A stretch of DNA of 64,000 bases, taken from sequence record MN850564.1. One strand, 5' to 3'. This document shows positions 1-64,000 of this stretch, piece after piece. The notes beneath the pieces are model-generated. The model saw only the letters and a program-made list of their open reading frames with translations. It was not told the origin of the DNA and did not search any database. Both the position numbers and the translations under genes were made by a program. Origin of the DNA: Escherichia phage humlepung. Numbering within the stretch: position 1 is the first letter of the stretch; the number at the start of each line of letters is the position of its first letter.

Positions 1-199
1 CAGGAGCTTTTAAGGCTATGTCAAAGGCTCTTACAAGGCTTTTACATGGTCTTAACAGAGATTTAACAATTTCTTAACAATCCCTACATAGTTATGCTTT
101 TAAGGCACTTGTTAGAGACTTGTTAGCCCCTTGTTAAATCTCTGTTAAGACCATGTAAAAGCCTTGTAAGAGCCTTTGACATAGCCTTAAAAGCTCCTG
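1..199. repeat. Perfect 69-bp inverted repeat (arms 1-69 and 131-199, 61-bp spacer); may extend beyond window start
   Basis: Reverse complement of 131-199 equals 1-69 exactly when read by eye. Confidence 0.8.
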
Positions 200-299
200 T
201 AAAGCCCTATAAAAAGCTTTCTGTATAGTTGGGGTGTAACTACTAGGAAGAGACTTAAAAGAGCTTATAAAGAGCTATAGAGAGCTTTTAAGAGGTATG

Positions 300-1140
300 T
301 TTAAAGAATCACTAAGAGGGAAAGGGAACTATAGACCAAGAGATAGTGACCATGTTAATAGCTTGTTAAAAAGATTAAACACTTGTTAGGAACTTGTTAA
401 TTATCTTAACAAAATAACTCTTAAAAATTAACTTGTTAGCTCTTGTTAGTCATCTGTTAAGATTCTGTAAAGCCTATTCAGCACTTGTTAATTGGTATTG
501 TTACCAATCCCTAGAAAACTGTTACAGCCTTGTTAGTTCTGTTAAGAATCTGTTAAGACCTTTGAAGGGTTGTTAAGAAGATGTGAGAACTGTTAAGAGA
601 TTGTTAAGGATATTTTAAAATTTTGCAAAGGGGGTGTTAAGGAGCTGTTAAGGGCTACCAAGCAGATATACATCCTAATCAGATATTTTTGAGTTCCTTC
701 AAAGACCCTAAAAAATGACTTGATAGTCTTATTTTATAAAAATTTTAAGATTCTGAATAATTACCTATACAGTCTTTTAAAAATACAGGTAATAACAGGC
801 TTATAAGATACCTTGTTAGTACCGTGTTAGACCTTGTGAGATAAGGTCTGTAAAGATATTCCTGTTAAGTTTGTTAAAACAGTCTATATAGAGGCTTAGT
901 AGTACCTAGTGAACACCTATAGAGAGTGTCATAGCTGACATAGAGATTAAGAGGTGTATAGGAGCTTCTAAGAGGGTATAGAGAGATGGTTAAGGTGATT
1001 GTATAGGTTGTTAAGAAGGCTTGTTAGAGGGCTTGTTAGAAGGGTTATACAGAGGGGCTATTAAGACCACTAGATAGTTACTAAGATACTATATAGTACT
1101 ATATAACTATATAGAGAGTAAGATTAAGAGGGTTGTTAAG
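300..1140 (+). repeat. Iteron-like array of YTGTTAR motifs (TGTTAAG / TTGTTAG / CTTGTTA), more than 25 same-strand copies in non-coding DNA
   Basis: Visible repeated heptamers, e.g. 361-470, 480-660, 810-880, 1010-1140; no ORF of 60 aa or more in 1-1248. Confidence 0.75.
1090..1105. repeat. 16-bp perfect palindrome TATATAGTACTATATA
   Basis: Sequence is its own reverse complement. Confidence 0.7.
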
Positions 1141-1202
1141 AAGGATAGATATTTTGTTCACATATGATGGTGACCCAGAGGTTGGGACAACCGATAAAAT
1201 TT

Positions 1203-1240
1203 TATAAAAATAAAAAGCCCCCCCAATTAAGGAGGCTCTT
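1203..1240 (-). terminator. Putative rho-independent terminator for minus-strand gene 1249-1800
   Basis: Imperfect GC stem (agcccccc...ggaggct) followed on minus strand by T-run (plus-strand A-run 1203-1215). Confidence 0.4.
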
Positions 1241-1248
1241 AAGATATT

Positions 1249-1800
1249 TTAAATCAGACTTTCTAAAACTGTTTTTAGTGATGACTTAGTTGTCTGATAA
1301 AAATGAGTGAATCCATTGTTGTTATCGAATATCTGCATCATAACAGCATCTCCCTTGATTGGGTACACTCGGATATCATAGTGAAACCCATTAAAGACAG
1401 CAGAACCATTACAGAATACACTAAAATCATCCACTGAGATATACTCTTCATGACCTGTGATTTTTATACAGACACCTTTGCTCGGCCTCTTAGGGTTGAT
1501 ATCTTCCATAATAGACATACTCTGTCCACCAAGAGATACCATAGTGACCACTTTACGGTTCTTCTGTTTAAAGTACATTTTAACTTTCTGCAAAGTGTCT
1601 TCATAGAACGGATAAGACCTTTCTACAAAGATTCCTTCAAGTGGCTCTTTACCATTTTCAACTTCTCTGTTATGCCGTACTGCAAAGATGATTTGTTCGA
1701 ACCAGTCAAGATTTTCTTCGGAGAGTGCTTCTCGAATATCACTCCAGTCAAGGACTAGGTAGTTACCTTCAACTTCTTTTACATCTTTAAAAACTTGCAT
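1249..1800 (-). CDS. hypothetical protein (183 aa)
   Basis: ATG start with upstream GAAGG RBS; tightly packed in minus-strand operon. Confidence 0.6.
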   Translation of the reverse strand: MQVFKDVKEVEGNYLVLDWSDIREALSEENLDWFEQIIFAVRHNREVENGKEPLEGIFVERSYPFYEDTLQKVKMYFKQKNRKVVTMVSLGGQSMSIMEDINPKRPSKGVCIKITGHEEYISVDDFSVFCNGSAVFNGFHYDIRVYPIKGDAVMMQIFDNNNGFTHFYQTTKSSLKTVLESLI

Positions 1801-1854
1801 ATTCGCTACCTTCTAAGTTTCTACAAAGGGGCTATCAAGTAACCCCTCAAGTTA

Positions 1855-2079
1855 CTACTCAGACTTTTCAGTCTTCTTATCGGATTTCTTACTAGTCTTC
1901 TTCTCAGCTTTCTGTTCAGGTTCCTTCTCAGAAGTTGCCTTGATAACCATATCAAGAAGCTCTGATAAATCACTCTTCAGCAAAGTAACAGGCTGCTCGT
2001 TGTAGAAGTTTTTGTCAAGATAAACTTTGAACTCTTCTATAGAAGGAAATCCAAAAATTGGTACAGGTGTCTTAATCAT
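1855..2079 (-). CDS. hypothetical small protein (74 aa), Lys/Glu-rich C-terminus
   Basis: ORF in operon context. Confidence 0.4.
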   Translation of the reverse strand: MIKTPVPIFGFPSIEEFKVYLDKNFYNEQPVTLLKSDLSELLDMVIKATSEKEPEQKAEKKTSKKSDKKTEKSE

Positions 2080-2155
2080 TACTTAGTCTCTCCATAGGCA
2101 TCTTTTAAGATTGCCTTGTTAATCATTTCAGCGATTGCAAAACGAACACATACAG

Positions 2156-2689
2156 CTATAATTGTAGGTTGCATTCTTTACTTACCTCTTCAAGTTTAAC
2201 TTCAGAGTCCTTAAGTCGTTTCTTATGAACTCTGAACCTCATTAGTGAGATGATAATACCAGCTAAAGGAACAGCATACAAGTACCAAATATCATGTAGC
2301 TTTGCAGTAATCTGTGTAATTGTCAAGTCTTGAGCTATGTAGCTGATTGCTGATACAGCTAGTAATGTTGCTAAGAAGAACACTAGTATCATAACAATAT
2401 TTAGGCAGCCTCTGGCATGATATTCATGCTTAATGCACTTGTTCTTTTCGTCAACAACCCTGTTGTAGTCGTTTGTAAAGTCTCTGTAGAAAGCTTTCAA
2501 GTATTCTTGACTGTAGCCCTCAAAGCAACCTGTACCGTACCAATAATCACCACCAAAATGTGCTATGATACCGGTATCTCCATTCGGTTTGGTTACTCTA
2601 AGAGAAGTATGATGACCAGTCTTCTGGTAATCTATTTTGTATCTTTCTTCGTAAATCATTTCCCAACCCCTCTCAATCGTTTGTTCCAC
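2156..2689 (-). CDS. hypothetical membrane protein (177 aa)
   Basis: Hydrophobic segment LNIVMILVFFLATLLAVSAISYIAQ. Confidence 0.5.
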   Translation of the reverse strand: MEQTIERGWEMIYEERYKIDYQKTGHHTSLRVTKPNGDTGIIAHFGGDYWYGTGCFEGYSQEYLKAFYRDFTNDYNRVVDEKNKCIKHEYHARGCLNIVMILVFFLATLLAVSAISYIAQDLTITQITAKLHDIWYLYAVPLAGIIISLMRFRVHKKRLKDSEVKLEEVSKECNLQL

Positions 2690-2874
2690 TCAAGGTCAAC
2701 AAGCCTTTGCAGGACTTTCCCTCTAGGTGTTACACCTTTTAAATCTGCATCGTAGCAACGGTAAAAGTCACCTTCAGCGTGTTTACCATAGCATTTTCTG
2801 ATATTCTGGCTCCTACGATACTGCTCTAACAGGGACAGTTTGTAGTAGTCTTCAACTGTAGTTAGTTTTTTCAT
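2656..2874 (-). CDS. hypothetical protein (72 aa)
   Basis: ORF; overlaps neighbours by short ATGA-type junctions. Confidence 0.35.
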   Translation of the reverse strand: MKKLTTVEDYYKLSLLEQYRRSQNIRKCYGKHAEGDFYRCYDADLKGVTPRGKVLQRLVDLEWNKRLRGVGK

Positions 2875-3416
2875 TCTTTCACCATAGCGTTTCTGAACTG
2901 GCGTTGTGTTTCTCTTGTAATTTCGTTTGGAGTAAACCCTGCTTTTAGCATATCTCTGAAAAGAACTTCTAAATGGTTCCTCTCAATGATGTAAATGGCA
3001 TTCTGAATAGCTGTTTTGCACTCCTTCAGGTCACTACTAATCTCTTCGCACTTACTGGTAAGCTCTGTGTCAACTTTCTTATAGACTGGCATAACATGTG
3101 CGTAGCAACCCTTATTAGCCTCCATGAAAAATTTAAAAGATTCTTCAGAGTCCTTTAGAGCAATCCCTATAAAGTTTTTGTAAGCGCCTGTGAAAGATAA
3201 TGACTCAATCTCAGCAGTTGAGTATACAGTCCCTGCACACAGTCTTGCAGAAGTACTAAATGTGTGGTTTGGTGTTGTGTCAAAGTCTAAGTTCTTCAGT
3301 GGTCGGAAATAAACTGTACCGTTGTGTGAGATGTGTGTTACAACAGCCTCAACACTCTTTGAAGGATTCTGTTTAACATACAAAATGATTTTATCGTGTT
3401 CTTTCACTTTAGCCAT
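2871..3416 (-). CDS. hypothetical protein (181 aa)
   Basis: ORF in operon. Confidence 0.5.
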   Translation of the reverse strand: MAKVKEHDKIILYVKQNPSKSVEAVVTHISHNGTVYFRPLKNLDFDTTPNHTFSTSARLCAGTVYSTAEIESLSFTGAYKNFIGIALKDSEESFKFFMEANKGCYAHVMPVYKKVDTELTSKCEEISSDLKECKTAIQNAIYIIERNHLEVLFRDMLKAGFTPNEITRETQRQFRNAMVKE

Positions 3417-3488
3417 ATCTACTCTCCAGAAACTAAAAAGGGAACTACCTCTCGATAGCTCCCATCATAATCAATATTATATACTCGG

Positions 3489-4070
3489 TCAAGAGTATTT
3501 TTTAGGCAGCAATGCACTGCGCTTGTTACTCTCTTCACTCAATAGTGCAATGAAGTCATCACTTTTACCTTTCCACGGGCTGAATGAAGGGATATGTTCA
3601 CGGATAGCCTCGATAACCGTCTTAAGTGCCGTGTTCTTCATCCACCAATCAGAATCTGCTGATGCCACCACGTAGTATCCACCGTCATCAGTTAAAATTG
3701 GCTCTGAAATACATGGTGAAATCAAAGTGGTGATGATTGAACCGTTGTTCATGTAATATGTGCGCTTCATAACCTTTTCAAGAAGCTTGTGAAGGTCACC
3801 AAACAGTGTTACTAGTTCTTTGTGGTCAATATCTTTTTCGAGGTTTGCTCGATACTTCAATAGTGCAGCATCAACCTCTCTGTCATTGAACTTGAAATAT
3901 TGAACCTCTTCAACAAGGCAAACACTGATATTGTTGACATTCATAGTCAACTTGCAAACTTTTACAGGAGAGTTGATATTTGGTTGAAAAAGTGCAATAC
4001 AACCTTCAATATTTCCAAAATGTTGGACTAATGTTACTTGTGGAGTAATATTCTGTTGCTCTTCGGACAT
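3489..4070 (-). CDS. hypothetical protein (193 aa)
   Basis: ORF in operon. Confidence 0.5.
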   Translation of the reverse strand: MSEEQQNITPQVTLVQHFGNIEGCIALFQPNINSPVKVCKLTMNVNNISVCLVEEVQYFKFNDREVDAALLKYRANLEKDIDHKELVTLFGDLHKLLEKVMKRTYYMNNGSIITTLISPCISEPILTDDGGYYVVASADSDWWMKNTALKTVIEAIREHIPSFSPWKGKSDDFIALLSEESNKRSALLPKKYS

Positions 4071-4414
4071 TACAGTTTCCTCATTAAATACTTTTTAAGT
4101 TGTGTGTTAGGTTTCTCAAAAACTTCTATAGAAGATATCTTGACAGATTCACCACGCATACCAGTATGTTTGAATATGTAGTACTCTAACATCCCTATAT
4201 ACTTTGCTGGTAAGTCATGCTTGACATATACCGTCACAGAATCTTCAAACTCAACGACCTTTGTACCATCTTTGTAGTTAAACTCTTTAGGATGGTTGTA
4301 GTTGTCTATGTCGTACATTAAAAAGAGTCTTTTACGTTGTAAGTCAAGCTTATTTGTTAAAGACTCTTTGATGTCTGAGAAGTTTTTGTACACTGTGACA
4401 TGGAGCTTACTCAT
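4070..4414 (-). CDS. hypothetical protein (114 aa)
   Basis: ORF, start/stop coupling with neighbours. Confidence 0.45.
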   Translation of the reverse strand: MSKLHVTVYKNFSDIKESLTNKLDLQRKRLFLMYDIDNYNHPKEFNYKDGTKVVEFEDSVTVYVKHDLPAKYIGMLEYYIFKHTGMRGESVKISSIEVFEKPNTQLKKYLMRKL

Positions 4415-4700
4415 CGTTAAACTCTCTGACGAAGAAATAGTTGACTTTGTTATTACCTACCATAAGGTCAAAGCAGGTATTCTCAAAAGGTTTGTTGTAG
4501 GCATCATAAGAAGTATATGTATCAGCTACTTGTTTAGTATTGAGCTTTTTACTCGATGGGTTTAAGAGGCCACCATACAGTTTCTTGATAGCCTCTTCTA
4601 CAACAGACCAGATAATTTCGTCAGTAATTTCTTCGTACAGGTCAAGTTCACGCTCTAGTGAGAAGTCACAAATAGGGAAAACAACCTGTACTTTACTCAT
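4407..4700 (-). CDS. hypothetical protein (97 aa)
   Basis: ORF in operon. Confidence 0.45.
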   Translation of the reverse strand: MSKVQVVFPICDFSLERELDLYEEITDEIIWSVVEEAIKKLYGGLLNPSSKKLNTKQVADTYTSYDAYNKPFENTCFDLMVGNNKVNYFFVREFNDE

Positions 4701-5098
4701 TAACGAATCACCTGTGAGACTTGAATTGCTTCAGTTACTGACAAATCACCCACTTTCTCTTCTTTGATAAAAGTGAAGGTGAGTTCAACAGGCTCTTGCT
4801 CTTCTTGCTCAACTGGAACACCGTTAAGCTCATCAAAGATTGATTGAGTTGTCCAGTCTTCTCCACCATCTGGATAGTGGATTGCGTAAAGAGGGAACTC
4901 TAAATCAAACCAACCAAATACAGGACAACCGTCTTCATCATCTCGTACTCGATGAAGTGTGCTTCCAGACCCTGTAAACTGAAGGAATAAATCTCCGTTG
5001 CACTTGTATATTACTGCGTCGGCAAAACCAATGTCTTCTCGACCATCATGACCAAATGTGTCCACCTTTACTTGGATATCTCTAACATCTTTATTCAT
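4700..5098 (-). CDS. hypothetical protein (132 aa)
   Basis: ORF in operon. Confidence 0.45.
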   Translation of the reverse strand: MNKDVRDIQVKVDTFGHDGREDIGFADAVIYKCNGDLFLQFTGSGSTLHRVRDDEDGCPVFGWFDLEFPLYAIHYPDGGEDWTTQSIFDELNGVPVEQEEQEPVELTFTFIKEEKVGDLSVTEAIQVSQVIR

Positions 5099-5489
5099 AA
5101 AAACCTCTCTCTGCTTGTTCGATTTTTGCTTTTAGAACTTCACACCGTTCAATGTGATATCTGGCTTCATGCTCATGTGTCGCCAAAGTTCTTTCAAGAA
5201 TGGTTTTATAGTAACCTGCAAGTTGCTCTCTTGTCAATGGGTTCTCTGAAATAATATCGAGACCACTTTCACCTAGAGTATTAAACTGTCCATGCTCATT
5301 TACATGGTAAGTTTCAAACTTGAATAAACCATTATTAGCAGACTCAATAGGCGATAGTTCAACCAACTCAACAGTAAACCTTGTATGTACCCTATCTCCA
5401 ACTGTAACAACGTTACTTCCAATGATACGTACAAGCGAGCCGTTACGAGTGTACTTAAAAGTTCCAAAGTCACTAGCCCAAAGCTTCAT
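5091..5489 (-). CDS. hypothetical protein (132 aa)
   Basis: ORF in operon. Confidence 0.45.
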   Translation of the reverse strand: MKLWASDFGTFKYTRNGSLVRIIGSNVVTVGDRVHTRFTVELVELSPIESANNGLFKFETYHVNEHGQFNTLGESGLDIISENPLTREQLAGYYKTILERTLATHEHEARYHIERCEVLKAKIEQAERGFYE

Positions 5490-5540
5490 AGTTTTCTCCT
5501 TAGAAAATAAAAAAGGCTCCCGAAGGAGCCTATGAAGATA

Positions 5541-6005
5541 TTACTTTGGATATACACTGTCAAGATAAATGTCAGCTTCCATTCTACGTCTGTTTTTCAG
5601 TCCGTTTGAAGTGACCTTCTGACCTTTGACTGTAACCTTGTTCCACCACTGCATAGCTTCTGCACAACCTACCTTATTACCAGCATTGTGGCGCTTGATA
5701 AATGTAGAATCCTGCATAGCTGTGATACCGATGTTGTATGTTTCACTTACAAGTGCATCGAACTCATTCTGAGAAGTTGGAACCTTGATGGCTTTGTTCA
5801 CTGCTGCAACGAACTTTTCAACATCTGCGAGAAGATACTGTTCAGCTTGTTCAGCAGTAATTTTCATACCCATCTTAACAGGTTTTCCGTCAATACGGAT
5901 TGTCCCATACCCAATTGTTGGGATTCCGGCAGAGTCTTCGTAAGCCTCTAACTTCAGACCTTCGAAGAACTTAATAGCATCTAAACCTTTTCTTGAGAGT
6001 TGCAT
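5541..6005 (-). CDS. endolysin, T4-type lysozyme (glycoside hydrolase family 24)
   Basis: N-terminal FEGLKLEAYEDSAGIPTIGYG with Glu-9-Asp-6-Thr spacing like T4 lysozyme E11/D20/T26. Confidence 0.85.
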   Translation of the reverse strand: MQLSRKGLDAIKFFEGLKLEAYEDSAGIPTIGYGTIRIDGKPVKMGMKITAEQAEQYLLADVEKFVAAVNKAIKVPTSQNEFDALVSETYNIGITAMQDSTFIKRHNAGNKVGCAEAMQWWNKVTVKGQKVTSNGLKNRRRMEADIYLDSVYPK

Positions 6006-6889
6006 TATGCCTCCCCTGCTGGGTTAACTGTAACTGTCGACGCATTAGATGTTACAGAGCCACCTGCGCCAGTCACTACACAGGTGTAGCTTCCTGCATC
6101 AGCAGTGGTTGCACCTTCTTTGGTGTAAGTTGCAGCAGTTGCGTCTGGGATGACTTCCTCACCTTTCTTCCACTGATAACCTGTCGCACCTGTTGCCACA
6201 ACATTCAGTGTTAAGGTCTCACCTTCAGTGATTTCTTGATTGGTTGGTTGCTGAGTGATTACCGGAAGTGCATTCACAGTAACTGTTGCTGCATCTGAGG
6301 TAACACTTGTTCCACCCTCTCCAGATACAACACAAGTGTATGAACCAGCGTCAGAAGGTGCTACTGACTGTTTTGTGTAAGTTGCAGAATTGGCACTAGG
6401 GATGTCCTCACCATCCTTCTTCCACTGATATCCAGTGGCGTTAGTTGCTAGAATGCTTAGAGTAAGTGTGCCACCCTCATTGACTGTTTGACCTGTCGGT
6501 TGCTGAGTAATTGCTGGTGGCTTAATAGCATCCTTCAACTTAGCATTCAACATTGAGAACGGCTTAACTCTTGCCAACCATTCACAGTAAATTGTGTCAA
6601 CATCTTTACCATTGATGATTGCATACTGCAAATCCATGAAGAAATCAGCAGTTCTCATCTGTGCACCAACACTGTAAAGCAATTCATCACTAAATGGAAC
6701 TTTGCAGTCTGGTTTGTAGTCAAACTTCTCAACTTCTGCAATATCAGCTTCAGGCCAATATGAACTATAGGTAAGTGGTAAAATAGCCTCTTGATATGTT
6801 CTAAAATCATACCTCTTACCAGCCTTTACATTTGCAATGAAACCCTTCACAAAATCTTTGAAGTCTGGGTAAGTCTTTGCTTTAATCAT
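6005..6889 (-). CDS. protein with two C-terminal tandem Ig-like domains
   Basis: Two ~90-aa repeats (TQQPT...GYQWKK...GSYTCVV) typical of Ig/I-set-like folds; N-terminal domain paralogous to 6886-7257. Confidence 0.55.
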   Translation of the reverse strand: MIKAKTYPDFKDFVKGFIANVKAGKRYDFRTYQEAILPLTYSSYWPEADIAEVEKFDYKPDCKVPFSDELLYSVGAQMRTADFFMDLQYAIINGKDVDTIYCEWLARVKPFSMLNAKLKDAIKPPAITQQPTGQTVNEGGTLTLSILATNATGYQWKKDGEDIPSANSATYTKQSVAPSDAGSYTCVVSGEGGTSVTSDAATVTVNALPVITQQPTNQEITEGETLTLNVVATGATGYQWKKGEEVIPDATAATYTKEGATTADAGSYTCVVTGAGGSVTSNASTVTVNPAGEA

Positions 6890-7257
6890 TTCTTTTTAGC
6901 CTCTAAATGTGCGTTTAGTCTAAAATAACCTTTGTGATGCGGAGATACATCACCAACAACAATACCTTTAACCTTATAGCCTTTACCAATTACATACTGG
7001 ATATCCATAAGGAATCTTCCAAGTCCAACAATATGGAACATTGGATATAATAGGTTCTCAGAATCTGGAATATTGATTTCAGGTTTGTAGGTACGCTGTT
7101 CGATTGTTGGTGTAATATCTTCTTCAGGCCATTTGCTGAGTCTCCATGTCAAAGGTGTTGGGATAACATCATTAAGGTTGTACCTTTCACCATTTTGCAC
7201 GGAATTGATATAGGATTGTAGGAAGCAATAAAAGTCTTTTGCACTCTTAGCTTTCAT
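6886..7257 (-). CDS. hypothetical protein, paralog of the N-terminal domain of the 6005-6889 product
   Basis: Shared motifs (KDF...Y..P..YKP...LLY...FLMDIQYVI.GK). Confidence 0.5.
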   Translation of the reverse strand: MKAKSAKDFYCFLQSYINSVQNGERYNLNDVIPTPLTWRLSKWPEEDITPTIEQRTYKPEINIPDSENLLYPMFHIVGLGRFLMDIQYVIGKGYKVKGIVVGDVSPHHKGYFRLNAHLEAKKK

Positions 7258-7280
7258 TAAATATCCTTATAAATAGTTAA

Positions 7281-7296
7281 AGGGGCATCAGCCCCT
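7281..7296 (-). terminator. Hairpin AGGGGCatcaGCCCCT, possible terminator between minus-strand genes
   Basis: Perfect 6-bp GC stem with T-rich tract on minus strand. Confidence 0.35.
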
Positions 7297-7304
7297 ATTC
7301 ACAC

Positions 7305-7895
7305 TTAAGCTTTGGTCTTAAGTAGGTTCTTAAGTTTTTTAAGATTCATACTCTCATCAAACTTAAAACCAAATCCATTGACATAATCAATGAACTCGGA
7401 TTTCTTACTAAGTGACAATGCGTAACTCATATCAAAGTTCTTACTTGTTTCTGCGTCTGGACTAGAGTTCACATCAAATGAAATTTCTGTAGGCTCTTGC
7501 TTACTTTTTCTCATATTATCAACCAACAAACATGTATAGTTTGCTGGATAGAAGTTTACACTACCATCAACGTAGCTGTACTTATTATTATGGATAAGGT
7601 TGGAAAATACCTTAAGGAATGTTTCTGAGTCGTGGCAAACAAGTTTGAATTGGCTGCTCTCTCCAAGCGCAACTAATGAGTACGGACTTTCACTATCAAA
7701 GTCATAATTTAGATTCGATGCCGTCACTGTTACACGCATCAAGTTATTAGCAATAGTCTTCTGTTTAAAAGAATTTTGAACATAGTGAAGACCTCTATCA
7801 CACTGATTGACTAGCTCTTTAAGCAGGTCATTTGCATATGGCGAATTAATTGATACAGAGCCATCACTATTGTAATTAAAACTTACTGTTAACAT
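7305..7895 (-). CDS. hypothetical protein (196 aa)
   Basis: ORF. Confidence 0.5.
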   Translation of the reverse strand: MLTVSFNYNSDGSVSINSPYANDLLKELVNQCDRGLHYVQNSFKQKTIANNLMRVTVTASNLNYDFDSESPYSLVALGESSQFKLVCHDSETFLKVFSNLIHNNKYSYVDGSVNFYPANYTCLLVDNMRKSKQEPTEISFDVNSSPDAETSKNFDMSYALSLSKKSEFIDYVNGFGFKFDESMNLKKLKNLLKTKA

Positions 7896-8122
7896 TTTTC
7901 AGTTCTCCTGCGATTTATAATTTTGCTGCAATAGAGAAACGAAGTAAACTCACTGGAAGAAACTACTAAGTGTTGTTCACTAGATTGAGCCATTGCCCTG
8001 AAATACATTCCAGTCAAAGCATCATAGTGACTATTCTTTCCAATTGAGGTTATATAGCCATGACTCTTTGCAGTTTGATATAAATCTATAATATCTGCGA
8101 TTTCTAATTGGGAACTACACAT
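7889..8122 (-). CDS. hypothetical protein (77 aa)
   Basis: ORF. Confidence 0.35.
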   Translation of the reverse strand: MCSSQLEIADIIDLYQTAKSHGYITSIGKNSHYDALTGMYFRAMAQSSEQHLVVSSSEFTSFLYCSKIINRRRTEKC

Positions 8123-8364
8123 AGATAATCCTCTTGTCTTCTGTAATTTTGAAAGAACAGGTACAGACCAATTTCAGAGGATGAATAGTAGAGTAACTCT
8201 ACCCTTTTTGATTCCTTACAGTGATTGGTATTTTTACCTTTCTTCGGGTTGTTTGATTTTCTCATTAAGTCTCCTTTGTAGAACAAGGCAGACCTACAGC
8301 TTTAAGTAAGATGGTACAGTAATCCATACAACAAGTCAAGAACTATTGCAAGTTAAAAAAGTTG

Positions 8365-8394
8365 TTGACAAAGTACTTGACAAGGTGTAGGCTT
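8365..8394 (+). promoter_or_regulatory. Conserved promoter/operator element TTGACAAAGTACTTGACAAGGTGT (copy 1), -35 TTGACA + 17 nt + TAGGCT
   Basis: Near-identical element at 48838-48861; both sit at minus-to-plus strand switch points. Confidence 0.55.
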
Positions 8395-8514
8395 ATAAAT
8401 ACTTAGAAGATAACTTAAAAGGTTCCTCTAAAAAGGCTATTTAAACAGATATCTTTCTGGATATCTATCTTTTATCTTAAAAGCCTTTTAAGAGGTCTTA
8501 TAAGAGGCATACCA

Positions 8515-8886
8515 ATGAAAAACAGAACAAACAAAGGCCAGTTTAAAAAAGGCCAGTCTGGAAACCCATCTGGAAGACCAAAAGGCTCTCGTAACAAAAG
8601 CTCACTCGTAAAAGCTCAACTGACCATTGATAATTCTGCTGAGTTTGCTGCAAAGTTGTTTGAAGCGATTGTTACAAGGGATGCTGCTAAGCTTGCAGAG
8701 TTCGGGTTAAACACAGATGACGTAACCATCAAGAGTATGATTGAGGTTGGTAAAACTATCTTTACTCACTCAGCAGGTGAGATGAAAGCACTTGCAGCAG
8801 ACACTAAGAAGACTCCTGATAATGGTGGTCAACAGCAGACAGATAACAAACCAACGTTCTCTGCTGTAGCGACTCTCAAAAAATAA
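8515..8886 (+). CDS. conserved phage protein with GQSGNPSGRPKG motif (DUF5681-like by recollection)
   Basis: ATG with AAGAGG RBS; N-terminal basic GNPxGRPKG motif. Confidence 0.55.
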   Translation: MKNRTNKGQFKKGQSGNPSGRPKGSRNKSSLVKAQLTIDNSAEFAAKLFEAIVTRDAAKLAEFGLNTDDVTIKSMIEVGKTIFTHSAGEMKALAADTKKTPDNGGQQQTDNKPTFSAVATLKK

Positions 8887-8898
8887 TTTTAAAAGGTG

Positions 8899-8934
8899 TT
8901 GACAGACTCTATAAAGTTGCTCTAAAGTCTGTCA
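8899..8934 (+). promoter_or_regulatory. Sigma70-like promoter (TTGACA-18-TAAAGT) embedded in 9-bp inverted repeat TGACAGACT/AGTCTGTCA
   Basis: Consensus -35, plausible -10, dyad symmetry spanning the promoter; upstream of 8968 gene. Confidence 0.45.
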
Positions 8935-8967
8935 CATCAAACAACAAATGAGAGAAGAGAGTAAAAT

Positions 8968-10383
8968 ATGAGCGAATTATTTAAACATGCGCACCTTCAT
9001 GCAGGTCGAACTGAAAATGGTGCTGTAAACCATACTTCATCAATGTCTGCTCTTGTAGACTTTTACAAAGCTGCTGGTTCGAGCCGTAGCAATGTAGAAA
9101 TCTTACCAGACCTGTTCTACAAAGCTTTGCGTGAGGATGTTGATGTTGCAGTTCGTATTTTACTGCATATGCGAGATGTACGAGAAGGTATGGGTGAGCG
9201 TAAAGCTTTCCGAACTGTTTTACTTAAAGCAATTGAAGATAAGATTTTAGAACCTACACAGGTTCTTCGCATTATGGATAAGATTGCAGAACTTGGTCGT
9301 TTTGATGACTTCAAAATCTTCGTAGGTACTCGTTTTGAGACAGATGCCTTCAAACATTTAGAAGCAGCATTACTAGACCCTGCAACAGCAGGTTTGGCGG
9401 CTAAGTGGTTACCACGAGTCAAACCACGTCATAAGCAGTTTGTAAAACGTTTCTGCAAGTTTGCCAACTTGAGTGAGAAAGAGTACCGCACACTGTTGTC
9501 TGCACTATCTGATACAGTTGAGCAAAAAATCTCTGCTAATGAGTTTGGTAAGATTGACTACAGTAAGATTCCTTCACTTGCTGCTGCACGTTACCAAAAA
9601 CTGTTTAACCGTAAAGATGGAGAGCGTTACAAAGCTTACATCGAGTCCTTATCAAAAGGTGAGACTAAGATTAACGCTGGTGCTGTTTACCCATACGATG
9701 TGATTAAATCTGTCAAGTATGGTAATGCAGATGTTGCTAATGAGCAGTGGAAAGCACTACCAAACTGGATGGCAGAAGGTGAAAACATCTTGTGTATGTC
9801 TGATGTATCAAGTTCAATGTCTTGGGTGAATTTTGGCTCCATTACTGCTCTGGATATTGGTGTATCACTTGCCTTGTATGTAGCAGAACGCAATACAGGT
9901 TGCTTTAAGAATGAGTTAATGGTTTATTCAACAAACCCTCACTTCATCGAACTGAGTGGTGATTTACGAAACCGTCATCGTCAGGTGATGCGACACGTTG
10001 AATATGGCTCAACTAACTTACAAGCAGCTTTTGACCGCATTCTTGAAACAGGTAAAAGAAACAACTTGACTCAGAAAGATATGCCAAGTAAGCTTATCAT
10101 CTTCTCCGATATGGAGTTCAATCAGGTTGATGGAGCTAACGGTCGTACAAACTTTGAAGCAATTCAGAGTAAGTACAAAAAAGCTGGATATGAGATGCCA
10201 CAACTGGTATTCTGGTACTTAGCAAACCGTAATGGTACTTGCGAAGTATCTGTTAAGGATAACGGTGTAGCAATGGTATCAGGGTTCTCTCCAGCCACTT
10301 TAAAAGCTCTGCTTGGTGGTGAGAAGTTTGACCCAATCAGTGTAATGCTCAAAGCAGTAATGATTGACCGTTATATCTGGTAA
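8968..10383 (+). CDS. Ro60/TROVE-like protein with C-terminal von Willebrand factor A domain (DUF2828-like N-terminus by recollection)
   Basis: MIDAS-like DVSSSMS...T...IIFSDMEFN resembling Ro60 vWA (DVSASM / FTDCETN); N-terminal TENGA...S..ALVDFY motif. Confidence 0.6.
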   Translation: MSELFKHAHLHAGRTENGAVNHTSSMSALVDFYKAAGSSRSNVEILPDLFYKALREDVDVAVRILLHMRDVREGMGERKAFRTVLLKAIEDKILEPTQVLRIMDKIAELGRFDDFKIFVGTRFETDAFKHLEAALLDPATAGLAAKWLPRVKPRHKQFVKRFCKFANLSEKEYRTLLSALSDTVEQKISANEFGKIDYSKIPSLAAARYQKLFNRKDGERYKAYIESLSKGETKINAGAVYPYDVIKSVKYGNADVANEQWKALPNWMAEGENILCMSDVSSSMSWVNFGSITALDIGVSLALYVAERNTGCFKNELMVYSTNPHFIELSGDLRNRHRQVMRHVEYGSTNLQAAFDRILETGKRNNLTQKDMPSKLIIFSDMEFNQVDGANGRTNFEAIQSKYKKAGYEMPQLVFWYLANRNGTCEVSVKDNGVAMVSGFSPATLKALLGGEKFDPISVMLKAVMIDRYIW

Positions 10384-10402
10384 AAAGTTTTAAAAAGGGT
10401 AT

Positions 10403-10431
10403 TGACAATGTGTTTAATACCCTTTAATATG
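10403..10431 (+). promoter_or_regulatory. Sigma70-like promoter TTGACA-17-TAATAT inside inverted repeat AAGGGTATT/AATACCCTT
   Basis: Exact -35 consensus, 17-nt spacer, TAATAT -10; upstream of tRNA array. Confidence 0.6.
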
Positions 10432-10548
10432 TTCTACATAGAAGCGAAATGAGAGCTTTTCTAAGATACTGAAAAATATTTTAAAAAAGTTCTTGACAAC
10501 CACTAAAAAATAATGTTAAAGTGGTTACATAGAGTTTGAAAAGTTTAT

Positions 10549-10625
10549 CTCTGTTTAGCTCAGCTTGGTAGAGCGTTCCGTTTGGGGCGGTAAGGCCGGA
10601 GGTTCAAGTCCTCCAACAGAGACCA
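10549..10625 (+). tRNA. tRNA-Pro (anticodon TGG)
   Basis: 7-bp acceptor ctctgtt/aacagag, D-arm gctc/gagc, T-loop TTCAAGT, encoded CCA. Confidence 0.75.
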
Positions 10626-10632
10626 AATTAAT

Positions 10633-10710
10633 GTTCCAGTAGACAAAATGGTAAAGTCACCACTCTTTCAAAGTGGATATTTGAGGGTTCAAATCCCTTC
10701 TGGAACGCCA
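10633..10710 (+). tRNA. tRNA-Glu (anticodon TTC)
   Basis: Acceptor gttccag/ctggaac, anticodon loop cTTTCaa, T-loop TTCAAAT, CCA. Confidence 0.7.
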
Positions 10711-10715
10711 GTTTT

Positions 10716-10791
10716 GACAGAAGACCAATTACAGCAAACTTAATCTTATTCATCTGAAGGTAAATCGGACAAAGAAGAGATTTGGTCTGGT
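10716..10791 (+). repeat. Structured repeat element copy a (5' GACAGAAGACCA ... 3' TGGTCTGGTC)
   Basis: Member of four-copy family with conserved CAGAAGACC...TACAGCAA...GGTCTGG and covarying flanks. Confidence 0.5.
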
Positions 10792-10801
10792 CATTAAGAA
10801 T

Positions 10802-10878
10802 TGCGGGTATAGAGAAAGGGCGTCTCACATGTCTCATTAGCATGGTATCGGCAGGTTCGACTCCTGCACCCGCCTCCA
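10802..10878 (+). tRNA. tRNA with CAT anticodon (Met or Ile2)
   Basis: Anticodon stem catgt/gcatg, loop cTCATta, T-loop TTCGACT, CCA; 1:72 mismatch. Confidence 0.6.
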
Positions 10879-10882
10879 ATTT

Positions 10883-10946
10883 TGCAGAAGACCGTATTCA
10901 GCAACAAAATACTTTTTGCGGATAAAAGAAAAAACACGGTCTGGCA
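10883..10946 (+). repeat. Structured repeat element copy b (5' TGCAGAAGACCGT ... 3' ACGGTCTGGCA)
   Basis: Same family; flank covariation tGC/GCa. Confidence 0.5.
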
Positions 10947-10955
10947 ATGTATTAA

Positions 10956-11029
10956 GGTTAGGAAGCACATAAGGTATGTGCGGTCGCCTGTTAAGCGAAT
11001 GGCACAGGGTTCGAATCCCTGACTAACCG
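10956..11029 (+). tRNA. tRNA-Asn (anticodon GTT)
   Basis: Anticodon loop ctGTTaa, T-arm caggg-TTCGAAT-ccctg, acceptor 6/7 paired; no encoded CCA. Confidence 0.65.
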
Positions 11030-11040
11030 CAAAATTAAAT

Positions 11041-11128
11041 GTGTCGTTATCCCGTAGATGGTAGCGGTGGGGACTGTAAATCCCTTGTCATTGAGACTCG
11101 GTAGGTTCGACTCCTACACGGCACACCA
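11041..11128 (+). tRNA. tRNA-Tyr (anticodon GTA), type II with long variable arm
   Basis: 85 nt, acceptor gtgtcgt/acggcac, loop ctGTAaa, T-loop TTCGACT, CCA. Confidence 0.7.
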
Positions 11129-11133
11129 ATAAA

Positions 11134-11210
11134 GGCTATGTAGTTTAACTGGAGAAAATACTCCCCTGTCACGGGAGATGATGTGAGTTCAAGTCTCATC
11201 GTAGCCGCCA
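11134..11210 (+). tRNA. tRNA-Asp (anticodon GTC)
   Basis: Acceptor ggctatg/cgtagcc, loop ctGTCac, T-loop TTCAAGT, CCA. Confidence 0.7.
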
Positions 11211-11237
11211 ATTTTGAGAGGGCTATTTAGCCCCTCC

Positions 11238-11272
11238 CTTAAAGAGTTCTTACGAGTATTCTTTAAGGGAGC
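11238..11272 (+). repeat. Hairpin CCCTTAAAG-(agTTCTTACGAGtatt)-CTTTAAGGG
   Basis: 9-bp perfect stem; loop motif TTCTTACGAG recurs at 14277-14286. Confidence 0.5.
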
Positions 11273-11348
11273 AGAAGACCAAATACAGCAAGAATGTATG
11301 AAATTTCAAGCCAATTTAATTTTGAAAATTTAAAACTTGGTCTGGCTC
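11269..11348 (+). repeat. Structured repeat element copy c (5' GAGCAGAAGACCAA ... 3' TTGGTCTGGCTC)
   Basis: Same family; flank covariation GAGC/GCTC. Confidence 0.5.
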
Positions 11349-11354
11349 AACAAA

Positions 11355-11493
11355 TTTACAGAAGGCCGTTTACAGCAAAACTTAAACAATCTATTTCTCC
11401 GGTAAAGAAAAGGCGAAGGTTCGATTCCTTCACTCGGCAGATGTCGAGTTGGTGTAATGGTAGCACTTAAGATGATAAACAACGGTCTGGTAA
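11355..11493 (+). ncRNA. Candidate structured ncRNA (element copy d): terminal stem TTACAGAAGGCCGTT/AACGGTCTGGTAA enclosing tRNA-like T-arm and D-arm hairpins
   Basis: Internal gaagg-TTCGATT-ccttc hairpin with T-loop consensus, acceptor-like hairpin, D-arm-like gtgtAATGGTAgcac; no complete tRNA fold. Confidence 0.3.
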
Positions 11494-11639
11494 TTACCTT
11501 TGTAGATAAGTTATTAAGCTTACTTGTGAGTATGCGACCACAAAGGGTGAATGGGTAAATTCTAGATTTAAACCCAAAAAGGCACATCGCTACAGACCTT
11601 AAGCAAGTCTGGGTAGCTTATCTACAAAGATAATTTAAT

Positions 11640-11715
11640 GGAAGTGTAGCAGAATGGTGATGCGGCAGACTTTTAATCTGACAGGCGATGGGTTCGAATC
11701 CCTCCACTTCTACCA
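11640..11715 (+). tRNA. tRNA-Lys (anticodon TTT)
   Basis: Acceptor ggaagtg/cacttct, loop cTTTTaa, T-loop TTCGAAT, CCA. Confidence 0.65.
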
Positions 11716-11719
11716 ATAT

Positions 11720-11796
11720 GGTTCAGTCGCAGATAAGGTAATGCAAGGGTCTCATAAGCCCTATGAATGTGGGTTCGATTCCCATCTGAACCTCCA
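11720..11796 (+). tRNA. tRNA with CAT anticodon (Met or Ile2), second copy
   Basis: Perfect acceptor ggttcag/ctgaacc, loop cTCATaa, T-arm gtggg-TTCGATT-cccat, CCA. Confidence 0.65.
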
Positions 11797-11797
11797 A

Positions 11798-11873
11798 GCT
11801 GGTATAGTTAAGAAGGTTATAACACTCCCCTGATAAGGGAACATCGGTGGTTCGATTCCACCTACCAGTACCA
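11798..11873 (+). tRNA. tRNA-Ile (anticodon GAT)
   Basis: Loop ctGATaa, T-arm ggtgg-TTCGATT-ccacc, CCA. Confidence 0.65.
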
Positions 11874-11888
11874 ATTTCAATAAAGTTG

Positions 11889-11917
11889 TTGACATTGAGA
11901 TGTGACTACTTTATAGT
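11889..11917 (+). promoter_or_regulatory. Sigma70-like promoter TTGACA-17-TATAGT inside the tRNA region
   Basis: Exact -35, 17-nt spacer, TATAGT -10. Confidence 0.55.
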
Positions 11918-12121
11918 AACCTTAGTTTTCGTTGCGTAGCGTCTATTTTGCAAATTTAAAATAAATGCAAACGACAATGTTTTTCTGGCAGTAGCTTGAT
12001 AGGCTAAACACCAGTGAGGTCTTCCAATCCCTCATCAAAGAATTTGGCGTACTCGCCCACGGTATGATTAATAAGGTGGGCATCTTTAAGGGCTTTCTAA
12101 GAGAGTCTTTAAAGATAATTA

Positions 12122-12203
12122 CGGGGCGTATCTCAGCGGTCTTCTAAACCGCCGTTAACCGAGTAAGTGGAGTATGCGGGTTCGAGTCCTGCCGCCTCGA
12201 CCA
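12122..12203 (+). tRNA. Atypical tRNA-like gene, anticodon stem-loop gcggt-cTTCTaa-accgc (TCT, Arg-like), no recognisable D-arm, 23-nt extra segment
   Basis: 7-bp acceptor cggggcg/cgcctcg, T-arm gcggg-TTCGAGT-cctgc, CCA; only 7 nt between acceptor and anticodon stem. Confidence 0.4.
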
Positions 12204-12346
12204 ATTTAGTTAGCAGATTACTTAGACGACCTTAGCGGGTCTTCCTGTAGGGAGGTGGTCTGTATCTCATGTTTTCCAGAACATGTAAATAATCTGAGAA
12301 GGGGCTTTACAGTGTTGAGATAATACGGTAAGCTTCGAATTATAGT

Positions 12347-12429
12347 ATGGGACGATATTAAGACTCTAAGGCATGAGCAACGGCTTCCAACACCGTTTCA
12401 AAGGGGTTCAACTCCTCCGTCCCATGCCA
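12347..12429 (+). tRNA. Atypical tRNA-like gene, anticodon loop compatible with CCA (Trp) closed by a C-A pair, or 9-nt loop
   Basis: Perfect acceptor atgggac/gtcccat plus CCA, T-loop TTCAACT; D-region irregular. Confidence 0.35.
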
Positions 12430-12442
12430 AAGTCTTATTAGG

Positions 12443-12530
12443 GGTAGGTAGCGGCTAATGGTAGCCAAACTGTCTTGAAAACAGTTGCCACTGTAGAGAT
12501 ACGGTGAGGGTTCGACTCCTTTACTTACCG
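12443..12530 (+). tRNA. tRNA-Ser (anticodon TGA), type II
   Basis: 88 nt, stem actgt/acagt with loop cTTGAaa, long variable arm, T-loop TTCGACT. Confidence 0.65.
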
Positions 12531-12787
12531 CCTAATAAGATTTAAAGCCAAGCTTCATTCGGATGTTGCTTTGGTATACCGCGTGTATTGTTGTACGCAC
12601 TGATAAAGCACCTAGTAGGTGTCACGGAGAAGAGATAATATCAAGCTCTCCAAAGGTTCTAGTCACCGGATTAAACAAGACTATGCAAAGACCTTTTTAG
12701 GTCTTTTTAGAGGGCTTCTAAGGTTATTACAGCTTGTTGTGGAACCTTGTTGCTTAGGTTCTTAGAAGTTCTCTAAAAAGATTTAAT

Positions 12788-12865
12788 GGGAGATTGACGG
12801 TAATTGGTAAACCTACCATCCTTAGAAGTTGGTGTTTGAGGGTTCGAATCCCTTGTCTCCTACCA
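12788..12865 (+). tRNA. tRNA with TAG anticodon (Leu-type anticodon but short, type-I length)
   Basis: Acceptor gggagat/gtctcct with G-U pairs, loop ctTAGaa, T-arm gaggg-TTCGAAT-ccctt, CCA. Confidence 0.5.
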
Positions 12866-12872
12866 AATTAAT

Positions 12873-12948
12873 GCAGGTGTAGCAAAATGGTTATGCGGCT
12901 GACTCTTAATCAGTAAGACGATGGGTTCAATTCCCTCCACCTGTACCA
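12873..12948 (+). tRNA. tRNA-Lys (anticodon CTT)
   Basis: Stem gctga/tcagt, loop ctCTTaa, T-loop TTCAATT, CCA. Confidence 0.55.
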
Positions 12949-12954
12949 GACATT

Positions 12955-13030
12955 GGGGTCATAGTTTATATGGTTAAAATTCGAGTTTTGCAAACTTGGG
13001 AACTGAGTTCAATTCTCAGTGACTCCACCA
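12955..13030 (+). tRNA. tRNA-Ala (anticodon TGC)
   Basis: G3:U70 wobble pair in acceptor (Ala identity element), loop ttTGCaa, T-arm ctgag-TTCAATT-ctcag, CCA. Confidence 0.75.
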
Positions 13031-13036
13031 ATTAGT

Positions 13037-13111
13037 GCATCCATAGTTTAAACGGGAAAATTACAGTCTTCCAAACTGAGGTTGAGGGTTCGATTCCCTC
13101 TGGATGCTCCA
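13037..13111 (+). tRNA. tRNA-Gly (anticodon TCC)
   Basis: Perfect acceptor gcatcca/tggatgc, loop ctTCCaa, T-arm gaggg-TTCGATT-ccctc, CCA. Confidence 0.7.
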
Positions 13112-13117
13112 AACAAT

Positions 13118-13194
13118 GCTGCTTTCGTATAATTGGCTATTACACATCCCTTGTAAGGATGGAAATGCAGGTTCGAGTCCTGTGAGCAGCACCA
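13118..13194 (+). tRNA. tRNA-Thr (anticodon TGT)
   Basis: Perfect anticodon stem catcc/ggatg, loop ctTGTaa, T-loop TTCGAGT, CCA. Confidence 0.75.
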
Positions 13195-13199
13195 ATTCA

Positions 13200-13283
13200 G
13201 AGGTCAAGTGAAAGACCGCTGGTGTCAACTGAAGACCGTAACAAATTCCACGGAGTTGAGTTAGCGGCACAACTTCAGACCTC
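13200..13283 (+). repeat. Stem element AGAGGTC...GACCTCT enclosing a GAAGACCGTAAC motif
   Basis: 7-bp terminal inverted repeat; internal CTGAAGACCGTAACAAA resembles the 5' arm of elements a-d. Confidence 0.4.
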
Positions 13284-13289
13284 TTTCAC

Positions 13290-13364
13290 ACTCGCTTAGT
13301 TTATATGGTAAAACACCACCCTTACAAGATGAAGAAAAAGGTTCAAGTCCTTTAGTGAGTACCA
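13290..13364 (+). tRNA. tRNA-Val (anticodon TAC), tentative isotype
   Basis: Acceptor actcgct/agtgagt, loop cTTACaa, perfect T-arm aaagg-TTCAAGT-ccttt, CCA; anticodon stem has mismatches. Confidence 0.55.
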
Positions 13365-13365
13365 T

Positions 13366-13443
13366 GTTCCAGTATCCCAATTGGCAGAGGATGCAAGCTC
13401 AAACCTTGTATTAGTGACGGTTCGAATCCGTCTTGGAACACCA
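13366..13443 (+). tRNA. tRNA with CAA anticodon (Leu-type anticodon, type-I length)
   Basis: Acceptor gttccag/ttggaac, stem gcaag/cttgt, loop ctCAAac, T-arm gacgg-TTCGAAT-ccgtc, CCA. Confidence 0.55.
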
Positions 13444-13462
13444 ATTTAAAGAGGCTATTTAG

Positions 13463-14020
13463 ATGAGATATTTGAAGTATGCTTCATGGATTTTCCTAGC
13501 TTTACTAGAGCCATTTGCAGCAACCCTAGCAGTCATCTTAGCACCTTTCGTAGTTCCATTCTACAGTGAGAAGAAAGGACACTTACCTTTCGGGTTCAGA
13601 TGGATGGAGACATATGACAACCCAATTGATGGTGATGAAGGTCACGTTAAAAGATGGGCTAATATTAGATGGATTGGTAAACTAGGTGTCTACATGCAAA
13701 GAGTTGGATGGCTCTGGAGAAACAAAGCTTATAACTTCTCTTACCATGTATTAGGAAGAGATGTAAAAGATGTTACTAAGTGGAAAGGTAATATCAACGT
13801 AAGTTCTAACCCTGAAGATAATCAGACTGGTTATCTCCTAATGTGGAACAGGAATGCTTGGGGATTATTCGCTTTTATCCCATCAATTAAAATCTTTGGT
13901 AAACAATTTTACTGGAGAATTTATATTGGATGGAAACTAAAAAGTGTTGTCCCAGAAGAAAGAGCATTCTCAAGGGAAAGAGTTATGTTGGCATTCTTTA
14001 TTCATCCACTGAGAAAGTAA
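13463..14020 (+). CDS. hypothetical membrane protein (185 aa, Trp-rich) encoded inside the tRNA array
   Basis: ATG with AAAGAGG RBS; N-terminal hydrophobic segment. Confidence 0.55.
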   Translation: MRYLKYASWIFLALLEPFAATLAVILAPFVVPFYSEKKGHLPFGFRWMETYDNPIDGDEGHVKRWANIRWIGKLGVYMQRVGWLWRNKAYNFSYHVLGRDVKDVTKWKGNINVSSNPEDNQTGYLLMWNRNAWGLFAFIPSIKIFGKQFYWRIYIGWKLKSVVPEERAFSRERVMLAFFIHPLRK

Positions 14021-14028
14021 AGATTTAA

Positions 14029-14104
14029 AGGGGATTAGTTTACAAGGTTAAAACCTCGGTCTTTGAAATCGAAGAAGTTGGTTCAATTCCAACATCCCCC
14101 GCCA
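14029..14104 (+). tRNA. tRNA-Gln (anticodon TTG)
   Basis: Loop ctTTGaa, perfect T-arm gttgg-TTCAATT-ccaac, CCA; 1:72 mismatch. Confidence 0.6.
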
Positions 14105-14106
14105 AT

Positions 14107-14185
14107 GCTCCATTACTCCAATTGGCAGAGAGGCCAGACTTAAAATCTGTGTTATGTATCGGTTCGAATCCGATATGGAGTACCA
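14107..14185 (+). tRNA. tRNA with TAA anticodon (Leu-type anticodon, type-I length)
   Basis: Loop cTTAAaa, T-arm atcgg-TTCGAAT-ccgat, CCA; D-arm resembles the CAA tRNA. Confidence 0.5.
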
Positions 14186-14190
14186 AATTT

Positions 14191-14266
14191 AGCGGTATAG
14201 CATAACTGGCAATGCAGCAGTCTCTGAAGCTGTCTTATTAAGGTTCAAATCCTTATGCCGCTGCCA
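14191..14266 (+). tRNA. tRNA-Gln (anticodon CTG), tentative
   Basis: Acceptor agcggta/tgccgct, D-stem gcat/atgc, loop ctCTGaa, T-arm taagg-TTCAAAT-cctta, CCA. Confidence 0.55.
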
Positions 14267-14267
14267 C

Positions 14268-14294
14268 TTCTAAGGATTCTTACGAGAGTCCTTA
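14268..14294 (+). repeat. Hairpin with loop motif TTCTTACGAG (second copy)
   Basis: aaggaTTCTTACGAGagtcctt; motif shared with 11250-11259. Confidence 0.45.
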
Positions 14295-14297
14295 AAT

Positions 14298-14373
14298 GTG
14301 GCCTTATCATAAATGGTAATGACCCATGCTGTGAACATGGTCTATACGGGTTCAAATCCCGTAGGTCACCCCA
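14298..14373 (+). tRNA. tRNA-His (anticodon GTG)
   Basis: Perfect anticodon stem ccatg/catgg, loop ctGTGaa, T-arm acggg-TTCAAAT-cccgt, CCA. Confidence 0.7.
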
Positions 14374-14379
14374 ATTTAT

Positions 14380-14455
14380 AGTCCAAGTAGCTTATATGGT
14401 TAAAGCGCGTGTCTGAAAAACATGAGAAGAGGGTTCAAATCCCACTGGACTACCA
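14380..14455 (+). tRNA. tRNA-Phe (anticodon GAA)
   Basis: D-stem gctt/aagc, loop ctGAAaa, T-loop TTCAAAT, CCA; acceptor register uncertain by 1 nt. Confidence 0.6.
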
Positions 14456-14471
14456 ATTTCAAAGGTGCTTA

Positions 14472-15206
14472 ATGAAAGAGATGACAGAACAAGGTAAGGA
14501 GATTTTTAATCTCTTAAAAACCGGTAAAGGGTTTTCTAACCCACTTATTACTGGTGCAGCAGTTCTCGGTGGAACCGTAGCTGCCTCTACATCACTTGTA
14601 AGCTCTATTAGCTCTGTAACAGACCCTACAATGAAGGAGAAGCTTGTTGCTGCTGGACTTACAACAGTCCTTCTAAACAGCTTTACAACAATCCTGACAA
14701 GCACTACAGCAACCACTAAGACCCTAACAGACTACGGTCAAAAGTCTATTGATGAGTTTTCATCACGTATGCAGGTAGCAAAGGGATATTCCAATGTTAT
14801 GGGTGCAGCAGGAGAACAAGTTGGTTGTACACCATTCAGTGGTATTATGGGTGTTGCTACAGAGTATGGTCAAAAAGCTATTGACATGATTAACAGTACA
14901 CTAGATAGTGTTAATGGTGTGTTAAGTGACTTACAAGACGCTATTGATGAGGGTCTTGATACTGTTTCTGATTTAGCTAATCAGGCTGTTAGTAAGATTA
15001 ATGAAGGTATTTCAAAGATTACAGCTTATGCAGATGAAGTTGTGCAGATGATTGAAGAAGAAGCTGCCCTTATTGCAGAGTACCTTAAAACGAATATCAA
15101 TGGGTTCTTAGCAGGTATCTTACCAGACTGGTTTGATGATGCTTGTAAAACTGGTGTAATTGATGCTATTGCAACACCAGAAATGAAGAACGCATTACAG
15201 AAATAA
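14472..15206 (+). CDS. hypothetical protein (244 aa, Ala/Thr/Ser-rich)
   Basis: ATG at 14472 with AAAGG RBS; the track start at 14409 would overlap tRNA-Phe. Confidence 0.5.
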   Translation: MKEMTEQGKEIFNLLKTGKGFSNPLITGAAVLGGTVAASTSLVSSISSVTDPTMKEKLVAAGLTTVLLNSFTTILTSTTATTKTLTDYGQKSIDEFSSRMQVAKGYSNVMGAAGEQVGCTPFSGIMGVATEYGQKAIDMINSTLDSVNGVLSDLQDAIDEGLDTVSDLANQAVSKINEGISKITAYADEVVQMIEEEAALIAEYLKTNINGFLAGILPDWFDDACKTGVIDAIATPEMKNALQK

Positions 15207-15207
15207 T

Positions 15208-15300
15208 GGAAGATTAACCCTAAAAGGTAAGGGAGCAGTTTGCTAAACTGCCAGTAGCTGAGAAATCGGTGTACCAGTTCAAGTCTGGTATCTTCCTCCA
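15208..15300 (+). tRNA. tRNA-Ser (anticodon GCT), type II
   Basis: Perfect acceptor ggaagat/atcttcc, stem gcagt/actgc, loop ttGCTaa, long variable arm, CCA. Confidence 0.7.
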
Positions 15301-15304
15301 ATTT

Positions 15305-15380
15305 GAATCCGTGACAGAAATGGCTATGTGCCTGTCTGCAAAACAGGTTTATAAGGGTTCGAGTCCCTTCGGATTCTCCA
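15305..15380 (+). tRNA. tRNA-Cys (anticodon GCA)
   Basis: Perfect acceptor gaatccg/cggattc, stem cctgt/acagg, loop ctGCAaa, T-arm aaggg-TTCGAGT-ccctt, CCA. Confidence 0.75.
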
Positions 15381-15416
15381 AGTTATTTTACTCTCTCTCA
15401 ATTAAAATAATAATAA

Positions 15417-15478
15417 TGCCCTGCTATAAGTATTCTTCCTTTCGCTACCGAAGAGTATTTTTAGACAGGGCTTTTTTA
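15417..15478 (+). terminator. Long imperfect hairpin (gccctg...cagggc) followed by TTTTTT
   Basis: Inverted repeat plus T-run after the tRNA array. Confidence 0.45.
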
Positions 15479-15542
15479 CAGAGTTATACTTTATAGGAAG
15501 ACTTATACAGTATGTCTCTGACGTACATTGTGGTTTCTCCTT

Positions 15543-15566
15543 GACGGTCTCTGTGCCGTCTTTTTT
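15543..15566 (+). terminator. Rho-independent terminator gacggtctctgtgccgtc + TTTTTT
   Basis: 5-bp GC-rich stem, 8-nt loop, T-run. Confidence 0.5.
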
Positions 15567-15602
15567 AAGGAGAAACATGATTAATTATTTGGAGAAAACA
15601 TA

Positions 15603-15803
15603 ATGAGTGAGACCATTTATAAAGAACTTTATGAAGCTAATAAGAAGCTAGAGTTTATGCAGAATACTATCATGGCAATTGCAGATAGATTATCTGTAGC
15701 AACAGGTATAGATATTAAAGAAGCATCTATGGATGCACTTCTTGATGCTGTTGATGCAAAGTTCGAAGTTAAGAAAGAAGAGACTGCGACAGACTCTGAA
15801 TAA
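15603..15803 (+). CDS. hypothetical small acidic protein (66 aa) upstream of terminase
   Basis: ATG with GGAG RBS. Confidence 0.4.
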   Translation: MSETIYKELYEANKKLEFMQNTIMAIADRLSVATGIDIKEASMDALLDAVDAKFEVKKEETATDSE

Positions 15804-15824
15804 TTCTATTTGCGGAGGCGCTTA

Positions 15825-17426
15825 ATGGACTTAAATGCTGTTAAGCAGAAGCGAGTGGAAGATGTTAGGAAAGTCCTAGCTGGAGAGTTGGGGCTTTCTG
15901 ATGAAGTAAAAGAAATTATCAAATCATTCGGTAAAGACCCCTCTAAATTCCTTCCAACTCAAATTCTGACTTTATTAAGATACACACCAGACCAAGTTAG
16001 GCTTATCTTCAAATTGATGACTGATAAGAACTATGTAGCCCCTCAGCCGGGTTCTCAAGAGGTCTTTTTAAACACTAATGCTGACTTGGTTCTTTATGGT
16101 GGTGCTGCTGGTGCTGGTAAAACTGCTGCATTGTTAATGGACTCTTTAAGATTTATTGAAGACCCTAACTATAATGCTGTATATTTCCGTCGAAATACAA
16201 CACAGTTACAAGGTGGTTTATGGCCTGCTGCAAAGAAACTATTTGGTAAGTTTGGTGGGATTCCCCATGAGCAGAAAATGACTATCACATTCCCTTCTGG
16301 GGCGACTATCAAGTTTACCTATCTAGAACTTGAAAAGCACGCTGAAGGCCATCAGGGTATTGAATACTCAGCTATTTACTTTGACGAAGGTACACACTTC
16401 TCTGCTTCACAGATTTCATACCTACAAACCCGTCTACGTTCTGGTGCTGAAGGTGATTCATACATGAAGATTTCCATGAACCCAGATAGAGACCACTTTA
16501 TTTACGATTGGGTAGAACCATTCTTAGATGAAGAAGGTTACCCAGACCCTGAAAAGTGTGGTCGTATTCGTTGGTATGTAATGAATGATGGTGTGATGGT
16601 TTCTGATTGGGAGAGAGACAAGATTCTTGAAATGTTCCCTCTTGAGATTCCTCAAACATATACATTCATCTCTGGTACGATTGATGATAACCCAATTCTT
16701 GACTTCTTAGAACCAAAATACCGTGGTAAGTTGGAAAACAACACCCCTGTAAACGTTGCAAGACTTCGTTTCGGTAACTGGAAGGCTCGTGCAGAAGGTT
16801 CAAACTATTGGCAAAGACAATGGTGTGAAATTGTTGATTCACTCCCAGAAGATGTATTTGATGTTAGAGCATGGGACTTAGCAGCAACTTTACCATCGGA
16901 GATTAACCCTAATCCAGACTGGACAGCAGGTGTTAAGATGGGTAAATCTAAAAAAGACGGTTGCTATTATATCATTGATGTAGTAAGATTTAGAGATAGA
17001 CCCTCTGGAGTCGAAACACAAATTAATTTGACTGCTGAAAGTGACGGTAAGCGAACTGGTATTTTTATCCCTCAAGACCCAGGCGCTGCTGGTAAATCCT
17101 ACGCAACATCCCTCATCAGGAAACTTGCCGAGAAAGGTTATCGAGCAAGAGCCAAACCAACAAATAAAGATAAAGTTACCCGCTTTGCGGGATTTTCTGC
17201 TGCTTCTGAAGCTGGACTTGTAAAAGTCTTGAGAGGTAGTTGGAATGAAGCTTACTTTCAAGAGCTTGAAGGCTTTTGTGGTGATGGCAAAACTAAAGAT
17301 GACCAAGTGGATGCTACCAGTGATGCTTTCAACAGTCTTAACGAAGTTAAATTATTCAAGCCACCATCAATGGGTGCTCACACAGATTTAGTGAGAGGAA
17401 ACCCATATGAGGGGCTTAGACGTTGA
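15825..17426 (+). CDS. terL: terminase large subunit
   Basis: Walker A LYGGAAGAGKT; start moved to ATG 15825 with GGAGG RBS (track start 15810 is TTG). Confidence 0.85.
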   Translation: MDLNAVKQKRVEDVRKVLAGELGLSDEVKEIIKSFGKDPSKFLPTQILTLLRYTPDQVRLIFKLMTDKNYVAPQPGSQEVFLNTNADLVLYGGAAGAGKTAALLMDSLRFIEDPNYNAVYFRRNTTQLQGGLWPAAKKLFGKFGGIPHEQKMTITFPSGATIKFTYLELEKHAEGHQGIEYSAIYFDEGTHFSASQISYLQTRLRSGAEGDSYMKISMNPDRDHFIYDWVEPFLDEEGYPDPEKCGRIRWYVMNDGVMVSDWERDKILEMFPLEIPQTYTFISGTIDDNPILDFLEPKYRGKLENNTPVNVARLRFGNWKARAEGSNYWQRQWCEIVDSLPEDVFDVRAWDLAATLPSEINPNPDWTAGVKMGKSKKDGCYYIIDVVRFRDRPSGVETQINLTAESDGKRTGIFIPQDPGAAGKSYATSLIRKLAEKGYRARAKPTNKDKVTRFAGFSAASEAGLVKVLRGSWNEAYFQELEGFCGDGKTKDDQVDATSDAFNSLNEVKLFKPPSMGAHTDLVRGNPYEGLRR

Positions 17427-17442
17427 TAGCTAGGTGAGAAGA

Positions 17443-18909
17443 ATGGCAGATATTACAGAAACACAAGAAAGCTTACCACCATTTAGAATGGGTGAAGTAG
17501 GTTCTTTGGGTCTGAAGGTTAAGAATGGAAGAATCTATGAAGAACCTCGTCAGGCACTAAGGTTCCCTGAAAGTATTAAAACTTTCCAATTAATGATGCG
17601 TGACCCTGCTGTAGCAGCATCTGTAAATATTATTAAGATGTTTGTCAGAAAAGTCAACTGGAGATTCGTACCTCCAAAGGGAAAAGAGCAAGACCCTAAA
17701 ATGCTTGAAAGAGCAGACTTCTTTAATTCTTTAATGGATGACATGGAGCATGATTGGGCAGATTTTATTAACTCTGTAATGTCATTCTGCACTTATGGAT
17801 TCTGTGTTAACGAAAAAGTTTATAAGAAGCGTCAGGGTAAAAAAGGAAAGTATCAGTCTAAATTTGATGATGGTCTAATTGGATGGGCTAAATTACCAAT
17901 TAGAAATCAATCAACACTTGATAAGTGGTATTTTGACGAAGACTTTAGAAAAGTTACTGGTGTTAGACAGAATCTGAGAAATGTTTCACATATTGCTGGA
18001 GCAATTAATCTCGGAGAAAGACCACTGACAAGAAAACTTCCACGAGCTAAATTCATGCTGTTTAAGTATGACGATGAATATGGAAACCCAGAAGGTCGTT
18101 CACCATTACTTAATGCTTATGTACCGTGGAAGTATAAAGTGCAGATTGAAGAGTACGAAGCTGTTGGCGTTTCAAGAGACTTGGTAGGTATGCCGAAGAT
18201 TGGTTTACCACCAGACTATCTGGATGAAAATGCAGAACCTGAAAAGAAAGCTTTCGTACAATACTGCAAAACTGTTGTCAATGACATGATTGCTAATGAC
18301 AGAGCAGGTTTAATCTGGCCTAGATATATTGACCCAGACACTAAAGAGGATATTTTTGAGTTCTCATTAGTTTCTAGACAGGGTGCTAAAGCATACGATA
18401 CAGGTTCTATTATTGACAGATATTCCAAGCAGATTATGATGGCATTTATGTCAGATGTTCTTGCTATGGGTCAGTCAAAATACGGTTCATTCTCTCTTGC
18501 AGATTCTAAGACAAGCTTACTAGCGATGTCAGTAGATATTCTGCTGAAGCAAATTAAGAACGTAATTAACCGTGATTTAGTTGCACAGACTTATGCTCTT
18601 AATATGTGGGATGACGAAGAACATGTACAAATCACATATGATGATATCGAAACTCCAGACCTTGAAGCAATTGGTTCTTATATTCAGAAGACTGTTGCAG
18701 TAGGTGCTTTGGAAGTTGACAAAGAGCTATCTAACAAGCTTAGAGAGCATATTGGTCTTCCTCCTGCTGATGAGTCTCAGCCAGTATCTGAAAAGCTTTC
18801 TCCAAATAGCCAAAGCCGCTCAGGAGATGGTTATAAGACCGCTGGAGAAGGTACTGCAAAGACACCTTCAGCGAAAGACCCAAGCACAGCAAATAAGGCA
18901 AATAAATAA
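17443..18909 (+). CDS. portal protein (putative)
   Basis: ~490 aa directly downstream of terminase; ATG 17443 with RBS. Confidence 0.6.
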   Translation: MADITETQESLPPFRMGEVGSLGLKVKNGRIYEEPRQALRFPESIKTFQLMMRDPAVAASVNIIKMFVRKVNWRFVPPKGKEQDPKMLERADFFNSLMDDMEHDWADFINSVMSFCTYGFCVNEKVYKKRQGKKGKYQSKFDDGLIGWAKLPIRNQSTLDKWYFDEDFRKVTGVRQNLRNVSHIAGAINLGERPLTRKLPRAKFMLFKYDDEYGNPEGRSPLLNAYVPWKYKVQIEEYEAVGVSRDLVGMPKIGLPPDYLDENAEPEKKAFVQYCKTVVNDMIANDRAGLIWPRYIDPDTKEDIFEFSLVSRQGAKAYDTGSIIDRYSKQIMMAFMSDVLAMGQSKYGSFSLADSKTSLLAMSVDILLKQIKNVINRDLVAQTYALNMWDDEEHVQITYDDIETPDLEAIGSYIQKTVAVGALEVDKELSNKLREHIGLPPADESQPVSEKLSPNSQSRSGDGYKTAGEGTAKTPSAKDPSTANKANK

Positions 18910-19409
18910 TGGCTGAAGTTATCTCTATTTCAAATGCTACACGAGTGCATTCGTATAGAGGTGTTCTTATTATCACTGACAAATTATCTGTAGAGGCTGG
19001 CTCAAGGGTTAGCCTTTCAGGTTATGTAAGTGATGGTGGAGCCTCTGACGTTTTCACTATTTGTAGGTTACTTGATGCACCAATGAGTGGAAAACCGTTT
19101 ATTTCAGGAAATTGTAGTGAAATTGTTAAAATTCCATTTGACAGTTCATGCCTTTTGGGTGTAAAGTTATATAACTGCGAGAATAAACGTATCAATGTTA
19201 ATAGCATTGAAGCCGCTTTCATTACCCTCGACACTGCATTTCAATCTCCAATGACAGTTAATAAAGAAACAAACAGACTTGAATACATTTTTTCACAAAA
19301 TGATTACAAAGTACTTGTCAAAGGCAAAGTATATGATATGATTGTAAATGTGGTAGATGAATCTGGTAACCATTCAACAGTCCTTAAACAAAAAGTAAGG
19401 TTTAATTAA
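18909..19409 (+). CDS. hypothetical head-module protein (166 aa)
   Basis: ORF; overlapping stop/start with portal. Confidence 0.45.
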   Translation: MAEVISISNATRVHSYRGVLIITDKLSVEAGSRVSLSGYVSDGGASDVFTICRLLDAPMSGKPFISGNCSEIVKIPFDSSCLLGVKLYNCENKRINVNSIEAAFITLDTAFQSPMTVNKETNRLEYIFSQNDYKVLVKGKVYDMIVNVVDESGNHSTVLKQKVRFN

Positions 19410-19741
19410 TGGGAACATTAACTATTGATGGTAAGAATAAAATCCTCGCCACGCTAACCCCAACGACTATTATTTTACACAATGTAGACCCAACGGCAGA
19501 CCCTACAGCAAATAAGGTTACTCAGCCAGTGGCTATTTATTTTTCTGAACCGGATAATGGCTTAATTGCCTCAGAAGACACAGTTAATATTACTGTTCCA
19601 GCTTCTGCAACGGTCTCACACTATAGCTTGTGGGATGCTAACGATAAATGCGTGGCAACTGGTGCTCTTAGCAAACCTCAATTCTTTGCTGAAGAAGGTA
19701 TCTATGTTATCTCTTCAGTCTCTGTAGATTTAAACAAATAG
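19409..19741 (+). CDS. hypothetical protein (110 aa)
   Basis: ORF coupled to neighbours. Confidence 0.45.
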   Translation: MGTLTIDGKNKILATLTPTTIILHNVDPTADPTANKVTQPVAIYFSEPDNGLIASEDTVNITVPASATVSHYSLWDANDKCVATGALSKPQFFAEEGIYVISSVSVDLNK

Positions 19742-19752
19742 GGTGAGTAAAA

Positions 19753-21099
19753 ATGAGTTCGAATATCTTCAGACTTGCTGATAGATTATTCAACCAACCT
19801 TTACTAGCCACTGAATCATTAGCTCACTCAGCAGCAACTTATGTGAATAACAGATTGCTGGGTGATGTCCAAGCAGCAGTAAACTTTGATAAACCCAAAG
19901 GTGAAGCAAGAAGTCTTTTAAAAGTGAAAGATGACATTGCTATTATCCCTATTATGGGTGGTTTAACCCATCGTATGACATTCATTGATGCAATGTGTAC
20001 AGGTGGATTAAGCTCTTATGAAGGTTTGCGTAGAGGCTTTGACGAAGCTTTAGCAGATGAGTCAATCAAGACTATTGTTCTGCACATCGATTCTGGTGGT
20101 GGTGAAGCTTCAGGTTGCTTTGAATTAGCACGTCACATTATGGCTTCAAGAGGCCAAAAGAAAATTATTGCTTATGTAGATGAGTTCGCTTGTTCCGCTG
20201 CATACGCTCTTGCATCTTCTGCTGAAGAAATTATTGCATCACCAGATGCAGATGTTGGTTCTATTGGTGTAATTATGGTTCATCAGGAATTAACTAAGGC
20301 ATTTGAAAAGAATGGCGTAACAATTAACGTCATCAAAGCTGGTGAGTTTAAAGGGATGGGTTCACCATTCCAAGCACTCTCAGAAGAAAGCAAAGAAAGA
20401 CTTCAAAAGAGAATTAATGATACCTACGCAACCTTTACAGGTTTTGTAGCTGAATCTCGTAATCTCTCTGAAGAAGCTGTAAAGAATACTGAGGCGAATG
20501 TTTATTCTGCTCAGGAAGCTCTTGAACTTGGTTTAATTAACTCAATCATGTCTCAAGATGATTTCTTAAATTACTTACAAGGTTCTGAAGAGGCTCCTGT
20601 AAGTTTAAACGTTAACAATTCAGGTGAAGAAATGACTGAACAAGAAAAGCAAGAACTAGAAGCTTTGCGTCTTCAGGTTGCTCAAATGAAAGCTAAAGAA
20701 CAGGAATCTGCTTTGTCAGATTTGACTAATAAGATTTCTGCTTCTGCTGAAGCTTTTGGATTTGATGCAAAAGAAGCTGCAACGACTATTTTAGGTGCTG
20801 GTCTTGATAACCCTCTGAGTGTTCTGTTTATGAATGCTATGGAAGGTGCTAACCAGAAACTTAATGAAACTATCGCGTCCCATGCTTCTGCAATGGAAGA
20901 AAAAGAATCAGAAATTACCAAGCTGAAAGAAACTGCTGGTGCTGTTCTTGAACATTCTAATGCTATGGAAGAAATGGGTAATGACGGCGAAGCTGATTTG
21001 GTTGAAGAAGAAAAAGAACCAGCTAAGAATGCTTCCGAAGACACCGCTGAACAACGCAAACTGGCTCTCCAGAATGCTCTAAAATCTCTTATCAAATAA
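19753..21099 (+). CDS. prohead protease (S49/ClpP-like) fused to Ala/Glu/Lys-rich scaffold-like C-terminal domain
   Basis: N-terminal region resembles S49 peptidases (lambda C-like); C-terminal half is helical and low-complexity. Confidence 0.7.
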   Translation: MSSNIFRLADRLFNQPLLATESLAHSAATYVNNRLLGDVQAAVNFDKPKGEARSLLKVKDDIAIIPIMGGLTHRMTFIDAMCTGGLSSYEGLRRGFDEALADESIKTIVLHIDSGGGEASGCFELARHIMASRGQKKIIAYVDEFACSAAYALASSAEEIIASPDADVGSIGVIMVHQELTKAFEKNGVTINVIKAGEFKGMGSPFQALSEESKERLQKRINDTYATFTGFVAESRNLSEEAVKNTEANVYSAQEALELGLINSIMSQDDFLNYLQGSEEAPVSLNVNNSGEEMTEQEKQELEALRLQVAQMKAKEQESALSDLTNKISASAEAFGFDAKEAATTILGAGLDNPLSVLFMNAMEGANQKLNETIASHASAMEEKESEITKLKETAGAVLEHSNAMEEMGNDGEADLVEEEKEPAKNASEDTAEQRKLALQNALKSLIK

Positions 21100-21110
21100 G
21101 GAACACAATA

Positions 21111-21488
21111 ATGGCATATCAAGGTTTTACTAAGTTAGGTAACAGAGAACCTCTGAATGATATCATTCTTTGGGAACAGATTACACCAACAGGCCACTCT
21201 CGTAAAGAGTACACTCCAGTTGCTTCAACAGAATACCGCGTAGGTGAAGTTCTGAAAGCAGATGGTACTAAGGTACAAGCTGGAGAAGAAGCCCAAGCAG
21301 ACTCTGTATGTATCGTTAATTTCTACGCAGACCTGCAACTGTCTTATCATGGTCAGTTGAAAGTGGTAGGTATCCACCGTGATGCAGAACTGAAAGACCT
21401 GCTAACTCTTGAATCAAGCGTTGATGCTACTGAAGTCAAGAAAGCTCTGGCTGCTAAAGGTATTGATTTCGTACCAACTGGCCTGTAA
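21111..21488 (+). CDS. putative head decoration or accessory protein (125 aa)
   Basis: Position between protease/scaffold and major capsid gene. Confidence 0.35.
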   Translation: MAYQGFTKLGNREPLNDIILWEQITPTGHSRKEYTPVASTEYRVGEVLKADGTKVQAGEEAQADSVCIVNFYADLQLSYHGQLKVVGIHRDAELKDLLTLESSVDATEVKKALAAKGIDFVPTGL

Positions 21489-21521
21489 TAACAATAATAA
21501 GACATTCTGGAGAATTTTACA

Positions 21522-22628
21522 ATGTTGACTAATTCTGAAAAAAGCAGATTTTTCCTTGCTGACCTGACTGGTGAAGTCCAGTCTATCCCTAATACTTATG
21601 GGTATATTTCCAACTTAGGTCTGTTCCGTTCAGCACCAATCACCCAAACTACTTTCCTTATGGACTTGACTGATTGGGATGTTAGCTTGCTTGATGCGGT
21701 AGACCGTGATAGCCGTAAAGCAGAGACTAGCGCACCTGAGCGTGTTCGTCAAATCAGCTTCCCAATGATGTACTTCAAAGAAGTTGAAAGCATCACTCCT
21801 GATGAAATTCAGGGTGTACGTCAGCCAGGCACTGCAAACGAACTGACTACTGAAGCTGTAGTACGTGCTAAGAAGCTGATGAAGATTCGTACCAAGTTCG
21901 ATATTACTCGTGAGTTCCTGTTTATGCAAGCTCTGAAGGGTAAAGTTGTTGATGCTCGTGGTACTCTGTACGCTGACCTGTACAAGCAGTTCGACGTTGA
22001 GAAGAAGACTGTTTACTTCGACCTTGACAACCCTAATGCTGACATTGACGCTTCTATTGAAGAACTGCGTATGCACATGGAAGACGAAGCTAAGACTGGC
22101 ACTGTAATCAACGGTGAAGAAATTCACGTAGTTGTTGACCGTGTATTCTTCAGCAAACTGGTTAAGCATCCTAAGATTCGTGACGCTTATCTTGCACAGC
22201 AGACCCCACTGGCTTGGCAACAGATTACTGGTTCTCTGAGAACTGGTGGTACTGACGGCGTTCAGGCTCATATGAACACCTTCTACTACGGTGGTGTTAA
22301 GTTTGTCCAGTACAACGGTAAGTTCAAAGACAAGCGTGGTAAGGTTCACACTCTGGTTAGCATTGACAGCGTAGCAGACACTGTTGGTGTTGGTCATGCT
22401 TTCCCTAACGTAGCTATGCTGGGTGAAGCTAACAACATCTTCGAAGTTGCATATGGTCCATGTCCTAAGATGGGTTACGCAAATACACTTGGTCAGGAAC
22501 TGTATGTATTCGAATACGAAAAAGACCGTGACGAAGGTATTGACTTCGAAGCTCACTCTTACATGCTGCCATACTGTACTCGTCCTCAGTTGCTGGTAGA
22601 TGTTCGCGCTGATGCTGAAGACAAATAA
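21522..22628 (+). CDS. major capsid protein (putative)
   Basis: 368 aa, strongly biased codon usage (CTG, CGT, GGT), position after protease/scaffold. Confidence 0.65.
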   Translation: MLTNSEKSRFFLADLTGEVQSIPNTYGYISNLGLFRSAPITQTTFLMDLTDWDVSLLDAVDRDSRKAETSAPERVRQISFPMMYFKEVESITPDEIQGVRQPGTANELTTEAVVRAKKLMKIRTKFDITREFLFMQALKGKVVDARGTLYADLYKQFDVEKKTVYFDLDNPNADIDASIEELRMHMEDEAKTGTVINGEEIHVVVDRVFFSKLVKHPKIRDAYLAQQTPLAWQQITGSLRTGGTDGVQAHMNTFYYGGVKFVQYNGKFKDKRGKVHTLVSIDSVADTVGVGHAFPNVAMLGEANNIFEVAYGPCPKMGYANTLGQELYVFEYEKDRDEGIDFEAHSYMLPYCTRPQLLVDVRADAEDK

Positions 22629-22649
22629 TATTCTTAAGGAGGGTTATGA

Positions 22650-23099
22650 ATGTGTTATACAGGCGACCCAGCCAATAACCCTCTTGATAGAGTAAGAATC
22701 CTCTGCACAGACACCAATAATGATGAAATTCTTATTGAGCAGTCTGTGCTAGAGTGGTTCTATCTAGAATCTGGAAAGGATGAAAAGAAAGCAGCCATCA
22801 AAGCTCTTAAATATTTACTCTTTCAAGTAGCCAAGATGGGAGATGAGAAGGTTGGTGGTGTTTATTTACGTAACTCTTCCAGATTCAAGTCTCTGAAAGC
22901 TGTTTATGACGACCTTGTTAAAAGCTCTGTTTCAGGACTACCCTATGCAGGTGGTATTAATCAGTGTGATATTGACATGCGTCGTCAGAATCCTTGCTCT
23001 GTCAAGAAATACACAGAATATGGTGATGCTGCCAGATACGAAGGCAGAGATTACTGCAACCGTGTTAATGGCGTATTTATTATCGAGCGAGATGAATAA
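22650..23099 (+). CDS. hypothetical head-tail joining protein
   Basis: ATG 22650 with AAGGAGGG RBS. Confidence 0.45.
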   Translation: MCYTGDPANNPLDRVRILCTDTNNDEILIEQSVLEWFYLESGKDEKKAAIKALKYLLFQVAKMGDEKVGGVYLRNSSRFKSLKAVYDDLVKSSVSGLPYAGGINQCDIDMRRQNPCSVKKYTEYGDAARYEGRDYCNRVNGVFIIERDE

Positions 23100-23581
23100 T
23101 GGTTAAAAGGGTTATTCACCCCGCTAGAGCAAAATTAGTCGGGGCTATGAAGAACTTGCAAACGGCTAATGCTCAAGTTGGGTATTTTCAAGAACAAGGT
23201 CAACATAGCTCTGGTTTTTCTTATCCTGCTTTAATGTATTTACAAGAAGTTATTGGGGTTCCTTCAGCTTCTGGTAAAGTATATCGTAGGTTGTTTGAAA
23301 TCACTATGATGCTAAACAAACAGACCTTGTTAGAGCAGACTAAGAAGAATCTATATAAGCAACTTAGCAGTCTCAACACAGACCCTTCAGATACCTTAGA
23401 AGCATTTGCAAAGAATGCTCAAAAGGCAATTAAAAGGGGCTTTGGTAATTCTGCTATCCTCCCTCCTAACGCACCTTCCACAGTCAAGAAAAAAGGCTTT
23501 AACGCACCTCTTGTTGAGACAGGTGACTTAAGAGATAACCTTGCTTATAAAATTTCTACTAAGAAGGGTATTAAGAAATGA
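23099..23581 (+). CDS. hypothetical structural protein (160 aa)
   Basis: ORF with overlapping start/stop. Confidence 0.45.
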   Translation: MVKRVIHPARAKLVGAMKNLQTANAQVGYFQEQGQHSSGFSYPALMYLQEVIGVPSASGKVYRRLFEITMMLNKQTLLEQTKKNLYKQLSSLNTDPSDTLEAFAKNAQKAIKRGFGNSAILPPNAPSTVKKKGFNAPLVETGDLRDNLAYKISTKKGIKK

Positions 23582-23979
23582 GACTCTTAAACAGACACAG
23601 CTTTGTAGTAAAGCGTAAAGTCTCTGAAGACGGTTATTATAATGATGATGGTGATTGGGTAGCTTCACAAGATATTGTAGAGGTTAACTGCAAAGGTAAT
23701 ATCCAACCATATATCAAAGGTTCTGTAAAGAATGGTACACAGATTGCTTTACCGGAAGGTATCAGGCTTACCGATACAAGAATCCTGTATACCACATATA
23801 AACTTAGAACTTCAGATGATGTAGAGTGGAATGAGTCTGATATTGTTATGATTGATGGTCATGAGTATGAAGTATTTATGACTATGGATTGGTCACAGCA
23901 ATTAGCCCATACGTCCCATTATGAATATATCATTATTAGAAGGGATAAAATGAATGCAGTTAGAAACAGCAGAACTTGA
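23578..23979 (+). CDS. hypothetical structural protein (133 aa)
   Basis: ORF. Confidence 0.45.
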   Translation: MRLLNRHSFVVKRKVSEDGYYNDDGDWVASQDIVEVNCKGNIQPYIKGSVKNGTQIALPEGIRLTDTRILYTTYKLRTSDDVEWNESDIVMIDGHEYEVFMTMDWSQQLAHTSHYEYIIIRRDKMNAVRNSRT

Positions 23980-24553
23980 AAAAGGTCTAGTTAGAACCTT
24001 AGTGGATGTTATTGGTCACAGACTAGCTCGTGATAAAAATAATAGGCCAAACGTAATTAGAGCTTACCCTTCTGATAACTCAAATGACAAAGGTTTAAAA
24101 CCTGACCAGCCATTTATCACCGTATATTGTCAAGATGCTGCAACACCTTATGGTTGGGTTCTTGATAAGTTTGTTGAGGATGATGTAGTTTGCTACAGAA
24201 TTGCTTTTCAGATTCCAGTATTAATTACGGTGAATGGTAAAGGTGCTCACAGTATTATGCTTGAGCTTAAACAACGATTAGAGATGAGTTCAGTCAGAGA
24301 TTTAATCCTTGAAGAAACAGGAGCTACAGTACTAGACACTGGAGCTATCCCGAATGACTATACTTATCTCAATACAGATTTCGAAAATTCTGCACCTCTT
24401 GTTGTAACTCTTGTAAAAAACTCAGTCCTGAAGGATGAACGTGGAAGTATTATTGAGCGTGTCATTGTTGATGGTGAGTTGGTTTATGAAGAAGGACAAG
24501 AGCCACCAGAATATACTATCCATCTAGATGTAGACTCCAAAGGGGTAAAATAA
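23954..24553 (+). CDS. hypothetical structural protein (199 aa)
   Basis: ORF. Confidence 0.45.
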   Translation: MQLETAELEKGLVRTLVDVIGHRLARDKNNRPNVIRAYPSDNSNDKGLKPDQPFITVYCQDAATPYGWVLDKFVEDDVVCYRIAFQIPVLITVNGKGAHSIMLELKQRLEMSSVRDLILEETGATVLDTGAIPNDYTYLNTDFENSAPLVVTLVKNSVLKDERGSIIERVIVDGELVYEEGQEPPEYTIHLDVDSKGVK

Positions 24554-25906
24554 ATGTGGAATCCAATTGTTAATGTAGATATTACATTGAACACCGCAGG
24601 AACTACAAGAGAAGGTTTTGGTTTGCCACTATTCTTAGCTTCAACAGATAACTTTGAAGAAAGAGTACGTGGTTACACTTCCTTAACTGAAGTTGCTGAA
24701 GATTTCGATGAGAATACTGCTGCATATAAGGCTGCTAAACAACTTTGGAGTCAGACTCCTAAAGTAACTCAGCTTTATATCGGTAGACGCGCTATGCAGT
24801 ACACTGTATCAATTCCTGATGCCGTTACCGAAAGTACAGACTACTCAATTACTGTAGCTGTTGGCGGTGGAATTTCTCAACCATACCAGTACACAGCACA
24901 AGATTCAGACACTGCTGAGGTAGTGTTGCAACAGTTTAAAACACAGATTGAAGCTGACCCAACAATCAAAGATAAGGTTTCTGTGAATGTAACTGGTAGC
25001 AATGGCTCTGCCACAATGATTATTACCAAAGCTGGTGATAATGACTTTGTGAAAGTAACAACCACAGCACAGACTGTATATATTGCAAGTACAACTGCTG
25101 ATACAGCAGCAACTGCTCTGGCAGCTATAGAAGCTTACTCTACTGACTGGTATTTCATTGCAGCAGAAGACAGAACTCAACAGTTTGTCTTAGCAATGGC
25201 TTCTGAGATTCAGGCTCGTAAGAAAATCTTCTTTACGGCTAACTCCGATGTAACAGCCCTACAAGGTACAGAATTAGCCAGTGCAAATGATGTTCCAGCA
25301 CAGCTTGCTAAGAATATGTACACTCGTACAGTTTGCTTGTGGCATCACGCAGCAGCAGAAGATTATCCAGAGATGGCATACATTGCTTATGGTGCTCCAT
25401 ATGATGCAGGCTCAATTGCTTGGGGTAATGCTCAGCTAACTGGCGTAGCAGCTTCTCTACAACCACCTAATCAGAGACCTCTGACAAGTATTCAGAAGTC
25501 TGCTTTAGATGTACGTCACTGTAACTTTATTGACCTTGATGGTGGTGTTCCAGTGGTTCGTAGAGGGATTACTTCTGGTGGGGAATGGATTGATATCGTC
25601 CGTGGTGTTGACTGGTTAGAATCAGACCTGAAAACTTCTCTGAGAGACTTGCTAATTAACCAGAAGGGTGGTAAGATTACTTATGATGATACTGGTATTA
25701 CCCGTATTCGTCAAGTCATTGAAACCTCTCTGCAAAGAGCAGTCAACAGAAACTTCCTGTCATCTTACACAGTTAATGTTCCTAAAGCCTCTCAAGTTGC
25801 TTTAGCAGACAAGAAAGCACGTATCCTGAAAGATGTTACCTTCGCAGGTATCTTAGCAGGGGCTATCTTGGATGTTGACTTGAAAGGTACAGTGGCTTAC
25901 GAATAA
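24554..25906 (+). CDS. putative tail sheath protein
   Basis: 450 aa immediately upstream of a small tube-sized gene and a terminator; assignment by position only. Confidence 0.4.
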   Translation: MWNPIVNVDITLNTAGTTREGFGLPLFLASTDNFEERVRGYTSLTEVAEDFDENTAAYKAAKQLWSQTPKVTQLYIGRRAMQYTVSIPDAVTESTDYSITVAVGGGISQPYQYTAQDSDTAEVVLQQFKTQIEADPTIKDKVSVNVTGSNGSATMIITKAGDNDFVKVTTTAQTVYIASTTADTAATALAAIEAYSTDWYFIAAEDRTQQFVLAMASEIQARKKIFFTANSDVTALQGTELASANDVPAQLAKNMYTRTVCLWHHAAAEDYPEMAYIAYGAPYDAGSIAWGNAQLTGVAASLQPPNQRPLTSIQKSALDVRHCNFIDLDGGVPVVRRGITSGGEWIDIVRGVDWLESDLKTSLRDLLINQKGGKITYDDTGITRIRQVIETSLQRAVNRNFLSSYTVNVPKASQVALADKKARILKDVTFAGILAGAILDVDLKGTVAYE

Positions 25907-25921
25907 TAGAGGTAAATTGGA

Positions 25922-26368
25922 ATGGCTATGTATCAGCAATATTCCCCTAAAGACGTTGTATGTAGCTGGAACGGCATTGCTATTGAAGGCTTTGCTCCAG
26001 ACTCATTCTTGCGTCTACAGAGAACATCACCACTTGTGACACCAGTTGTTGGTGCAGGTGGTCAGGTTGCTCTGACACGAAATGCAGACAAGACAGGTAC
26101 TATTGAGATTGAGCTAATGCAGACTTCTCTCTCTAACCAGATGCTTTCTGCAATTCAAGCTAAACAAGACAATATGGAACTTGAAGAAGATATCTCTTCT
26201 AACTTCGTAATCTACGACCCATCAGGCTCTGTTCTGGCAACTGGTATTAACGCTTGGTTGCAGGAGTTACCACAGATTGAACTTGGTCGTGACCAGAACT
26301 CTAAAACTTGGATTTTTGGTTGTGAGAAGTTAGACTACACTTCTACAATTCCAGCGTCAAGTGTTTAA
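25922..26368 (+). CDS. putative tail tube protein
   Basis: 148 aa, followed by strong terminator. Confidence 0.4.
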   Translation: MAMYQQYSPKDVVCSWNGIAIEGFAPDSFLRLQRTSPLVTPVVGAGGQVALTRNADKTGTIEIELMQTSLSNQMLSAIQAKQDNMELEEDISSNFVIYDPSGSVLATGINAWLQELPQIELGRDQNSKTWIFGCEKLDYTSTIPASSV

Positions 26369-26380
26369 TAAATCCTATAA

Positions 26381-26412
26381 GGGGGAGACTTTAAAAGGTC
26401 TTCCCCTTTTTT
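26381..26412 (+). terminator. Rho-independent terminator ggggagac-tttaaaag-gtcttcccc + TTTTTT
   Basis: GC-rich stem and T-run after the putative tube gene. Confidence 0.6.
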
Positions 26413-26440
26413 GTTTCTTTTAAAGTATTAAGGAATCACA

Positions 26441-26839
26441 ATGAAAACAGAATCTAGAGTAATTAATGGTAAGAAAGTAAATATCGTTCTGCTTGGGGCA
26501 AGAGATGGTATTAAGATGTCTATGAAGTTGGGTAAGATTGTTGTCCCAACCTTTGCACAGATGCTATCAAGTCTGACTGACAAGGGTAAGAAAGAAGCTC
26601 CAATGGTTCCATTTAAAGAACTTGTTGAAGCTTGTTTTGACAGAATTGAAGAAATTAACCTTGAAGAGATGGCTACCCTGCTGTTTCAAGGGGCAACTGT
26701 TGATGACTTCCCACTTAATATTGATACGTACTTCCAAGCAAACTACGGTGAGTTTATTGATTACTTAGCATTTGCGCTGGAGGCAAACTTCGGAAGTTTT
26801 TTCGAAGCAAGCATTTTCAAAAGCCTAACTTCTCAGTAA
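26441..26839 (+). CDS. putative tail assembly chaperone
   Basis: Small gene directly upstream of tape measure gene. Confidence 0.35.
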   Translation: MKTESRVINGKKVNIVLLGARDGIKMSMKLGKIVVPTFAQMLSSLTDKGKKEAPMVPFKELVEACFDRIEEINLEEMATLLFQGATVDDFPLNIDTYFQANYGEFIDYLAFALEANFGSFFEASIFKSLTSQ

Positions 26840-26841
26840 AC

Positions 26842-27080
26842 ATGGGTAACACTCTACAGACACCACTAACTGATGCTGCTGTAGAGGCAACCTATGAAGA
26901 AGCAGACGAGATGAAATTTGTGCTTGCTATTTATGGTATGGAAGGGTGTAAAGAAACACTTGACCAACTCTTTGCTATGACATTCTCTGATTTATTATCA
27001 TTGAGACAATTTCTTGAGATTCAGAGGTCGTATAAAGAGGAAATTGCTTACAACGAACTTAGAAGAGCAGGAAAAATGTA

Positions 27081-27081
<1 letters not shown>
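26842..27081 (+). CDS. putative tail assembly protein (79 aa)
   Basis: Small gene between chaperone and tape measure. Confidence 0.35.
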
Positions 27082-35079
<7,998 letters not shown>

Positions 35080-35081
35080 TA

Positions 35082-36230
35082 ATGGCAGTAGGTGAAATTC
35101 AAATTAGTGCCTTGCCTCAAGCAGCCTTACCAATTGACCTTAGTGATATCTTCCATCTTAAACAAGGTATCGAGGATAAAAGATGTACTCTTGAGCAATT
35201 ACTTGCTCCACACTCAAGCCTAAGAAATAACCCTCATGGTGTTACTAAGACACAAATTGGTTTAGATAACGTTATTAATGCTCTCCAGTTAGTCGCTGAA
35301 AATAACTTATCAGACATTGTTAATGTAGCTGAGGCAAGAGCAAATCTACAGATTATGTCTTCAGAAGAGGTTAATAATCTTATTCAACAGCATATTGATG
35401 ATAAGAGCAACCCACACAATACTACTAAGGCACAGGTTGGGTTAAGCAATGTTCAGAACTGGGTGACATCTAACCTTTATAATGAGGATGCGGATAAGTA
35501 TGCTACAGCAAGAGCAGTAAATAACTTGTACAAGGCTGTTCAGGCTTCTTATCCAGTAGGTACTATCCATCTTTCTATGAATCCTGCAAACCCCTCTACA
35601 TATTTAATTTGTGGAGGTACTTGGGAGTTAGTCTCAAAAGGGAGAGCACTTGTAGGTTATGATAGTGATTCTAGGCCAGTTGGTTCAACGTTTGGTTCAC
35701 AGACTACTGCATTGACGGTTAATAACATCCCTGCACATACCCACTCAGTGTATGTCACTGGTGGTGGTCACACTCATGGTGCAACGGCCTCTATCAGTGC
35801 TTTTGATTATGGCACTAAAGGGACTACAACGTTTGACTACGGAACCAAGACCGTATCTACTTACGACTATGGCAACAGAACAACAAGTGCCGCTGGCTTA
35901 ACACAAACAACATTCATTAACCGTGGCTATGCTGATGGTGGCTGGAGAGGTTTATCGGTTGAGGGGGCAAGCTATGACCCAAGAGCTACGTTGACAACAG
36001 CTAACAACCACACTCACTCTGTAGCAATTGGTGCGCATAATCATACGGTTGGTATTGGTGCTCACAGCCATTCTGTTGCAATTGGTTCCCACAGCCACTC
36101 AGCAACAGTAACAGTAACCGGAGCAGGTGAGCATTCGCACTCTGGCACAACTGGTCCAACTGGTTCTGGTCAAGCATTTAGTGTTGAACAGCCATCCTTC
36201 GTATTGTATGTATGGCAGAGAACAGCTTAA
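35082..36230 (+). CDS. tail fibre protein with C-terminal His-x-His repeat domain
   Basis: Repeats HTHS/HNHT/HSHS and C-terminal ...FVLYVWQRTA shared with 36277-38616 product. Confidence 0.6.
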   Translation: MAVGEIQISALPQAALPIDLSDIFHLKQGIEDKRCTLEQLLAPHSSLRNNPHGVTKTQIGLDNVINALQLVAENNLSDIVNVAEARANLQIMSSEEVNNLIQQHIDDKSNPHNTTKAQVGLSNVQNWVTSNLYNEDADKYATARAVNNLYKAVQASYPVGTIHLSMNPANPSTYLICGGTWELVSKGRALVGYDSDSRPVGSTFGSQTTALTVNNIPAHTHSVYVTGGGHTHGATASISAFDYGTKGTTTFDYGTKTVSTYDYGNRTTSAAGLTQTTFINRGYADGGWRGLSVEGASYDPRATLTTANNHTHSVAIGAHNHTVGIGAHSHSVAIGSHSHSATVTVTGAGEHSHSGTTGPTGSGQAFSVEQPSFVLYVWQRTA

Positions 36231-36239
36231 TTTCTTTAC

Positions 36240-36260
36240 AGGGGCTGTATAGCCCCTTTT
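36240..36260 (+). terminator. Terminator hairpin aggggctgtatagcccct + TTTT
   Basis: Perfect 7-bp stem and T-run between the two tail fibre genes. Confidence 0.55.
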
Positions 36261-36276
36261 AAGAGGAAAATTTATA

Positions 36277-38616
36277 ATGGCAGATTACAAGTTGAGTGAA
36301 TTAAACTCAATCGACACAATCCGTTCAGACGACCTTCTCCATGTCAGGGTTAAAAAGAGACCTGAAATGTTAGGTGATGAAGACCGTCGAATGACCTATC
36401 AAGACTTCTTAGCGTCTTTTAAACTAGAAAGATTTGTTCAGATTGCTGGTAGCACTATGACGGGTGACTTAGGAATTGTCAAGTTACTTTATGGTGGTAA
36501 GGCAGTATTTGACCCTACAGACTCTTCTGAGATTACTATGGGGGATGTTTTAAAGGCTTTTAAAATCAATGCAAACGGTCTTAAACTAACTATTGCAGAT
36601 GCTTCAAGGTCTGCAACTGTTTATCATACTCTGAATAAGCCAAGCCCTAATGAACTTGGGATGAGAACTAATGAAGAGAATGACGCAAGATATGCAAGGT
36701 TGGCTGTTACAAACACATTTAACTCTAAACAGACCATTGTAGCAAATGGGGAACAGTTAACACTAAGGTCTCCTGTGAGTGGGGATAGAGCATACTCTGC
36801 TATTGTAGGTAGGGATGCAAGTAATGAAAAAACTTGGGCTATTGGGAACCTGATTAGGGGTAGTCTTGATGTTCAAATCGAGAGTAAACTAGGTTCCATC
36901 CTCACTCTAGGCACGGCTGCTTCTTTTAATAGGTCTTTATCAATCAATGGTCAAGTGCAACCTTCTGACTTCTCTAACTTGGATGCAAGATACTTCACAC
37001 AGACAGCAGCTAATCAGAGATTTGCACAGCTAGTTGGCAATAACACCTTCAGGGGTATTAACAATTTTGTAGGAGAGTTCAATATCACCAGAGATAACGC
37101 TGTGCTAGTCATTAAGAATGCCACTGCTGCAACTGGACTATACTTGCTGGGGCAGAAGGCTGATGGGACAAACAAGTTCTACTTAGGGACTGATAACTCT
37201 GATTCTGCAGTCAACCTACATAACTACACCACGAGTACAACTATCTCTTTGTCAAATGTGATTACCACTACTAAGACTGTGAAAATCACTGGTCAAGTTC
37301 AGCCTTCAGATTGGGCTAACATTGACTCTAGATACATTCCAGCAGCAACATTAAGTACAATTGCAAGAACTAATGCAAGTAACACGTTCACTGCAAAGCA
37401 GGTTATTAACACTAATGGTGAAGCTCTTGTGTTACAAGGAAAAACAACCGCCGCACTTTACATTAGGGGTAAGGACTATGATGGAACGAATAGGTGGTAT
37501 GTTGGCAATGATGACGGTAGTGACACTGTTAGTTTGTATAACTATAAAACTGGTAAAAACCTAAGCATTGGTTCCGAAGTATCAATTAATGCAAACTTAG
37601 TAATTGGTGGTCAAGTACAACCTAGCAACTTCACAAACTTTGATGCAAGGTATTACGGTAAAGCCGAAGCCGATTCAAAGTATTTCTGGTCAGCATTCAG
37701 AGCTTCGAAGACCGAGGCTGCTGGTGGTGTGGCTTGGGACCAACCATCAGGAATCTATCTTGAGACAAAATCTAGCGGGCAAAACCGTTTAGTCTTGCAC
37801 ATGGCCTCTAATGCGAAAGCCCTAACACCATCTGCACAATTAAGATTTGAATCGAAAAATGGTGGGATGTGGTACAGGTCAGCCAGAGACACACTTGGCT
37901 TTGAGGTTGAATGGTCTAAGGTTTACACTGAAGCTCAGAAACCTACCCCTTCAGAGATTGGTGCATACACTAAAGCTGAAACTGACCAGAAGATTGCAGA
38001 AGCAATTAGTGACTCTACAGACCTGAATAAAATCTATCCAGTAGGTATTGTGACGTGGTTTAACAGTAATGTTAACCCTAATACAGCACTGCCTGGCCTA
38101 ACTTGGACGTATCTGAAGAATGGTGTTGGTAGGACTATTAGAATTGCAGCAGCAAATGGTTCAGATGTTGCTACAACTGGTGGTTCAGATTCTGTAACGT
38201 TAGCTGTTGGTAACTTACCTTCGCACACGCACAGTTTTTCTGCGACTACCTCATCGTTTGACTACGGAACAAAAAACACTAACACGACTGGTGCTCACAC
38301 TCACTCTGTAAGTGGCTCTACTTCATCTGCTGGTAACCACAACCATTCCATTTCGTGGATTGGTCAGAACTCTACACACTACTCTGGTGGTGGTGGTGGT
38401 AGTATTGGTGTAGGACCGGGTTACACCGATGTTAACGGTGCTCACACCCACTCCGTAAGTGGTACTGCCGCTTCTGCTGGTAACCATGCTCACAGTGTTG
38501 GTATTGGTGCTCACAGTCATACAGTAAGTGGTAACACTGGTGGTACAGGTTCTGGTTCAGCATTTAGTGTTACTAACCAGTTCTACAAGTTAATGGCTTG
38601 GGTGAGAACTGCTTAA
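36277..38616 (+). CDS. long tail fibre protein with C-terminal His-x-His repeat domain
   Basis: 779 aa; internal GQVQPS(D/N)F repeats; C-terminal HTHS...HAHS...HSHT repeats ending KLMAWVRTA. Confidence 0.65.
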   Translation: MADYKLSELNSIDTIRSDDLLHVRVKKRPEMLGDEDRRMTYQDFLASFKLERFVQIAGSTMTGDLGIVKLLYGGKAVFDPTDSSEITMGDVLKAFKINANGLKLTIADASRSATVYHTLNKPSPNELGMRTNEENDARYARLAVTNTFNSKQTIVANGEQLTLRSPVSGDRAYSAIVGRDASNEKTWAIGNLIRGSLDVQIESKLGSILTLGTAASFNRSLSINGQVQPSDFSNLDARYFTQTAANQRFAQLVGNNTFRGINNFVGEFNITRDNAVLVIKNATAATGLYLLGQKADGTNKFYLGTDNSDSAVNLHNYTTSTTISLSNVITTTKTVKITGQVQPSDWANIDSRYIPAATLSTIARTNASNTFTAKQVINTNGEALVLQGKTTAALYIRGKDYDGTNRWYVGNDDGSDTVSLYNYKTGKNLSIGSEVSINANLVIGGQVQPSNFTNFDARYYGKAEADSKYFWSAFRASKTEAAGGVAWDQPSGIYLETKSSGQNRLVLHMASNAKALTPSAQLRFESKNGGMWYRSARDTLGFEVEWSKVYTEAQKPTPSEIGAYTKAETDQKIAEAISDSTDLNKIYPVGIVTWFNSNVNPNTALPGLTWTYLKNGVGRTIRIAAANGSDVATTGGSDSVTLAVGNLPSHTHSFSATTSSFDYGTKNTNTTGAHTHSVSGSTSSAGNHNHSISWIGQNSTHYSGGGGGSIGVGPGYTDVNGAHTHSVSGTAASAGNHAHSVGIGAHSHTVSGNTGGTGSGSAFSVTNQFYKLMAWVRTA

Positions 38617-38695
38617 TCCCTTGTTGACTGATTGTTAAGATGGTGTTAATATTCTTTATGGGTATTCTCACCATCTTGGCTGATGAGGTGATTAA

Positions 38696-38890
38696 ATGCC
38701 TACAATCCTAGCAATTCTTCTAAAAAATCTAGGTAGCTTCTTCTGGAAACTCATTTTATCCCTTCTAAGTGAATACATGATTGAGAAAGTGTTCTTTAAG
38801 CTTGCAAGATACCTTGCGAGTAAGACAGACACACCTATTGATGATGAGTTCGTAGATAACTTAGAAAAAGCTTTTAAGGGAGAGAAATAA
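38696..38890 (+). CDS. small hydrophobic protein (64 aa), possible holin-like or fibre-assembly protein
   Basis: ATG with GAGGTG RBS; N-terminal hydrophobic segment. Confidence 0.35.
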   Translation: MPTILAILLKNLGSFFWKLILSLLSEYMIEKVFFKLARYLASKTDTPIDDEFVDNLEKAFKGEK

Positions 38891-39262
38891 ATGAAGTGGC
38901 TAGAGGAAGCTTTTAAAAATAATATTGGTGCAATTGTAGTTGGTATTTTTAGTGTTATCGGAATGTATACCACTATGCAGGTTTCAAGTGGTAAACAAGA
39001 AGTGTCTGTCACAACAAAGTTACAGCAGTTGGATAATTATTCCAAAAGTAACTATTCAGCTATTCGTGATTTACAGTCTGACATGAGACTGATTCAGCTA
39101 GGGATGGAGAACCAGAAAGTTCAGTTAGAGAATGTTAAGGGTGAAAACGCAAAACTTACCAAAACTCTTGATAAATTCTCTGACAGTGTGAACAATCTGG
39201 CTCAATCAGTATCAGCCTTGCAAGCTATTACTGAGAAGAACACAAAGAATACTGAAAAATAA
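38891..39262 (+). CDS. membrane-anchored coiled-coil protein (123 aa), possible i-spanin-like
   Basis: N-terminal transmembrane segment IGAIVVGIFSVIGMY then helical Gln/Leu-rich region. Confidence 0.35.
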   Translation: MKWLEEAFKNNIGAIVVGIFSVIGMYTTMQVSSGKQEVSVTTKLQQLDNYSKSNYSAIRDLQSDMRLIQLGMENQKVQLENVKGENAKLTKTLDKFSDSVNNLAQSVSALQAITEKNTKNTEK

Positions 39263-39267
39263 AGTTT

Positions 39268-39295
39268 AAGGCTCCTTTTTACGGGAGCCTTTTTT
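39268..39295. terminator. Bidirectional terminator ggctcc-tttttacg-ggagcc flanked by A-run and T-run
   Basis: Sits between convergent genes ending at 39262 (+) and 39299 (-). Confidence 0.6.
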
Positions 39296-39298
39296 GTT

Positions 39299-40198
39299 TT
39301 ACTTACCTACTGACAGAGGTGCTTCAATCTTCCCTGCATGTTGGTAGTTGTTAATGCCGCCAATAAAATCACTTGCAGTAAGATGTTTTAAGTCACTTAA
39401 AGTGTTAAGTGGTACACCAATCTCAAAAGTAGGTGCATGGAACTCTTCGTTGTTCATCAGTTCATAAACCTGCTTCATATGATTCTGATAAATCTGAGTA
39501 TCCCCAAAGACACCTATCAAGTATCGTGGAGTGTACCCAGTCATCTTACAAAGAACTTCCAGAATAAAACCATAAGACGCAATATTAAACGGAAGTCCTA
39601 AAAAGGTGTCTACAGAACGTTGATACCATTGTAAGTCAACTTCACCTTCGTTGGTGATATAAATCTGAAACAGAACATGACAAGGTGCTAAAGCCATTGA
39701 GTTTGCTGCAATATCTGCTGCATTCCAAGCATTAACAAGCATGTAACGGTCTGTGATATCACCTTTCATCTTCGTTACTAAGGTTTCTAACTGGTCTACA
39801 ACACAACCATTATGACCTTCAAAGTTTCTCCACTGAACCCCGTAGATTCTACCACCTGCATCTTCTAACCAGTCTTGTTCAGAGGAATAATTAGAGCTTA
39901 ACCAGCGTTTAAAATCATCTGACCAGATAGTCCAGCGTTCTCCATCATTTTCACCCCAAGTACGATAACGGAGTTCACCAAGTTTATTCTCACCATTCAG
40001 GAACCATAAAGCTTCCCCAATAACTTGCCGTGTAAACACCTGTTTAGATGTTAAGAGTGGAAAACCAGTACGCATGTCAAAACGAAACTGTGGTGGAGCA
40101 AATGCAGAGATAACATCTCCAGTTCGTGTAGTACGCAGTTCGCCAACAGATAAAACATGGTTCAGGATATTTTTGTAACTCAAATCAGCTTGTGACAT
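39299..40198 (-). CDS. thyA: thymidylate synthase
   Basis: Active-site region ALAPCH and overall ThyA-like sequence; 299 aa. Confidence 0.9.
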   Translation of the reverse strand: MSQADLSYKNILNHVLSVGELRTTRTGDVISAFAPPQFRFDMRTGFPLLTSKQVFTRQVIGEALWFLNGENKLGELRYRTWGENDGERWTIWSDDFKRWLSSNYSSEQDWLEDAGGRIYGVQWRNFEGHNGCVVDQLETLVTKMKGDITDRYMLVNAWNAADIAANSMALAPCHVLFQIYITNEGEVDLQWYQRSVDTFLGLPFNIASYGFILEVLCKMTGYTPRYLIGVFGDTQIYQNHMKQVYELMNNEEFHAPTFEIGVPLNTLSDLKHLTASDFIGGINNYQHAGKIEAPLSVGK

Positions 40199-40199
40199 A

Positions 40200-40745
40200 T
40201 CAAAAGTGTCCTTTTACTTGTGGAACATAAATTTCAAAGGTTGCTTTACCATCATCTGAGGGTCTTGACTGCACCTTTGCAAATACACGGTTATCATACA
40301 GCTTATCAAAGAAGTTTTCAAAAGGTAAATACACAGTGGCTTCTTCAGTAACTTTATGGAAAACTGTATGAAAAACTACACCAGCATACGGTAAAGCATT
40401 GACAAGAACACCTGCACCACCAATTACAAAAACATCTTCATCAATAGAGCTATCAAGATACTTCAAAAATGCTCCAAAGGATTCTTTACTGGCCTTAGCA
40501 TACATTACATCATCTTTGTCAAAATCTATGCCTAAGTATGGTACAGGATTTGTTAAGATGAGGTTTGCACGTTCTGGTAAAGGCTTACTCCCCAGAGTCT
40601 TAAAAGTCTCATTACCCATGACTACTAAGTTGTTTTTAGTGAGTCTCTTAAACTCTTGCATATCTTGCTTATGTCGAGGCCACGGCATACCAGTTGGAGT
40701 ACCAAATTCACCGTTTTCACCACTTGCAAATATTAGCTTAATCAT
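40200..40745 (-). CDS. folA: dihydrofolate reductase
   Basis: N-terminal MIKLIFASGENGEFG...MPWP and VVMGNETFKTL motifs typical of DHFR. Confidence 0.9.
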   Translation of the reverse strand: MIKLIFASGENGEFGTPTGMPWPRHKQDMQEFKRLTKNNLVVMGNETFKTLGSKPLPERANLILTNPVPYLGIDFDKDDVMYAKASKESFGAFLKYLDSSIDEDVFVIGGAGVLVNALPYAGVVFHTVFHKVTEEATVYLPFENFFDKLYDNRVFAKVQSRPSDDGKATFEIYVPQVKGHF

Positions 40746-41002
40746 TTTGTAAACCCTTTCTTAATGAACCAGTTGATGACACTCTTCACAACTTTACTAC
40801 GATGGTAGATAAAATGTGGAGAGGGTTGGTATGAACCATAAGCCCAGAAAGCGATAATTTCATTACACCCTGTGCATCGGGTACTTTCTTCAGCAATATG
40901 ACCGTTGACTATTTCACTTACCTCACCTTGTAAGTCTGTACACCCACAATGTGGACAACGGATAGGTGTTCCATCAGACTCATAGCAGTGTTCAATTTTC
41001 AT
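40742..41002 (-). CDS. small Cys-rich zinc-ribbon protein (86 aa)
   Basis: CPHCGC...CTGC motif pairs. Confidence 0.45.
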   Translation of the reverse strand: MKIEHCYESDGTPIRCPHCGCTDLQGEVSEIVNGHIAEESTRCTGCNEIIAFWAYGSYQPSPHFIYHRSKVVKSVINWFIKKGFTK

Positions 41003-41518
41003 CTATTTAACCTCAAAAACTGGTTCAAGAACCAATATAAAGTCTACACAGTCATCTTCTTCATCCAGAATACCATCAAAGTTCTTAGGAACGAAGTCGA
41101 AGAGGCTCATAACAAAACAGTCAGAAGTGACCTTGATAGTTCCTCCCATGTTCTCTACAGTTAACACTGTACGACTTTCTTTTACCTCCCTTAGAAGATT
41201 ACCCACAAAGTCATCTAAGAAGTACTTCATCAATGACTTAAAACCTTTAGGATAATCTGTACCAGAGTATGTTTCAATCTGTGGTACAAGCTTAACATTT
41301 ATACTAGTCTTTGTTAAGAACGTTTTAGAGAACATGCTATCAGGTAGCTTACAAACAGTCTTTCCAGTACCTTCATGTTCAATCTCAACAAAACCAGCTT
41401 CATCGCCACATGTAACTATTTTAAAAGATGCTTCATTCTCATAATGTGAAGCCATAAACTTTTTAAGCATCTCTTTAAGGAAATCTGCATGAGCATCTTG
41501 TAAGAAGATATCAATCAT
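41003..41518 (-). CDS. hypothetical protein (171 aa)
   Basis: ORF. Confidence 0.45.
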   Translation of the reverse strand: MIDIFLQDAHADFLKEMLKKFMASHYENEASFKIVTCGDEAGFVEIEHEGTGKTVCKLPDSMFSKTFLTKTSINVKLVPQIETYSGTDYPKGFKSLMKYFLDDFVGNLLREVKESRTVLTVENMGGTIKVTSDCFVMSLFDFVPKNFDGILDEEDDCVDFILVLEPVFEVK

Positions 41519-41531
41519 AGTTAATCACCTA

Positions 41532-41891
41532 TTATGGGAACAAGCACTTAATGTCGTCGTTTTTGAAAACAAAACTCGTGTAGTTATGACCATCAACATC
41601 CAGCCAAACAGCCTGAACATCCACACCATCAAGATTCTGGTAAAGCTCTTTGATGAAGTGGTCTTTCACAATCTGACTGCTAGTTGTCTCCAGCTTAATG
41701 TTTGAGATTGCTGAACCTACAGCCATATAACCCATGACACGTTTCTTCTCAGTATGCTTAATCTTACCATCTTTGTAAGCCATAATGAGATTGGAAAGAA
41801 TCTTCACACCGTAGTACTTTTCAAGGTGAGTAGGTGCACCATAAAAGCCTAATGCGAAGTTTTCAGAGTGGATGATGTTTTCACGTTTCAT
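41532..41891 (-). CDS. hypothetical protein (119 aa)
   Basis: ORF. Confidence 0.45.
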   Translation of the reverse strand: MKRENIIHSENFALGFYGAPTHLEKYYGVKILSNLIMAYKDGKIKHTEKKRVMGYMAVGSAISNIKLETTSSQIVKDHFIKELYQNLDGVDVQAVWLDVDGHNYTSFVFKNDDIKCLFP

Positions 41892-41892
41892 A

Positions 41893-42222
41893 TTAATCTG
41901 CCAACCTTAAATTGAAATTAACACCAAATTTTTCACACACTTCCAACATATACTCAAGAGAGACATTGCCAGTGAGATGGATTATGTTGGATACGCGAGC
42001 CTGAGAGATACCACAAATTTTAGCAACTTGCTCTTGAGAAAGACCTCTGGATTTAATCTCTCTCTTAAAACGATGTGCAACGAAGTCTCTCATTTCGTCT
42101 ACACCCATTGGACAAATATAACTCTCCATTTCAGCCTCTCTATCAGCCTCCCAATCATCTTGTGGAGCATAAGGGTCAAAAGCTTCATTCATCTTTCTTC
42201 TTCCGTTTGCGTGAAGTGTCAA
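41893..42222 (-). CDS. helix-turn-helix DNA-binding protein (XRE-like)
   Basis: LSQEQVAKICGISQARVSNIIH resembles an HTH motif. Confidence 0.5.
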   Translation of the reverse strand: MTLHANGRRKMNEAFDPYAPQDDWEADREAEMESYICPMGVDEMRDFVAHRFKREIKSRGLSQEQVAKICGISQARVSNIIHLTGNVSLEYMLEVCEKFGVNFNLRLAD

Positions 42223-42397
42223 TCAATGAATCTATGTTTGTAGCCCTAACCTTTTCACGTTCATCGTTAAGATAATCATCAAGAGCCTTTTCAATCTGTG
42301 AATCATCTTGGCAGATAACTGTAAAGACTGTAAAGCCATCTGTATCATCAATTATCTTACCATAACCGCTTCTGGGATGTAACTTTTTAAGAGCCAT
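42185..42397 (-). CDS. hypothetical protein (70 aa)
   Basis: ORF. Confidence 0.35.
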   Translation of the reverse strand: MALKKLHPRSGYGKIIDDTDGFTVFTVICQDDSQIEKALDDYLNDEREKVRATNIDSLIDTSRKRKKKDE

Positions 42398-42398
42398 A

Positions 42399-42782
42399 TC
42401 AAATACCTGTGCAGCTTCTGTTTTCTAAGAAATACTCAACACCATACATAGCTTTTTGCATCAAATCTTCTTTAAACTGGATACGGTGGTTGAGCATAGC
42501 TTGTACATCAATATCGTCATGGTGTTTCTCTTTAATATTTGCAGATTGCAGGAAATACTCTGCAAGAACACGATACTGGTAGTCAGTTACCTTATCAGTC
42601 ATCTCTGTCAAAGACTCTTCAGAGATTGGTTTAAGTAGCTCACCATTAGCCAGAGCAACACCTTTTACAATCTGGCAAGTATCTTCTGGAACACCTGACA
42701 AGTCCACATTTGGAAGTTCTGTTGCATTGACTGGTAAATTCATTGTCATAACCATTGCAGCAGCTAATAAAATCTTTTTCAT
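42399..42782 (-). CDS. secreted/periplasmic protein with N-terminal signal peptide (127 aa)
   Basis: MKKILLAAAMVMTMNLPVNA signal-like N-terminus; GAGGT RBS. Confidence 0.5.
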   Translation of the reverse strand: MKKILLAAAMVMTMNLPVNATELPNVDLSGVPEDTCQIVKGVALANGELLKPISEESLTEMTDKVTDYQYRVLAEYFLQSANIKEKHHDDIDVQAMLNHRIQFKEDLMQKAMYGVEYFLENRSCTGI

Positions 42783-42828
42783 AATGACCTCAAAGTTATA
42801 TTAAATTTTGTATTACGTTGAGTATAAA

Positions 42829-42875
42829 AATAAGCTATAACACCTGACTTGTCAACAGATTTTATAGCTTATTTG
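42829..42875 (-). promoter_or_regulatory. 13-bp inverted repeat (AAAATAAGCTATA / TATAGCTTATTT) with TTGACA in the loop on the minus strand; promoter or terminator
   Basis: Minus strand reads TTGACA-17-TATTTT; hairpin followed by T-rich tract. Confidence 0.4.
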
Positions 42876-42894
42876 GCAGATTTTTTATAAGGCT

Positions 42895-43130
42895 ACTGCC
42901 ATCCTTCCATACTATACCCTACCAAACCGTACCTAACCTCACCCTACCGAACCGAACCGTACCTCATTAAAAGACCCTCTTTAAAGACCTTTTAAAAAGG
43001 TAAGTCTCATTTTAATGTAGCTGAGACTAACTACCCATACCAAACAGCACCGCACTATGCCTTACCCCACCTCACCGAGCCTCGCCCCACATCACTTAAA
43101 AACCCTTTTCAAAGACTCTTAAGTGATGTT
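42895..43130. repeat. G-depleted (plus strand) low-complexity tract with degenerate ACCCTACCRAACCGTACCT repeats and an 11-bp inverted repeat (43089-43099 / 43119-43129)
   Basis: Strong strand compositional skew; tandem ~25-nt units at 42916-42966; ACATCACTTAA / TTAAGTGATGT palindrome arms. Confidence 0.55.
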
Positions 43131-43343
43131 GGTGAGTACCCGTTGGTTTATGCTGCTCAGTATACTCACCAAATTTTCTATGTCAACAACTTTTTATAAA
43201 AAAGTTCTGATAGCTATATGTGTCACGAAACAAAAGATTGTAAACAAGACACCCATTGCAAAAGATGTGTCCAAAAGCTTACTTGCAACGTATGACAATA
43301 CAAAGACAACCAGTATAAACAGAATGACTGTACTGAACATAGT

Positions 43344-44444
43344 TTACTCATAATCCCTAATAACTAGCCCGACAGGGAACTGTAAAGAACCCTTACGAGT
43401 CATCTTCTGGAACTGTACCGTTAAAGGCTTCCCGATAAACTCTTCAGGATGCTCAGCAAGATACTGTTTCTTCTCATGAGTAGTCTTCCATGATACATCT
43501 ACAAAGACGTTAGGAAGAGTCTCTACAACGAACTTACCATGACCACGTTTATCAGTCTTTACACCAGTCACTTTAAACTCTTCAGTGTGCATCTTCTTGT
43601 GCTTAATCAAGAAGTATGAACGGTGACCACACTCATAGAAAGATTCTTCAGAGATTGAACGGTACATTGCACCTTCAAACTTAGCTTCAACCCACTTATC
43701 ATGAGCTTCATCAAATTCTTCCCAAGAATTTACACGACGAGACTTAACAGGAACAACTTTACAGCCATCTCTAAAGTCATTCAATGGTGAAGTCTCAATA
43801 ATATCTCTACGCTCAGGCCACGTCTTAGTGCTGTCACAGATATCGTACCAGTAGAACTGGAGTAGATGTCGGTCTGGATTGTCAGCATTTTTAATCATAG
43901 ACACAATATCTTCTAAGTCCCAACCATGAGCATAAATCTCACCATCAAAGTCTTCGACTTGTGGATGCAATTTAAGCAACAAAAGCAAATCTGGGATTAG
44001 TTCTGCTGGGACGTTGTAAATAGTATTCTCACGAGAATAAGCCGTGAAGCTAACTAAATCAGCATCTCTTGAGATTCTACAACGTACACCATCAAGTTTT
44101 GGTTGAGCATCAGCAGGGAACTTCAGATACTTTGCATGACTAACCTTTGCAGCATCATGAGCAAGCTGTACACCTACCTTCTCAGTATTCTGTGCAGACT
44201 CTTTTGTGTAAGCATAACCTTTACGGTCAACTTGCTTTTTATACTTAGCAGCAACTTCAAAGAGAGCTTGCTGTTCAGCGTTACGCTCATTCTTTTTACC
44301 GATGTTCTTAGGCTCTGCTGTATACTCTTCAAACATCATCTTGCCATTCTCTTTACCATAGGTTGTAATAACTTTGTCACCTACAGCAACACATGACCAG
44401 ACGTTGAAGGAACCATCTTTATTTTGTTTGTACAGAATTGTCAT
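43344..44444 (-). CDS. ATP-dependent DNA ligase
   Basis: Adenylation motif KLDGVR (KxDGxR); start placed at internal ATG with GAGGT RBS (alternative start 44480). Confidence 0.7.
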   Translation of the reverse strand: MTILYKQNKDGSFNVWSCVAVGDKVITTYGKENGKMMFEEYTAEPKNIGKKNERNAEQQALFEVAAKYKKQVDRKGYAYTKESAQNTEKVGVQLAHDAAKVSHAKYLKFPADAQPKLDGVRCRISRDADLVSFTAYSRENTIYNVPAELIPDLLLLLKLHPQVEDFDGEIYAHGWDLEDIVSMIKNADNPDRHLLQFYWYDICDSTKTWPERRDIIETSPLNDFRDGCKVVPVKSRRVNSWEEFDEAHDKWVEAKFEGAMYRSISEESFYECGHRSYFLIKHKKMHTEEFKVTGVKTDKRGHGKFVVETLPNVFVDVSWKTTHEKKQYLAEHPEEFIGKPLTVQFQKMTRKGSLQFPVGLVIRDYE

Positions 44445-44637
44445 TTTTAACCTCTGAGTGATACCAAGTATTGCAAGCATTACATGCGTAAAGCTCTAAG
44501 TCATTTTTATCTGGTTTGTGGAAACAGTTTGACCCACAACGACACCGGAATAGCTTACCATCAACACGAAGAATGAATGTTTCAAGCTCACCATCTTCTG
44601 TAAGAACTGCGTTCTTAAATTTATCTTCTACAGTCAT
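44419..44637 (-). CDS. small Cys-rich protein (72 aa)
   Basis: CRC...CNAC motif; ORF. Confidence 0.4.
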   Translation of the reverse strand: MTVEDKFKNAVLTEDGELETFILRVDGKLFRCRCGSNCFHKPDKNDLELYACNACNTWYHSEVKNDNSVQTK

Positions 44638-44840
44638 TTTCTCTTACCACCAATCTCTACGTCGATAACTTGAACATCGCCAGCAACATCAAACTTATGA
44701 ATGATGCTTTCCACAGTGTAAGTCCAACCCTCAATGCGAACCAACTCACCTTCTCGTGGGACGATTGGATTACGTTGAGCTACGGTTGTAGTGGAGTGAA
44801 CAACATCATAACAATAGATGTAGTTTACTAAGACTTCCAT
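44634..44840 (-). CDS. hypothetical protein (start trimmed to avoid 89-nt overlap)
   Basis: Internal ATG with GAGGT RBS just downstream of the lipoprotein gene stop. Confidence 0.35.
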   Translation of the reverse strand: MEVLVNYIYCYDVVHSTTTVAQRNPIVPREGELVRIEGWTYTVESIIHKFDVAGDVQVIDVEIGGKRK

Positions 44841-44850
44841 CGTGAAAACC

Positions 44851-45120
44851 TCACTCAATAACCGTAGTGTGTGATTGACCATTTTTGCCATAGCTATAAG
44901 ATGTTGTTGTTTGGGAGTTTGGACATCTGACAACAACAATATCTCTGCTTATAGCATCACCATGTAACTTGTATACTTTGCAATCTTGCATCTCTGGTGG
45001 GAGACTGTAAGAAGCATTTTTATCTTCATAAGAAGGGTTGCAGCCAGATAGAAAAACAACACCAAGCGCAATTACTGCTTTCCACATAATACTTCCCCAG
45101 AGACTGTACATTTTCTTCAT
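44851..45120 (-). CDS. small lipoprotein (lipobox LSGC)
   Basis: N-terminal hydrophobic signal ending in LSG-C. Confidence 0.5.
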   Translation of the reverse strand: MKKMYSLWGSIMWKAVIALGVVFLSGCNPSYEDKNASYSLPPEMQDCKVYKLHGDAISRDIVVVRCPNSQTTTSYSYGKNGQSHTTVIE

Positions 45121-45350
45121 AGCAACTCCAGAATATCAATACGTTCGCCCTTAAGGACTCCAGTACGGTCTCTTGCAATCTTGCCGTCAACAATAAGGAT
45201 ATGTGCAGCCCTTAAAGAGTCACTATTAAAAGCTTTTACGAACTTACTAGGCATCACTACAATGGGCATCTCCTGAATCAACTCTGGAGTATAGCAATTG
45301 TCGTGAAGTTGCTGAATAACGTCTGCAAGTGTCATTTTTGATGTCTCCAA
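45117..45350 (-). CDS. hypothetical protein (77 aa)
   Basis: ORF. Confidence 0.4.
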   Translation of the reverse strand: METSKMTLADVIQQLHDNCYTPELIQEMPIVVMPSKFVKAFNSDSLRAAHILIVDGKIARDRTGVLKGERIDILELL

Positions 45351-45541
45351 TACTCAATGTCAATAAGTTCTTGTGCAATGCTTTTAAGGTTACCTTTCAA
45401 GAAAACCTTCTCAGAACCTGAAAGAGATGAATTGTCAATTAACCTGTTCATTCTCTCAAACAACTTCTGCTTACGATTTTTGATAGTCTCCTTTGAAGCA
45501 CCTTTCATCATTGCTGCATGGGTTCTTCCACGATGGCTCAT
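45332..45541 (-). CDS. hypothetical basic protein (69 aa)
   Basis: ORF. Confidence 0.35.
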   Translation of the reverse strand: MSHRGRTHAAMMKGASKETIKNRKQKLFERMNRLIDNSSLSGSEKVFLKGNLKSIAQELIDIEYWRHQK

Positions 45542-45592
45542 AATCCCTCCTATACAAGATGTAGTATAAGGTACTCTTCCCTGAGCACCTTG

Positions 45593-46096
45593 TCAACTTA
45601 GTTTTGCAAACTCTCCGTGGAGTTTAATAGCAGCTTCACAGTAAGCTTTATGGGCTTCTTCTGGTGTGTCAAATAAACCAAGTGATGTCCTTTTACCTCT
45701 GCATGTTATAGCTGCCCTCCACTTATTGCAGTCTTTAAAGTAATGTACACCCTTGTAACCTGATTTGTTAGTCGTCTGCTTTACCCTATTTTGAGCATTT
45801 CCGTATTTATCAGTCTCCCTAAGATTAGAAATGTGATTATTACTTCTGTTACCATCAATGTGGTCTATCATCTTAGTGGGTTTGTAACCATGTTCGAACC
45901 ACCAAACGAGGTGATGAATTTTTATTACGACATCTTTGAATTTAAGTACTTTGTAACCGTAAGCATCAGCACCTCCTGCAATCTGCCCAGCTTTAGCTTG
46001 TCTATTCCTGTCATACTTGTTGTAGAAGACCCCTTTGTCGGGGTCGTAAATAAAATTATCCTTGTAGTCTTGAAGTGTTAGTGTACGGCGTACCAT
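45593..46096 (-). CDS. HNH homing endonuclease with AP2-type DNA-binding domain
   Basis: HNH core HHLVWWFEHGY...IDHIDGNRSNNHISNLR; C-terminal YKGV...LGLFDTPEEAHKAY AP2-like segment. Confidence 0.75.
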   Translation of the reverse strand: MVRRTLTLQDYKDNFIYDPDKGVFYNKYDRNRQAKAGQIAGGADAYGYKVLKFKDVVIKIHHLVWWFEHGYKPTKMIDHIDGNRSNNHISNLRETDKYGNAQNRVKQTTNKSGYKGVHYFKDCNKWRAAITCRGKRTSLGLFDTPEEAHKAYCEAAIKLHGEFAKLS

Positions 46097-48777
46097 GTCT
46101 TACCTACCTTACCAGTGCCTGTAACAAGCGTCTTACTCTTTAATCCAAGATTTTTTGATGCTTGACCATACATTCTATCAATAATCTCCTTAACATCAGG
46201 TACATCTTTGGTTGGAACCTCTAAAGAGACCTCATCGTGGTAACTACAGACCCACCTAGCACCAATAGCTGGCTTCCTACCATTTAGAACTGTAAGCTTG
46301 CGCTCTGTTAACTCCCTGTTAGCCAAGTTAATACCCTCATTCTGCACCTGCGCCTCACTGCCCATAAGTGTGTAATTCAATAACTTATGTGGAGATTTAC
46401 ACCATAACCACGCCCCAGCAACCTTGATATAGCCACCTTTTGCAATTGCAGAAGTCTTTCCGAAAACCTCTTCAAGTGCTTTCTTAGTTGCTTTGAAGTC
46501 TTCCTCTAGTCTATCAAGCAGCTTTTTAATCTTAGGTAGACGCACAAAGTAAGTTTGTTTAGTCAATGCACCCTCTTCCGTAGATGATGCCTTGATAGTT
46601 TTTGCAAACTTCTCGTCTCCGGCTCCAAATAACAGGGCGTAGATGCCATTTTTGCTCTTCTTACGACCTTTTGTAATCTCGTGGAGAAGTTCCTCATCCT
46701 GTGTCTCCCTGCAACGAACAATATCCTCTTCTTTGTTAAGACCAAAGTAAATACTGTTCAGTGTATGCGCATCAGTCCCTGTGTAGACTTCATAGAGGTC
46801 ATTTTCAGCATCATAACGCAGATACTTGTCAGTTTCTGGGTTAAGATACTTGTCAAGATGTTTACAGTAGTATCTACCATCATCTTGCTTAGTGAACTCT
46901 ACTGACTCTTTACCCTCAGTTACCGCTTTAGTGAAGTCTTCATCACCCATAAAGTTACAAAGAAGAACTAGCTGGGCTGAGTTTTGGTCTACGGAGATGA
47001 TATCTGTACCATCTTCACAAGTCCACACCTCCCTCATAGGTGCTCCATAGACAGCAGCACCAGACGGTACGTTTACAATACCATATTGTGTCATACGTCC
47101 AGTTGAAGTGCCAAACACCATTGCACCAGCACTAAGGCGACCATCAGGACGAATCTGGTTCAACCAACCTTTTTCATCATCCTTTGAGTTCTCAATAGTT
47201 CTGCGTCGGTGCATCAAAGTATAGTACTTAGCAATCTTCTGTCCAAGCTCACCTTCAATCGTATCATAAGATGATTCAGTAAGTTTTGGTGAAGTACGGA
47301 TTAAGCAAGGTTCAAGCAAATCTGTGTATTTCTTCACAGACCAGTTATGCTCGATGTACTGTACACCTTCATGTTCAACATAACTCAAACCACACCGCTC
47401 AACCATTTCCTGCCACTTAGGATGCTTTGTAATCATCTTTTTATTGTCTTTGAAACGACAAACTTTGATAGGGCGACCATCTGAGTCTTTCTTGTAATTC
47501 CAGTCATCTGGAATCCAACCAACTGATTTCAAGTAGTCTTTAACAACTGCTACCTGAGTCATACGAGAAACTTCAAACTCAATTGGTGTATATGGTGCAT
47601 CAATCAAACCTGTGTAGCGACTTGACTCAAGTTCAAAGTGATTGACAACGTGACTGTTATAGTACTTCACAGTCTTGACTGTTTTTACTGGTTTCCAGTC
47701 TTTGCATTTTTTGCCAATCTTTGCATTCAACTCGTTGCAGATTGCACGAGCATCCTTCATCGCTACAAAACCCTCTTTGTACTCTTCACCAGTTACAGAG
47801 TTGGTTGGTGTATAGCAATTTCTCTTTTCAATGTTAAAAATCTTTGTAGTTGGCTTACCAAATGGTTTGATTTCATAAGTCTGCATCTCACCATTACGTA
47901 CCTGCTGACGATACTTTGTCTTAGGGTACTTGGTAATTCTCTTCAGTCCATCTGCATGACCAAATGTTTCAACATACTCATTCCAAGCTTTTGCAAACTC
48001 TTCTCCAGTGACTTTACCTTTGGTCTTAATAGTTGGAGGAAGATGTGGTTCAACCTCTGAAGCAAGTTCATTAGTCAATTTGTCAAGCTCCTTTACATGG
48101 AACTCCATAAGCTCCTTATCAGCTTTCCAACCATTGATAGCTTGCTGGCTCATCCAGAAAGATGTCTCTTTAGCTCGCATGTAAGTCTCATAAGTGTCTA
48201 TACCACACTTCTTAAGCTTGAGATACTCGTTATCAAGTGCCCGTTTAGTTTTGGCATTAATACGGATATCTTCTACAACACGAGTGAAGATTTCTGCATT
48301 CCACACACCCCAATGTTCAATCTCTGGTTTACGGACACCAACACGAGCACCCCATGCAGCCAAACCATGAGCACCTTTATAACCCTTTGGGGTTGGCCTA
48401 TCCATCCACTGAACACGAGACTGGATAAGAGAGTCCTGAAAGAAATTACTCCACGGTTTACACTTTGGATTATCAAAGTTCCATAAATCAGGTGCAATGT
48501 GATTGAAAACCCACCAGTCATAACCGAGACCATTATGGATGCAAAGACGTTTTGCCTTTAACGCAAATTCAACACCTTCACGTAAACCACCTTTGATGTA
48601 CTTAGTGTACTTGTGACCGAGGATAGGCTCATCTGTAAAGACCCATACAGGTGGCTCTTCATCGTCAGATTTATAGTCTGCAAAGGCCATTACGTGAACT
48701 TTAGTGAACTCAAGGAGTAAACCATCAGTTTCTGTATCACCAACCAAATGTAAGTTTTTAAAATCTACGTTTTCCAT
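46078..48777 (-). CDS. DNA polymerase, family A, with 3'-5' exonuclease domain
   Basis: Exo motif GDTETDGL, Pol A motif C-like HDEVSLEV; start at MENVDFKN with AGGGAG RBS (track start 48807). Confidence 0.85.
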   Translation of the reverse strand: MENVDFKNLHLVGDTETDGLLLEFTKVHVMAFADYKSDDEEPPVWVFTDEPILGHKYTKYIKGGLREGVEFALKAKRLCIHNGLGYDWWVFNHIAPDLWNFDNPKCKPWSNFFQDSLIQSRVQWMDRPTPKGYKGAHGLAAWGARVGVRKPEIEHWGVWNAEIFTRVVEDIRINAKTKRALDNEYLKLKKCGIDTYETYMRAKETSFWMSQQAINGWKADKELMEFHVKELDKLTNELASEVEPHLPPTIKTKGKVTGEEFAKAWNEYVETFGHADGLKRITKYPKTKYRQQVRNGEMQTYEIKPFGKPTTKIFNIEKRNCYTPTNSVTGEEYKEGFVAMKDARAICNELNAKIGKKCKDWKPVKTVKTVKYYNSHVVNHFELESSRYTGLIDAPYTPIEFEVSRMTQVAVVKDYLKSVGWIPDDWNYKKDSDGRPIKVCRFKDNKKMITKHPKWQEMVERCGLSYVEHEGVQYIEHNWSVKKYTDLLEPCLIRTSPKLTESSYDTIEGELGQKIAKYYTLMHRRRTIENSKDDEKGWLNQIRPDGRLSAGAMVFGTSTGRMTQYGIVNVPSGAAVYGAPMREVWTCEDGTDIISVDQNSAQLVLLCNFMGDEDFTKAVTEGKESVEFTKQDDGRYYCKHLDKYLNPETDKYLRYDAENDLYEVYTGTDAHTLNSIYFGLNKEEDIVRCRETQDEELLHEITKGRKKSKNGIYALLFGAGDEKFAKTIKASSTEEGALTKQTYFVRLPKIKKLLDRLEEDFKATKKALEEVFGKTSAIAKGGYIKVAGAWLWCKSPHKLLNYTLMGSEAQVQNEGINLANRELTERKLTVLNGRKPAIGARWVCSYHDEVSLEVPTKDVPDVKEIIDRMYGQASKNLGLKSKTLVTGTGKVGKTWYAVH

Positions 48778-48837
48778 TTTTACTCCCTCTAAAATCATTA
48801 ACCTCATACATTACTGCAAAAAATTATAAAAAGCAAG

Positions 48838-48867
48838 TTGACAATGTACTTGACAAGGTGTTAATCT
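48838..48867 (+). promoter_or_regulatory. Conserved promoter/operator element TTGACAATGTACTTGACAAGGTGT (copy 2)
   Basis: 23/24 identical to 8365-8388; lies in divergent intergenic region. Confidence 0.55.
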
Positions 48868-49034
48868 TTGCGAAGTGGGTTTTTACTTAAAAGGTCACTT
48901 AACAGTTTAACTATACAGATACTTTAAAACTCTTAAAAGATTATTTAATAGCTTTTAAAAAGCTTTAAAGTATAACGTATAGAATACGTTAAGATAAAAG
49001 ATTAAAACTTAATAGTTACTTAAAAGAGGCTTAC

Positions 49035-49457
49035 ATGCAGAAAATGTTTGTTCACCCAGACATAGCTGACTTTGTTAGAGCTTTGCAGAAGTTGGAAGAA
49101 CTTGACATTGCTGCTCAGCGGGAATATGCTCACCATCACAGGAGAATGGTTGATATACAACATGAAATAGAGTTGTCTGAAAACTATGAAGATGACTTAA
49201 AATGCTCTGTATTTGAGCATATGAAAGATGTTGCTACAGCGAGACGTAAAGCTAAAGACACAGTTGCTTTACTAGATTCTCTTAAAAAGAGGTTGCAAAG
49301 TGGTACAGACCTGTGTAATCTAGCGTCACTGATTAACGATGTTGAAACTTCTTGGGATAGGCACTATTATCCACGTTCTGAAAAGACACTTGACTTTTCT
49401 TCATCCGAAAACTTAAAATGTTCTAGAAAGAAACTTAACCAACTGAGAGAGAAATAA
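49035..49457 (+). CDS. hypothetical protein (140 aa)
   Basis: ATG with AAGAGG RBS. Confidence 0.5.
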   Translation: MQKMFVHPDIADFVRALQKLEELDIAAQREYAHHHRRMVDIQHEIELSENYEDDLKCSVFEHMKDVATARRKAKDTVALLDSLKKRLQSGTDLCNLASLINDVETSWDRHYYPRSEKTLDFSSSENLKCSRKKLNQLREK

Positions 49458-49458
49458 T

Positions 49459-50259
49459 ATGAATATCGATGTAGAAAAGATGCTTGAAGAGAAAGGTGTT
49501 GATGAAGCATTCTTAATCAATGCCGTAGAAAGCATGGCTATGATTCTTCGTGGTAATAACTACACAGAACAGTTTATGCCTGCAAGCTATAACTTGCCTG
49601 AAGACAAGTCTGATAACGGTGCTTTTGCAGAACAGGTTAATATGATGTTGACAGACACTACACTTGCTCTGGCATCTATTGCGGTTGGTGTTGATGCACT
49701 TGCTGAGTTCATTTTTTATGAAATGCAAAAGAATGACTATATCAGGATGTCAGACGAAGATAAGGAACTGTTGCTGACTAAGGACACTGATTTCATTATT
49801 GATACGCTTATCTCATCAACGAGTGCTGTTATGGCTGTTCTTGAGAAGCGTATGGAAGAGAAACTTTCACGATATGAAAAACTTGATTGGGGCGTAGAAG
49901 AATTAAACCCACGAATCAAAGAGATTATCCAGCAAACTAAAGAGTCTTTGGAAGAAGCTGTTGAAAATGACTCTGTAGCTGACATTGAACCACTTCAGGT
50001 GAAAGTTGCACTGATGATTCCAGCTATCTCTACGATGATGAATATCGTTGCACTAATCCAACTGTCACAGATGATGGGTGTGAGTATTGAGTTCATTGAG
50101 GAAATGACTGGTGGCGTTAGTATGCAAGCAATCAATGATGTTCTGGTGAGCATTGGTGCTTCAATCATTGAAGAGAAGCTGCGCATTAACTTTGGTGATG
50201 ATTTTGTGAAGCAAATCTCAGCTATGGCTGAAAAAGAGTCTGCTGACCAACTGCACTAA
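49459..50259 (+). CDS. hypothetical acidic protein (266 aa)
   Basis: ORF. Confidence 0.5.
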   Translation: MNIDVEKMLEEKGVDEAFLINAVESMAMILRGNNYTEQFMPASYNLPEDKSDNGAFAEQVNMMLTDTTLALASIAVGVDALAEFIFYEMQKNDYIRMSDEDKELLLTKDTDFIIDTLISSTSAVMAVLEKRMEEKLSRYEKLDWGVEELNPRIKEIIQQTKESLEEAVENDSVADIEPLQVKVALMIPAISTMMNIVALIQLSQMMGVSIEFIEEMTGGVSMQAINDVLVSIGASIIEEKLRINFGDDFVKQISAMAEKESADQLH

Positions 50260-50277
50260 GTCTTTATAAATCTTACA

Positions 50278-50301
50278 AGCCTCCTTAGTTGGGGGCTTTT
50301 T
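50278..50301 (+). terminator. Terminator hairpin agcctcc-ttagttg-ggggct + TTTT
   Basis: GC stem and T-run. Confidence 0.5.
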
Positions 50302-50320
50302 AGTAATTAATGGAGATAAA

Positions 50321-51064
50321 ATGAGTAATATTATAGCATTTACTGGAAAGGCGCGTTCTGGAAAAGACACCTCATGTTCTATTGTGAAGAACATCTTAGA
50401 GGATGAGCACGGCTACAATGTTGCAGTAATGGCCTTTGCAGACAACCTTAAACTATCTGCATCAAAGATATTTGACTTGACTTGGAATGACCTGTACGGT
50501 GAAACTAAAGAGACTCCGCAGGTATTTGACTTATCATATCATGAACTGATGTTTAAAGTTACGGAAGCTATGGAGTTCACCTTCAGGGATGAACGTTACC
50601 ATATGGACTTCAAGCTTATGTCAGAGTTAACCGGACGATTAATCATGGAGCTTAAGAAGGTTGCTAAACCGACTCTATTGACACGTCTGGGGTTTAGTAA
50701 AAAGTATAAATTCTCATCAAGACAAATTCAACAGATTTGGGGTACTGAAGTTGTCCGTAAAGTAATGGGCGACAAGTTCTGGTCTAAAGACCTTGAAAAA
50801 AGAATGGTTAGATTCCATGAAATGTGCTCACTTAGAAATCAATATGGTTTTGTCTTAATCAGTGATTTAAGATTTGACTCTGAAGCTGAATGGCTGAGTA
50901 GATTTGCACACCAAACTATTGAAGTAAAAAGAGACAATGTGGACAAAGTTTCATCACATGTTTCAGAAAATGGGATTTCTACAAAATATGAGCGTGACAT
51001 TATTCATAATAATGGTACTCTTGCAGACCTTGAGAACAAGCTAAGAGCCATCATTAAAGTTTGA
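50321..51064 (+). CDS. deoxynucleoside monophosphate kinase (T4 gp1-like), putative
   Basis: P-loop FTGKARSGKDT resembles T4 Dnk VKRSGKDT. Confidence 0.6.
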   Translation: MSNIIAFTGKARSGKDTSCSIVKNILEDEHGYNVAVMAFADNLKLSASKIFDLTWNDLYGETKETPQVFDLSYHELMFKVTEAMEFTFRDERYHMDFKLMSELTGRLIMELKKVAKPTLLTRLGFSKKYKFSSRQIQQIWGTEVVRKVMGDKFWSKDLEKRMVRFHEMCSLRNQYGFVLISDLRFDSEAEWLSRFAHQTIEVKRDNVDKVSSHVSENGISTKYERDIIHNNGTLADLENKLRAIIKV

Positions 51065-51273
51065 AAGAGATAATGAAGATGAGAGTAAAAGACAATTTTA
51101 AAGTTATTGACCACCGTTTAGTGGAACTCTCATCTCTTTCCAATGAGGTAATGATTGAACGTCTTAAGAGAGTTGAATCACGAAGGAAAGAGATTGCAGA
51201 TGAAATTCATGAACTGGACAAGATTGAAAATGGATTGAAGGCAGAACTACAACGAAGAGGTGCTAATGTCTAA
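51061..51273 (+). CDS. hypothetical coiled-coil protein (70 aa)
   Basis: ORF. Confidence 0.4.
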   Translation: MKEIMKMRVKDNFKVIDHRLVELSSLSNEVMIERLKRVESRRKEIADEIHELDKIENGLKAELQRRGANV

Positions 51274-53251
51274 AGGTCGTAAATTGAAAGAGGCTGGTCA
51301 GTTTGTTGGTCATTGCGCATGTCCACGTTGTGGTTCATCAGATGCTGGTTCAATCTATCACCATGACGATGATTCTTATTCAATGACTTGCTTTAGTTGT
51401 AACAAAGGTTTCCCAGAGTGGGATTTTGATAAAGGACAAATCGTGAGCACTTATTCTACTGGTTCAGACAATAAAAACCGTACTTTCCGTGGAATGGATT
51501 TAGACGATGTGAAAGAAAACCTTGAAGCAATGGACTTAAAGGACAGGAAGATTCCTGCAAAAGTCCTTGAACGCTTAGGTATCAAGGTTGACATTGACAG
51601 TGACGGTGAAATTGATGCGCACTTCTATCCAACTTACAAACGTAATGAAGATGGTAAGCTAGAACATGTTGGCTACCGTGTTCGTCACCGTTACCCAGAA
51701 GACCATCCAAAAGAGCACCTACGTGGTAAGCTAAAAGACTTTTCAGGTGGTGTTGGAGACATTAAAGGTGAACTGGCAATGTTCGGTTCATGGATTGCTC
51801 CAGAAGGTGGTAACCGTCTATTCATCTGGGAAGGTGAGATGGAATGTGCGACAGCAATCTATATGACCTCTCTTGCGATTAAAGACAAGTCTCGTCGTAA
51901 GAATTACTGTCACGTATCTGTTCCATCAGGTGCAAACATCAAGTCTATCAAAGACAACTATCAGTACATTACATCATTTGATGAGATTTACTTGTGCTTT
52001 GATAACGATGAAGCAGGTGCTAAAGCTACCAAAGAGGCTGCTGGTATTCTCCCTATTGAGAAGGTTCGTTTATTCCAGTATCCAGAAGGTGTAAAAGACC
52101 TTAACGAGTGGTGGACAAAGTTCTATAAAGAGAAAGATACAGTTCTGGAAGGATTTAAGCAGCGTATCTACAATGCACCTCGTTACTGTCCTGCTGGTAT
52201 CAAGAACTTCGCAGATGGTTTTGAGGCAATGAAGAATCGTGGTCAGATTCCATTGATTCCTTTCCCAGAATCTTTCGGAGATTTGAACAGACTGACTTAT
52301 GGTGGTTATGGTTTAGGTGAGATTACAACTCTGGCAGCACCATCTTCAGTGGGTAAATCTGCATACACTCGTGAAATGATTTATACTGCTTGGAAAGATA
52401 CCGATTATAATATTGGTGTAATTCCTGTAGAAGATACCTATGAAGAGTTGATGGAGATGCTTTGTGCAATCCACCTGAGCAAGCAGATTTCTGAGATTCC
52501 TTATGATGAACGTGATTGGGATGAATTGAAGGAGGCACATGCAGAACTATCTAAAGGTCGTCGTATCCACATCGTAGACCATCAAGGGGCAATTGACCAA
52601 GATAACTTACTGGAGTTTGTTGACTATCTTGTTAATAGCTTAGACTGTAAGATTATTATTCTTGACCCTATTACGTTGGCTCTGTCACGTTCAGATACGG
52701 ATGAAGAGGAAGTTTTGTCTGAGCTATTGCGTCGTTGCAAACGCTACCAGTATGCACAAGTGAACGTCTGTCACGTTCGTAAGAGTGCAGGTGGTCAGAA
52801 GGCTAACTCTGAAGGTGGGGATATCTCTGAAGAGGATATTAAAGGCTCTGGTGCGTATTTCCAGATTTCTATGAACAACATTCTGTTAATGCGTAACAAG
52901 GTTGACCCAGACCCTGTTAAGAAAAACTTGACAAAAATCAAGCTAACTAAATGTCGTCGTCACGGTAAGTCGACGGGTATTGCTGGTCATACTTGGTACA
53001 ATCCAGATACAGGACGCCTCATCAAAGCATCTGGTTGCGGAGTTGACATTGATGGTGCAGCAGAAAATATTCGCCAACAGTTTGGTATTGGTGAAGCTGA
53101 AGACCATTACGATGACTCTTTGCCACATTATGAGGATGAAGTGTTTGACCGTGAGACTGGTGAAGTCTATACTGAAGAGCAGCGCCAAAGCTCAACGATT
53201 CCACCTGTATTAAGTGAGGATGCAGATGACTGCCCATTCGAAACTGAGTGA
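51266..53251 (+). CDS. bifunctional DNA primase / DnaB-like helicase (T7 gp4-like)
   Basis: N-terminal zinc finger CPRCGS...CFSCNKG; helicase Walker A AAPSSVGKSAYT; ATG 51266 with GAAGAGG RBS. Confidence 0.8.
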   Translation: MSKGRKLKEAGQFVGHCACPRCGSSDAGSIYHHDDDSYSMTCFSCNKGFPEWDFDKGQIVSTYSTGSDNKNRTFRGMDLDDVKENLEAMDLKDRKIPAKVLERLGIKVDIDSDGEIDAHFYPTYKRNEDGKLEHVGYRVRHRYPEDHPKEHLRGKLKDFSGGVGDIKGELAMFGSWIAPEGGNRLFIWEGEMECATAIYMTSLAIKDKSRRKNYCHVSVPSGANIKSIKDNYQYITSFDEIYLCFDNDEAGAKATKEAAGILPIEKVRLFQYPEGVKDLNEWWTKFYKEKDTVLEGFKQRIYNAPRYCPAGIKNFADGFEAMKNRGQIPLIPFPESFGDLNRLTYGGYGLGEITTLAAPSSVGKSAYTREMIYTAWKDTDYNIGVIPVEDTYEELMEMLCAIHLSKQISEIPYDERDWDELKEAHAELSKGRRIHIVDHQGAIDQDNLLEFVDYLVNSLDCKIIILDPITLALSRSDTDEEEVLSELLRRCKRYQYAQVNVCHVRKSAGGQKANSEGGDISEEDIKGSGAYFQISMNNILLMRNKVDPDPVKKNLTKIKLTKCRRHGKSTGIAGHTWYNPDTGRLIKASGCGVDIDGAAENIRQQFGIGEAEDHYDDSLPHYEDEVFDRETGEVYTEEQRQSSTIPPVLSEDADDCPFETE

Positions 53252-53321
53252 TAGTTATAAAAGAGAGGGGTTCACACCCTTCTTTGAAGAAAAAAGTTTA
53301 AATAAATTTCAGGAAGAGTGT

Positions 53322-53350
53322 TTGACAAAGATTGATAGATTCTATAGAAT
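53322..53350 (+). promoter_or_regulatory. Sigma70-like promoter TTGACA-17-TAGAAT
   Basis: Exact -35 and 17-nt spacer. Confidence 0.55.
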
Positions 53351-53503
53351 GCTCCTCATGAAATGCGATGGAGAGGTTGAGATAAAAGAAGATTTTCACC
53401 AGAGCATGATTACAGTCATCATTGCGCTGCCTCAGCATAATATTAGTTGGCTGTTTATAATTAAAGAAAATGTGTTTGAATATCAAGTATATCGGAGAAT
53501 ATC

Positions 53504-53653
53504 ATGAAACACTCTAAAGCATTTGAAAAAGTTTTTGGGGATTCCTTAAAAGCCACTGCTGGAAAACCAGCAAAATACTATGAAGAAAAACGTGTAAGAA
53601 CTGGAAAAACTGCACGTAAAGCAGCTTCTAAAGATAAGCACAACTTCCAGTAA
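53504..53653 (+). CDS. small basic protein (49 aa), possible
   Basis: ATG with GGAG RBS; Lys-rich; below ORF-track size cutoff. Confidence 0.3.
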   Translation: MKHSKAFEKVFGDSLKATAGKPAKYYEEKRVRTGKTARKAASKDKHNFQ

Positions 53654-53660
53654 TTAGTAT

Positions 53661-53689
53661 TTGACAATAGAGTATCAACAAACTAGAAT
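53661..53689 (+). promoter_or_regulatory. Sigma70-like promoter TTGACA-17-TAGAAT upstream of SSB-like gene
   Basis: Exact -35 and 17-nt spacer. Confidence 0.55.
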
Positions 53690-53725
53690 TGGTACTCTTC
53701 ATAAATTGAGATAGAGGTTTAAATA

Positions 53726-54583
53726 ATGTCTAAAGTTGTTAAAATGAAAGCTCCGGTAGAGAAATACAATGGTACTGAACGCCAAACTCTGCGATACCTG
53801 CTGAAAGATGTCTGGTTTTATTACCTGAACACTTCACCACGTCCGGGAAAAGGTAAGTCTATTGATAAGAAATTCCCAGGCAAAGACTGTAACTACAGCG
53901 TATCAATTCTGGCAGAAGACGGTAACAAACTGTTTAAAGAGTTTACTAAGTCTAAGAAAAATCCAGAAGGCTGGGATAAAGTCACTACTGAAGCAGTTGA
54001 TGCAGATGACTTCGAAGAGAAGTTTGGTTGTAAACCACCTTTTGAAGCAGACACTTACTACATCTTGAAAGTAAGTCGTGCAGCAGCTTATAAAGATGGT
54101 GCTGTATGGACAGCTAAACAGTCATTCCCTGTGATGCTGATTGAAGAAGTAAATGGTAAGCGTGTAGCTGTTAAACAGCCGATGAAGAAAATCAAAGCTC
54201 AAGCATCTGATAAACATGAAGATGACAAGAACTATGATGTAATTCATCCAGATATTGCAGTCGGTAACGGTTCTTTTGGTAGTGTGATTCTTTCTACTCA
54301 CTTCTACACTTTTGAGAACAATGTTCTGACAAAACCTATTCAGGAACAGTTTATCATTGATACTCTTGTACCTTACACTGGTGGTAACGGTGCTAACGGT
54401 GAACCTGAACTGGATGAAGACGAACTGGCTATGCTTGGTCTTGATGGTGTCGAAGATAACGGTGAAATCACTGAAGAAGATGCAACAGACCATAAATCTT
54501 CGAATGAGTCTGATGATGGTGATGATGAAGATTTGCCAGACCCAGATGACGAAGAAGATGAAGACTTCGATACAGAAGACTAA
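53726..54583 (+). CDS. single-stranded DNA-binding protein (T7 gp2.5-like), putative
   Basis: Highly acidic C-terminal tail DDGDDEDLPDPDDEEDEDFDTED; replication-module context. Confidence 0.55.
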   Translation: MSKVVKMKAPVEKYNGTERQTLRYLLKDVWFYYLNTSPRPGKGKSIDKKFPGKDCNYSVSILAEDGNKLFKEFTKSKKNPEGWDKVTTEAVDADDFEEKFGCKPPFEADTYYILKVSRAAAYKDGAVWTAKQSFPVMLIEEVNGKRVAVKQPMKKIKAQASDKHEDDKNYDVIHPDIAVGNGSFGSVILSTHFYTFENNVLTKPIQEQFIIDTLVPYTGGNGANGEPELDEDELAMLGLDGVEDNGEITEEDATDHKSSNESDDGDDEDLPDPDDEEDEDFDTED

Positions 54584-54602
54584 TCTCTAAAAGTTACTTT
54601 AA

Positions 54603-54629
54603 AGCCCTGTACTTAGTATGGGGCTTTTT
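54603..54629 (+). terminator. Hairpin agccc...gggct + TTTTT
   Basis: Stem and T-run after SSB-like gene. Confidence 0.4.
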
Positions 54630-54645
54630 CATATGGAGAGCCATA

Positions 54646-55686
54646 ATGGAGAAGTACACATTAACAAAGCTTCCCGATTCAGTTACACATGTTTTTATTG
54701 ACTCTGACAGTATTGCCTATAAAGGTGCTTGTGTAGTTGAGAAAGCAAAGTATAAATATGTCAATAAACTCACAGCAGAAGAGTCTGAGCCATTTGATAA
54801 TGCGAAAGATGCTGCAAGATGGTTAGCAGACCAGAGAATCCTTGTGGAAGAGCTTGGCCTGACATTTAATGAAGATGAATGGGAAAGGCAGACTTGGAAA
54901 GAAGCTAAGAGTGAAAAAGAAGCTATCATGGCTACTCAACAGGTTCTTCAGGAATGGCTTAAGGTTGTTGGTAAAGAGAGAATTTGGGTAGGTTATCTAA
55001 CAGAGAAAGGTGTGCATAAGCATAAAGACATTAAAGGTCTTGAGCACCAATATCAAGGTAACCGTAAAGATGCTGTCACACCAACACACTTAGTTGCTTG
55101 TCGTGAGTATCTTCTGTCAAGACCAGAGTTCAAACTAATTCTTGATGGATTTGAAGCCGATTCTATCGTTATTGCTAAAGCTGAAAAGATGGGTAAAAAG
55201 GCTGCCTTGATGAGTATTGATAAAGACCTTCGTCAAGCTGAAGGGACTTACTGCATTGATATGACCTATGAAAAGTCACCTTTGATTTTCATTGCTGACA
55301 ACAACGTAGGTGAAATTTGGGATTGCCCAATAAAATCGACACCAAAAGCTAAGAAGACAGTTGGGGTAGGTTTTAAATTTCTTTGTTACCAAGCTGTGGC
55401 TGGTGATAATGCTGATAATTATTTTGGTTTAAAGGGCGTTGGTAAGGCTACTGTAATGAAAGCACTTGAAGGTAAAACCACCTACAAAGAGTGTCTTGAT
55501 GCAATTTATGAGCTTTATGCTAAGAAAGAGTCATATACTTATGTCTCGTGGGATGGCCAAACAATTACCAGAACACCTTTAGAGTTAATGCAGCAACACT
55601 TTTTCTTAGCTTATCAGGAAAGAAACAAGAAAGACGATTTCACTTTTAAGAAATATAATTGGGAGCCGTGTATGAATGAAGATTAA
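54646..55686 (+). CDS. 5'-3' exonuclease / flap endonuclease (FEN, RNase H-like)
   Basis: H3TH-like motif AGDNADNYFGLKGVGKATVMKAL. Confidence 0.7.
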   Translation: MEKYTLTKLPDSVTHVFIDSDSIAYKGACVVEKAKYKYVNKLTAEESEPFDNAKDAARWLADQRILVEELGLTFNEDEWERQTWKEAKSEKEAIMATQQVLQEWLKVVGKERIWVGYLTEKGVHKHKDIKGLEHQYQGNRKDAVTPTHLVACREYLLSRPEFKLILDGFEADSIVIAKAEKMGKKAALMSIDKDLRQAEGTYCIDMTYEKSPLIFIADNNVGEIWDCPIKSTPKAKKTVGVGFKFLCYQAVAGDNADNYFGLKGVGKATVMKALEGKTTYKECLDAIYELYAKKESYTYVSWDGQTITRTPLELMQQHFFLAYQERNKKDDFTFKKYNWEPCMNED

Positions 55687-56173
55687 AGGATTTGGCAATT
55701 GCCCTACCTATGGTCATTGGGTATCTTTATGTGGGGAAGTTGACCCCACTAAACATTTTGGTTTTGTCTATTTAGTGTACTGCAAAAAGACTGGACAGTA
55801 TTATTTGGGTAAGAAACAGTTTAATAGCGTGACCAAAAGAAAAGTTGCTGGTAAGACTCGGAAGAAGATAGTCACTAAGGAAAGTGATTGGCTGACTTAC
55901 GAGACTTCTTCTGAGTATATCAAAAAAGATATTGAGAGCTTTGGAAAAGAATCTTTTGACTTTTACATTATTCAGACCTACTACACAAAAGGTGGCCTAG
56001 TCTATGGTGAAGCAAACCTTCAACATAAATTCGATGTAATGACAAAAAGGATTGACTCGAAGCTCAGACTCTTCTACAATGCCAATATTGCAGCAATTAA
56101 GTTTATTACTAAAGAAACTTATGAAGATGCTGAAAAAAGAATCCATAAGGTAATGAAAGCAAATTGTGCTTGA
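55676..56173 (+). CDS. GIY-YIG-like endonuclease, putative
   Basis: N-terminal GFVYLVY...TGQYYLGKK resembling GIY-(10)-YIG. Confidence 0.45.
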   Translation: MKIKGFGNCPTYGHWVSLCGEVDPTKHFGFVYLVYCKKTGQYYLGKKQFNSVTKRKVAGKTRKKIVTKESDWLTYETSSEYIKKDIESFGKESFDFYIIQTYYTKGGLVYGEANLQHKFDVMTKRIDSKLRLFYNANIAAIKFITKETYEDAEKRIHKVMKANCA

Positions 56174-56194
56174 TAACTATTGAGAGAGAATAAA

Positions 56195-56443
56195 ATGTTT
56201 AACAAAAGTAAAGCTGTGAGTCATGTAGCAAAAGTTGACAGCAAGATTGAAGAACTTGAGCGCATCCTTGCAAATGCTAGAGAGTCAATAATTAAAGAAG
56301 TTGAAGCTGTTGAGTCTCAAATGCAGCACCTAATGCTTAAACGTCAAGAGCTACGTGAACATCTAGAATATATTGAAACACGAGAGCTAAAGGTTAACAA
56401 ATATTTTAAGGAGTCCGAATGTTTAACTCAAGAGAATCAGTAA
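56195..56443 (+). CDS. hypothetical coiled-coil protein (82 aa)
   Basis: ATG 56195 with GAGAGAG RBS (track start is TTG). Confidence 0.4.
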   Translation: MFNKSKAVSHVAKVDSKIEELERILANARESIIKEVEAVESQMQHLMLKRQELREHLEYIETRELKVNKYFKESECLTQENQ

Positions 56444-57174
56444 AAAACTGGAACCTTCGTTGTGGAAACACTCAAAAGCAACCTTACAGTGATGAGTATT
56501 GGGAATCTTTAAAATCTCAATCTCTGTGTATGCTTGAAGAAGCAAAAGAGCTTGTAAAAGCAATTGAAGAGAAAGACCCCATTGAGACACTGGATGCTCA
56601 GGCAGATTTGCAATATGTTCTTGACGGCTTGATTTATCTGTCACAACATGACCATAACGGTGCTATGAAAGCTGTTTGCCGTAATAATGACCTGAAGTAC
56701 ACAGATGACTATGAAGAAGCTTTAAAACGTCTTGCAGACATTGAAAAGCGTACTGGTCAAGAGTGTATTATCAGAATGTCAGTAGTTGATGGTAAAGAGT
56801 GGTATGCTATTGTTCGTGCAGCCGATGGGAAGATTATGAAGCAATCAAATCTCCCTAAAGTACAGCTTGGTGAATACATTGTAGAACTTGAAAGCCAAGA
56901 ACTTTTTGTGGTAGTATCTGAGACATGCGTTATCTGCAAAGGTATTGTAGGTAGCTTAAAGGATTTGGGTGTAGATGGTTTTGTAGAAGTTAATCCAATT
57001 ACCTCTAAAGCAGATAAAGACTTCTGTAAAGAGAACGGACTATGGATTGCAGATATTGTCTACTATGATGGTGAGCAGTTCCATGTAACCTCATACCCGA
57101 AACTGAATTATGATGCTAATAACCTGAAGTGCTGGTTAAAAGGGGTTGGTTATAATGGATTCACAGAACATTAA
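56419..57174 (+). CDS. hypothetical protein, weak resemblance to MazG-like pyrophosphohydrolase
   Basis: EEAKELVKAIEE...DLQYVLDGLIYL helix pattern; AAGGAG RBS. Confidence 0.4.
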   Translation: MFNSRESVKNWNLRCGNTQKQPYSDEYWESLKSQSLCMLEEAKELVKAIEEKDPIETLDAQADLQYVLDGLIYLSQHDHNGAMKAVCRNNDLKYTDDYEEALKRLADIEKRTGQECIIRMSVVDGKEWYAIVRAADGKIMKQSNLPKVQLGEYIVELESQELFVVVSETCVICKGIVGSLKDLGVDGFVEVNPITSKADKDFCKENGLWIADIVYYDGEQFHVTSYPKLNYDANNLKCWLKGVGYNGFTEH

Positions 57175-57478
57175 TAAAGAGGGTGTGGCTCAGAAGAGCC
57201 ACTTCTCAAACTACAATATTTCTATGACGGTGTTTATGAATGACCCGTTACTAGAAAAATATGGTGAGACTCCAGATACACTTCTGGACAATGAACAAGT
57301 TTTAAAAGCAGTCCTGTACAAATACGGTATTGATATTGAGAAAGAGTATTCTTTTGAAATCTGCCAACACAGAAACACTTTTGGTAAAGTTGTGATGGCT
57401 CCACTCTTTATGGGCGTAGAAAGGACTGACTATGGCTGGTTGTATCTGAAAAGAAACTTGGAGAAATACCGTGTCTAA
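57155..57478 (+). CDS. hypothetical protein (107 aa)
   Basis: ATG 57155 with RBS. Confidence 0.4.
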   Translation: MDSQNINKEGVAQKSHFSNYNISMTVFMNDPLLEKYGETPDTLLDNEQVLKAVLYKYGIDIEKEYSFEICQHRNTFGKVVMAPLFMGVERTDYGWLYLKRNLEKYRV

Positions 57479-57806
57479 AGCAAAAAAGCTATCTTATGAT
57501 GACATTATCTCAGGTGCTAAGTTAGGTGTTGATAGTATCGGACAAGATGTTAAGCACGGAGACACAGTCATGTACTGTGATGACCGAAGAGGTAGAAGTG
57601 CAATCTTGTTTGGAAGAATTGTTTGCAAGATGAGAGGTAATTACGTTGTTGCAGACATGGATGTGAACGTTACACAAAAACTTGAAACAATTATGGATGC
57701 TAGCGCACCATCATGGTTCCTAAATTGTATGCACACCTCGTCAGTCACAAAAGTAAGTGATAAGTTTTACGATATGTGGCAGAATGAGCAAATTTTCAAG
57801 ATTTAA
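57471..57806 (+). CDS. hypothetical protein (111 aa), GTG start
   Basis: GGAG RBS 7 nt upstream of GTG. Confidence 0.4.
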   Translation: MSKAKKLSYDDIISGAKLGVDSIGQDVKHGDTVMYCDDRRGRSAILFGRIVCKMRGNYVVADMDVNVTQKLETIMDASAPSWFLNCMHTSSVTKVSDKFYDMWQNEQIFKI

Positions 57807-57812
57807 ACTATG

Positions 57813-57834
57813 GAGCCTCTTCGGAGGCTCTTTT
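57813..57834 (+). terminator. Terminator gagcctc-ttcg-gaggctc + TTTT
   Basis: Perfect 7-bp stem with tetraloop and T-run. Confidence 0.6.
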
Positions 57835-57852
57835 CATCTGTAGGATTCAAAA

Positions 57853-60087
57853 ATGATTAAGACAATTAAAAAATCAAACGGTACAGTAGTAAGCTTTGAC
57901 CCAGAAAGACTGAATAAGTGGGCATCATGGGCAGATAAACGTGGGATTATCTGGTCAGAAGTCACTATGGAAGCCATGAAACGTGTCTATGAGGGTTGCA
58001 CTACAAAAGAGATGCACCAAGCCATGATTGATGTTTGTGTTGATAAACAAACTCAAGAGTACTCAGATATGGCTGGACGACTGCTTTTGGGTATTATCTA
58101 CAAAGAAGCCTTTGGAGGCTTTACTAAGGTTCCTACGCTGGTTACCTTCGTTAAAAATATGGAGAGAGCAGGACTTTGGGAGAAGATGGATTATTCACAG
58201 GAAGAGCTTGAATACCTGCAAGGTTACATCGTACACTCAAAAGATATCTCTTACGGTTATGCAGTCTTGAAACAGTTCAGAGACAAGTATGGTATCCGTG
58301 ATATTAAAACGGGAAGACTTTTTGAGTCACCACAATTTATGTTTATGGGTATGGCTATGAAAGCTTTTGAGAAGCAACCAAAGCACCGTAGACTGCAAGA
58401 TGTTATCAAGCTGTACACTTATCTATCTGACCTGAAGATTAATGCTCCCACACCTTATTTAAACGGTTTAAGAGCTACTAAATCAGGTTATGCGTCATGC
58501 TGTTTGATTAAGGCGAATGATACTGCTGAATCTCTAGGTATTGCTGCAAAGGTTGCCTATGACATGACCACAAAGCAAGCTGGTATTGGGATGCTGATGG
58601 AGACTCGCACTATTGGTGATGGCATCCGTCAAAATACTATTGAACACATGGGTAAGCTGCCTTATTATAAGCTTGTACGTTCATCTGTAGAGGCAAACAA
58701 ACAGAAGAGTCGTGGTGGTTCAGCTAATAACTTCTACACTGCTCTAGACCCGCAGATTGAAGATTTACTGCGTTTGAAGCACCCTACAACGGTTCCTTCT
58801 AAACGTATTAATGAGATGGACTACTCATTCGGCACAAACGATTATTTCTGGCAGTGTGTTCAGTATGATACAGATTGGTTGCTATTCTCTTACAAAGATG
58901 CACCAAAACTCTATGACATGTTCTACACAGCATCTGCTGATGAGTTTGCTATGGCAGTTGGTCACGCAGTACATACAGGAGTTAAGCACAGACGAGTAAA
59001 GGCTCGTGAAATTGCTAAGCTGTTTATTCAACAGCGTTATGCTACAGGTCGTGTGTATCCATTCTTCACTAACAATGCAAACACACATACACCATTTAAA
59101 GAACCATTGAAGATGTCAAATCTTTGTATGGAAATTGTATTGCCAGTGTATGGTTTTGAGAAAGAGACAGACCTTTACAGAGACGATGCTGTGAAAGAGG
59201 ATGGTGAGGTGGCTCTTTGCTTCCTAGCTAGTTTGGTTGCAGGGAGAATTTCAGAAGATGAATACGCTGACGTTGCTTATTATGCTCTTGCAATGGTTGA
59301 CTCCGTTATTGACCTTATGGATTATCCGTATCCGTCGATGCGTAACCATGTTCAGAAGCGTCGTTCTGTTGGGATTGGCCTTACAAATGTGGCTCATTAC
59401 CTTGCGAAGAACTACGTGAACTACTCTTCACGAGCAGGTAAAACGAAACTTCATGAACTTGCAGAGATGCACTCTTACTATCTGCATGAAGCCTCTCTGA
59501 GACTTGCTAAAGAGCGTGGCGTTCCAGAGTACATGAAGTTCACTAAGTATCCTGAAGGCTGGGTTCCTCCAAAGACAGCTAACAAGAAGATTGATGAAAA
59601 GCATGATGCAAAACTACGATATGATTGGGATGACTTAGCACAACGTATCAAAGAAAATGGTGGAATCCGAAACTCTGTATTAGAAGCTTACATGCCTAAT
59701 GAGAGTTCTTCACTAGCAACTAATACGACAAACGGCTTGTACCCAATTCGTGACTTTATTTTAACTAAAAAGTCTGCAACCGGTAACGTACTGTTTATTG
59801 TTCCAGATTATGAAGAACTGAAGTATGTCTATGAAATTGCTTGGGATATTGACACCTTTGATATGATTGATTGTTATGCAATTGTTCAAAAGTTCACTGG
59901 TCAGGCTATCTCTTCAGACTTCTATGTTGACTATGCAAAGTCTAAGAAGGTATCATTGGCTCAAGCTTTGAAGTACATGATTTATGCCAACTCGGTAGGT
60001 ATGAAAACCATGTACTACCTTAACAGTCGCATTGGTGTAGGTAAATCTGCACTGCAAGATGCTTATTGCGAGGGTTGTGGTGTTTAG
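57853..60087 (+). CDS. nrdA: ribonucleotide reductase class Ia large subunit
   Basis: 744 aa; N-terminal ATP-cone-like region; catalytic-site signature SNLCMEIVLP. Confidence 0.9.
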   Translation: MIKTIKKSNGTVVSFDPERLNKWASWADKRGIIWSEVTMEAMKRVYEGCTTKEMHQAMIDVCVDKQTQEYSDMAGRLLLGIIYKEAFGGFTKVPTLVTFVKNMERAGLWEKMDYSQEELEYLQGYIVHSKDISYGYAVLKQFRDKYGIRDIKTGRLFESPQFMFMGMAMKAFEKQPKHRRLQDVIKLYTYLSDLKINAPTPYLNGLRATKSGYASCCLIKANDTAESLGIAAKVAYDMTTKQAGIGMLMETRTIGDGIRQNTIEHMGKLPYYKLVRSSVEANKQKSRGGSANNFYTALDPQIEDLLRLKHPTTVPSKRINEMDYSFGTNDYFWQCVQYDTDWLLFSYKDAPKLYDMFYTASADEFAMAVGHAVHTGVKHRRVKAREIAKLFIQQRYATGRVYPFFTNNANTHTPFKEPLKMSNLCMEIVLPVYGFEKETDLYRDDAVKEDGEVALCFLASLVAGRISEDEYADVAYYALAMVDSVIDLMDYPYPSMRNHVQKRRSVGIGLTNVAHYLAKNYVNYSSRAGKTKLHELAEMHSYYLHEASLRLAKERGVPEYMKFTKYPEGWVPPKTANKKIDEKHDAKLRYDWDDLAQRIKENGGIRNSVLEAYMPNESSSLATNTTNGLYPIRDFILTKKSATGNVLFIVPDYEELKYVYEIAWDIDTFDMIDCYAIVQKFTGQAISSDFYVDYAKSKKVSLAQALKYMIYANSVGMKTMYYLNSRIGVGKSALQDAYCEGCGV

Positions 60088-60142
60088 TTTTAATAACTAT
60101 GAGGGTCGTAAAAGACCCTCTAAAAATAACTTTGGAGAGACC

Positions 60143-60400
60143 ATGAAAGATTTAATAGAAAAACATGAGCGACCTATATACTTGCTCCACAAGCCTCGGA
60201 AAACGATGTACTATGTGAGTAGCACAGACATGATGATAAAACAAAAGGATGACTCATGGGTTGCTGGTATCTCTTACATCTCTACAGCAGATGGTAAAAT
60301 CTACGCAAGACCTTATGAGATGTTCAATGAAGAAAATTGGGAAGTTTTAGACAGAAAACAAGCCTTAGAAATGATAAAGAAAGGAGAAATCACACTATGA
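60143..60400 (+). CDS. hypothetical protein (85 aa) between nrdA and nrdB
   Basis: ATG 60143 with GGAGAG RBS. Confidence 0.4.
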   Translation: MKDLIEKHERPIYLLHKPRKTMYYVSSTDMMIKQKDDSWVAGISYISTADGKIYARPYEMFNEENWEVLDRKQALEMIKKGEITL

Positions 60401-61470
60401 TTAACCAGCACCCAATCTTTTTAGGTGGTGAGAGAAAAACTTTTGACTCACTTAATAAGCACTACCCAAAAATCTTTGAACTTTATAAACAACAAAAAGC
60501 ACAAGACTGGTCAGAAGATGAGTTCCCTTTTGAGCAATCACGTCTTGATTTTGAGAGTGTGCCAGCATCAATGTCAGGTGTAATGCTTGAGATTCTTAAG
60601 TGGCAGTGGGAAGCAGATACCCAAGTTGCTAAGAGCTTGGCATTCGCCTTTGCACCATTCATCTCTGATGATATTTATGCAACTGCAATTATGAAGCAGT
60701 CTGAGATTGAAAACCTACATGCTCTAACTTACTCGGAGATTGTAAGGCAATGTATTAAAAATCCTGAAACAATCTTAGATGAGATTAACCAGAACGTTGC
60801 TGTACAAGACCGATTAAAAACTGTGAATCGTGTTCTTGAAGAATTACTAGATGAAGGTATAAACTACCGACTGAGTTATGTCCGTGGCTCACTTCTGGAC
60901 AAAGACCCTTTACACTTCCATAAAGTGATTCTGAAAGGTCTATTTGCAGTGACTGCACTGGAAGGTATATCTTTTATGGCATCCTTTGCATGTACTTTTG
61001 CACTTGATGCTCAAGATAAATTTCAGGGTATTGCTCAAGCGGTACAGAAAATTATGCTTGACGAAATCCTTCACACTAAAATTGATATTGAAGTTTTAAA
61101 AGAAACTTTAAGAGATGATGAGTGGCAGAAAGCTTTTCAACAAATTCTTCCAGAGATTAAAGTAATCTTAGATGAAGTAGTTGAAAGTGAAGAGAAATGG
61201 TCGTATTATATCTTCTCCGAAGGACGTGCTGTAGTTGGCTTAAATACAAAGCTTCTTCATGAGTGGGTTTACTATAATGCTGCCCCGCTGTATGACATGT
61301 TTGGCATTCAAAGAGATTTTGTAGCTCCTAAAGAACCACCTTTGAAGTACATGATTAAGAAGATGGAAATTGATAAAGAGCAGAATGCTAATCAGGAGCA
61401 ACAGAACGGTGCGTACCTGTTGAATACTGTTGTAGACGATTTGAATAGTGGATTTTTAGAGGTTCCTTAA
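60397..61470 (+). CDS. nrdB: ribonucleotide reductase class Ia small subunit
   Basis: ALEGISFMASFACTFAL...DEILH matches NrdB iron/radical-site region; ATG 60397 with AAGGAG RBS. Confidence 0.9.
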   Translation: MINQHPIFLGGERKTFDSLNKHYPKIFELYKQQKAQDWSEDEFPFEQSRLDFESVPASMSGVMLEILKWQWEADTQVAKSLAFAFAPFISDDIYATAIMKQSEIENLHALTYSEIVRQCIKNPETILDEINQNVAVQDRLKTVNRVLEELLDEGINYRLSYVRGSLLDKDPLHFHKVILKGLFAVTALEGISFMASFACTFALDAQDKFQGIAQAVQKIMLDEILHTKIDIEVLKETLRDDEWQKAFQQILPEIKVILDEVVESEEKWSYYIFSEGRAVVGLNTKLLHEWVYYNAAPLYDMFGIQRDFVAPKEPPLKYMIKKMEIDKEQNANQEQQNGAYLLNTVVDDLNSGFLEVP

Positions 61471-61712
61471 TGACTTATGTAATTTACTCCAAAACTGGAT
61501 GCCCTCAGTGTGAGACTGCAAAGAATTTTGCAAAAGCTCGTGGTATTGACCACGTTGTGAGAATGTTAGGGCAGGATTATGAGCTATCAGACCTGATGGA
61601 TATTGCACAGATGCCAGTTCGTCAGATGCCATTCATCATGAAAACTGATGGACAAAACCTAAAACCTGTTGGTACGCTACAGAATTTTATGGCAGAGGTG
61701 AATAATGCTTAA
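61470..61712 (+). CDS. glutaredoxin/NrdH-like redoxin
   Basis: CPQC active-site motif in 80-aa protein directly after nrdB. Confidence 0.7.
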   Translation: MTYVIYSKTGCPQCETAKNFAKARGIDHVVRMLGQDYELSDLMDIAQMPVRQMPFIMKTDGQNLKPVGTLQNFMAEVNNA

Positions 61713-61911
61713 ACGCCTTTGGGAAGGTTTGGTTGTTGATGCACCAGCTATTGTGATTGGTATGCTTATTGTTAACCTATTTACTGACTTTGAACAAGGT
61801 TCATTGTTTGGAGCCATGTTACTATGGGTTATCTTTGAAATATTAGAGATACAGTTAGGTATCACTGAAAAACTAAGAGAACTCTTTGCGAAGTTTTCTA
61901 AAAAGATTTAA
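61705..61911 (+). CDS. small hydrophobic protein (68 aa)
   Basis: ORF with hydrophobic core. Confidence 0.3.
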   Translation: MLKRLWEGLVVDAPAIVIGMLIVNLFTDFEQGSLFGAMLLWVIFEILEIQLGITEKLRELFAKFSKKI

Positions 61912-61918
61912 AATGAAA

Positions 61919-61940
61919 GGGTCTCTTCGGAGACCTTTTT
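61919..61940 (+). terminator. Terminator gggtctc-ttcg-gagacc + TTTTT
   Basis: Stem-tetraloop and T-run. Confidence 0.55.
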
Positions 61941-61959
61941 AGCATGTAAAGGGGCAATA

Positions 61960-64000
61960 ATGAACAAAGTACAGATTATTAAAAAGAATGGCTCACTCGA
62001 AGAACCTGATATCAAAAAAGTTTTAGCAGCAGTCACAAAGTCAGCTAATAGGGTTGGGTATAAAGAACTTCCATCAGATGTTACCCAAGCTCTTGAGTCA
62101 GCATTTATGAGGATTCTGGTAAAATCTACTAAGCAGAATAATTTACTCATTTCAGTAAATGATATTCACAGTATTGTTGAAGGTGCTTTGGCAGAAGTCA
62201 ATCACGAGATTTATGAGTCTTACTCAACATATAGAAATTACCGTAAAGAGGTTGCTCAAAATTGGGATGAACTCTACCAGAAGACCAAAGATACACTCTT
62301 CTTAGGTGACCGAGAAAACGCTAATTTTGACAGCAGTTTAATTTCTACAAAAGGCTCAATTATTCGTGGTTACCTGACTAAAGAAATCTTTAAACAGTAC
62401 CACCTAACACCAGAGGAACTTGAAGCCATTGAAAAAGGGTTTATCTATATCCATGATTTAAGAGACCTGATTTTTGGTGGTATCAACTGTTGCTTGTTTG
62501 ACATTGGTAAAGTGCTGAAAGGTGGCTTTGAAATGTCTGGCATTGAATACTGTGAACCGAAGTCTGTACTGTCAGCCTTACAGGTTATTGGTGATGTAGT
62601 TCTTTCAGCAACTGCACAGCAATTTGGTGGCTTTACTTTAGCAGAGATTGATAAGGTACTTGTACCGTATGCTAAGAAGTCTCTACGTTACCATGCTGAA
62701 AAAGCAACAGCTTATGGTATTCCTAAAGAACATTACCACAACTATGTCATGGAGCAGCTACAGATTGAATTAACTCAAGGTTTTCAGTCTCTTGAAATGA
62801 AGCTCAATACTGTGCCTTGTAGCCGTGGTGATTTTGCATTCACAACTTTGACATTCGGGTTACTTGACTCAGATATGTCTAATGAAGATAACCGACTGCA
62901 ATACATGATTGCAAGCACTCTCCTAGATGTTCGTATGAATGGACAAGGTAAGAGCAAGAAGCCTGTTGTATTCCCTAAACTGGTTTATATTTATGACCAG
63001 AAGAGACATAATGAGAATATCTGTCAAGGCCACCTGTACAGTAAAGCTATTGAGTGTTGCTCTAAAGCTATGTATCCAGATTTCTTAAGTGTATCTGGAC
63101 ATGGTGCTGTAGCAGAGGCTTTTGAGCATTCTGGTAAGGTAATTTCACCGATGGGTTGCAGAGCCTTCTTATCTCCATATCTTAATGAGGAAGGAGAAGA
63201 GTTCTACGTTGGTCGTGCTAACATTGGTGCTGTATCTTTGAACTTACCAATGATTTACCAGTATTCTAAAGAGAATGGTTTAGATTTCTGGAAAGAGCTT
63301 GATAAGTACCTAGAGATGATTCGCAGCTTCCACAAGAAACGTTACGAAATGATTGCTAATATGCCAGCAAGTTCTAACCCTCTTGCATTCACACAGGGTG
63401 GTCTGTACAAAGGGAATAAGAAACCTACTGACAGGGTTGGTTGGGATATTGTGAAGTCCTTCACAGCTTCTTTTGGGGTTACTGCGCTTGATGAGCTATC
63501 TGTTCTTGCTGAAGGTAAACGACTTCATGAAGTCGGAAGCTGTAGTTTTGCATACGATGTTCTGGAATACATCAACATGAAAACTGAAGAGTTTAAAAAT
63601 GAAGATGGCTTCTTATATGCAGTCTATGGCACTCCAGCAGAATCACTTTGTGGAACTCAGCTAAAACAGTTCAGAGATATGTTTGGCGTTATTAAAGGTG
63701 TCTCTGACAAGGAATACTTTACAAACAGTTTCCATATGAATGTTGCAGCAGACATCTCACCATTTGAGAAGCAGGACTTAGAAGAGCCATTCTTCCATAT
63801 CTGTAGAGGTGGTAGAATCCAGTATGTAAGGGTAGCTAACCCAGAAAACTTAACAGCACTTAAAAGTTGTATTACCAGAGGGATGTTGAAGGGTTTTTAT
63901 CAGGGACTTAACTTTGACTTAGCAATCTGTGAACATTGTGGTAACAGACCAAAGGCTGATGTTGAAGAATGTGAGGTTTGCCATTCACATGATATCTCTG
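61960..64000 (+). CDS. nrdD: anaerobic ribonucleotide reductase (class III), 3' end beyond window
   Basis: Open frame to window end; N-terminal ATP-cone-like region; C-terminal CEHCGN...CEVCH zinc ribbon. Confidence 0.75.
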   Translation, partial: MNKVQIIKKNGSLEEPDIKKVLAAVTKSANRVGYKELPSDVTQALESAFMRILVKSTKQNNLLISVNDIHSIVEGALAEVNHEIYESYSTYRNYRKEVAQNWDELYQKTKDTLFLGDRENANFDSSLISTKGSIIRGYLTKEIFKQYHLTPEELEAIEKGFIYIHDLRDLIFGGINCCLFDIGKVLKGGFEMSGIEYCEPKSVLSALQVIGDVVLSATAQQFGGFTLAEIDKVLVPYAKKSLRYHAEKATAYGIPKEHYHNYVMEQLQIELTQGFQSLEMKLNTVPCSRGDFAFTTLTFGLLDSDMSNEDNRLQYMIASTLLDVRMNGQGKSKKPVVFPKLVYIYDQKRHNENICQGHLYSKAIECCSKAMYPDFLSVSGHGAVAEAFEHSGKVISPMGCRAFLSPYLNEEGEEFYVGRANIGAVSLNLPMIYQYSKENGLDFWKELDKYLEMIRSFHKKRYEMIANMPASSNPLAFTQGGLYKGNKKPTDRVGWDIVKSFTASFGVTALDELSVLAEGKRLHEVGSCSFAYDVLEYINMKTEEFKNEDGFLYAVYGTPAESLCGTQLKQFRDMFGVIKGVSDKEYFTNSFHMNVAADISPFEKQDLEEPFFHICRGGRIQYVRVANPENLTALKSCITRGMLKGFYQGLNFDLAICEHCGNRPKADVEECEVCHSHDIS

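Follow-up and report, generated by a model that had tools for sequence, protein, structure and literature searches.

The genome of phage T7 carries a short direct terminal repeat (DTR) at a non-coding concatemer junction, and a heptamer, CCTAAAG, is repeated on the same strand inside and beside this DTR. Eleven same-strand copies are found in bases 1-340, that is, in the left repeat and its flank, and five near the right end. In these arrays, SRL and SRR, the spacing is mostly 13 bp. To our knowledge, the role of the T7 arrays is itself not settled. Phased short repeats are also known from the R sites of lambda cosB, together with IHF, and from pacL/pacR of SPP1, where they are recognised by the small subunit of the terminase. 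Models for the duplication of the T7 repeat, including one with a hairpin intermediate, have been summarised (PMC4281155). For Felix O1 short terminal repeats had been inferred (Whichard 2010), and DTRs of Felixounavirus have been reported from PhageTerm analyses (PMC8303462, PMC11737134).

The left end of the Escherichia phage humlepung genome compares with T7 in several respects. It has a short DTR at a non-coding concatemer junction with a same-strand heptamer repeated inside and beside it, and the replication genes are also T7-like, including a primase-helicase of the gp4 type. In contrast to T7, the heptamer is TGTTAAG with a spacing of 11 bp, most units lie inside a repeat of about 600 bp (T7: 160 bp), and humlepung is a myovirus with a T4-like terminase of the Terminase_6 type. 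The repeats of the two phages have no sequence homology and differ in word and spacing, and the likeness is one of analogy only. With the cosB and pac sites the array shares helically phased repeats beside a cut site, which are thought to wrap an oligomeric DNA-binding protein. However, cosB and pac belong to cos or headful systems with one cut site, whereas the two boundaries of humlepung are separated by 600 bp and about 22 units are present, and a gene for a small terminase subunit was not recognised in the analysed humlepung DNA by domain or phrog comparison. The large terminase subunit has about 40% identity to that of the Pseudomonas phage PaP1 group, and the RefSeq record of this group has neither a repeat at its ends nor a heptamer array there.

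Identification of the direct terminal repeat

The window, i.e., the whole stretch of 64,000 nucleotides that was analysed (record MN850564.1), is part of a Felixounavirus genome of the Felix O1 group. The complete genome has about 87 kb, of which the window comprises 64 kb, and the second copy of the DTR lies outside the window. Matches with identities of 80-96% were found in 291 related phage records, which belonged to the Ounavirinae but for a few odd or contaminated records. Colinear homology begins at position 63 in the 291 records and likewise in 20 further contigs. The odd records included, for example, Staphylococcus phage SA1, and the match to a Listeria phage was weak and comprised 69 nt.

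Four phages have an exact DTR at both record ends, namely SeKF_63 (613 bp), ZX4221 (591 bp), ECP2307 (592 bp), and CRP22 (579 bp). The boundaries of these repeats of 579-613 bp are identical, and bases 63-659 could be aligned with all four from end to end at 85-89% identity. In addition, the start or the end of four more records falls 17 nt to the left of the equivalent of position 63, a DTR is annotated in the record of UAB_69, and a homologous DTR, with about 443 bp, is present in an Erwinia phage. The termini of humlepung itself were placed by homology to these relatives. Judged by this homology, the region 1-1248 represents the physical terminus of a Felixounavirus genome on its left side, and bases 63-659 are the DTR, of which the virion DNA would have a copy at either end and a replicating concatemer one copy per unit (Table 1). 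A terminal or packaging region had been one option of the original prediction, and this option was supported, as bases 63-659 correspond to the DTR of the genus and the physical left end is where the window begins. The region had also been described as non-coding over 1.2 kb, in agreement with the finding that the longest open reading frame in 1-1248 has 47 codons' worth of amino acids (47 aa) and that none reaches 60 aa. In the relatives it is unannotated or contains only tiny hypothetical open reading frames.

The right boundary of the DTR is identical in all four records with two copies and is conserved in Mooglevirus and Suspvirus. The sequence GATATACA, which adjoins the boundary on the outside, is kept in an Erwinia phage too. 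The left boundary of the relatives lies directly before GCCCCCTTAACAT, and mapping from the relatives placed the expected left end at about position 46. This boundary was not found anywhere in the 64-kb window, even when up to three mismatches were allowed, and its place is occupied by a fold-back sequence of 62 bases (see below). Read leftward, the left terminus is predicted to end with ...GAAAATGTTAAGGGGGC.

Table 1. Features of the left end of the humlepung genome (positions in the window; a dot denotes no strand).
Feature	Position	Strand	Description
Fold-back segment	1..62	.	Exact reverse complement of 138-199
DTR, part in the window	63..659	+	614 bp if the 17 missing nt are added
Left terminal box	63..80	-	Two TGTTA units 11 bp apart (TTGTTAAGAAATTGTTAA), directed at the left end
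Fold-back junction	63..69	.	TTAACAA, natural 7-bp microhomology to TTGTTAA at 131-137
Cluster A	98..218	+	Eleven consecutive 11-bp units in exact register
Cluster B	352..412	+	TGTTA at 353, 364, 384, and 395; inverted unit at 407; kept in 23-25 of 25 DTRs
Cluster C	433..491	+	TGTTA at 434, 444, 455, and 486
Palindromic mini-insert, about 22 bp	489..512	.	AATTGGTATTGTTACCAATCCC
Cluster D	519..651	+	TGTTA at 520, 531, 540, 551, 571, 591, 602, 635, and 646
Right DTR boundary	652..671	.	GGGCTACC/AAGCAGATATAC, predicted cut between 659 and 660
Unique left-end non-coding region	660..1212	+	Conserved at 72-96% across three genera
Intrinsic terminator	1213..1240	-	12-bp stem followed by a T run; closes the leftward operon; terminator annotated here in relatives
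First gene inward from the left end	1249..1800	-	phrog_4330, no function assigned
Terminase large subunit	15810..17426	+	Terminase_6N (2e-43), Terminase_6C (4e-33); phrog_979

A phased array of TGTTA units in the repeat

More than 25 same-strand copies of YTGTTAR had been reported. The strong enrichment was confirmed, and the exact number of YTGTTAR copies on the plus strand is 25 (positions 109 to 1139); "more than 25" is reached only when G/A-TGTTA variants are included. The minus strand has four copies, at 52, 63, 74, and 406, and the TGTTA core occurs 30 times on the plus strand. In 2000 dinucleotide-preserving shuffles of bases 63-1248 the mean number of plus-strand YTGTTAR copies was 1.05 (sd 0.97, maximum 6), that of TGTTA cores was 2.88, and that of exact 11-bp spacings between neighbours was 0.009, compared to 11 such spacings observed.

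Within the DTR about 22 same-strand TGTTA(A/G) units are arranged in an 11-bp register, which corresponds to one helical turn, and they form four clusters (Table 1). In cluster A, TGTTA at 110, 121, 132, and 143 is followed by TGTAA, TGTAA, and more degenerate units. An alignment of 25 DTRs revealed that the units at 121 and 132 are present in all of them and the unit at 143 in 24. Cluster D is the sole part that can be aligned to Erwinia (Kolesnikvirus) phages, whose match comprises positions 546-672. The mini-insert is found only in some relatives and at varying positions; at this position of the alignment (site 499) it is present in 2 of the 25 DTRs. The left terminal box has the opposite orientation, and none of the 25 DTRs lacks its TAACA at 64 and 75. 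Its mirror-image counterpart lies on the plus strand at the right DTR edge (634-651). Because the short group at the far left is inverted, the inward sequence from either genome end starts with G..GCCC-TTAACA-N5-TTAACA.

The conservation is concentrated on the cores, with 94.4% for TGTTA core columns versus 83.1% for the other DTR columns (25 DTRs, Mann-Whitney p = 1e-11), and both the cores and the register of 11 bp have been retained in four genera. The conserved flanks of the phage unit are nCTTGTTAAGAn, with C at -2, G at +5/+6, and spacers that contain G+C. All internal indels among the 25 DTRs have a length of 1, 11, or 20-23 nt. Therefore, the DTR lengths form an 11-bp ladder, with clusters at 569-570, 579-582, 590-592, 601-603, 613-614, and 623-625 bp. 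Taken together, the extreme enrichment, the exact phasing, the conservation of the cores, and the indel quanta lend indirect support to the protein-binding array that had been proposed.

The unique left-end DNA and the flanking genes

Further same-strand TGTTA units are found in the unique DNA between 660 and 1212 (at 814/825, 863/872, 1009/1022/1034, and 1134), with spacings of 9-13 bp; they are not in the 11-bp register. A TATA[CG]AGRG family is present at 918, 977, 1046, and 1110, with an additional copy at 276 within the DTR. The 16-bp palindrome reported for 1090-1105 is indeed present (TATATAGTACTATATA), and the same is true for the AGAGRG-rich tracts. In 1-1248 the plus strand has nine copies of AGAGRG and the minus strand none, a density about 17-fold that of a single strand in the remainder of the window (27 copies on the plus and 35 on the minus strand). 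The stretch from 701 to 800 is A+T-rich, with a G+C content of 24%.

A sigma-70 scan of positions 1-1400 yielded eight weak matches compared to 4.0 expected; they were mostly the TTAACA units themselves, and therefore a promoter array was rejected. Cleavage at the DTR boundaries would be expected from the large terminase subunit, which was classified by its domains. A 66-aa open reading frame upstream of its gene could not be assigned a function by domain or phrog comparison. A helix-turn-helix protein (41893-42222) had been suggested as a candidate binder of the repeats. It turned out to be an ordinary XRE-type HTH_3 protein with no link to direct repeats, and no DNA-binding partner of the array was identified among the proteins of the window.

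Comparison with ArcA binding sites

Sites of the host response regulator ArcA consist of two to five direct repeats with a TGTTA core and a centre-to-centre distance of 11 bp, while sites with a 12-bp spacing are not bound (PMC3798270, PMC4173790). A matrix was rebuilt from 115 ChIP-seq ArcA boxes, which reproduced the published scores (r = 0.994). When it was applied to bases 63-659, 14 sites with at least 10 bits and four with at least 15 bits were found, compared to a background of 0.28 and 0.024, respectively, per kb and strand. The top site was the left terminal box with 22.6 bits, which is higher than all 115 real sites (range 9.1-21.4, mean 15.8). TGTTA-N6-TGTTA occurs ten times on the plus strand and once on the minus strand of 63-659, versus three times in the other 62.7 kb. 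The flanks, CT-TGTTA-AGA with frequent G or C, differ from the A/T-rich 10-bp ArcA element (ATGTTAAAAA); they are penalised by the matrix, and the sites still pass.

A tblastn search for a phage-encoded ArcA-like domain with the ArcA DNA-binding domain gave no Ounavirinae match at E ≤10, and the window itself had no significant match either. The matches that were obtained were bacterial contaminants and unrelated phages.

The fold-back at the start of the record

A perfect 69-bp inverted repeat had been reported, and bases 1-69 are indeed the exact reverse complement of 131-199, with the first mismatch at position 70. However, this repeat is not conserved and is unique to the humlepung sequence. 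If mismatches are allowed, the arms extend to 1-80 and 120-199 with 94% complementarity, and as single-stranded DNA bases 1-199 fold with -85.5 kcal/mol (z = -20.9). In Rfam no family reached its gathering score in the region, and matches to miRNA precursors merely reflect the perfect hairpin. The fold-back segment replaces the first 17 nt of the DTR (GCCCCCTTAACATTTTC in relatives) and reaches 45 nt past the expected physical end. Its arm is flush with base 1 of the window, and its junction lies 17 nt inside the terminus as defined in relatives. Bases 1-62 are absent from about 300 relatives, in which the sole match to the left arm is their counterpart of 131-199 in reverse complement, and exact scans of IMG/VR, JGI metagenomes, and GTDB genomes with the 62/63 junction sequence gave no match. 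A terminal inverted repeat or a hairpin telomere would be expected to be conserved in related genomes, and the left arm was found in no relative. What is conserved is an imperfect kernel, with arms at 63-80 and 120-137 that are complementary at 13 of 18 bases.

Strand-displacement amplification and end repair are well known to give rise to inverted chimeras joined at short microhomologies. Like such snap-back chimeras, the humlepung fold-back is a perfect inverted duplication with a microhomology of a few bases within about 70 nt, at a contig end. Bases 1-62 are thus probably a snap-back chimera formed at a DNA end, i.e., an artefact outside the machinery of the array. The 3′-end of the bottom strand, 17 nt short, would have folded back on the TTAACAA/TTGTTAA microhomology and been extended, and the chimeric molecule would then have been assembled onto the contig end. 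A genuine origin in vivo, e.g., as a hairpin-primed intermediate of terminal-repeat duplication comparable to the hairpin ends of T7 concatemers, would fit with the location of the junction, 17 nt away from the real terminus, and with its use of natural inverted TTAACA/TGTTA units, which all 25 DTRs have kept. A modest 3′ hairpin is possible at the natural end (z = -1.9 to -3.3), with the resected bottom strand folding better than shuffles (z = -3.3), and for T7 infection a hairpin that includes the terminal repeat has been reported (Chung and Hinkle 1990, cited in PMC4281155). Yet the fold-back occurs in one sequence only and is absent from all relatives that were assembled across or up to this end, and amplification or end repair is known to yield just such molecules, so that we regard an origin in vivo as distinctly unlikely. 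The start of the record is untrustworthy, with about 62 bases of fold-back and the true terminal 17 bases missing, which matters to everyone who uses it for termini, primer design, or engineering.

Discussion

The best reading of the region, by analogy, is that of a predicted binding array in the concatemer junction that corresponds to the CCTAAAG arrays of T7. We assign a probability of about 0.7 to the view that the region is a DTR with a helically phased protein-binding array at the concatemer junction, to which the fold-back is extraneous. An oligomerising DNA-binding protein would land on the array and coat or wrap one face of the junction DNA. The bound array would mark the junction, and the terminase would cut the opposite strands at two boundaries that are mirror images of each other and separated by about 600 bp. 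Subsequently, the DTR would be duplicated by strand-displacement synthesis, as has been proposed for T7, and the same module may also act at the genome ends after injection.

Two observations do not fit easily with such a phased array, i.e., the TGTTA units at 814-1134 are off the register, and the quantised indels could have been generated by slippage between 11-bp repeats instead of selection for helical phase. A rival reading is that the region is a decaying 11-bp tandem repeat that has no sequence-specific function and is maintained by slippage. The run of eleven units in cluster A with its progressive decay and the indel quanta would be in line with this, and so would the finding that simple 11-bp TGTTA tandem repeats are common among unrelated viruses. 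When IMG/VR was scanned for four TGTTA units with a spacing of 11 bp, more than 120 loci were obtained, which besides those of the Ounavirinae were mostly simple tandem repeats, many of them in A+T-rich unrelated viral contigs. In contrast, the cores of the DTR are selectively conserved relative to the spacers, their five bases are kept even in DTRs that can barely be aligned, such as those of Erwinia phages, and the inverted units at both ends are invariant. Furthermore, the spacers differ between units, and the units are therefore not recent copies of one another, making a repeat without function very improbable. A replication origin of the iteron type, to which a phage initiator binds, would also contain many same-strand, helically phased short repeats, and it would be compatible with the A+T-rich tract at 701-800 and with the position of the T7 promoters phiOL and phiOR, which adjoin the terminal repeats and function as secondary origins. 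However, an initiator gene was not recognised and none is adjacent, and the flanking genes converge on the region, which therefore lies where operons have their 3′-ends. With Toprim and DnaB_C, the primase-helicase belongs to the T7 gp4 type, and an origin-binding domain was not recognised in it; DnaA boxes are missing from 1-1300; and GC skew, considered as an indicator of an origin or terminus, follows only the gene orientation in the window. A cognate initiator and an unwinding element beside the iterons characterise such origins, and only a candidate for the latter, the A+T-rich tract, is present. The exact coincidence of the array with the DTR points to functions at the ends, and the origin that had been offered as an option is considered improbable.

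A further possibility concerns the identity of the binding protein. The array could be a platform or a decoy for phosphorylated ArcA (ArcA-P), which might be recruited as an architectural or end-binding factor, or be titrated off its regulon in anaerobic gut hosts. With ArcA-P, the regulatory sink that had also been offered as an option would gain a specific candidate. It is made up of at least two direct TGTTA repeats with an 11-bp centre-to-centre distance, as in the E. coli and Salmonella ArcA boxes, e.g., of icdA and astC, which are also multimeric, and the matrix scores are within or above the range of the ChIP-seq sites. The same pattern is present in ten relatives from four genera, with hosts that are all Enterobacterales, and is missing at the T7 ends, and the consensus boxes of PhoP, PmrA, PhoB, CpxR, OmpR, and TorR gave no match. 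Nevertheless, the matrix rewards TGTTA at 11 bp and its score therefore largely restates the initial observation. The chromosomal ArcA sites have two to five units, overlap promoters, and have A/T-rich flanks, whereas the array has about 22 units outside of promoters and conserved flanks of its own with G+C in the spacers. In addition, the units at 814-1134 have spacings of 9-13 bp, and 11-bp TGTTA tandem repeats are present in many unrelated viral contigs; as the loci found in IMG/VR outside the Ounavirinae are mostly simple tandem repeats, they have no bearing on the question of a host factor. A literature search retrieved no paper that links arcA to Felix O1-like phages. It thus seems rather unlikely that the DTR serves ArcA-P, or another winged-helix protein of the OmpR/PhoB type, as a landing pad with about 20 sites, but it is tempting to speculate about the consequences. 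Recognition, protection, or packaging of the genome ends would be coupled to the anaerobic state of the host, or, alternatively, hundreds of replicated DTR copies would sequester ArcA-P, with a derepression of respiratory metabolism as the result. That the DTR lengths strictly follow 11-bp steps would then reflect the need for a continuous head-to-tail protein filament.

Irrespective of the protein involved, the phased array is of interest because Felix O1-like phages are a widely used group for typing and biocontrol, and because the recognition and duplication of ends is poorly understood in phages with short DTRs, including T7. The junction of Felix O1-like phages is unusually legible, with two mirror-image boundary boxes, about 22 conserved sites spaced by one helical turn, and natural length variants of the DTR that differ by whole 11-bp units. 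The array gives direct hypotheses for the mapping of the packaging signal, and a possible involvement of ArcA could be tested cheaply.

A direct terminal repeat at the left end

A database search with window positions 1-1300 and 1-12000 yielded 268-291 phage records with identities of 80-96%. Almost all of these were Felixounavirus (Felix O1 group); more distant matches were Mooglevirus, Suspvirus and Erwinia Kolesnikvirus. The closest record was phage heid (96%), and no identical record was among the matches. The Felix O1 counterpart is a 1.6-kb gap between ORF23 (+) and ORF24 (-), which are both directed inward to the gap. A complete Felix O1-type terminal repeat region was also present in GU169904.1 (Staphylococcus phage SA1, 147 kb) at 135901-137078 with about 89% identity, which suggests that this deposit is chimeric or contaminated.

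Four complete genomes carry an exact repeat at both record ends, i.e., SeKF_63 (613 bp), ZX4221 (591 bp), ECP2307 (592 bp) and CRP22 (579 bp), and in all four this direct terminal repeat (DTR) starts with GCCCCCTTAACA and ends with GGGCTACC. The records of H12, I14.1, SPJ41 and NBEco004 start or end at the same base as a DTR boundary, and UAB_69 has an annotated DTR of 618 bp with boundaries shifted by 2 nt. The homologous DTR of an Erwinia phage is about 443 bp long. Because the DTR boundaries of the relatives map there, the window start corresponds, by homology, to a physical genome end. A terminal region had been one of the readings originally proposed, and it was borne out by the homology of 63-659 to the DTR of the relatives. 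DTRs are already known for the genus, including 581 bp for Pr103Blw determined with PhageTerm (PMC8303462, PMC11737134), while in the original Felix O1 paper "short terminal repeats" were only inferred and the non-coding end region was not addressed (PMC3185647). The features are compiled in the table.

Features of the window
Feature	Position (strand)	Remark
DTR	~46 to 659	by homology; left end expected, overwritten through 62
Left terminal box	63-80 (-)	two TGTTA units 11 bp apart
Cluster A	98-218 (+)	eleven 11-bp units in unbroken register
Mirror counterpart of left terminal box	634-651 (+)	
Unique left-end non-coding DNA	660-1212	
Intrinsic terminator	1213-1240	ends leftward operon
TerL	15810-17426	
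HTH_3 protein	41893-42222 (-)	109 aa from TTG start
SegE-like GIY-YIG homing endonuclease gene	55676-56173 (+)	inside replication module

Reading inward, both ends begin with G..GCCC-TTAACA-N5-TTAACA, and thus the two boundaries are mirror images. Directly outside the right boundary, AAGCAGATATACA (660-672) is invariant in three genera, and its core GATATACA is kept even in Erwinia phages; this stretch may form part of the signal at which terminase cuts. In Erwinia phage vEam_W_28 the two terminal-repeat copies (L012 and L013, the ends of PP079186.1) differ, GTTAACACTTTTAACATC versus GTTAACAACTTTTTAACATC, which is either an assembly difference or real end heterogeneity.

A phased TGTTA array within the repeat

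More than 25 same-strand YTGTTAR heptamers had been predicted. The strong enrichment on one strand was verified, and the exact count in 63-1248 was 25 on the plus strand (3 on the minus strand); dinucleotide shuffles averaged 1.05 and never exceeded 6. The core TGTTA occurred 30 times versus 2.9 expected. Eleven of 29 neighbour spacings were exactly 11 bp (0.009 expected), and the remainder were mostly 20-22 or 31-33 bp. Conservation across 25 distinct DTRs was 94.4% for the core columns versus 83.1% elsewhere in the DTR (p = 1e-11), internal indels were only 1, 11 or 20-23 nt long, and the DTR lengths were 569-570, 579-582, 590-592, 601-603, 613-614 or 623-625 bp. The TGTTAA arrays were kept even in Erwinia phages, the DTRs of which are otherwise almost unalignable. 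Both the core sequences and the helical register are maintained.

The predicted 16-bp palindrome (1090-1105) and AGAGRG tracts were also found in the non-coding region, as was another family of local words, TATA[CG]AGRG. Some relatives share a 22-bp palindromic mini-insert, AATTGGTATTGTTACCAATCCC (window 489-512; compared sequences L003, 389-410, L011, 1573-1594, and L016, 552-573). Its location within the non-coding region varies, with at least three different sites, one of which (in pEC-M719-6WT.1) lies beyond the DTR, and in its behaviour it resembles a very small mobile or recombining element. Felix O1 has 57-bp direct repeats (CTTTACATGGGGCTTAAAAGTCTGTAAAG...) between genes 15/16 and 19/20 (Whichard et al., PMC3185647); they contain CTTAAAAG and CTGTAAAG, which are both also present in phase in cluster A, and can also be read as a TTTACA-N17-TAAAGT promoter. 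The unrelated viral contig L115 (IMGVR_UViG_3300021400_002676, 14105 bp) has four TGTTA units with 11-bp spacing at both ends, inverted relative to each other (14-51, minus; 14055-14092, plus), and may be another element with terminal TGTTA arrays.

The perfect inverted repeat is probably an artefact

The predicted perfect inverted repeat is exact in the window, 131-199 being the reverse complement of 1-69, yet it is specific to this sequence, as its left arm has no counterpart in relatives. In every relative colinear homology begins at window 63, and the same was true for 20 more contigs from metagenomes and genomes. Upstream of this position the relatives read ...AAATGCTA GCCCCCTTAACATTTTC TTAACAATTTC..., the window instead ...CATGGTCTTAACAGAGAT TTAACAATTTC..., and the fold-back junction had no match in IMG/VR, JGI metagenomes or GTDB genomes. 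The left arm starts exactly at base 1, and the junction coincides with a natural 7-bp inverted match (TTAACAA, 63-69, versus TTGTTAA, 131-137) and lies 17 nt inward of the physical end as defined in relatives. Such a product would be expected of snap-back extension, in which the bottom-strand 3' end, shortened by 17 nt, pairs with itself at the microhomology and primes its own elongation. A bottom strand resected by 17 nt indeed folds to a 3' hairpin (z = -3.3). The perfect repeat is therefore interpreted as a chimeric end rather than a conserved element; most likely it arose during library preparation or assembly, and an in vivo intermediate is less likely. What is real and conserved is a small natural kernel of two or three inverted TTAACA units opposed to forward TGTTA units.

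Possible functions of the array

An origin, also considered originally, was unsupported, as no initiator gene was found, the genes on either side are convergent and 1-1300 contains no DnaA boxes. The array sits in the concatemer junction, flanked by two cut sites. Most likely, an oligomeric DNA-binding protein covers it on one DNA face and marks or shapes the junction for terminase (TerL); nicks at the two boundaries, followed by strand displacement, would then duplicate the DTR, in line with T7 models (PMC4281155). The analogy is supported by the CCTAAAG arrays of T7, which lie on one strand within and next to its terminal repeat, as verified directly in the sequence, and by a T7 gp4-type primase-helicase encoded in the window of humlepung. 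Neither a small terminase nor another candidate array binder was recognised among the window proteins. The HTH_3 protein is called 99 aa (or 78 aa) long in related contigs, and its true start probably lies downstream of the one originally predicted.

It is also conceivable, albeit unlikely, that the host response regulator ArcA-P binds the array. Its sites are defined in the literature as direct TGTTA repeats of 2-5 units with 11-bp spacing, whereas repeats spaced 12 bp apart are left unbound (PMC3798270, PMC4173790). A matrix rebuilt from 115 ChIP-seq boxes, which reproduced the published scores (r = 0.994), revealed 14 sites with scores of 10 bits or more in the DTR segment of 597 bp, of which 4 reached 15 bits or more; these densities are 40- to 140-fold above those of the remaining window. 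The left terminal box scored highest (22.6 bits), above all real sites, and the pattern was the same in ten relatives and zero in T7. However, this score largely repeats the motif itself, the flanks of the phage units are of their own, G/C-containing type, and TGTTA units beyond the DTR are out of the 11-bp register. Moreover, arcA and Felix O1-like phages were not linked in the literature searched, and no phage-encoded ArcA-like domain was found.

Taken together, the original observation was real, although the perfect inverted repeat, which was its main item, is window-specific and probably artefactual. The phased internal TGTTA array, the mirror-image boundary boxes and the 11-bp length ladder appear to be new, with no description in the literature searched. 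The array belongs with the short-repeat arrays at phage terminal repeats, and it would be more interesting if a host regulator proved to be its binder.

Follow-up and report, generated by a model that had tools for sequence, protein, structure and literature searches.

The closest described systems are the capsid decoration proteins of phages Bas63 and Sf14. [quoted passage not shown] Flexible Ig-like domains follow the CapBD, four of them in Bas63 and one to three in other felixounaviruses (PMC12609058). [quoted passage not shown] The Felix O1 ortholog, gp36 (31.6 kDa, "tail protein"), is abundant in virions with 44% coverage, and the Bas63 paper states that the "tail protein" label found in most genomes is wrong (PMC12609058).

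Where and when these proteins are made has also been described. In Bas63, more than 10 kb separate the Hex-Dec gene from the structural module (PMC12609058), and the distance of this structural gene from the morphogenesis module was already remarked on in the Felix O1 genome paper and again for Bas63 (PMC12609058). In Felix O1, reverse transcription-PCR (RT-PCR) placed genes 36 and 37 in the late class (60 min), with the structural genes, and the lysin (gene 35) and gene 38 in the middle class; the timing is coarse, and the lysin fell in the middle class though it is seemingly cotranscribed. Moreover, in PhageMaP, Bas63 gp124, an Ig-domain protein aligning to Robo2, proved important specifically on host S17-1. 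Outside phages, Robo2 is likewise the top PDB match of the Hex-Dec protein described below, and because it matches both that protein and the Ig domains of gp124, gp124 probably is Hex-Dec.

The locus and its setting

We analyzed a 64,000-nucleotide stretch of Escherichia phage humlepung (MN850564.1), here called the window. The region is that of a Felixounavirus. Its identity to Escherichia phage bumzen is 98.7%, and with about 200 genomes of Felixounavirus it exceeds 90%. The window also has a typical cluster of 24 tRNA genes. The features discussed here are the following.

5514..5531, minus strand: hairpin and T-run resembling an intrinsic terminator, downstream of the lysozyme gene (AGGCTCCTTCGGGAGCCT TTTTTATTTT)
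5541..6005, minus strand: GH24 endolysin (T4-lysozyme family), 154 amino acids; PF00959, E 9e-41; phrog_7 endolysin; Felix O1 gp35
6005..6889, minus strand: Hex-Dec, 294 amino acids; ortholog, by sequence, of Bas63 Hex-Dec, Sf14 gp20, and Felix O1 gp36
6014..6268, minus strand: Ig-like repeat 2 of Hex-Dec, residues 208 to 292; Pfam Ig_2/I-set stretch 209 to 288
6269..6520, minus strand: Ig-like repeat 1 of Hex-Dec, residues 124 to 207; Pfam Ig_3/I-set stretch 124 to 189; near-identical to Bas63 Ig1
6521..6889, minus strand: CapBD of Hex-Dec, residues 1 to 123, with Arg79 and Arg107; near-identical to the modeled part of 9ncf_S and 9c2d_S
6886..7257, minus strand: Ig-less CapBD paralog, 123 amino acids; from the open reading frame (ORF) list and BLASTP to Hex-Dec
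7282..7295, minus strand: GC hairpin GGGGCTGATGCCCC between the 196-amino-acid gene and the short paralog, read from the sequence
21522..22628, plus strand: MCP, binding partner of Hex-Dec; phmmer to 9ncf_A, E 2e-247, and to 9c2d_A, E 6e-235

The three genes from the short paralog to the lysozyme gene leave no space between them. The stop codon of the short gene overlaps the start codon of Hex-Dec (ATGA), the stop codon of Hex-Dec overlaps the start codon of the lysozyme gene (TAATG), and the Hex-Dec gene, directly upstream of the lysozyme gene, is 14.6 kb from the MCP gene and outside the structural module. The last gene of the unit is the endolysin that the initial annotation had seen beside the pair. 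The hairpin that follows is labeled a terminator in the annotation of phage Barry, and the GC hairpin at 7282 to 7295, which is also kept in phages REP9 and Z31, is a possible upstream boundary of the three-gene unit. Upstream of that hairpin, the 196-amino-acid gene has no Pfam, NCBIfam, or PADLOC match, and the AlphaFold2 (AF2) model of its product, with a pLDDT of 45.5, is too poor to be of use. At the junction of the short gene and Hex-Dec, we considered a programmed -1 frameshift that would fuse the two products, as Hex-Dec lies in the -1 frame behind an AAAAAG run (GCT AAA AAG AAA TGA). The heptamer is imperfect, however, and the arrangement is not conserved, with Hex-Dec in the +1 frame in EP1 and the Lys run missing in Sf14, EP1, and the 87-kb metagenomic phage L013. 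Plain translational coupling is enough for this junction.

The order of genes is conserved. A 196-amino-acid gene, one or two CapBD genes, and a lysozyme gene follow each other in more than 250 genomes of Ounavirinae as well as in distant relatives from metagenomes, and the full arrangement of 196-amino-acid gene, short paralog, Hex-Dec, and lysozyme is common to Felix O1, EC6, Pr103Blw, Sf14, Moogle, KMM4, and EP1. The same four genes occur in L013, with proteins that are only 45 to 63% identical. In the more distant contigs L015, L018, and L020, a single CapBD gene lies between the homolog of the 196-amino-acid gene and the lysozyme gene, and its product has no I-set repeats but Big_2-type or other Ig-like domains, or no more than a Lys-rich tail. 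The initial annotation had called the surroundings an early-looking block in which Ig-like domains would be unusual. That impression did not survive: because the order is conserved in more than 250 genomes, and because Felix O1 genes 36 and 37 belong to the late RT-PCR class, the location is not anomalous. The three genes are best explained as a tightly packed, late-expressed unit of a Felixounavirus.

The Ig-like protein

The 294-amino-acid protein matches the two solved decoration proteins over nearly its whole length. By phmmer against the PDB, residues 1 to 290 align to 9ncf_S, from the Bas63 capsid (E 1.5e-245), and to 9c2d_S, from the Sf14 capsid (E 7.8e-166). The protein falls in phrog_3995 (E 1e-168), and 251 phage records contain at least 80% of it. 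In the CapBD, its identity is about 95% to Bas63 and about 85% to Sf14, and as in both phages the N-terminal CapBD is followed by C-terminal I-set Ig repeats and the gene sits upstream of the lysozyme gene. Arg79 and Arg107 are both present and are invariant in eight long-form sequences. The partner is the same as well, as the window and Bas63 have essentially identical MCPs, and residue 221 of the window MCP is Asp. We conclude that the gene is, to judge by its sequence, an ortholog of the already known decoration proteins Hex-Dec and Sf14 gp20; its place in the virion would be that of the solved orthologs, which have near-identical partners.

The number of Ig-like domains differs: two in the window, four in Bas63, and three in Sf14. 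That Ig-like domains occur in the larger paralog only had been proposed by the initial annotation and was borne out by an HMM search with Pfam, which found two Ig stretches in the long protein (Ig_3, E 6e-22; Ig_2, E 1e-18; I-set, E 1e-15). The two repeats are 67% identical to each other (E 3e-36). The second is near-identical to Bas63 residues 375 to 458, the fourth and last Ig domain, and less like Bas63 Ig2. Because its repeats match Bas63 Ig1 and Ig4, the protein looks like a four-unit protein from which two internal units are missing. Long forms at the loci that we fetched measure 210 amino acids in EC6; 294 in the window, Felix O1, Moogle, EP1, and REP9; and 372 to 378 in Sf14, Pr103Blw, and EcF-vB. 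The best explanation is that Ig number varies by in-register gain and loss of internal repeats and that the first and last units were retained here. Tandem Repeats Finder (TRF) reported no DNA-level tandem repeat of the Ig units, because the units are too diverged in DNA.

The likeness to T4 Hoc, from which the initial annotation had argued, is apt, as the orthologs are Hoc-like capsid decoration proteins by cryo-electron microscopy (cryo-EM) in Bas63 and Sf14. Both Hoc and Hex-Dec are monomeric, nonessential decorations of hexamer centers that combine a small capsid-binding domain with a string of Ig-like domains, and a role in adhesion or aggregation has been proposed for both (PMC12609058, PMC11821841). 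The capsid-binding domain, however, is C-terminal in Hoc and N-terminal in Hex-Dec, and the CapBD of the Ounavirinae is larger, is pseudo-two-fold symmetric, and has another topology (PMC12609058). Hex-Dec also differs in occupying only a subset of the hexamers. No Hoc chain was matched by the CapBD in the PDB search, and PHROG "Hoc-like" matches cover only the Ig region, residues 120 to 292. Thus, Hex-Dec is an analogue of T4 Hoc and not a member of its family. [quoted passage not shown] The Ig parts are similar (8zvi_a and 5lxk_A, E ~2e-12), but the capsid-binding domain is unrelated and the similarity is confined to the Ig domain. By analogy with Hoc, the Ig fiber presumably serves adhesion or aggregation.

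An Ig fold is predicted in the protein and the orthologs have been seen by cryo-EM and by mass spectrometry of virions, the latter in Felix O1 and Sf14, so neither of the absences that would have spoken against the initial annotation, of the fold or of the protein from virions, is what was found. We note that earlier publications already cover the Ig protein and its fold, where it sits on the capsid, how its repeat number varies, the odd genomic position of its gene, and its misannotation.

The short paralog

The 123-amino-acid protein corresponds to Felix O1 ORF81/gp37, to Sf14 gp21, and to phrog_4463, a family without a functional label that it matches end to end (E 6e-80). The initial annotation had read the two ORFs as paralogous, and indeed, BLASTP aligns the short protein to the N-terminal ~120 amino acids of the long product (38% identity over 101 amino acids, E 5e-17). 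By phmmer, its residues 2 to 117 align to residues 3 to 117 of the two solved Hex-Dec orthologs (E 6e-12 and 2e-11); it has no Pfam match. The best AF2 model is of moderate confidence (pLDDT 70, pTM 0.71; the other four models are at ~50), and in the PDB it matches only 9c2d_S and 9ncf_S (TM 0.65, probability 1.00), with no other fold at E<1. By the model and by sequence, the short paralog keeps the CapBD fold. Among 1.84 billion representative proteins, a CapBD profile built from short and long forms found only 13 clusters, all of them phage-like and all with the domain at the N terminus. In the window itself, an HMM scan of all six frames across the 64 kb found no third CapBD homolog.

The duplication that gave rise to the two forms is old. 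In a neighbor-joining tree of CapBDs, made without bootstrap support, the short forms, that of L013 included, group in one clade and the long forms in another, and the single-copy relatives fall outside. Because each form is one clade and L013 has both, the duplication preceded the split from L013. Twenty-two positions are invariant in both clades and look like the core of the fold. Another 12 are fixed but different between the clades, among them position 79, which is Arg in the long forms and Gly in all short forms; the position of Arg107 is occupied in short forms by His, Gln, or Arg. A further 14 positions are invariant in the short clade only. Charge was considered as a clue, as the short protein of the window has a pI of 9.1 and the CapBD of Hex-Dec a pI of 5.5, but the difference is not general because the short orthologs of Sf14, Moogle, EP1, and L013 are acidic.

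The short gene is constrained and yet can be lost. Pairwise dN/dS was 0.13 to 0.14 for the short gene, 0.11 to 0.12 for lysozyme, 0.10 for the 196-amino-acid gene, and 0.05 to 0.07 for the CapBD of Hex-Dec. Thus, the short gene is under purifying selection that resembles that on the lysozyme and 196-amino-acid genes and is less strict than that on the Hex-Dec CapBD. An intact short ORF of 122 to 124 codons is found in 232 of 252 records and in the relative that is only 45% identical. In about 19 of the 252 phage records (~8%), the only match is the cross-match to Hex-Dec, and the short gene is missing. A remnant is left in REP9 and Z31: it has lost the start codon and, through an internal deletion, about 220 nucleotides, but still has the 3' end with the GAGG ribosome-binding site of Hex-Dec and the ATGA junction. 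EcF-vB yielded no intact short ORF. We conclude that the short gene is dispensable. Recognition of the phrog_4463 gene as a constrained, CapBD-only paralog is the only unpublished element that we found, and it is a modest lead.

Evidence on the presence of the short protein in virions is negative. Felix O1 gp37 is absent from a list of virion proteins that reaches down to 9.7 kDa. In phage VpaE1, whose virion list is inferred from the text of the paper, absence of the short paralog follows from that text, with only gp54, gp58, and gp68 found beyond the Felix O1 set. As far as the structural Table 1 of the Sf14 paper goes, gp20 is included and gp21 is not (PMC11821841). Such absence from mass spectrometry is negative evidence for a 14-kDa protein, not proof. 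The genomics paper on UAB_Phi87 contains no virion proteomics. Neither cryo-EM paper mentions the short paralog (PMC12609058, PMC11821841), nor did any further paper among those searched, the Sf14 supplement does not contain gp21, and no density on the other 20 hexamers was reported in the Bas63 and Sf14 reconstructions (PMC12609058, PMC11821841).

What the short protein may do

The explanation that we prefer, and consider likely as a whole, is a late unit made up of Hex-Dec, an ancient duplicate of its CapBD, and the endolysin, with a transient role of the short protein in assembly. The CapBD of Hex-Dec would sit as a monomer at the center of the 60 edge (peripentonal) hexamers of a T=9 head, with Arg79 and Arg107 anchored to MCP Asp221, and the two C-terminal Ig-like domains would stick outward as a Hoc-like fiber for weak surface adhesion or particle aggregation. 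The short gene would be an ancient duplicate of the CapBD alone, in which the fold was kept and the capsid-contact positions were changed. Its product would be made late, with Hex-Dec, would be dispensable and not a stable component of the virion, and might act transiently on capsid hexamers or on Hex-Dec while the head is assembled. Homology, fold, synteny, selection, and the loss events come from our results, and virion location and timing are taken from the literature on orthologs; the role of the Ig fiber and everything about the activity of the short protein we infer. Our best guess is that the short protein is an accessory, nonvirion head-assembly factor. Of the possible readings, a transient role in assembly ranks highest, followed by a task that has nothing to do with the capsid, then by a minor decoration that escaped detection, and last by a dead duplicate. 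That the short paralog is an unrecognized hexamer-binding factor in particular, either a transient ligand of the prohead or of the three-fold hexamers or a competitor that sets the placement or number of Hex-Dec, seems unlikely.

Alternatively, the short paralog may have gained a function unrelated to the capsid, such as binding a host or defense protein, so that the fold alone betrays its origin. The 12 fixed differences between the clades, which include the change of the capsid contact Arg79 to Gly, would fit such a change of task, as would a sequence that evolves faster than the CapBD of Hex-Dec yet stays constrained, loss from some lineages in the manner of many accessory host-interaction genes, and absence from virions. 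Position and coupling to Hex-Dec, however, are strictly kept across deep divergence, expression is late rather than early, and a search with defense and antidefense models gave no match for the short protein. We consider this alternative unlikely.

A place on the mature head is less probable still. The short paralog could be a minor, Ig-less decoration that occupies the 20 facet-center hexamers, or one that competes with Hex-Dec and so sets the number of fibers. Its fold is that of the CapBD, it is coexpressed late and translationally coupled with Hex-Dec, and Hex-Dec leaves 20 of the 80 hexamers empty. Moreover, an Ig-less CapBD can stand alone, because P0105, the single CapBD protein of L018, lacks Ig domains and ends in just a short Lys-rich tail; there, the Ig-less form is the sole form. 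Two independent cryo-EM studies nevertheless saw no density on the other hexamers, and the proteins detected in Felix O1 virions include some of 9.7 to 13 kDa but not gp37. The residues that hold Hex-Dec to the capsid also argue against stable decoration, with Gly for Arg79 in all short forms and His, Gln, or Arg at position 107, as does deletion of the gene in ~8% of genomes. Thus, we regard a minor decoration as improbable.

It is very improbable that the short gene is a duplicate in decay, without function and kept only for the Hex-Dec ribosome-binding site in its 3' end. Loss from REP9, Z31, and EcF-vB, with the GAGG site and the ATGA junction retained at the 3' end, is what such decay might look like, but dN/dS stays at 0.13 to 0.14 over dS values of up to ~1 to 2.5, 232 of 252 records and the 45%-identical relative have an intact ORF, and 14 positions are invariant in the short clade only. 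Finally, the reading that the 294-amino-acid Ig protein belongs to the tail or to lysis, which most GenBank records carry ("tail protein," "HK97 major tail subunit") and with which matches of the Ig part to PHROG major tail proteins with Ig domains would agree, is refuted, as the similarity is limited to the Ig repeats, the N-terminal domain of the orthologs lies on capsid hexamers in two phages (9ncf, 9c2d), and the Bas63 paper calls the annotation wrong (PMC12609058).

Implications

The label "tail protein" beside a Felix O1-type lysozyme gene is confirmed to be wrong, and the gene encodes a Hoc-like head decoration, here in a two-Ig form. For the short paralog, our preferred reading remains a transient, nonvirion role in head assembly. 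A short paralog that binds hexamers would, if true, help explain why 20 of the 80 hexamers carry no Hex-Dec. Should the short protein make contact with the capsid or with Hex-Dec, it would offer a simple genetic handle on decoration occupancy, and this would bear on phage display with Felix O1-type heads. Should it contact neither, a capsid-binding fold would have been recruited to another task.

The short paralog and Hex-Dec genes

How the Ig-less short paralog and the Hoc-like decoration protein Hex-Dec are joined at the level of translation was considered at the point where their genes meet.

6886-6900, minus strand, junction of short paralog and Hex-Dec, GCT AAA AAG AAA TGA

At this junction, an AAAAAG run precedes the Hex-Dec frame, which is set at -1. 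A shift into the -1 frame could in principle yield a CapBD-CapBD-Ig fusion, but the relative frame is not conserved, being +1 in phage EP1, which has the same gene order. Because the relative frame varies, we conclude that the junction is probably just translational coupling.

The slot directly upstream of the CapBD gene or genes is always filled by the same gene, even in three distant contigs with a single CapBD copy (L015, L018, and L020).

7305-7895, minus strand, 196-aa protein (phrog_4034)

Searches of Pfam, NCBIfam, and PADLOC returned no match to the 196-aa protein. Its AF2 model was poor (pLDDT, 45.5), except for the C-terminal ~40 aa, which were helical and confident.

Relatives

Shigella phage Z31 lacks the short paralog, and its Hex-Dec is annotated as two ORFs.

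Z31 2998-3570, Hex-Dec, 134-aa CapBD-only ORF plus 55-aa ORF

Either the protein is naturally truncated in this phage and has no Ig domains, or the split comes from a sequencing error. Among Felixounavirus matches in the phage database search was a "Staphylococcus phage SA1" record carrying both genes; this record probably either names the wrong host or stems from contamination. We note that a Gad1-family gene (PF25705, anti-Gabija) lies ~4 kb downstream of lysozyme in the distant metagenomic relative (L013, 11510-12369; L014, 8967-9826).

The divergent intergenic region

The leftward block, with the lysozyme unit at its end, and a rightward block of a DUF5681-like gene, a TROVE-like gene, and tRNAs flank a divergent region.

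8290-8514, intergenic, several sigma-70-like hexamer pairs
8968-10383, plus strand, 471-aa protein, orthologs annotated DUF2828/TROVE-like "RNA-binding protein"
10549-15380, plus strand, 24 tRNA genes

The tRNA cluster immediately follows the TROVE-like gene, the counterpart of which is broken into two ORFs in phage Barry. The 40/41 divergence of the intergenic region was called puzzling in the Felix O1 paper.

Follow-up and report, generated by a model that had tools for sequence, protein, structure and literature searches.

Felix O1 encodes neither an RNA polymerase nor a known polymerase modifier, and Whichard et al. (2010, PMC3185647) predicted a promoter, P41, at the junction of its genes 40 and 41, while describing the 96-97 region as having 'no other obviously homologous sequences'. 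In GenBank MZ726791 (phage ASO1A) promoters are marked at both places, and at the second of them the upstream of two TTGACA hexamers is taken as the -35 box; P41 and the MZ726791 annotation differ in the hexamer and in the -10 box that they choose. Four further systems offer points of comparison. PeSLs are repeated early-promoter/stem-loop cassettes of T4-like phages, as the available text of the PeSL papers describes them (PMC2839356, PMC4122927). The Z-element is an experimentally known spacer contact of the beta' zipper of the RNA polymerase core, which occupies -24/-22 to -18, some 4 bp ahead of the -10 box, and boosts promoters with a non-consensus -10 even when a -35 is present (Yuzenkova et al. 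2011, PMC3173786). At lambdoid PR' promoters a -35-like element is bound by repositioned sigma region 4 in Q loading (bioRxiv 10.1101/2022.03.25.485794), and the CII/C1 proteins of lambda and P22 recognise the motif TTGC-N6-TTGC (quoted in PMC4837284). Promoters at the two Felix O1 loci have been predicted before; newly described here is a doubled -35, a conserved variant. Neither Whichard 2010 (PMC3185647) nor MZ726791 mentions the doubled hexamer, its conservation or its third copy.

The window analysed here, 64,000 nucleotides from Escherichia phage humlepung (MN850564.1), belongs to a Felixounavirus genome and contains a 26-base element, AGTTGACAAWGTACTTGACAAGGTGT, on the + strand at 8363-8388 (site A) and 48836-48861 (site B), which correspond to the Felix O1 gene 40/41 and 96 (DNA polymerase)/97 junctions. 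The original prediction of a near-identical element at both minus-to-plus strand switches, containing two TTGACA hexamers as a direct repeat, was confirmed: the copies are the same at 24/26 positions, the site A copy (TGTTGACAAAGTACTTGACAAGGTGT) differing from the predicted consensus by one mismatch and the site B copy by none, and each holds two exact TTGACA hexamers with starts 12 bp apart (8365 and 8377 at site A, 48838 and 48850 at site B). Both intergenic regions are divergent, site A lying between a leftward ORF (8104-8286) and a rightward ORF (8515-8886), and site B between the leftward DNA polymerase gene, which probably starts at 48777, not at 48807, and a rightward ORF (49035-49457). 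A search for further copies, suggested along with the prediction, yielded none within the 64-kb window at up to three mismatches, and 100 dinucleotide shuffles gave a chance expectation of 0. Neither the window nor the complete Felix O1 genome has exact TTGACA pairs at 12-bp spacing other than those of sites A and B, and a pattern scan of IMG/VR with the exact 21-nt core matched only Felix O1 relatives. The likeness between A and B exceeds the 26 nt, taking in an upstream A-tract and ACTTAAAAGG about 47 nt downstream. A third paralogue (site C) was found at Felix O1 position 11269, outside the window, with a 13-bp register and, in relatives, between two co-directional genes; the three sites are paralogous promoter-leader cassettes, alike over about 150 nt. 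Because this third paralogue sits between co-directional genes, the element is not confined to strand switches, and the predicted location, correct for A and B, is an incidental link rather than a defining trait.

Site A, on the gp41 side, comprises the following parts:

8311..8339, - strand: leftward promoter candidate TTGACT-N17-TACCAT, from the consensus scan, invariant in all relatives
8354..8362, + strand: UP-like A-tract TAAAAAAGT, at about -46..-38, read directly
8365..8370, + strand: hexamer 1, TTGACA, proposed -35; exact consensus, unchanged in 12 distinct relatives' sequences
8371..8376, + strand: interior AAGTAC, free to vary, its 6 columns showing at least 10 changes in relatives
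8377..8382, + strand: hexamer 2, TTGACA, in the spacer at -23..-18, unchanged among relatives
8386..8393, + strand: TG and proposed -10 TAGGCT (8388-8393), 17 bp past hexamer 1
8398..8403, + strand: alternative -10 AATACT, 15 bp past hexamer 2 and paired with it in GenBank MZ726791
8400..8514, + strand: AT-rich leader, a predicted 5' UTR with a long hairpin, conserved
8515..8886, + strand: first rightward gene, encoding a DUF5681 protein, homologue of Felix O1 gp41

Hexamer 1 of this site is that of P41 (Whichard 2010, PMC3185647), and the AAAAAGTTnTTGACA context of the A-tract recurs at promoter-like sites at 10484 and 43195 (- strand). Among relatives the interior reads AAGTAC, AAGGAC, TTCCTC, AGCCTC, AGGGGA or AATGAC, and TGTA with TAnnnT is kept in all of them (TAGGCT, TAGCCT, TAAGTT, TAGTGT); the TG abuts the -10 (TGTAGGCT), one position nearer than in a canonical extended -10. 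Relatives also have AAYACT 15-16 bp past hexamer 2 at site A, which is without an equivalent at sites B and C. The leader is 85-90% identical to those of Mooglevirus and Suspvirus, against 74-80% for the adjacent gene, and has a folding z-score of -2.9.

Site B, on the gp97 side, is built in a similar manner:

48808..48836, - strand: leftward (polymerase) promoter candidate TTGCTT-N17-TAATGT, inferred from the alignment of relatives and unflagged by the scan
48827..48835, + strand: UP-like A-tract TAAAAAGCA, read directly, with AAAAAGCAAG invariant in relatives
48838..48843, + strand: hexamer 1, TTGACA, proposed -35, unchanged in 22 distinct sequences
48850..48855, + strand: hexamer 2, TTGACA, in the spacer at -24..-19, unchanged in relatives
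48859..48867, + strand: extended -10, TGt with TAATCT (48862-48867), 18 bp past hexamer 1
48874..49034, + strand: AT-rich leader with hairpins, 81-86% identical across genera, the level of the polymerase gene
49035..49457, + strand: first rightward gene, homologue of Felix O1 gp97

Here the interior, ATGTAC, varies to ATGCAC, ATACAC, ATGCGC, ATTCAC, AATAAC, AATCAC and AAGCAC, and TGtTAATCT is a canonical extended -10, kept as TG-N-TA(A/G)TCT in the Suspvirus and Mooglevirus relatives. Pairing in the leader hairpin AACGTAT-AGA-ATACGTT survives changes on both arms. Neither the site A nor the site B leader matches Rfam, the only Rfam families anywhere in the window being tRNAs. The leftward candidate has an invariant AAGCAA, and its -10 retains the form TAnnGT (TAATGT, TAAGGT, TAGGGT, TAGTGT); 1 bp separates its -35 from hexamer 1. 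A perfect leftward TATAAT at 48823-48828 was rejected as the polymerase promoter, as it is unconserved in relatives. The polymerase and primase/helicase genes lie next to site B.

In order to rationalise this arrangement, we propose that the element forms the upstream part of a rightward promoter of the host sigma70 type, in which a UP-like A-tract is followed by hexamer 1 as the -35, a spacer of 17 or 18 bp, TG and a weak TAnnnT -10 (TAGGCT or TAATCT). The site A promoter would start the gp41 unit, with a predicted start near 8400, and the site B promoter the gp97 unit, with a predicted start near 48874. Hexamer 1 matches TTGACA at 6/6 positions at both 8365-8370 and 48838-48843, and T-12, A-11 and T-7 are present 17 bp (A) and 18 bp (B) past it. 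As both -10 boxes match the consensus at only 3/6 and the consensus promoter scan demanded at least 4/6 per -10 box, the two promoters are absent from its list. Placement and direction are right for a promoter, the boxes are conserved in relatives and the spacer interior is variable, and the AAAAAG(N3-4)TTGACA arrangement that includes hexamer 1 is shared with other promoter-like sites of the window that have better -10 boxes. The outgroups phiEa21-4, MM7 and Pectobacterium Wc4-1 have a single-hexamer TTGACA-N17/18-(TG)TAnnnT at the homologous positions. Judged from sequence, rightward transcription very probably starts at both sites, and we lean towards the combined statement that these are host sigma70-type promoters in which hexamer 2 would be read by RNA polymerase.

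The expression data for these units consist of RT-PCR timing, in which genes 41, 42 and 96-99 peak at 25 min and ORF22 peaks at 5 min, so that timing differs among the three cassettes (Whichard 2010, PMC3185647). Of the predicted 'strong early promoter', the promoter is upheld by context and comparison, but 'early' finds no support in maxima at 25 min. In the literature searched, neither a transcriptome nor a map of start sites was found for a Felix O1-like phage, and the available part of the PhageMaP preprint on Bas63 contains nothing on the intergenic regions of sites A and B. A promoter-like site with a single hexamer, TTGACA-N17-TACCTT at 45568..45596 (- strand), has the 11-mer TTGACAAGGTG in common with hexamer 2 at A and B. 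A T4-type late promoter was rejected: relatives do not keep the TATAAATA at 8394-8401, and TATAAATA occurs 3 times in the window against 3.45 expected. Sites for PhoB, OmpR, PhoP, ArcA, IHF, DnaA, FNR, lambda CII and T4 MotA were likewise rejected on inspection by eye, owing to misfits of period, half-site or orientation.

The second hexamer is as conserved as the first. Across the three paralogous promoters, both hexamers are invariant in the Felixounavirus, Suspvirus and Mooglevirus relatives, with none of the 36 hexamer columns changed and at least 22 changes in the 19 interior columns, the 6-7 bases between the hexamers varying freely. The register between the hexamers is 11-13 bp across sites, and hexamer 2 stops 4-6 bp short of the -10 of the promoter. 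Spacer length is the same as in the single-hexamer outgroups, and hexamer 2 therefore arose by substitution within a fixed spacer. We suggest that hexamer 2 would be a separately selected spacer element at about -24..-18 rather than the -35 of a second promoter. A tentative candidate for its reader, from sequence comparison, is RNA polymerase itself, for which hexamer 2 might be a second docking site for sigma region 4 or, at the position of the Z-element, a spacer contact of the beta' zipper that aids promoters with a weak -10; either option would tune polymerase recruitment or opening. We know of no mechanism that uses a second -35 hexamer in the spacer.

The same layout recurs in uncultured T4-like phages. 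A degenerate-pattern scan of IMG/VR gave matches enriched for promoter features, although such a scan alone does not prove selection on hexamer 2, because TTGACA-N17-TAnnnT promoters are common; we therefore turned to an unbiased retrieval in which T4-like loci were fetched through gp55, independently of the motif. An exact doubled TTGACA stands upstream of gene 55 in 56/67 unique sequences so obtained; hexamer 1 is 17 bp from the -10 in 53/56, the register is 11 or 12 bp, and the consensus is 89-94% identical to Felix site A over about 36 nt. The T4-like promoter lies 22-35 nt from the start of gene 55 and is directed antisense into the gene before it, so that it may serve some purpose other than ordinary gene expression, and in the metagenomic examples L174 and L227 the doubled hexamer precedes co-directional genes. 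This recurrence points to RNA polymerase as the reader, and not to a phage-specific repressor. A hairpin spanning the interior and the transcribed start was rejected as a general trait, being absent at A, at B and in the 11-bp-register group; site C has CCCC in its interior and GGGGG after the -10, and many T4-like sequences have GGG/CCC.

One feature elsewhere in the window has to be considered together with the alternatives:

41893..42222, - strand: gp85 homologue, a small HTH_3 (XRE-type) protein (Pfam HTH_3, 6e-10), candidate trans-factor

The two hexamers could instead form an operator overlapping the core promoter, through which a phage regulator shuts off or times the three cassettes; an operator for a common regulator was one option of the original prediction. 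Invariant half-sites around a free interior are a classic protein-binding footprint, a protein bound at hexamer 2 would block polymerase, and the temporal control of Felix O1 is unexplained (Whichard 2010, PMC3185647). The sole recognisable candidate is gp85, a PHROG scan of 20 small neighbouring proteins having found no other regulator, sigma, anti-sigma or antiterminator. By tblastn its homologues track the doubled-hexamer clade, with none in the Erwinia and Pectobacterium relatives and none in the syntenic operon of phiEa21-4; as the two clades coincide, a phage regulator is possible in the Felix lineage. This co-occurrence is, however, circumstantial, amounting to one clade-level event shared by many clade-specific genes, the promoter of gp85's own operon (42855, - strand) lacks the doubled hexamer, and among solved structures gp85 matches only a designed repeat protein, which is uninformative. 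Moreover, XRE proteins usually bind inverted rather than direct repeats, and the repeats here are direct, with neither dyad symmetry nor a fixed half-site spacing, a register of 11, 12 or 13 bp being awkward for a rigid dimer. The half-sites equal the sigma70 -35 consensus exactly, and the layout is conserved in unrelated T4-like phages. The operator reading loses ground to the T4-like recurrence and the shifting register, and we regard it as rather doubtful.

The tandem promoter of the original prediction, two overlapping promoters with each hexamer serving as a -35 and starts about 12 nt apart, finds its evidence at site A, where AATACT lies 15 bp past hexamer 2 and the pair is annotated in MZ726791. 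It lacks support as a general reading, since no TAnnnT occurs 14-18 bp past hexamer 2 at sites B and C: the hexamers at these distances are GCGAAG, CGAAGT, GAAGTG, AAGTGG and AGTGGG at site B and G-rich at site C, none combining A at position 2 with T at position 6. A 15-bp spacer is also poor, and the T4-like set holds the distance from hexamer 1 to the -10 at 17 bp, with hexamer 2 moving by a single base; we consider overlapping promoters unlikely. It is also conceivable that these are real promoters whose main job is not mRNA synthesis but replication priming or polymerase parking, the doubled hexamer raising occupancy. A priming version would involve a persistent RNA-DNA hybrid in the AT-rich leader, in the way that replication is primed at T4 oriF and oriG; in a parking version, the polymerase held there would occlude the promoter lying back to back with it, the leftward one of the polymerase gene here and that of gene 55 in the T4-like phages. 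Long conserved AT-rich untranslated leaders follow each copy, site B stands beside the polymerase and primase/helicase genes with the leftward -35 candidate a single base pair from hexamer 1, and the T4-like promoter is antisense and close to the gene 55 start. Yet the third Felix cassette, L174 and L227 merely precede co-directional genes, and neither version explains the need for a -35 hexamer at an exact position, and we consider a main role of this kind unlikely. Finally, hexamer 2 might be a functionless by-product of promoter-cassette copying, inherited as a shared trait by three cassettes that are paralogous over about 150 nt. This reading is disfavoured and extremely improbable: the interiors have diverged within and between genera while hexamer 2 is unchanged at three sites, its origin by substitution within the fixed spacer argues against simple copying, and it is conserved independently in the T4-like lineage.

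The preferred reading, a host sigma70-type promoter with hexamer 2 read by RNA polymerase, is of practical as well as general interest. Felix O1-like phages are widely used in typing and biocontrol of Salmonella and E. coli. The promoters at A and B head units with replication genes and, further downstream, tRNA and virion genes, so their anatomy matters for phage engineering and for the reading of transcriptomes. The general question for promoter biology is what role a second consensus -35 plays at -23..-18, where it coincides with the region of polymerase-spacer contacts and is conserved in two unrelated phage lineages. Should hexamer 2 be neutral to polymerase, the elements remain useful as well-defined strong promoter cassettes. 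A bolder proposal, which we put forward as speculation with the odds against it, is that the spacer-embedded 'tandem -35' is an unrecognised and functionally distinct core-promoter architecture, kept or reinvented in unrelated myoviruses and mediated by polymerase; the cases in its favour are the three cassettes of Felix O1-like phages and the gene 55 junction of the uncultured T4-like phages. It might act by letting sigma region 4 re-dock, by parking polymerase so that a back-to-back promoter is occluded, or by firing non-coding or R-loop transcripts; if true, it could supply the missing timing control in phages without known polymerase-modifying proteins.

Set against the described systems, sites A and B resemble the consensus sigma70 early promoters of coliphages, with which they share the A-tract at about -46..-38, the exact -35, the 17/18-bp spacer, the TG, the TAnnnT and the position before the first gene of a unit, and from which they differ in the weak -10 (3/6) and the second exact -35 hexamer in the spacer. 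CII/C1 sites repeat every 10 bp, on either side of a poor -35, in promoters that need the activator. Our sites likewise have direct repeats that start with TTG, lie 6 bp apart and occupy the -35 region of a phage promoter, but they repeat every 11-13 bp, each repeat is itself a consensus -35 and they belong to a virulent phage. As in the PeSLs, to the extent of the available text, near-identical sigma70 cassettes with AT-rich upstream DNA are repeated in one genome (three in Felix O1); unlike the PeSLs as presented there, A and B lack a G/C-stem hairpin, of which the CCCC and GGGGG of site C are at most suggestive, and sit at core-gene junctions rather than in hyperplastic regions. The available portions of the PeSL papers (PMC2839356, PMC4122927) make no mention of a second -35 hexamer. 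A PeSL-type composite does exist in our window, at the tRNA-side promoter 10397-10428, where the hairpin GGGTATT/AATACCC surrounds the -35. With lambdoid PR' the sites share a second -35-like hexamer near a -10-type element and outside the normal 17-bp geometry; in lambda that hexamer directly precedes a -10-like pause element within the transcribed region and Q is needed, whereas hexamer 2 comes 4-6 bp before the -10 of its own promoter. No Q-like protein was found among the scanned proteins or in the RefSeq annotation, and a sigma-dependent pause geometry was rejected, as there is no consistent TAnnnT one register (11-13 bp) past the promoter -10, and none at sites B and C. In position hexamer 2 agrees with the Z-element, lying at -23..-18 (A) and -24..-19 (B). 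The Z-elements AACCT, AACAT and AATGT follow a loose consensus (PMC3173786), whereas hexamer 2 is an exact TTGACA that floats by 1-2 bases, its TGACA/GACAA bearing no resemblance to AACCT or AACAT. A reader of the Z type would be universal, which fits the recurrence of the doubled hexamer in unrelated phages.

The two copies of the element lie on the plus strand of the window:

8363-8388, plus strand: site A, the 26-mer AGTTGACAAWGTACTTGACAAGGTGT with one mismatch, at the gene 40/41 junction of Felix O1 (8.36 kb)
48836-48861, plus strand: site B, an exact AGTTGACAAWGTACTTGACAAGGTGT, at the Felix O1 junction of gene 96 (DNA polymerase) with gene 97 (48.84 kb)

Each copy contains an exact pair of TTGACA hexamers spaced 12 bp start to start (hexamer 1 upstream, hexamer 2 downstream) and has a leftward gene block on one side and a rightward block on the other, confirming the original prediction of a near-identical element with a doubled TTGACA at two strand switches. 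A search for more copies returned none in the window at up to three mismatches (and none in 100 shuffles), and neither the window nor the complete Felix O1 genome has another exact TTGACA pair at 12-bp spacing. About 250 Felix O1-like phages (LinBro, momo and wV8 among them) match the DNA flanking both copies at 97-99% identity, and the window starts at approximately Felix O1 position 13150. Similarity between the sites extends beyond the 26 nt to an upstream A-tract and to the word ACTTAAAAGG about 47 nt downstream. A related third copy, TTAAAAAAGTGTTGACA-N7-TTGACATTGGTAACTT, is found beyond the window, upstream of ORF22 in Felix O1 and relatives; as this third paralogue is flanked by two same-strand genes, the element is not a strand-switch marker. 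It is a member of a small family of promoter-leader cassettes.

Judged from its sequence, the element very probably represents the -35-to-TG portion of two rightward sigma70 promoters. Hexamer 1 is preceded by AAAAAG(N3-4), a context shared by other sites, some of them ahead of the tRNA array, where a lone TTGACA has a better -10 box, and is followed by TG and TAGGCT at 17 bp (site A) or by TGtTAATCT at 18 bp (site B). Both -10 boxes match the consensus at just three of six positions, the critical T, A and T, which is why a consensus promoter scan listed neither site. We aligned the relatives' intergenic regions, fetched via the flanking proteins and including Suspvirus (SUSP2) and Mooglevirus (Moogle, Michonne and Sf13), and observed that the TG, the TAnnnT pattern and each of the two hexamers persist while the 6-base interior between the hexamers varies freely. 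Pooled over the three sites, the 36 hexamer columns show no change and the 19 interior columns at least 22, where the background is 0.35-0.52 changes per column. Because Erwinia phages phiEa21-4 and MM7 and Pectobacterium phage Wc4-1, distant Ounavirinae, carry single-hexamer TTGACA-N17/18-(TG)TAnnnT promoters at homologous places, with a similar leader downstream, the promoter is ancestral, and the lineage of Felixounavirus, Suspvirus and Mooglevirus gained hexamer 2 inside the spacer with no change in spacer length.

The promoters are in part already on record. Whichard et al. 2010 (PMC3185647) predicted a promoter, 'P41' (TTGACA-N15-TATAGG at 21515), whose TTGACA is hexamer 1 of site A, found nothing similar in the 96-97 region and called the temporal control of Felix O1 transcription unexplained; their RT-PCR placed maximum expression at 25 min for ORF41, 42 and 96-99 and at 5 min for ORF22, a timing too coarse for assigning an expression class. 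We found no transcriptome for any Felix O1-like phage in the literature. The GenBank record of phage ASO1A (MZ726791) has promoter features at both sites: AATACT is the partner of hexamer 2 at site A, and GTTAAT that of hexamer 1 at site B. Absent from the record are the doubling of the hexamer, the conservation of that doubling and the third copy. The feature is real and mostly ordinary, consisting of predicted host-type promoters with one unusual, evolutionarily conserved twist, the doubled hexamer, which is cheap to test.

Across genera, both intergenic regions, with their leaders, are conserved as much as the adjacent genes, or more (identity 85-90% versus 74-80% at site A, 81-86% versus 83-85% at site B). 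The region at site B measures 257 nt with the polymerase start at 48777, the probable one going by the Shine-Dalgarno sequence and annotated relatives; the mechanical ORF begins at 48807 (48778-48807 region). Further features of these regions, and sites sharing the 11-mer TTGACAAGGTG (hexamer 2 plus 5 nt), which forms the -35 region of single-hexamer promoter-like sites elsewhere, are as follows:

8339-8311, minus strand: leftward promoter candidate TTGACT-N17-TACCAT, conserved, back-to-back with site A
48836-48808, minus strand: leftward promoter candidate TTGCTT-N17-TAATGT, conserved, back-to-back with site B
8400-8514: long AT-rich untranslated leader after the site A promoter, with a predicted hairpin, folding z-score -2.9
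48874-49034: long AT-rich untranslated leader after the site B promoter, with a predicted hairpin whose pairing is preserved through compensatory changes
45568-45596, minus strand: TTGACAAGGTG site with weak -10 TACCTT
Felix O1 79299: TTGACAAGGTG site with weak -10 TAGGCT

The window holds three exact copies of TTGACAAGGTG and seven at one mismatch, versus 2.0 expected. The second gene after site A (8968-10383) encodes a DUF2828/DUF7788 protein, elsewhere annotated vWFA or 'RNA-binding protein', and is directly followed by an array of 23 tRNA genes (10549-15377). The word CTTAAAAG is common to both leaders, and 11 of its 22 window copies fall in the leaders or in the 1-300 repeat region. The latter belongs to a gene-free stretch (1-1150; 34% G+C; the convergent ORF23/ORF24 gap of Felix O1) dense in short repeats, with phased AGAGCTTTTAAG-type words and 28 plus-strand copies of TGTTA(A/G) versus 60 in the other 62.8 kb, most commonly 11 bp apart (10 of 27 intervals); from its sequence, it resembles an array of iterons or protein-binding sites, such as an origin or a packaging site might have.

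The doubled hexamer recurs in T4-like phages. Among the matches listed on scanning IMG/VR with TTGACA-N6-7-TTGACA-N4-6-TAnnnT, many share A-tract-GTTG-TTGACA-AAGGGC-TTGACA-nnTG-TATAGT, carried by uncultured T4-like myoviruses that at the DNA level match cyanophage S-RIM44 and Methylophilales phage Melnitz best (~67%). The motif is divergent to gene 55, which encodes the late sigma factor, and lies 22-35 nt from that gene's start (loci L254-L333); its promoter points, in antisense, into the end of the gene before gene 55. As a pattern search finds only what it asks for, loci were also retrieved through the gp55 protein: 56 of 67 distinct upstream regions have two exact TTGACA, five have one and six none. 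In 53 of the 56, hexamer 1 stands 17 bp from the -10; 29 have a hexamer register of 12 bp and 27 one of 11 bp, with variable interiors. This strong promoter may be the source of a short RNA, antisense or non-coding, or may act by occluding the promoter of gene 55. In the same loci, the predicted start carries a conserved TATGTCC or CGGTGT, followed by ATTAATGTAAT and by a small hairpin. Among cultured phages, the T4-like consensus matches essentially only Felixounavirus site A (89-94% identity over ~36 nt). A 6.9-kb viral contig (IMG/VR 3300029582_000126) carries TTGACAAAGCACTTGACAAGGTGTATGAT at 1807-1835, identical over 22 nt to the Felix O1 site A core.

With a doubled consensus -35 conserved in two unrelated lineages that infect different hosts, in a register floating between 11 and 13 bp, sequence comparison argues for a universal reader, RNA polymerase, over a lineage-specific rigid dimer. 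We tentatively suggest that hexamer 2 is under selection as an element of the spacer and would work through the polymerase, either by a contact of the Z-element kind or by giving sigma region 4 a second place to dock. The same shared layout and floating register count against an operator for a phage regulator, which we regard as unlikely: the only recognisable regulator, a small XRE-type HTH protein homologous to gp85 (minus strand, 41893-42222), has homologues confined to the clade with the doubled hexamer and no counterpart in the syntenic operon of phiEa21-4, but this co-occurrence amounts to one clade-level coincidence and is therefore weak evidence. Of the readings in the original prediction, a promoter is well supported, as hexamer 1, TG and TAnnnT are kept in relatives; a tandem promoter does not hold in general. 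AATACT 15 bp downstream of hexamer 2 would provide a candidate -10 at site A alone, and at site B and the third paralogue none of the hexamers lying 14-18 bp further on combines the A and the T that a -10 needs, making a second overlapping promoter very unlikely. A role in occluding a promoter or firing an origin is also very unlikely. Roles as part of a T4-type late promoter or as a known RNA were rejected, as was dependence on divergent transcription, which the third copy lacks.

A polymerase-read spacer element has partial precedents. Yuzenkova et al. 2011 (PMC3173786) showed that the beta' zipper contacts the spacer between -24/-22 and -18, some 4 bp before the -10 begins, and that this 'Z-element' strengthens promoters with a non-consensus -10 even when a -35 is present. 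Hexamer 2 occupies exactly that position in Felix promoters with weak -10 boxes; it is not classed as a Z-element because the published sequences (AACCT and AACAT) do not resemble TGACA. At lambda PR' during Q loading (bioRxiv 10.1101/2022.03.25.485794), sigma region 4 binds a -35-like hexamer outside the normal geometry, although the layout of hexamer 2 differs and no Q-like protein was recognised among the proteins scanned. The nearest described repeated promoter cassettes are the PeSLs of T4-like phages (PMC2839356, PMC4122927), whose defining stem-loop sites A and B lack. The first tRNA-side promoter (10397-10428; TTGACA at 10402, TAATAT at 17 bp) has its -35 within the hairpin GGGTATT/AATACCC, the bidirectional terminator t42/t43 in the list of Whichard et al. 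(PMC3185647), and is, like the PeSLs, a promoter/stem-loop composite.

Follow-up and report, generated by a model that had tools for sequence, protein, structure and literature searches.

A DUF5681-family protein as a candidate for the small terminase subunit reported missing from Felix O1-type phages

What is the function of the small basic protein that is encoded just upstream of the Ro-like gene of Escherichia phage humlepung? The window analysed here, a stretch of 64,000 nucleotides of this phage (MN850564.1), is of Felixounavirus type, with 98% identity to wV8, LF82P9 and others. A preliminary description had likened the N-terminal motif of the protein to a nucleic-acid-binding arm and had proposed a functional partnership with the Ro-like gene, or alternatively a role like that of a small terminase. 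The second possibility touches a known gap. Felix O1 was reported to have a large terminase (TerL) and no recognisable small one (TerS), and it was considered odd that its packaging and morphogenesis unit should begin at gene 41 (Whichard et al. 2010, PMC3185647). In the complete genome of the Felixounavirus LinBro, a PHROG-style annotation found TerL and no TerS, and none of the ORFs adjoining terL in the window matched a TerS family. The genes concerned are the following.

8515–8886, + strand: DUF5681-family gene, candidate small terminase; 123-aa ORF with ATG start, ortholog of Felix O1 gp41 and wV8 gp46
8968–10383, + strand: Ro-like/vWA gene, 471 aa (Pfam DUF2828 and DUF7788; PHROG 850, 'RNA-binding protein')
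10549–15380, + strand: 24 tRNA genes (tRNA scan) with interspersed small ORFs, between candidate terS and terL
15810–17426, + strand: TerL, 538 aa, with 70% identity to the TerL annotated in phiEa104; terL of wV8 is syntenic
17434–18909: ORF, portal gene, following TerL

The ORF at 8515–8886 is real; its ATG is preceded at a distance of 7 nt by a Shine-Dalgarno sequence (AAGAGG, 8502–8507). The Felix O1 counterpart is gene 41, and the RefSeq entry of wV8 lists it as gp46, a 'DUF5681 domain-containing protein'. A profile search of the kind recommended in the preliminary description confirmed this assignment, with 54.1 bits for Pfam DUF5681 (PF18932) against a gathering cut-off of 27.5 (E = 2.3e-14, aa 7–78). 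By these scores the match is beyond chance, and the first 42 aa alone reach 45.4 bits. PHROG 4114 (function unknown) matches end to end at E = 2.4e-75. Full-length homologs at 49–100% identity were found by tblastn in 296 phage records, all of Ounavirinae type, and K12, G13, N17, G20, R21, P22 and N27 are unchanged throughout an alignment of 62 homologs.

The family is large, with about 19,000 clusters at 50% identity. No function is given for it by Pfam, PHROGs, NCBI or the literature searched; an NCBIfam search with the protein returned nothing, and the sole mention of DUF5681 in a literature search was a virion mass-spectrometry match. In bacterial and metagenomic loci DUF5681 also occurs as tandem two-domain proteins of about 280 aa (P0077, P0119), and tandem genes are present at positions 4236–5178 of locus L259. 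Elsewhere in the window, a gene on the − strand (6005–6889) codes for a 294-aa protein that contains a pair of almost identical Ig-like repeats (…TQQPT.Q…EG.TLTL…ATGYQWKK…AGSYTCVV…). Its counterpart in wV8 is longer (1134 nt) and is annotated as a tail protein.

The protein can be divided into an arm, a helical body and a tail.

8533–8598, + strand, codons 7–28: basic arm, K-G-x-S-G-N-P-x-G-R-P-K-G-S-R-N-K (AT-hook-like), defined by invariant or near-invariant columns
8596–8805, + strand, codons 28–97: helical body, putative oligomerisation hairpin (AlphaFold2 helices 28–54, 57–61 and 72–97)
8806–8883, + strand, codons 98–123: flexible tail (low pLDDT)
8848–8871, + strand, codons 112–119: tail peptide K-P-T-F-S-A-V-A, putative partner-docking motif (from conservation)

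Two AlphaFold2 runs (pLDDT 67 and 72) agreed in predicting disorder for aa 1–27, helices, and again disorder for aa 98–123, with a pLDDT of about 80 across the helical body. The pI is 9.95 for the whole protein and 11.8 for aa 1–40. Residues 7–25 read KGQFKKGQSGNPSGRPKGS, in agreement with the preliminary description. In the tail, P113 and A119 are invariant among Felix-type homologs and F115 and V118 nearly so, while the phiPMW-type proteins have an invariant F-S dipeptide close to the C-terminus.

PDB profile searches with three DUF5681 alignments revealed no solved relative, and fold searches with the monomer model gave no TerS match. The best PDB match of the family profile was the second AT-hook of HMGA1 (PRGRPKGSKNK versus PSGRPKGSRNK), at a non-significant E = 0.35; the HMGA AT-hook came up again with two further family profiles (PDB E = 0.35–1.3, none significant). 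Both segments are basic and disordered, and over G-R-P-K-G-S-R-N-K the one difference is Arg in place of Lys. The canonical R-G-R-P core is, however, absent. Its first Arg is Ser in this protein, giving S-G-R-P, and Asn, Lys or Ala in relatives, and ahead of the motif stands a conserved K-G-x-S-G-N-P, which AT-hooks do not have. No Pfam AT_hook match is listed for the 123-aa protein. Because the first Arg is lacking we call the arm AT-hook-like and not an AT-hook. With its conservation, predicted disorder, high pI and match to the extended AT-hook of HMGA, it looks like a nucleic-acid-binding arm, as had been proposed from the motif, and contact with the minor groove is putative.

AT-hook proteins are also found in bacteria, WhiB7 being an example. 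A metagenomic protein of 798 aa (P0061) with nine canonical RGRGRPKGSKNK repeats was picked up by the DUF5681 profile, for which it is the top score in a library of 1.8 billion proteins; at its C-terminus it carries nine tandem EKRGRGRPKGSKNKATLAKEQAAQ repeats, which are canonical AT-hooks. Literature searches pairing AT-hooks with small terminases yielded no relevant link, and a search by motif string returned papers on eukaryotic AT-hooks only.

By genomic position, DUF5681 genes are associated with the large terminase gene. An IMG/VR scan with a DUF5681 alignment as query produced 72 non-Felix loci, a phylogenetically narrow set that forms only 16 clusters at 70% identity. At 63 of the 72, a TerL homolog starts between −103 and +212 nt from the stop of the motif ORF. 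Two further loci have TerL, one above the Pfam cut-off (L098) and one sub-threshold (L070), and the remaining seven, with less than 760 nt of downstream sequence, are not evaluable. TerL is thereby found beside the DUF5681 stop at all 65 evaluable viral loci. Pfam confirmed Terminase_3, Terminase_6N or Terminase_6C in seven out of eight diverse representatives.

A scan of bacterial genomes with the core subfamily as query gave 78 evaluable loci from many phyla; at 68 of these a TerL homolog follows within about 400 nt, typically with a 4-nt overlap. The genes at about 13% of the bacterial loci lie away from TerL, next to a serine recombinase, a transposase or unrelated genes, and the P0060 subfamily is likewise not beside TerL. 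Individual cases of the TerL arrangement are L005 and L008, two marine phages in which the DUF5681 gene overlaps the TerL start, and Leptospira phage LE4, whose annotated TerL is overlapped by the DUF5681 gene. The genome of Salmonella phage STGO-35-1 has been opened so as to begin at TerL, and its last CDS is DUF5681. At L002 and L104 the gene stands between a DNA methylase gene and a gene for a protein of 442–470 aa, which is similar to Pfam-validated TerL (E = 1e-26 to 1e-31). Hence, the wider DUF5681 family occupies the canonical terS slot, its stop overlapping or abutting the start of terL.

The block of ParB-methylase, DUF5681 and TerL-like genes on a bacterial contig (L002/L003, 1–12405) adjoins JetD/SbcC-like genes of Wadjet type. 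No portal gene was called in the approximately 4.6 kb downstream of the TerL-like gene, and the block could be a satellite-like or degraded element.

The window departs from this arrangement. Between the stop of the DUF5681 gene at 8886 and the start of terL at 15810 there are 6.9 kb, with the 24 tRNAs and other genes in between. Loci with a Felix-type TerL were arranged by TerL identity to the window.

TerL at least 95% identical: 22 loci with enough upstream sequence; DUF5681 gene 5.1–7.7 kb upstream in 21; 15–26 tRNAs; Ro-like gene adjacent
TerL 63–70% identical: 5 loci; DUF5681 gene 4.8–6.9 kb upstream in 5 of 5; 10–27 tRNAs; Ro-like gene in 2 of 5
TerL 35–38% identical (phiPMW-like): 10 loci; DUF5681 gene 506–815 nt upstream; 0 tRNAs; no Ro-like gene

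The 22nd locus of the first group, L130, also has the DUF5681 gene, with a 1-nt indel in a run of A. In this Felixounavirus-type IMG/VR sequence (gene at 2267–2650) the A-rich run covers codons 2–11 and a stop precedes the motif; the indel may reflect a natural frameshift or else an error in sequencing. In Erwinia phage phiEa104, of the same subfamily, 26 annotated tRNA features come immediately after the DUF5681 gene (60% identity), and TerL (70%) comes next. A marine relative with 35% identity over the full length of the protein and 41% in TerL shows the order DUF5681, 8 tRNAs, HNH, TerL, portal. Of the distant loci with a Felix-type TerL, 20 have 8 kb or more of sequence upstream, and 10 of these show no motif gene.

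Felix-type and phiPMW-type proteins align over aa 4–99 (hhalign, 97%, E = 3e-11) and are therefore likely orthologs. The simplest history would be that the two parts of a terS-terL module were driven apart by an expanding tRNA island, accompanied or not by the Ro-like gene. A 265-aa ORF (14409–15206) lies inside or after the tRNA array. It belongs to PHROG 2114, is weakly similar to tape-measure and 'GTP-binding domain' PHROGs, and is kept in phiEa104 (44% identity) and in L015, where the homolog contains DUF7217.

The relationship to the TerL-abutting subfamilies is more restricted. The Felix-type protein resembles members of DUF5681 and of PHROGs 4114, 26239 and 8771 in passing the gathering score, in the K-G-x-S-G-N-P-x-G-R-P-K-G-S signature and in size. 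By hhalign it shares only 33 columns (aa 5–37) with the core subfamily and 38 with the marine one. Both matches fall within aa 5–42, that is, in the arm and the start of helix 1, whereas core and marine subfamilies have 86 columns in common. The body from aa 43 to 123 shows no detectable homology to either, and the similarity does not extend over a whole domain of about 77 residues. Since homology is confined to the arm region while the other two share much more, the arm may be a portable DNA-binding module carried on different bodies.

We propose that the protein encoded at 8515–8886 is the TerS reported as missing from phages of Felix O1 type, and we put the probability of this at slightly better than even, roughly 0.55. 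The support is positional and comparative throughout. It comes from the 65 viral and 68 bacterial loci with TerL next to DUF5681 and from the phiPMW-type genes at 0.5–0.8 kb from terL, and it favours the small-terminase alternative of the preliminary description. In the proposed mechanism, the disordered Lys/Arg-rich arm (aa 1–27) with its AT-hook-like core would contact AT-rich phage DNA through the minor groove, at the site where packaging starts or close to it. The helical hairpin (aa 28–97), as modelled, would form an oligomer in which many arms bind DNA jointly, as in known TerS rings. The C-terminal tail with its P-T-F-S-x-V-A peptide would then dock TerL and pass the DNA to the motor.

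TerS proteins such as T4 gp16, P22 gp3, SPP1 G1P, Sf6 gp1, lambda Nu1 and T7 gp18 are small, about 100–180 aa. DNA is bound by their N-terminal part, which is followed by a helical core and, at the C-terminus, by a flexible tail. The core forms a ring of 8–12 subunits. The present protein would fit this anatomy in its length of 123 aa, its pI, its basic arm (DNA binding putative), its predicted helical core and its floppy tail, and most DUF5681 genes lie, like terS, directly upstream of terL, often overlapping it. It differs in that searches by sequence and by fold matched it to none of the solved TerS proteins, and in having a disordered AT-hook-like arm instead of the usual helix-turn-helix.

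Several observations count against TerS. In the window, a stretch of 6.9 kb that contains 24 tRNA genes and the Ro-like gene lies between the gene and terL, and the gene is paired with the Ro-like gene between P41 and t42. Separation as such is known elsewhere: terS and terL are not always neighbours, and in T7 genes 18.5 and 18.7 stand between 18 and 19. The DUF5681 genes away from TerL, namely the P0060 subfamily and those at about 13% of the loci in bacteria, the restriction of homology with the TerL-abutting subfamilies to the arm region, and the distant loci without a motif gene (10 of 20) also speak against it. Additionally, mass spectrometry of STGO-35-1 virions picked up a DUF5681 protein (2 peptides), which would be unusual for a TerS. 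In RT-PCR of Felix O1, ORFs 41, 42 and 52 (TerL) all peak at 25 min (PMC3185647, Table 3). This shared timing is weak evidence for TerS because the 25-min class is large, comprising 59 ORFs with the Ro-like gene among them (PMC3185647).

The main rival, which we regard as unlikely, is a DNA-binding regulator or architectural protein acting outside the packaging motor, at the divergent 40/41 promoter region or in the middle/late switch, where the AT-hook-like arm would act on AT-rich promoter DNA. The surroundings of the gene bear on this.

8365–8391, + strand: P41-equivalent promoter-like site, TTGACA-N15-TGTAGG, 150 nt before the ATG
8414–8507, + strand: leader with nested inverted repeats (I2, I3, I7, I16), ending in the Shine-Dalgarno sequence AAGAGG
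8899–8928, + strand: sigma-70-like promoter, TTGACA-N18-TAAAGT (10/12 matches), in the gap before the Ro-like gene
10394–10425, + strand: terminator-like hairpin (scan), with the sequence of Felix O1 t42 (PMC3185647, Table 2), closing the gene 41–42 pair

Felix O1 P41 is TTGACA(N15)TATAGG at an equal offset (PMC3185647). The equivalent site in the window scores below the pass level of the consensus scan and has a second TTGACA nearby (8377–8382). The leader is predicted to fold at −28.4 kcal/mol (z = −2.5 versus shuffles), with repeat arms at 8425–8441 and 8479–8495 and an inner pair at 8447–8453 and 8460–8466; its 3' arm contains a copy of AAGAGG 12 nt ahead of the real Shine-Dalgarno sequence. 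The repeats are unchanged in close relatives, and in distant ones they can be aligned only poorly. An Rfam search over 7800–11000 returned tRNAs only.

The gene is the first of a rightward unit, as had been described from its place at the head of an operon, and in Felix O1 the segment from P41 to t42 bounds it together with the Ro-like gene. In favour of a regulator is this place at the head of the unit, next to a divergent intergenic region in which promoter-like sites and nested inverted repeats occur. The temporal control of transcription in Felix O1 has found no explanation, and neither a phage RNA polymerase nor a sigma modifier is known (PMC3185647). The arm-only homology to the TerL-abutting proteins and the DUF5681 genes away from TerL would also suit a regulator. 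The family-wide stop-start overlap with terL is, however, hard to explain for a transcription factor, as are the phiPMW-type orthologs so close to terL, and no helix-turn-helix or other regulator domain was found with Pfam and NCBIfam.

Three near-consensus sigma-70-like promoters (TTGACA-N17/18-TAAAGT or TAATAT) lie at 8899–8928, at 10402–10430 within the t42 hairpin, and at 10493–10522 ahead of the tRNA array. Their positions suggest that the Ro-like gene and the tRNAs may be transcribed apart from gene 41.

Less probable than a regulator is that another small protein is the true TerS, or that none is needed, with the DUF5681 protein as an accessory DNA-binding factor. One candidate of this kind abuts terL.

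15603–15803, + strand: acidic 66-aa ORF, pI 4.4, rival TerS candidate (PHROG 4397, function unknown)

Small ORFs abut terL in phiEa104 and L015 as well. In phiEa104 this is gp044, a weak syntenic homolog (30% over 43 aa, E = 0.004). Phages without TerS have been reported (PMC3185647). The 66-aa protein is, however, acidic, is barely conserved even within the Ounavirinae, is replaced by an HNH gene in the marine relative, and matches no family beyond its PHROG; because of its acidity, its poor conservation and the lack of a family it was ranked below gp41. An acidic small ORF, gp125, occupies the same slot before terL in phiPMW.

The proposal with which the locus was originally associated, a functional partnership with the Ro-like gene, has fared worst. 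The gene at 8968–10383 is called Ro-like on account of its DUF2828 and DUF7788 domains and its assignment to PHROG 850. A Felixounavirus-type DUF5681 protein could have been recruited, instead of or besides packaging, to partner the Ro-like/vWA protein as an AT-hook-like RNA binder, the basic arm acting on structured RNA such as the phage's own tRNAs or a tRNA-like RNA. The two genes are 81 nt apart and probably co-transcribed between P41 and t42, they belong to the same 25-min expression class, and they are adjacent in every Felixounavirus-type genome examined. AT-hooks are able to bind RNA too, according to section 1.2 of a review (PMC11354804).

Co-occurrence argues otherwise. Ro-like homologs are present in 709 phage records (Mycobacterium, Vibrio, Listeria, Campylobacter, Staphylococcus, Enterococcus, Bacillus and more), whereas three DUF5681 queries found only about 300, nearly all Ounavirinae, plus Leptospira LE3/LE4, phiPMW and a few others. 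The overlap is confined to Felixounavirus-type phages, and most Ro-like records have no detectable DUF5681 gene. Conversely, the whole genome of phiEa104 contains no Ro-like gene (best tblastn E-value 0.24). It is equally absent from the marine relatives, the phiPMW-like phages, L129, L137 and L143, and from within 6 kb of the gene at all 72 other viral DUF5681 loci. Since phiEa104, the marine relative and these 72 loci lack a Ro-like neighbour, the association is one of a single lineage. The Ro-like gene moreover has a strong sigma-70-like promoter of its own. The resemblance to Ro60/Rsr-Y RNA RNPs is one of neighbourhood only, a Ro-like/vWA gene being next and tRNA genes following, and it differs from them in that DUF5681 and Ro-like genes occur together in one phage lineage only. 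We know of no Ro partner similar to the 123-aa DUF5681 protein. From these distributions we judge that the Ro-like gene is probably cargo inserted beside an older gene and not its partner, and recruitment to the Ro-like protein is the least probable of the explanations considered here.

Directly after the Ro-like gene of L015, ARAGORN reports a 'tRNA-???' with a 4-base anticodon (12031–12101), and the phiEa104 record has a tRNA-Undet directly after the DUF5681 gene (L018, 9437–9509). These may be RNAs of a tRNA-like or Y-RNA-like kind, of possible relevance to the Ro-like gene.

As a phage, Felix O1 is a classic of diagnostics and biocontrol, and gp41 is now a specific candidate for its missing terminase subunit. 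This would be a useful annotation and not a new kind of system, and it leaves the principles of phage biology unchanged. If the assignment of gp41 as TerS is true, it would give DUF5681 a function and improve the annotation of packaging modules in many phages and prophages. It would also define a new type of TerS that apparently reads DNA with an AT-hook-like arm and not with a helix-turn-helix, and provide a case of terS and terL being parted by an intervening tRNA island, either with a Ro-like gene or without one.
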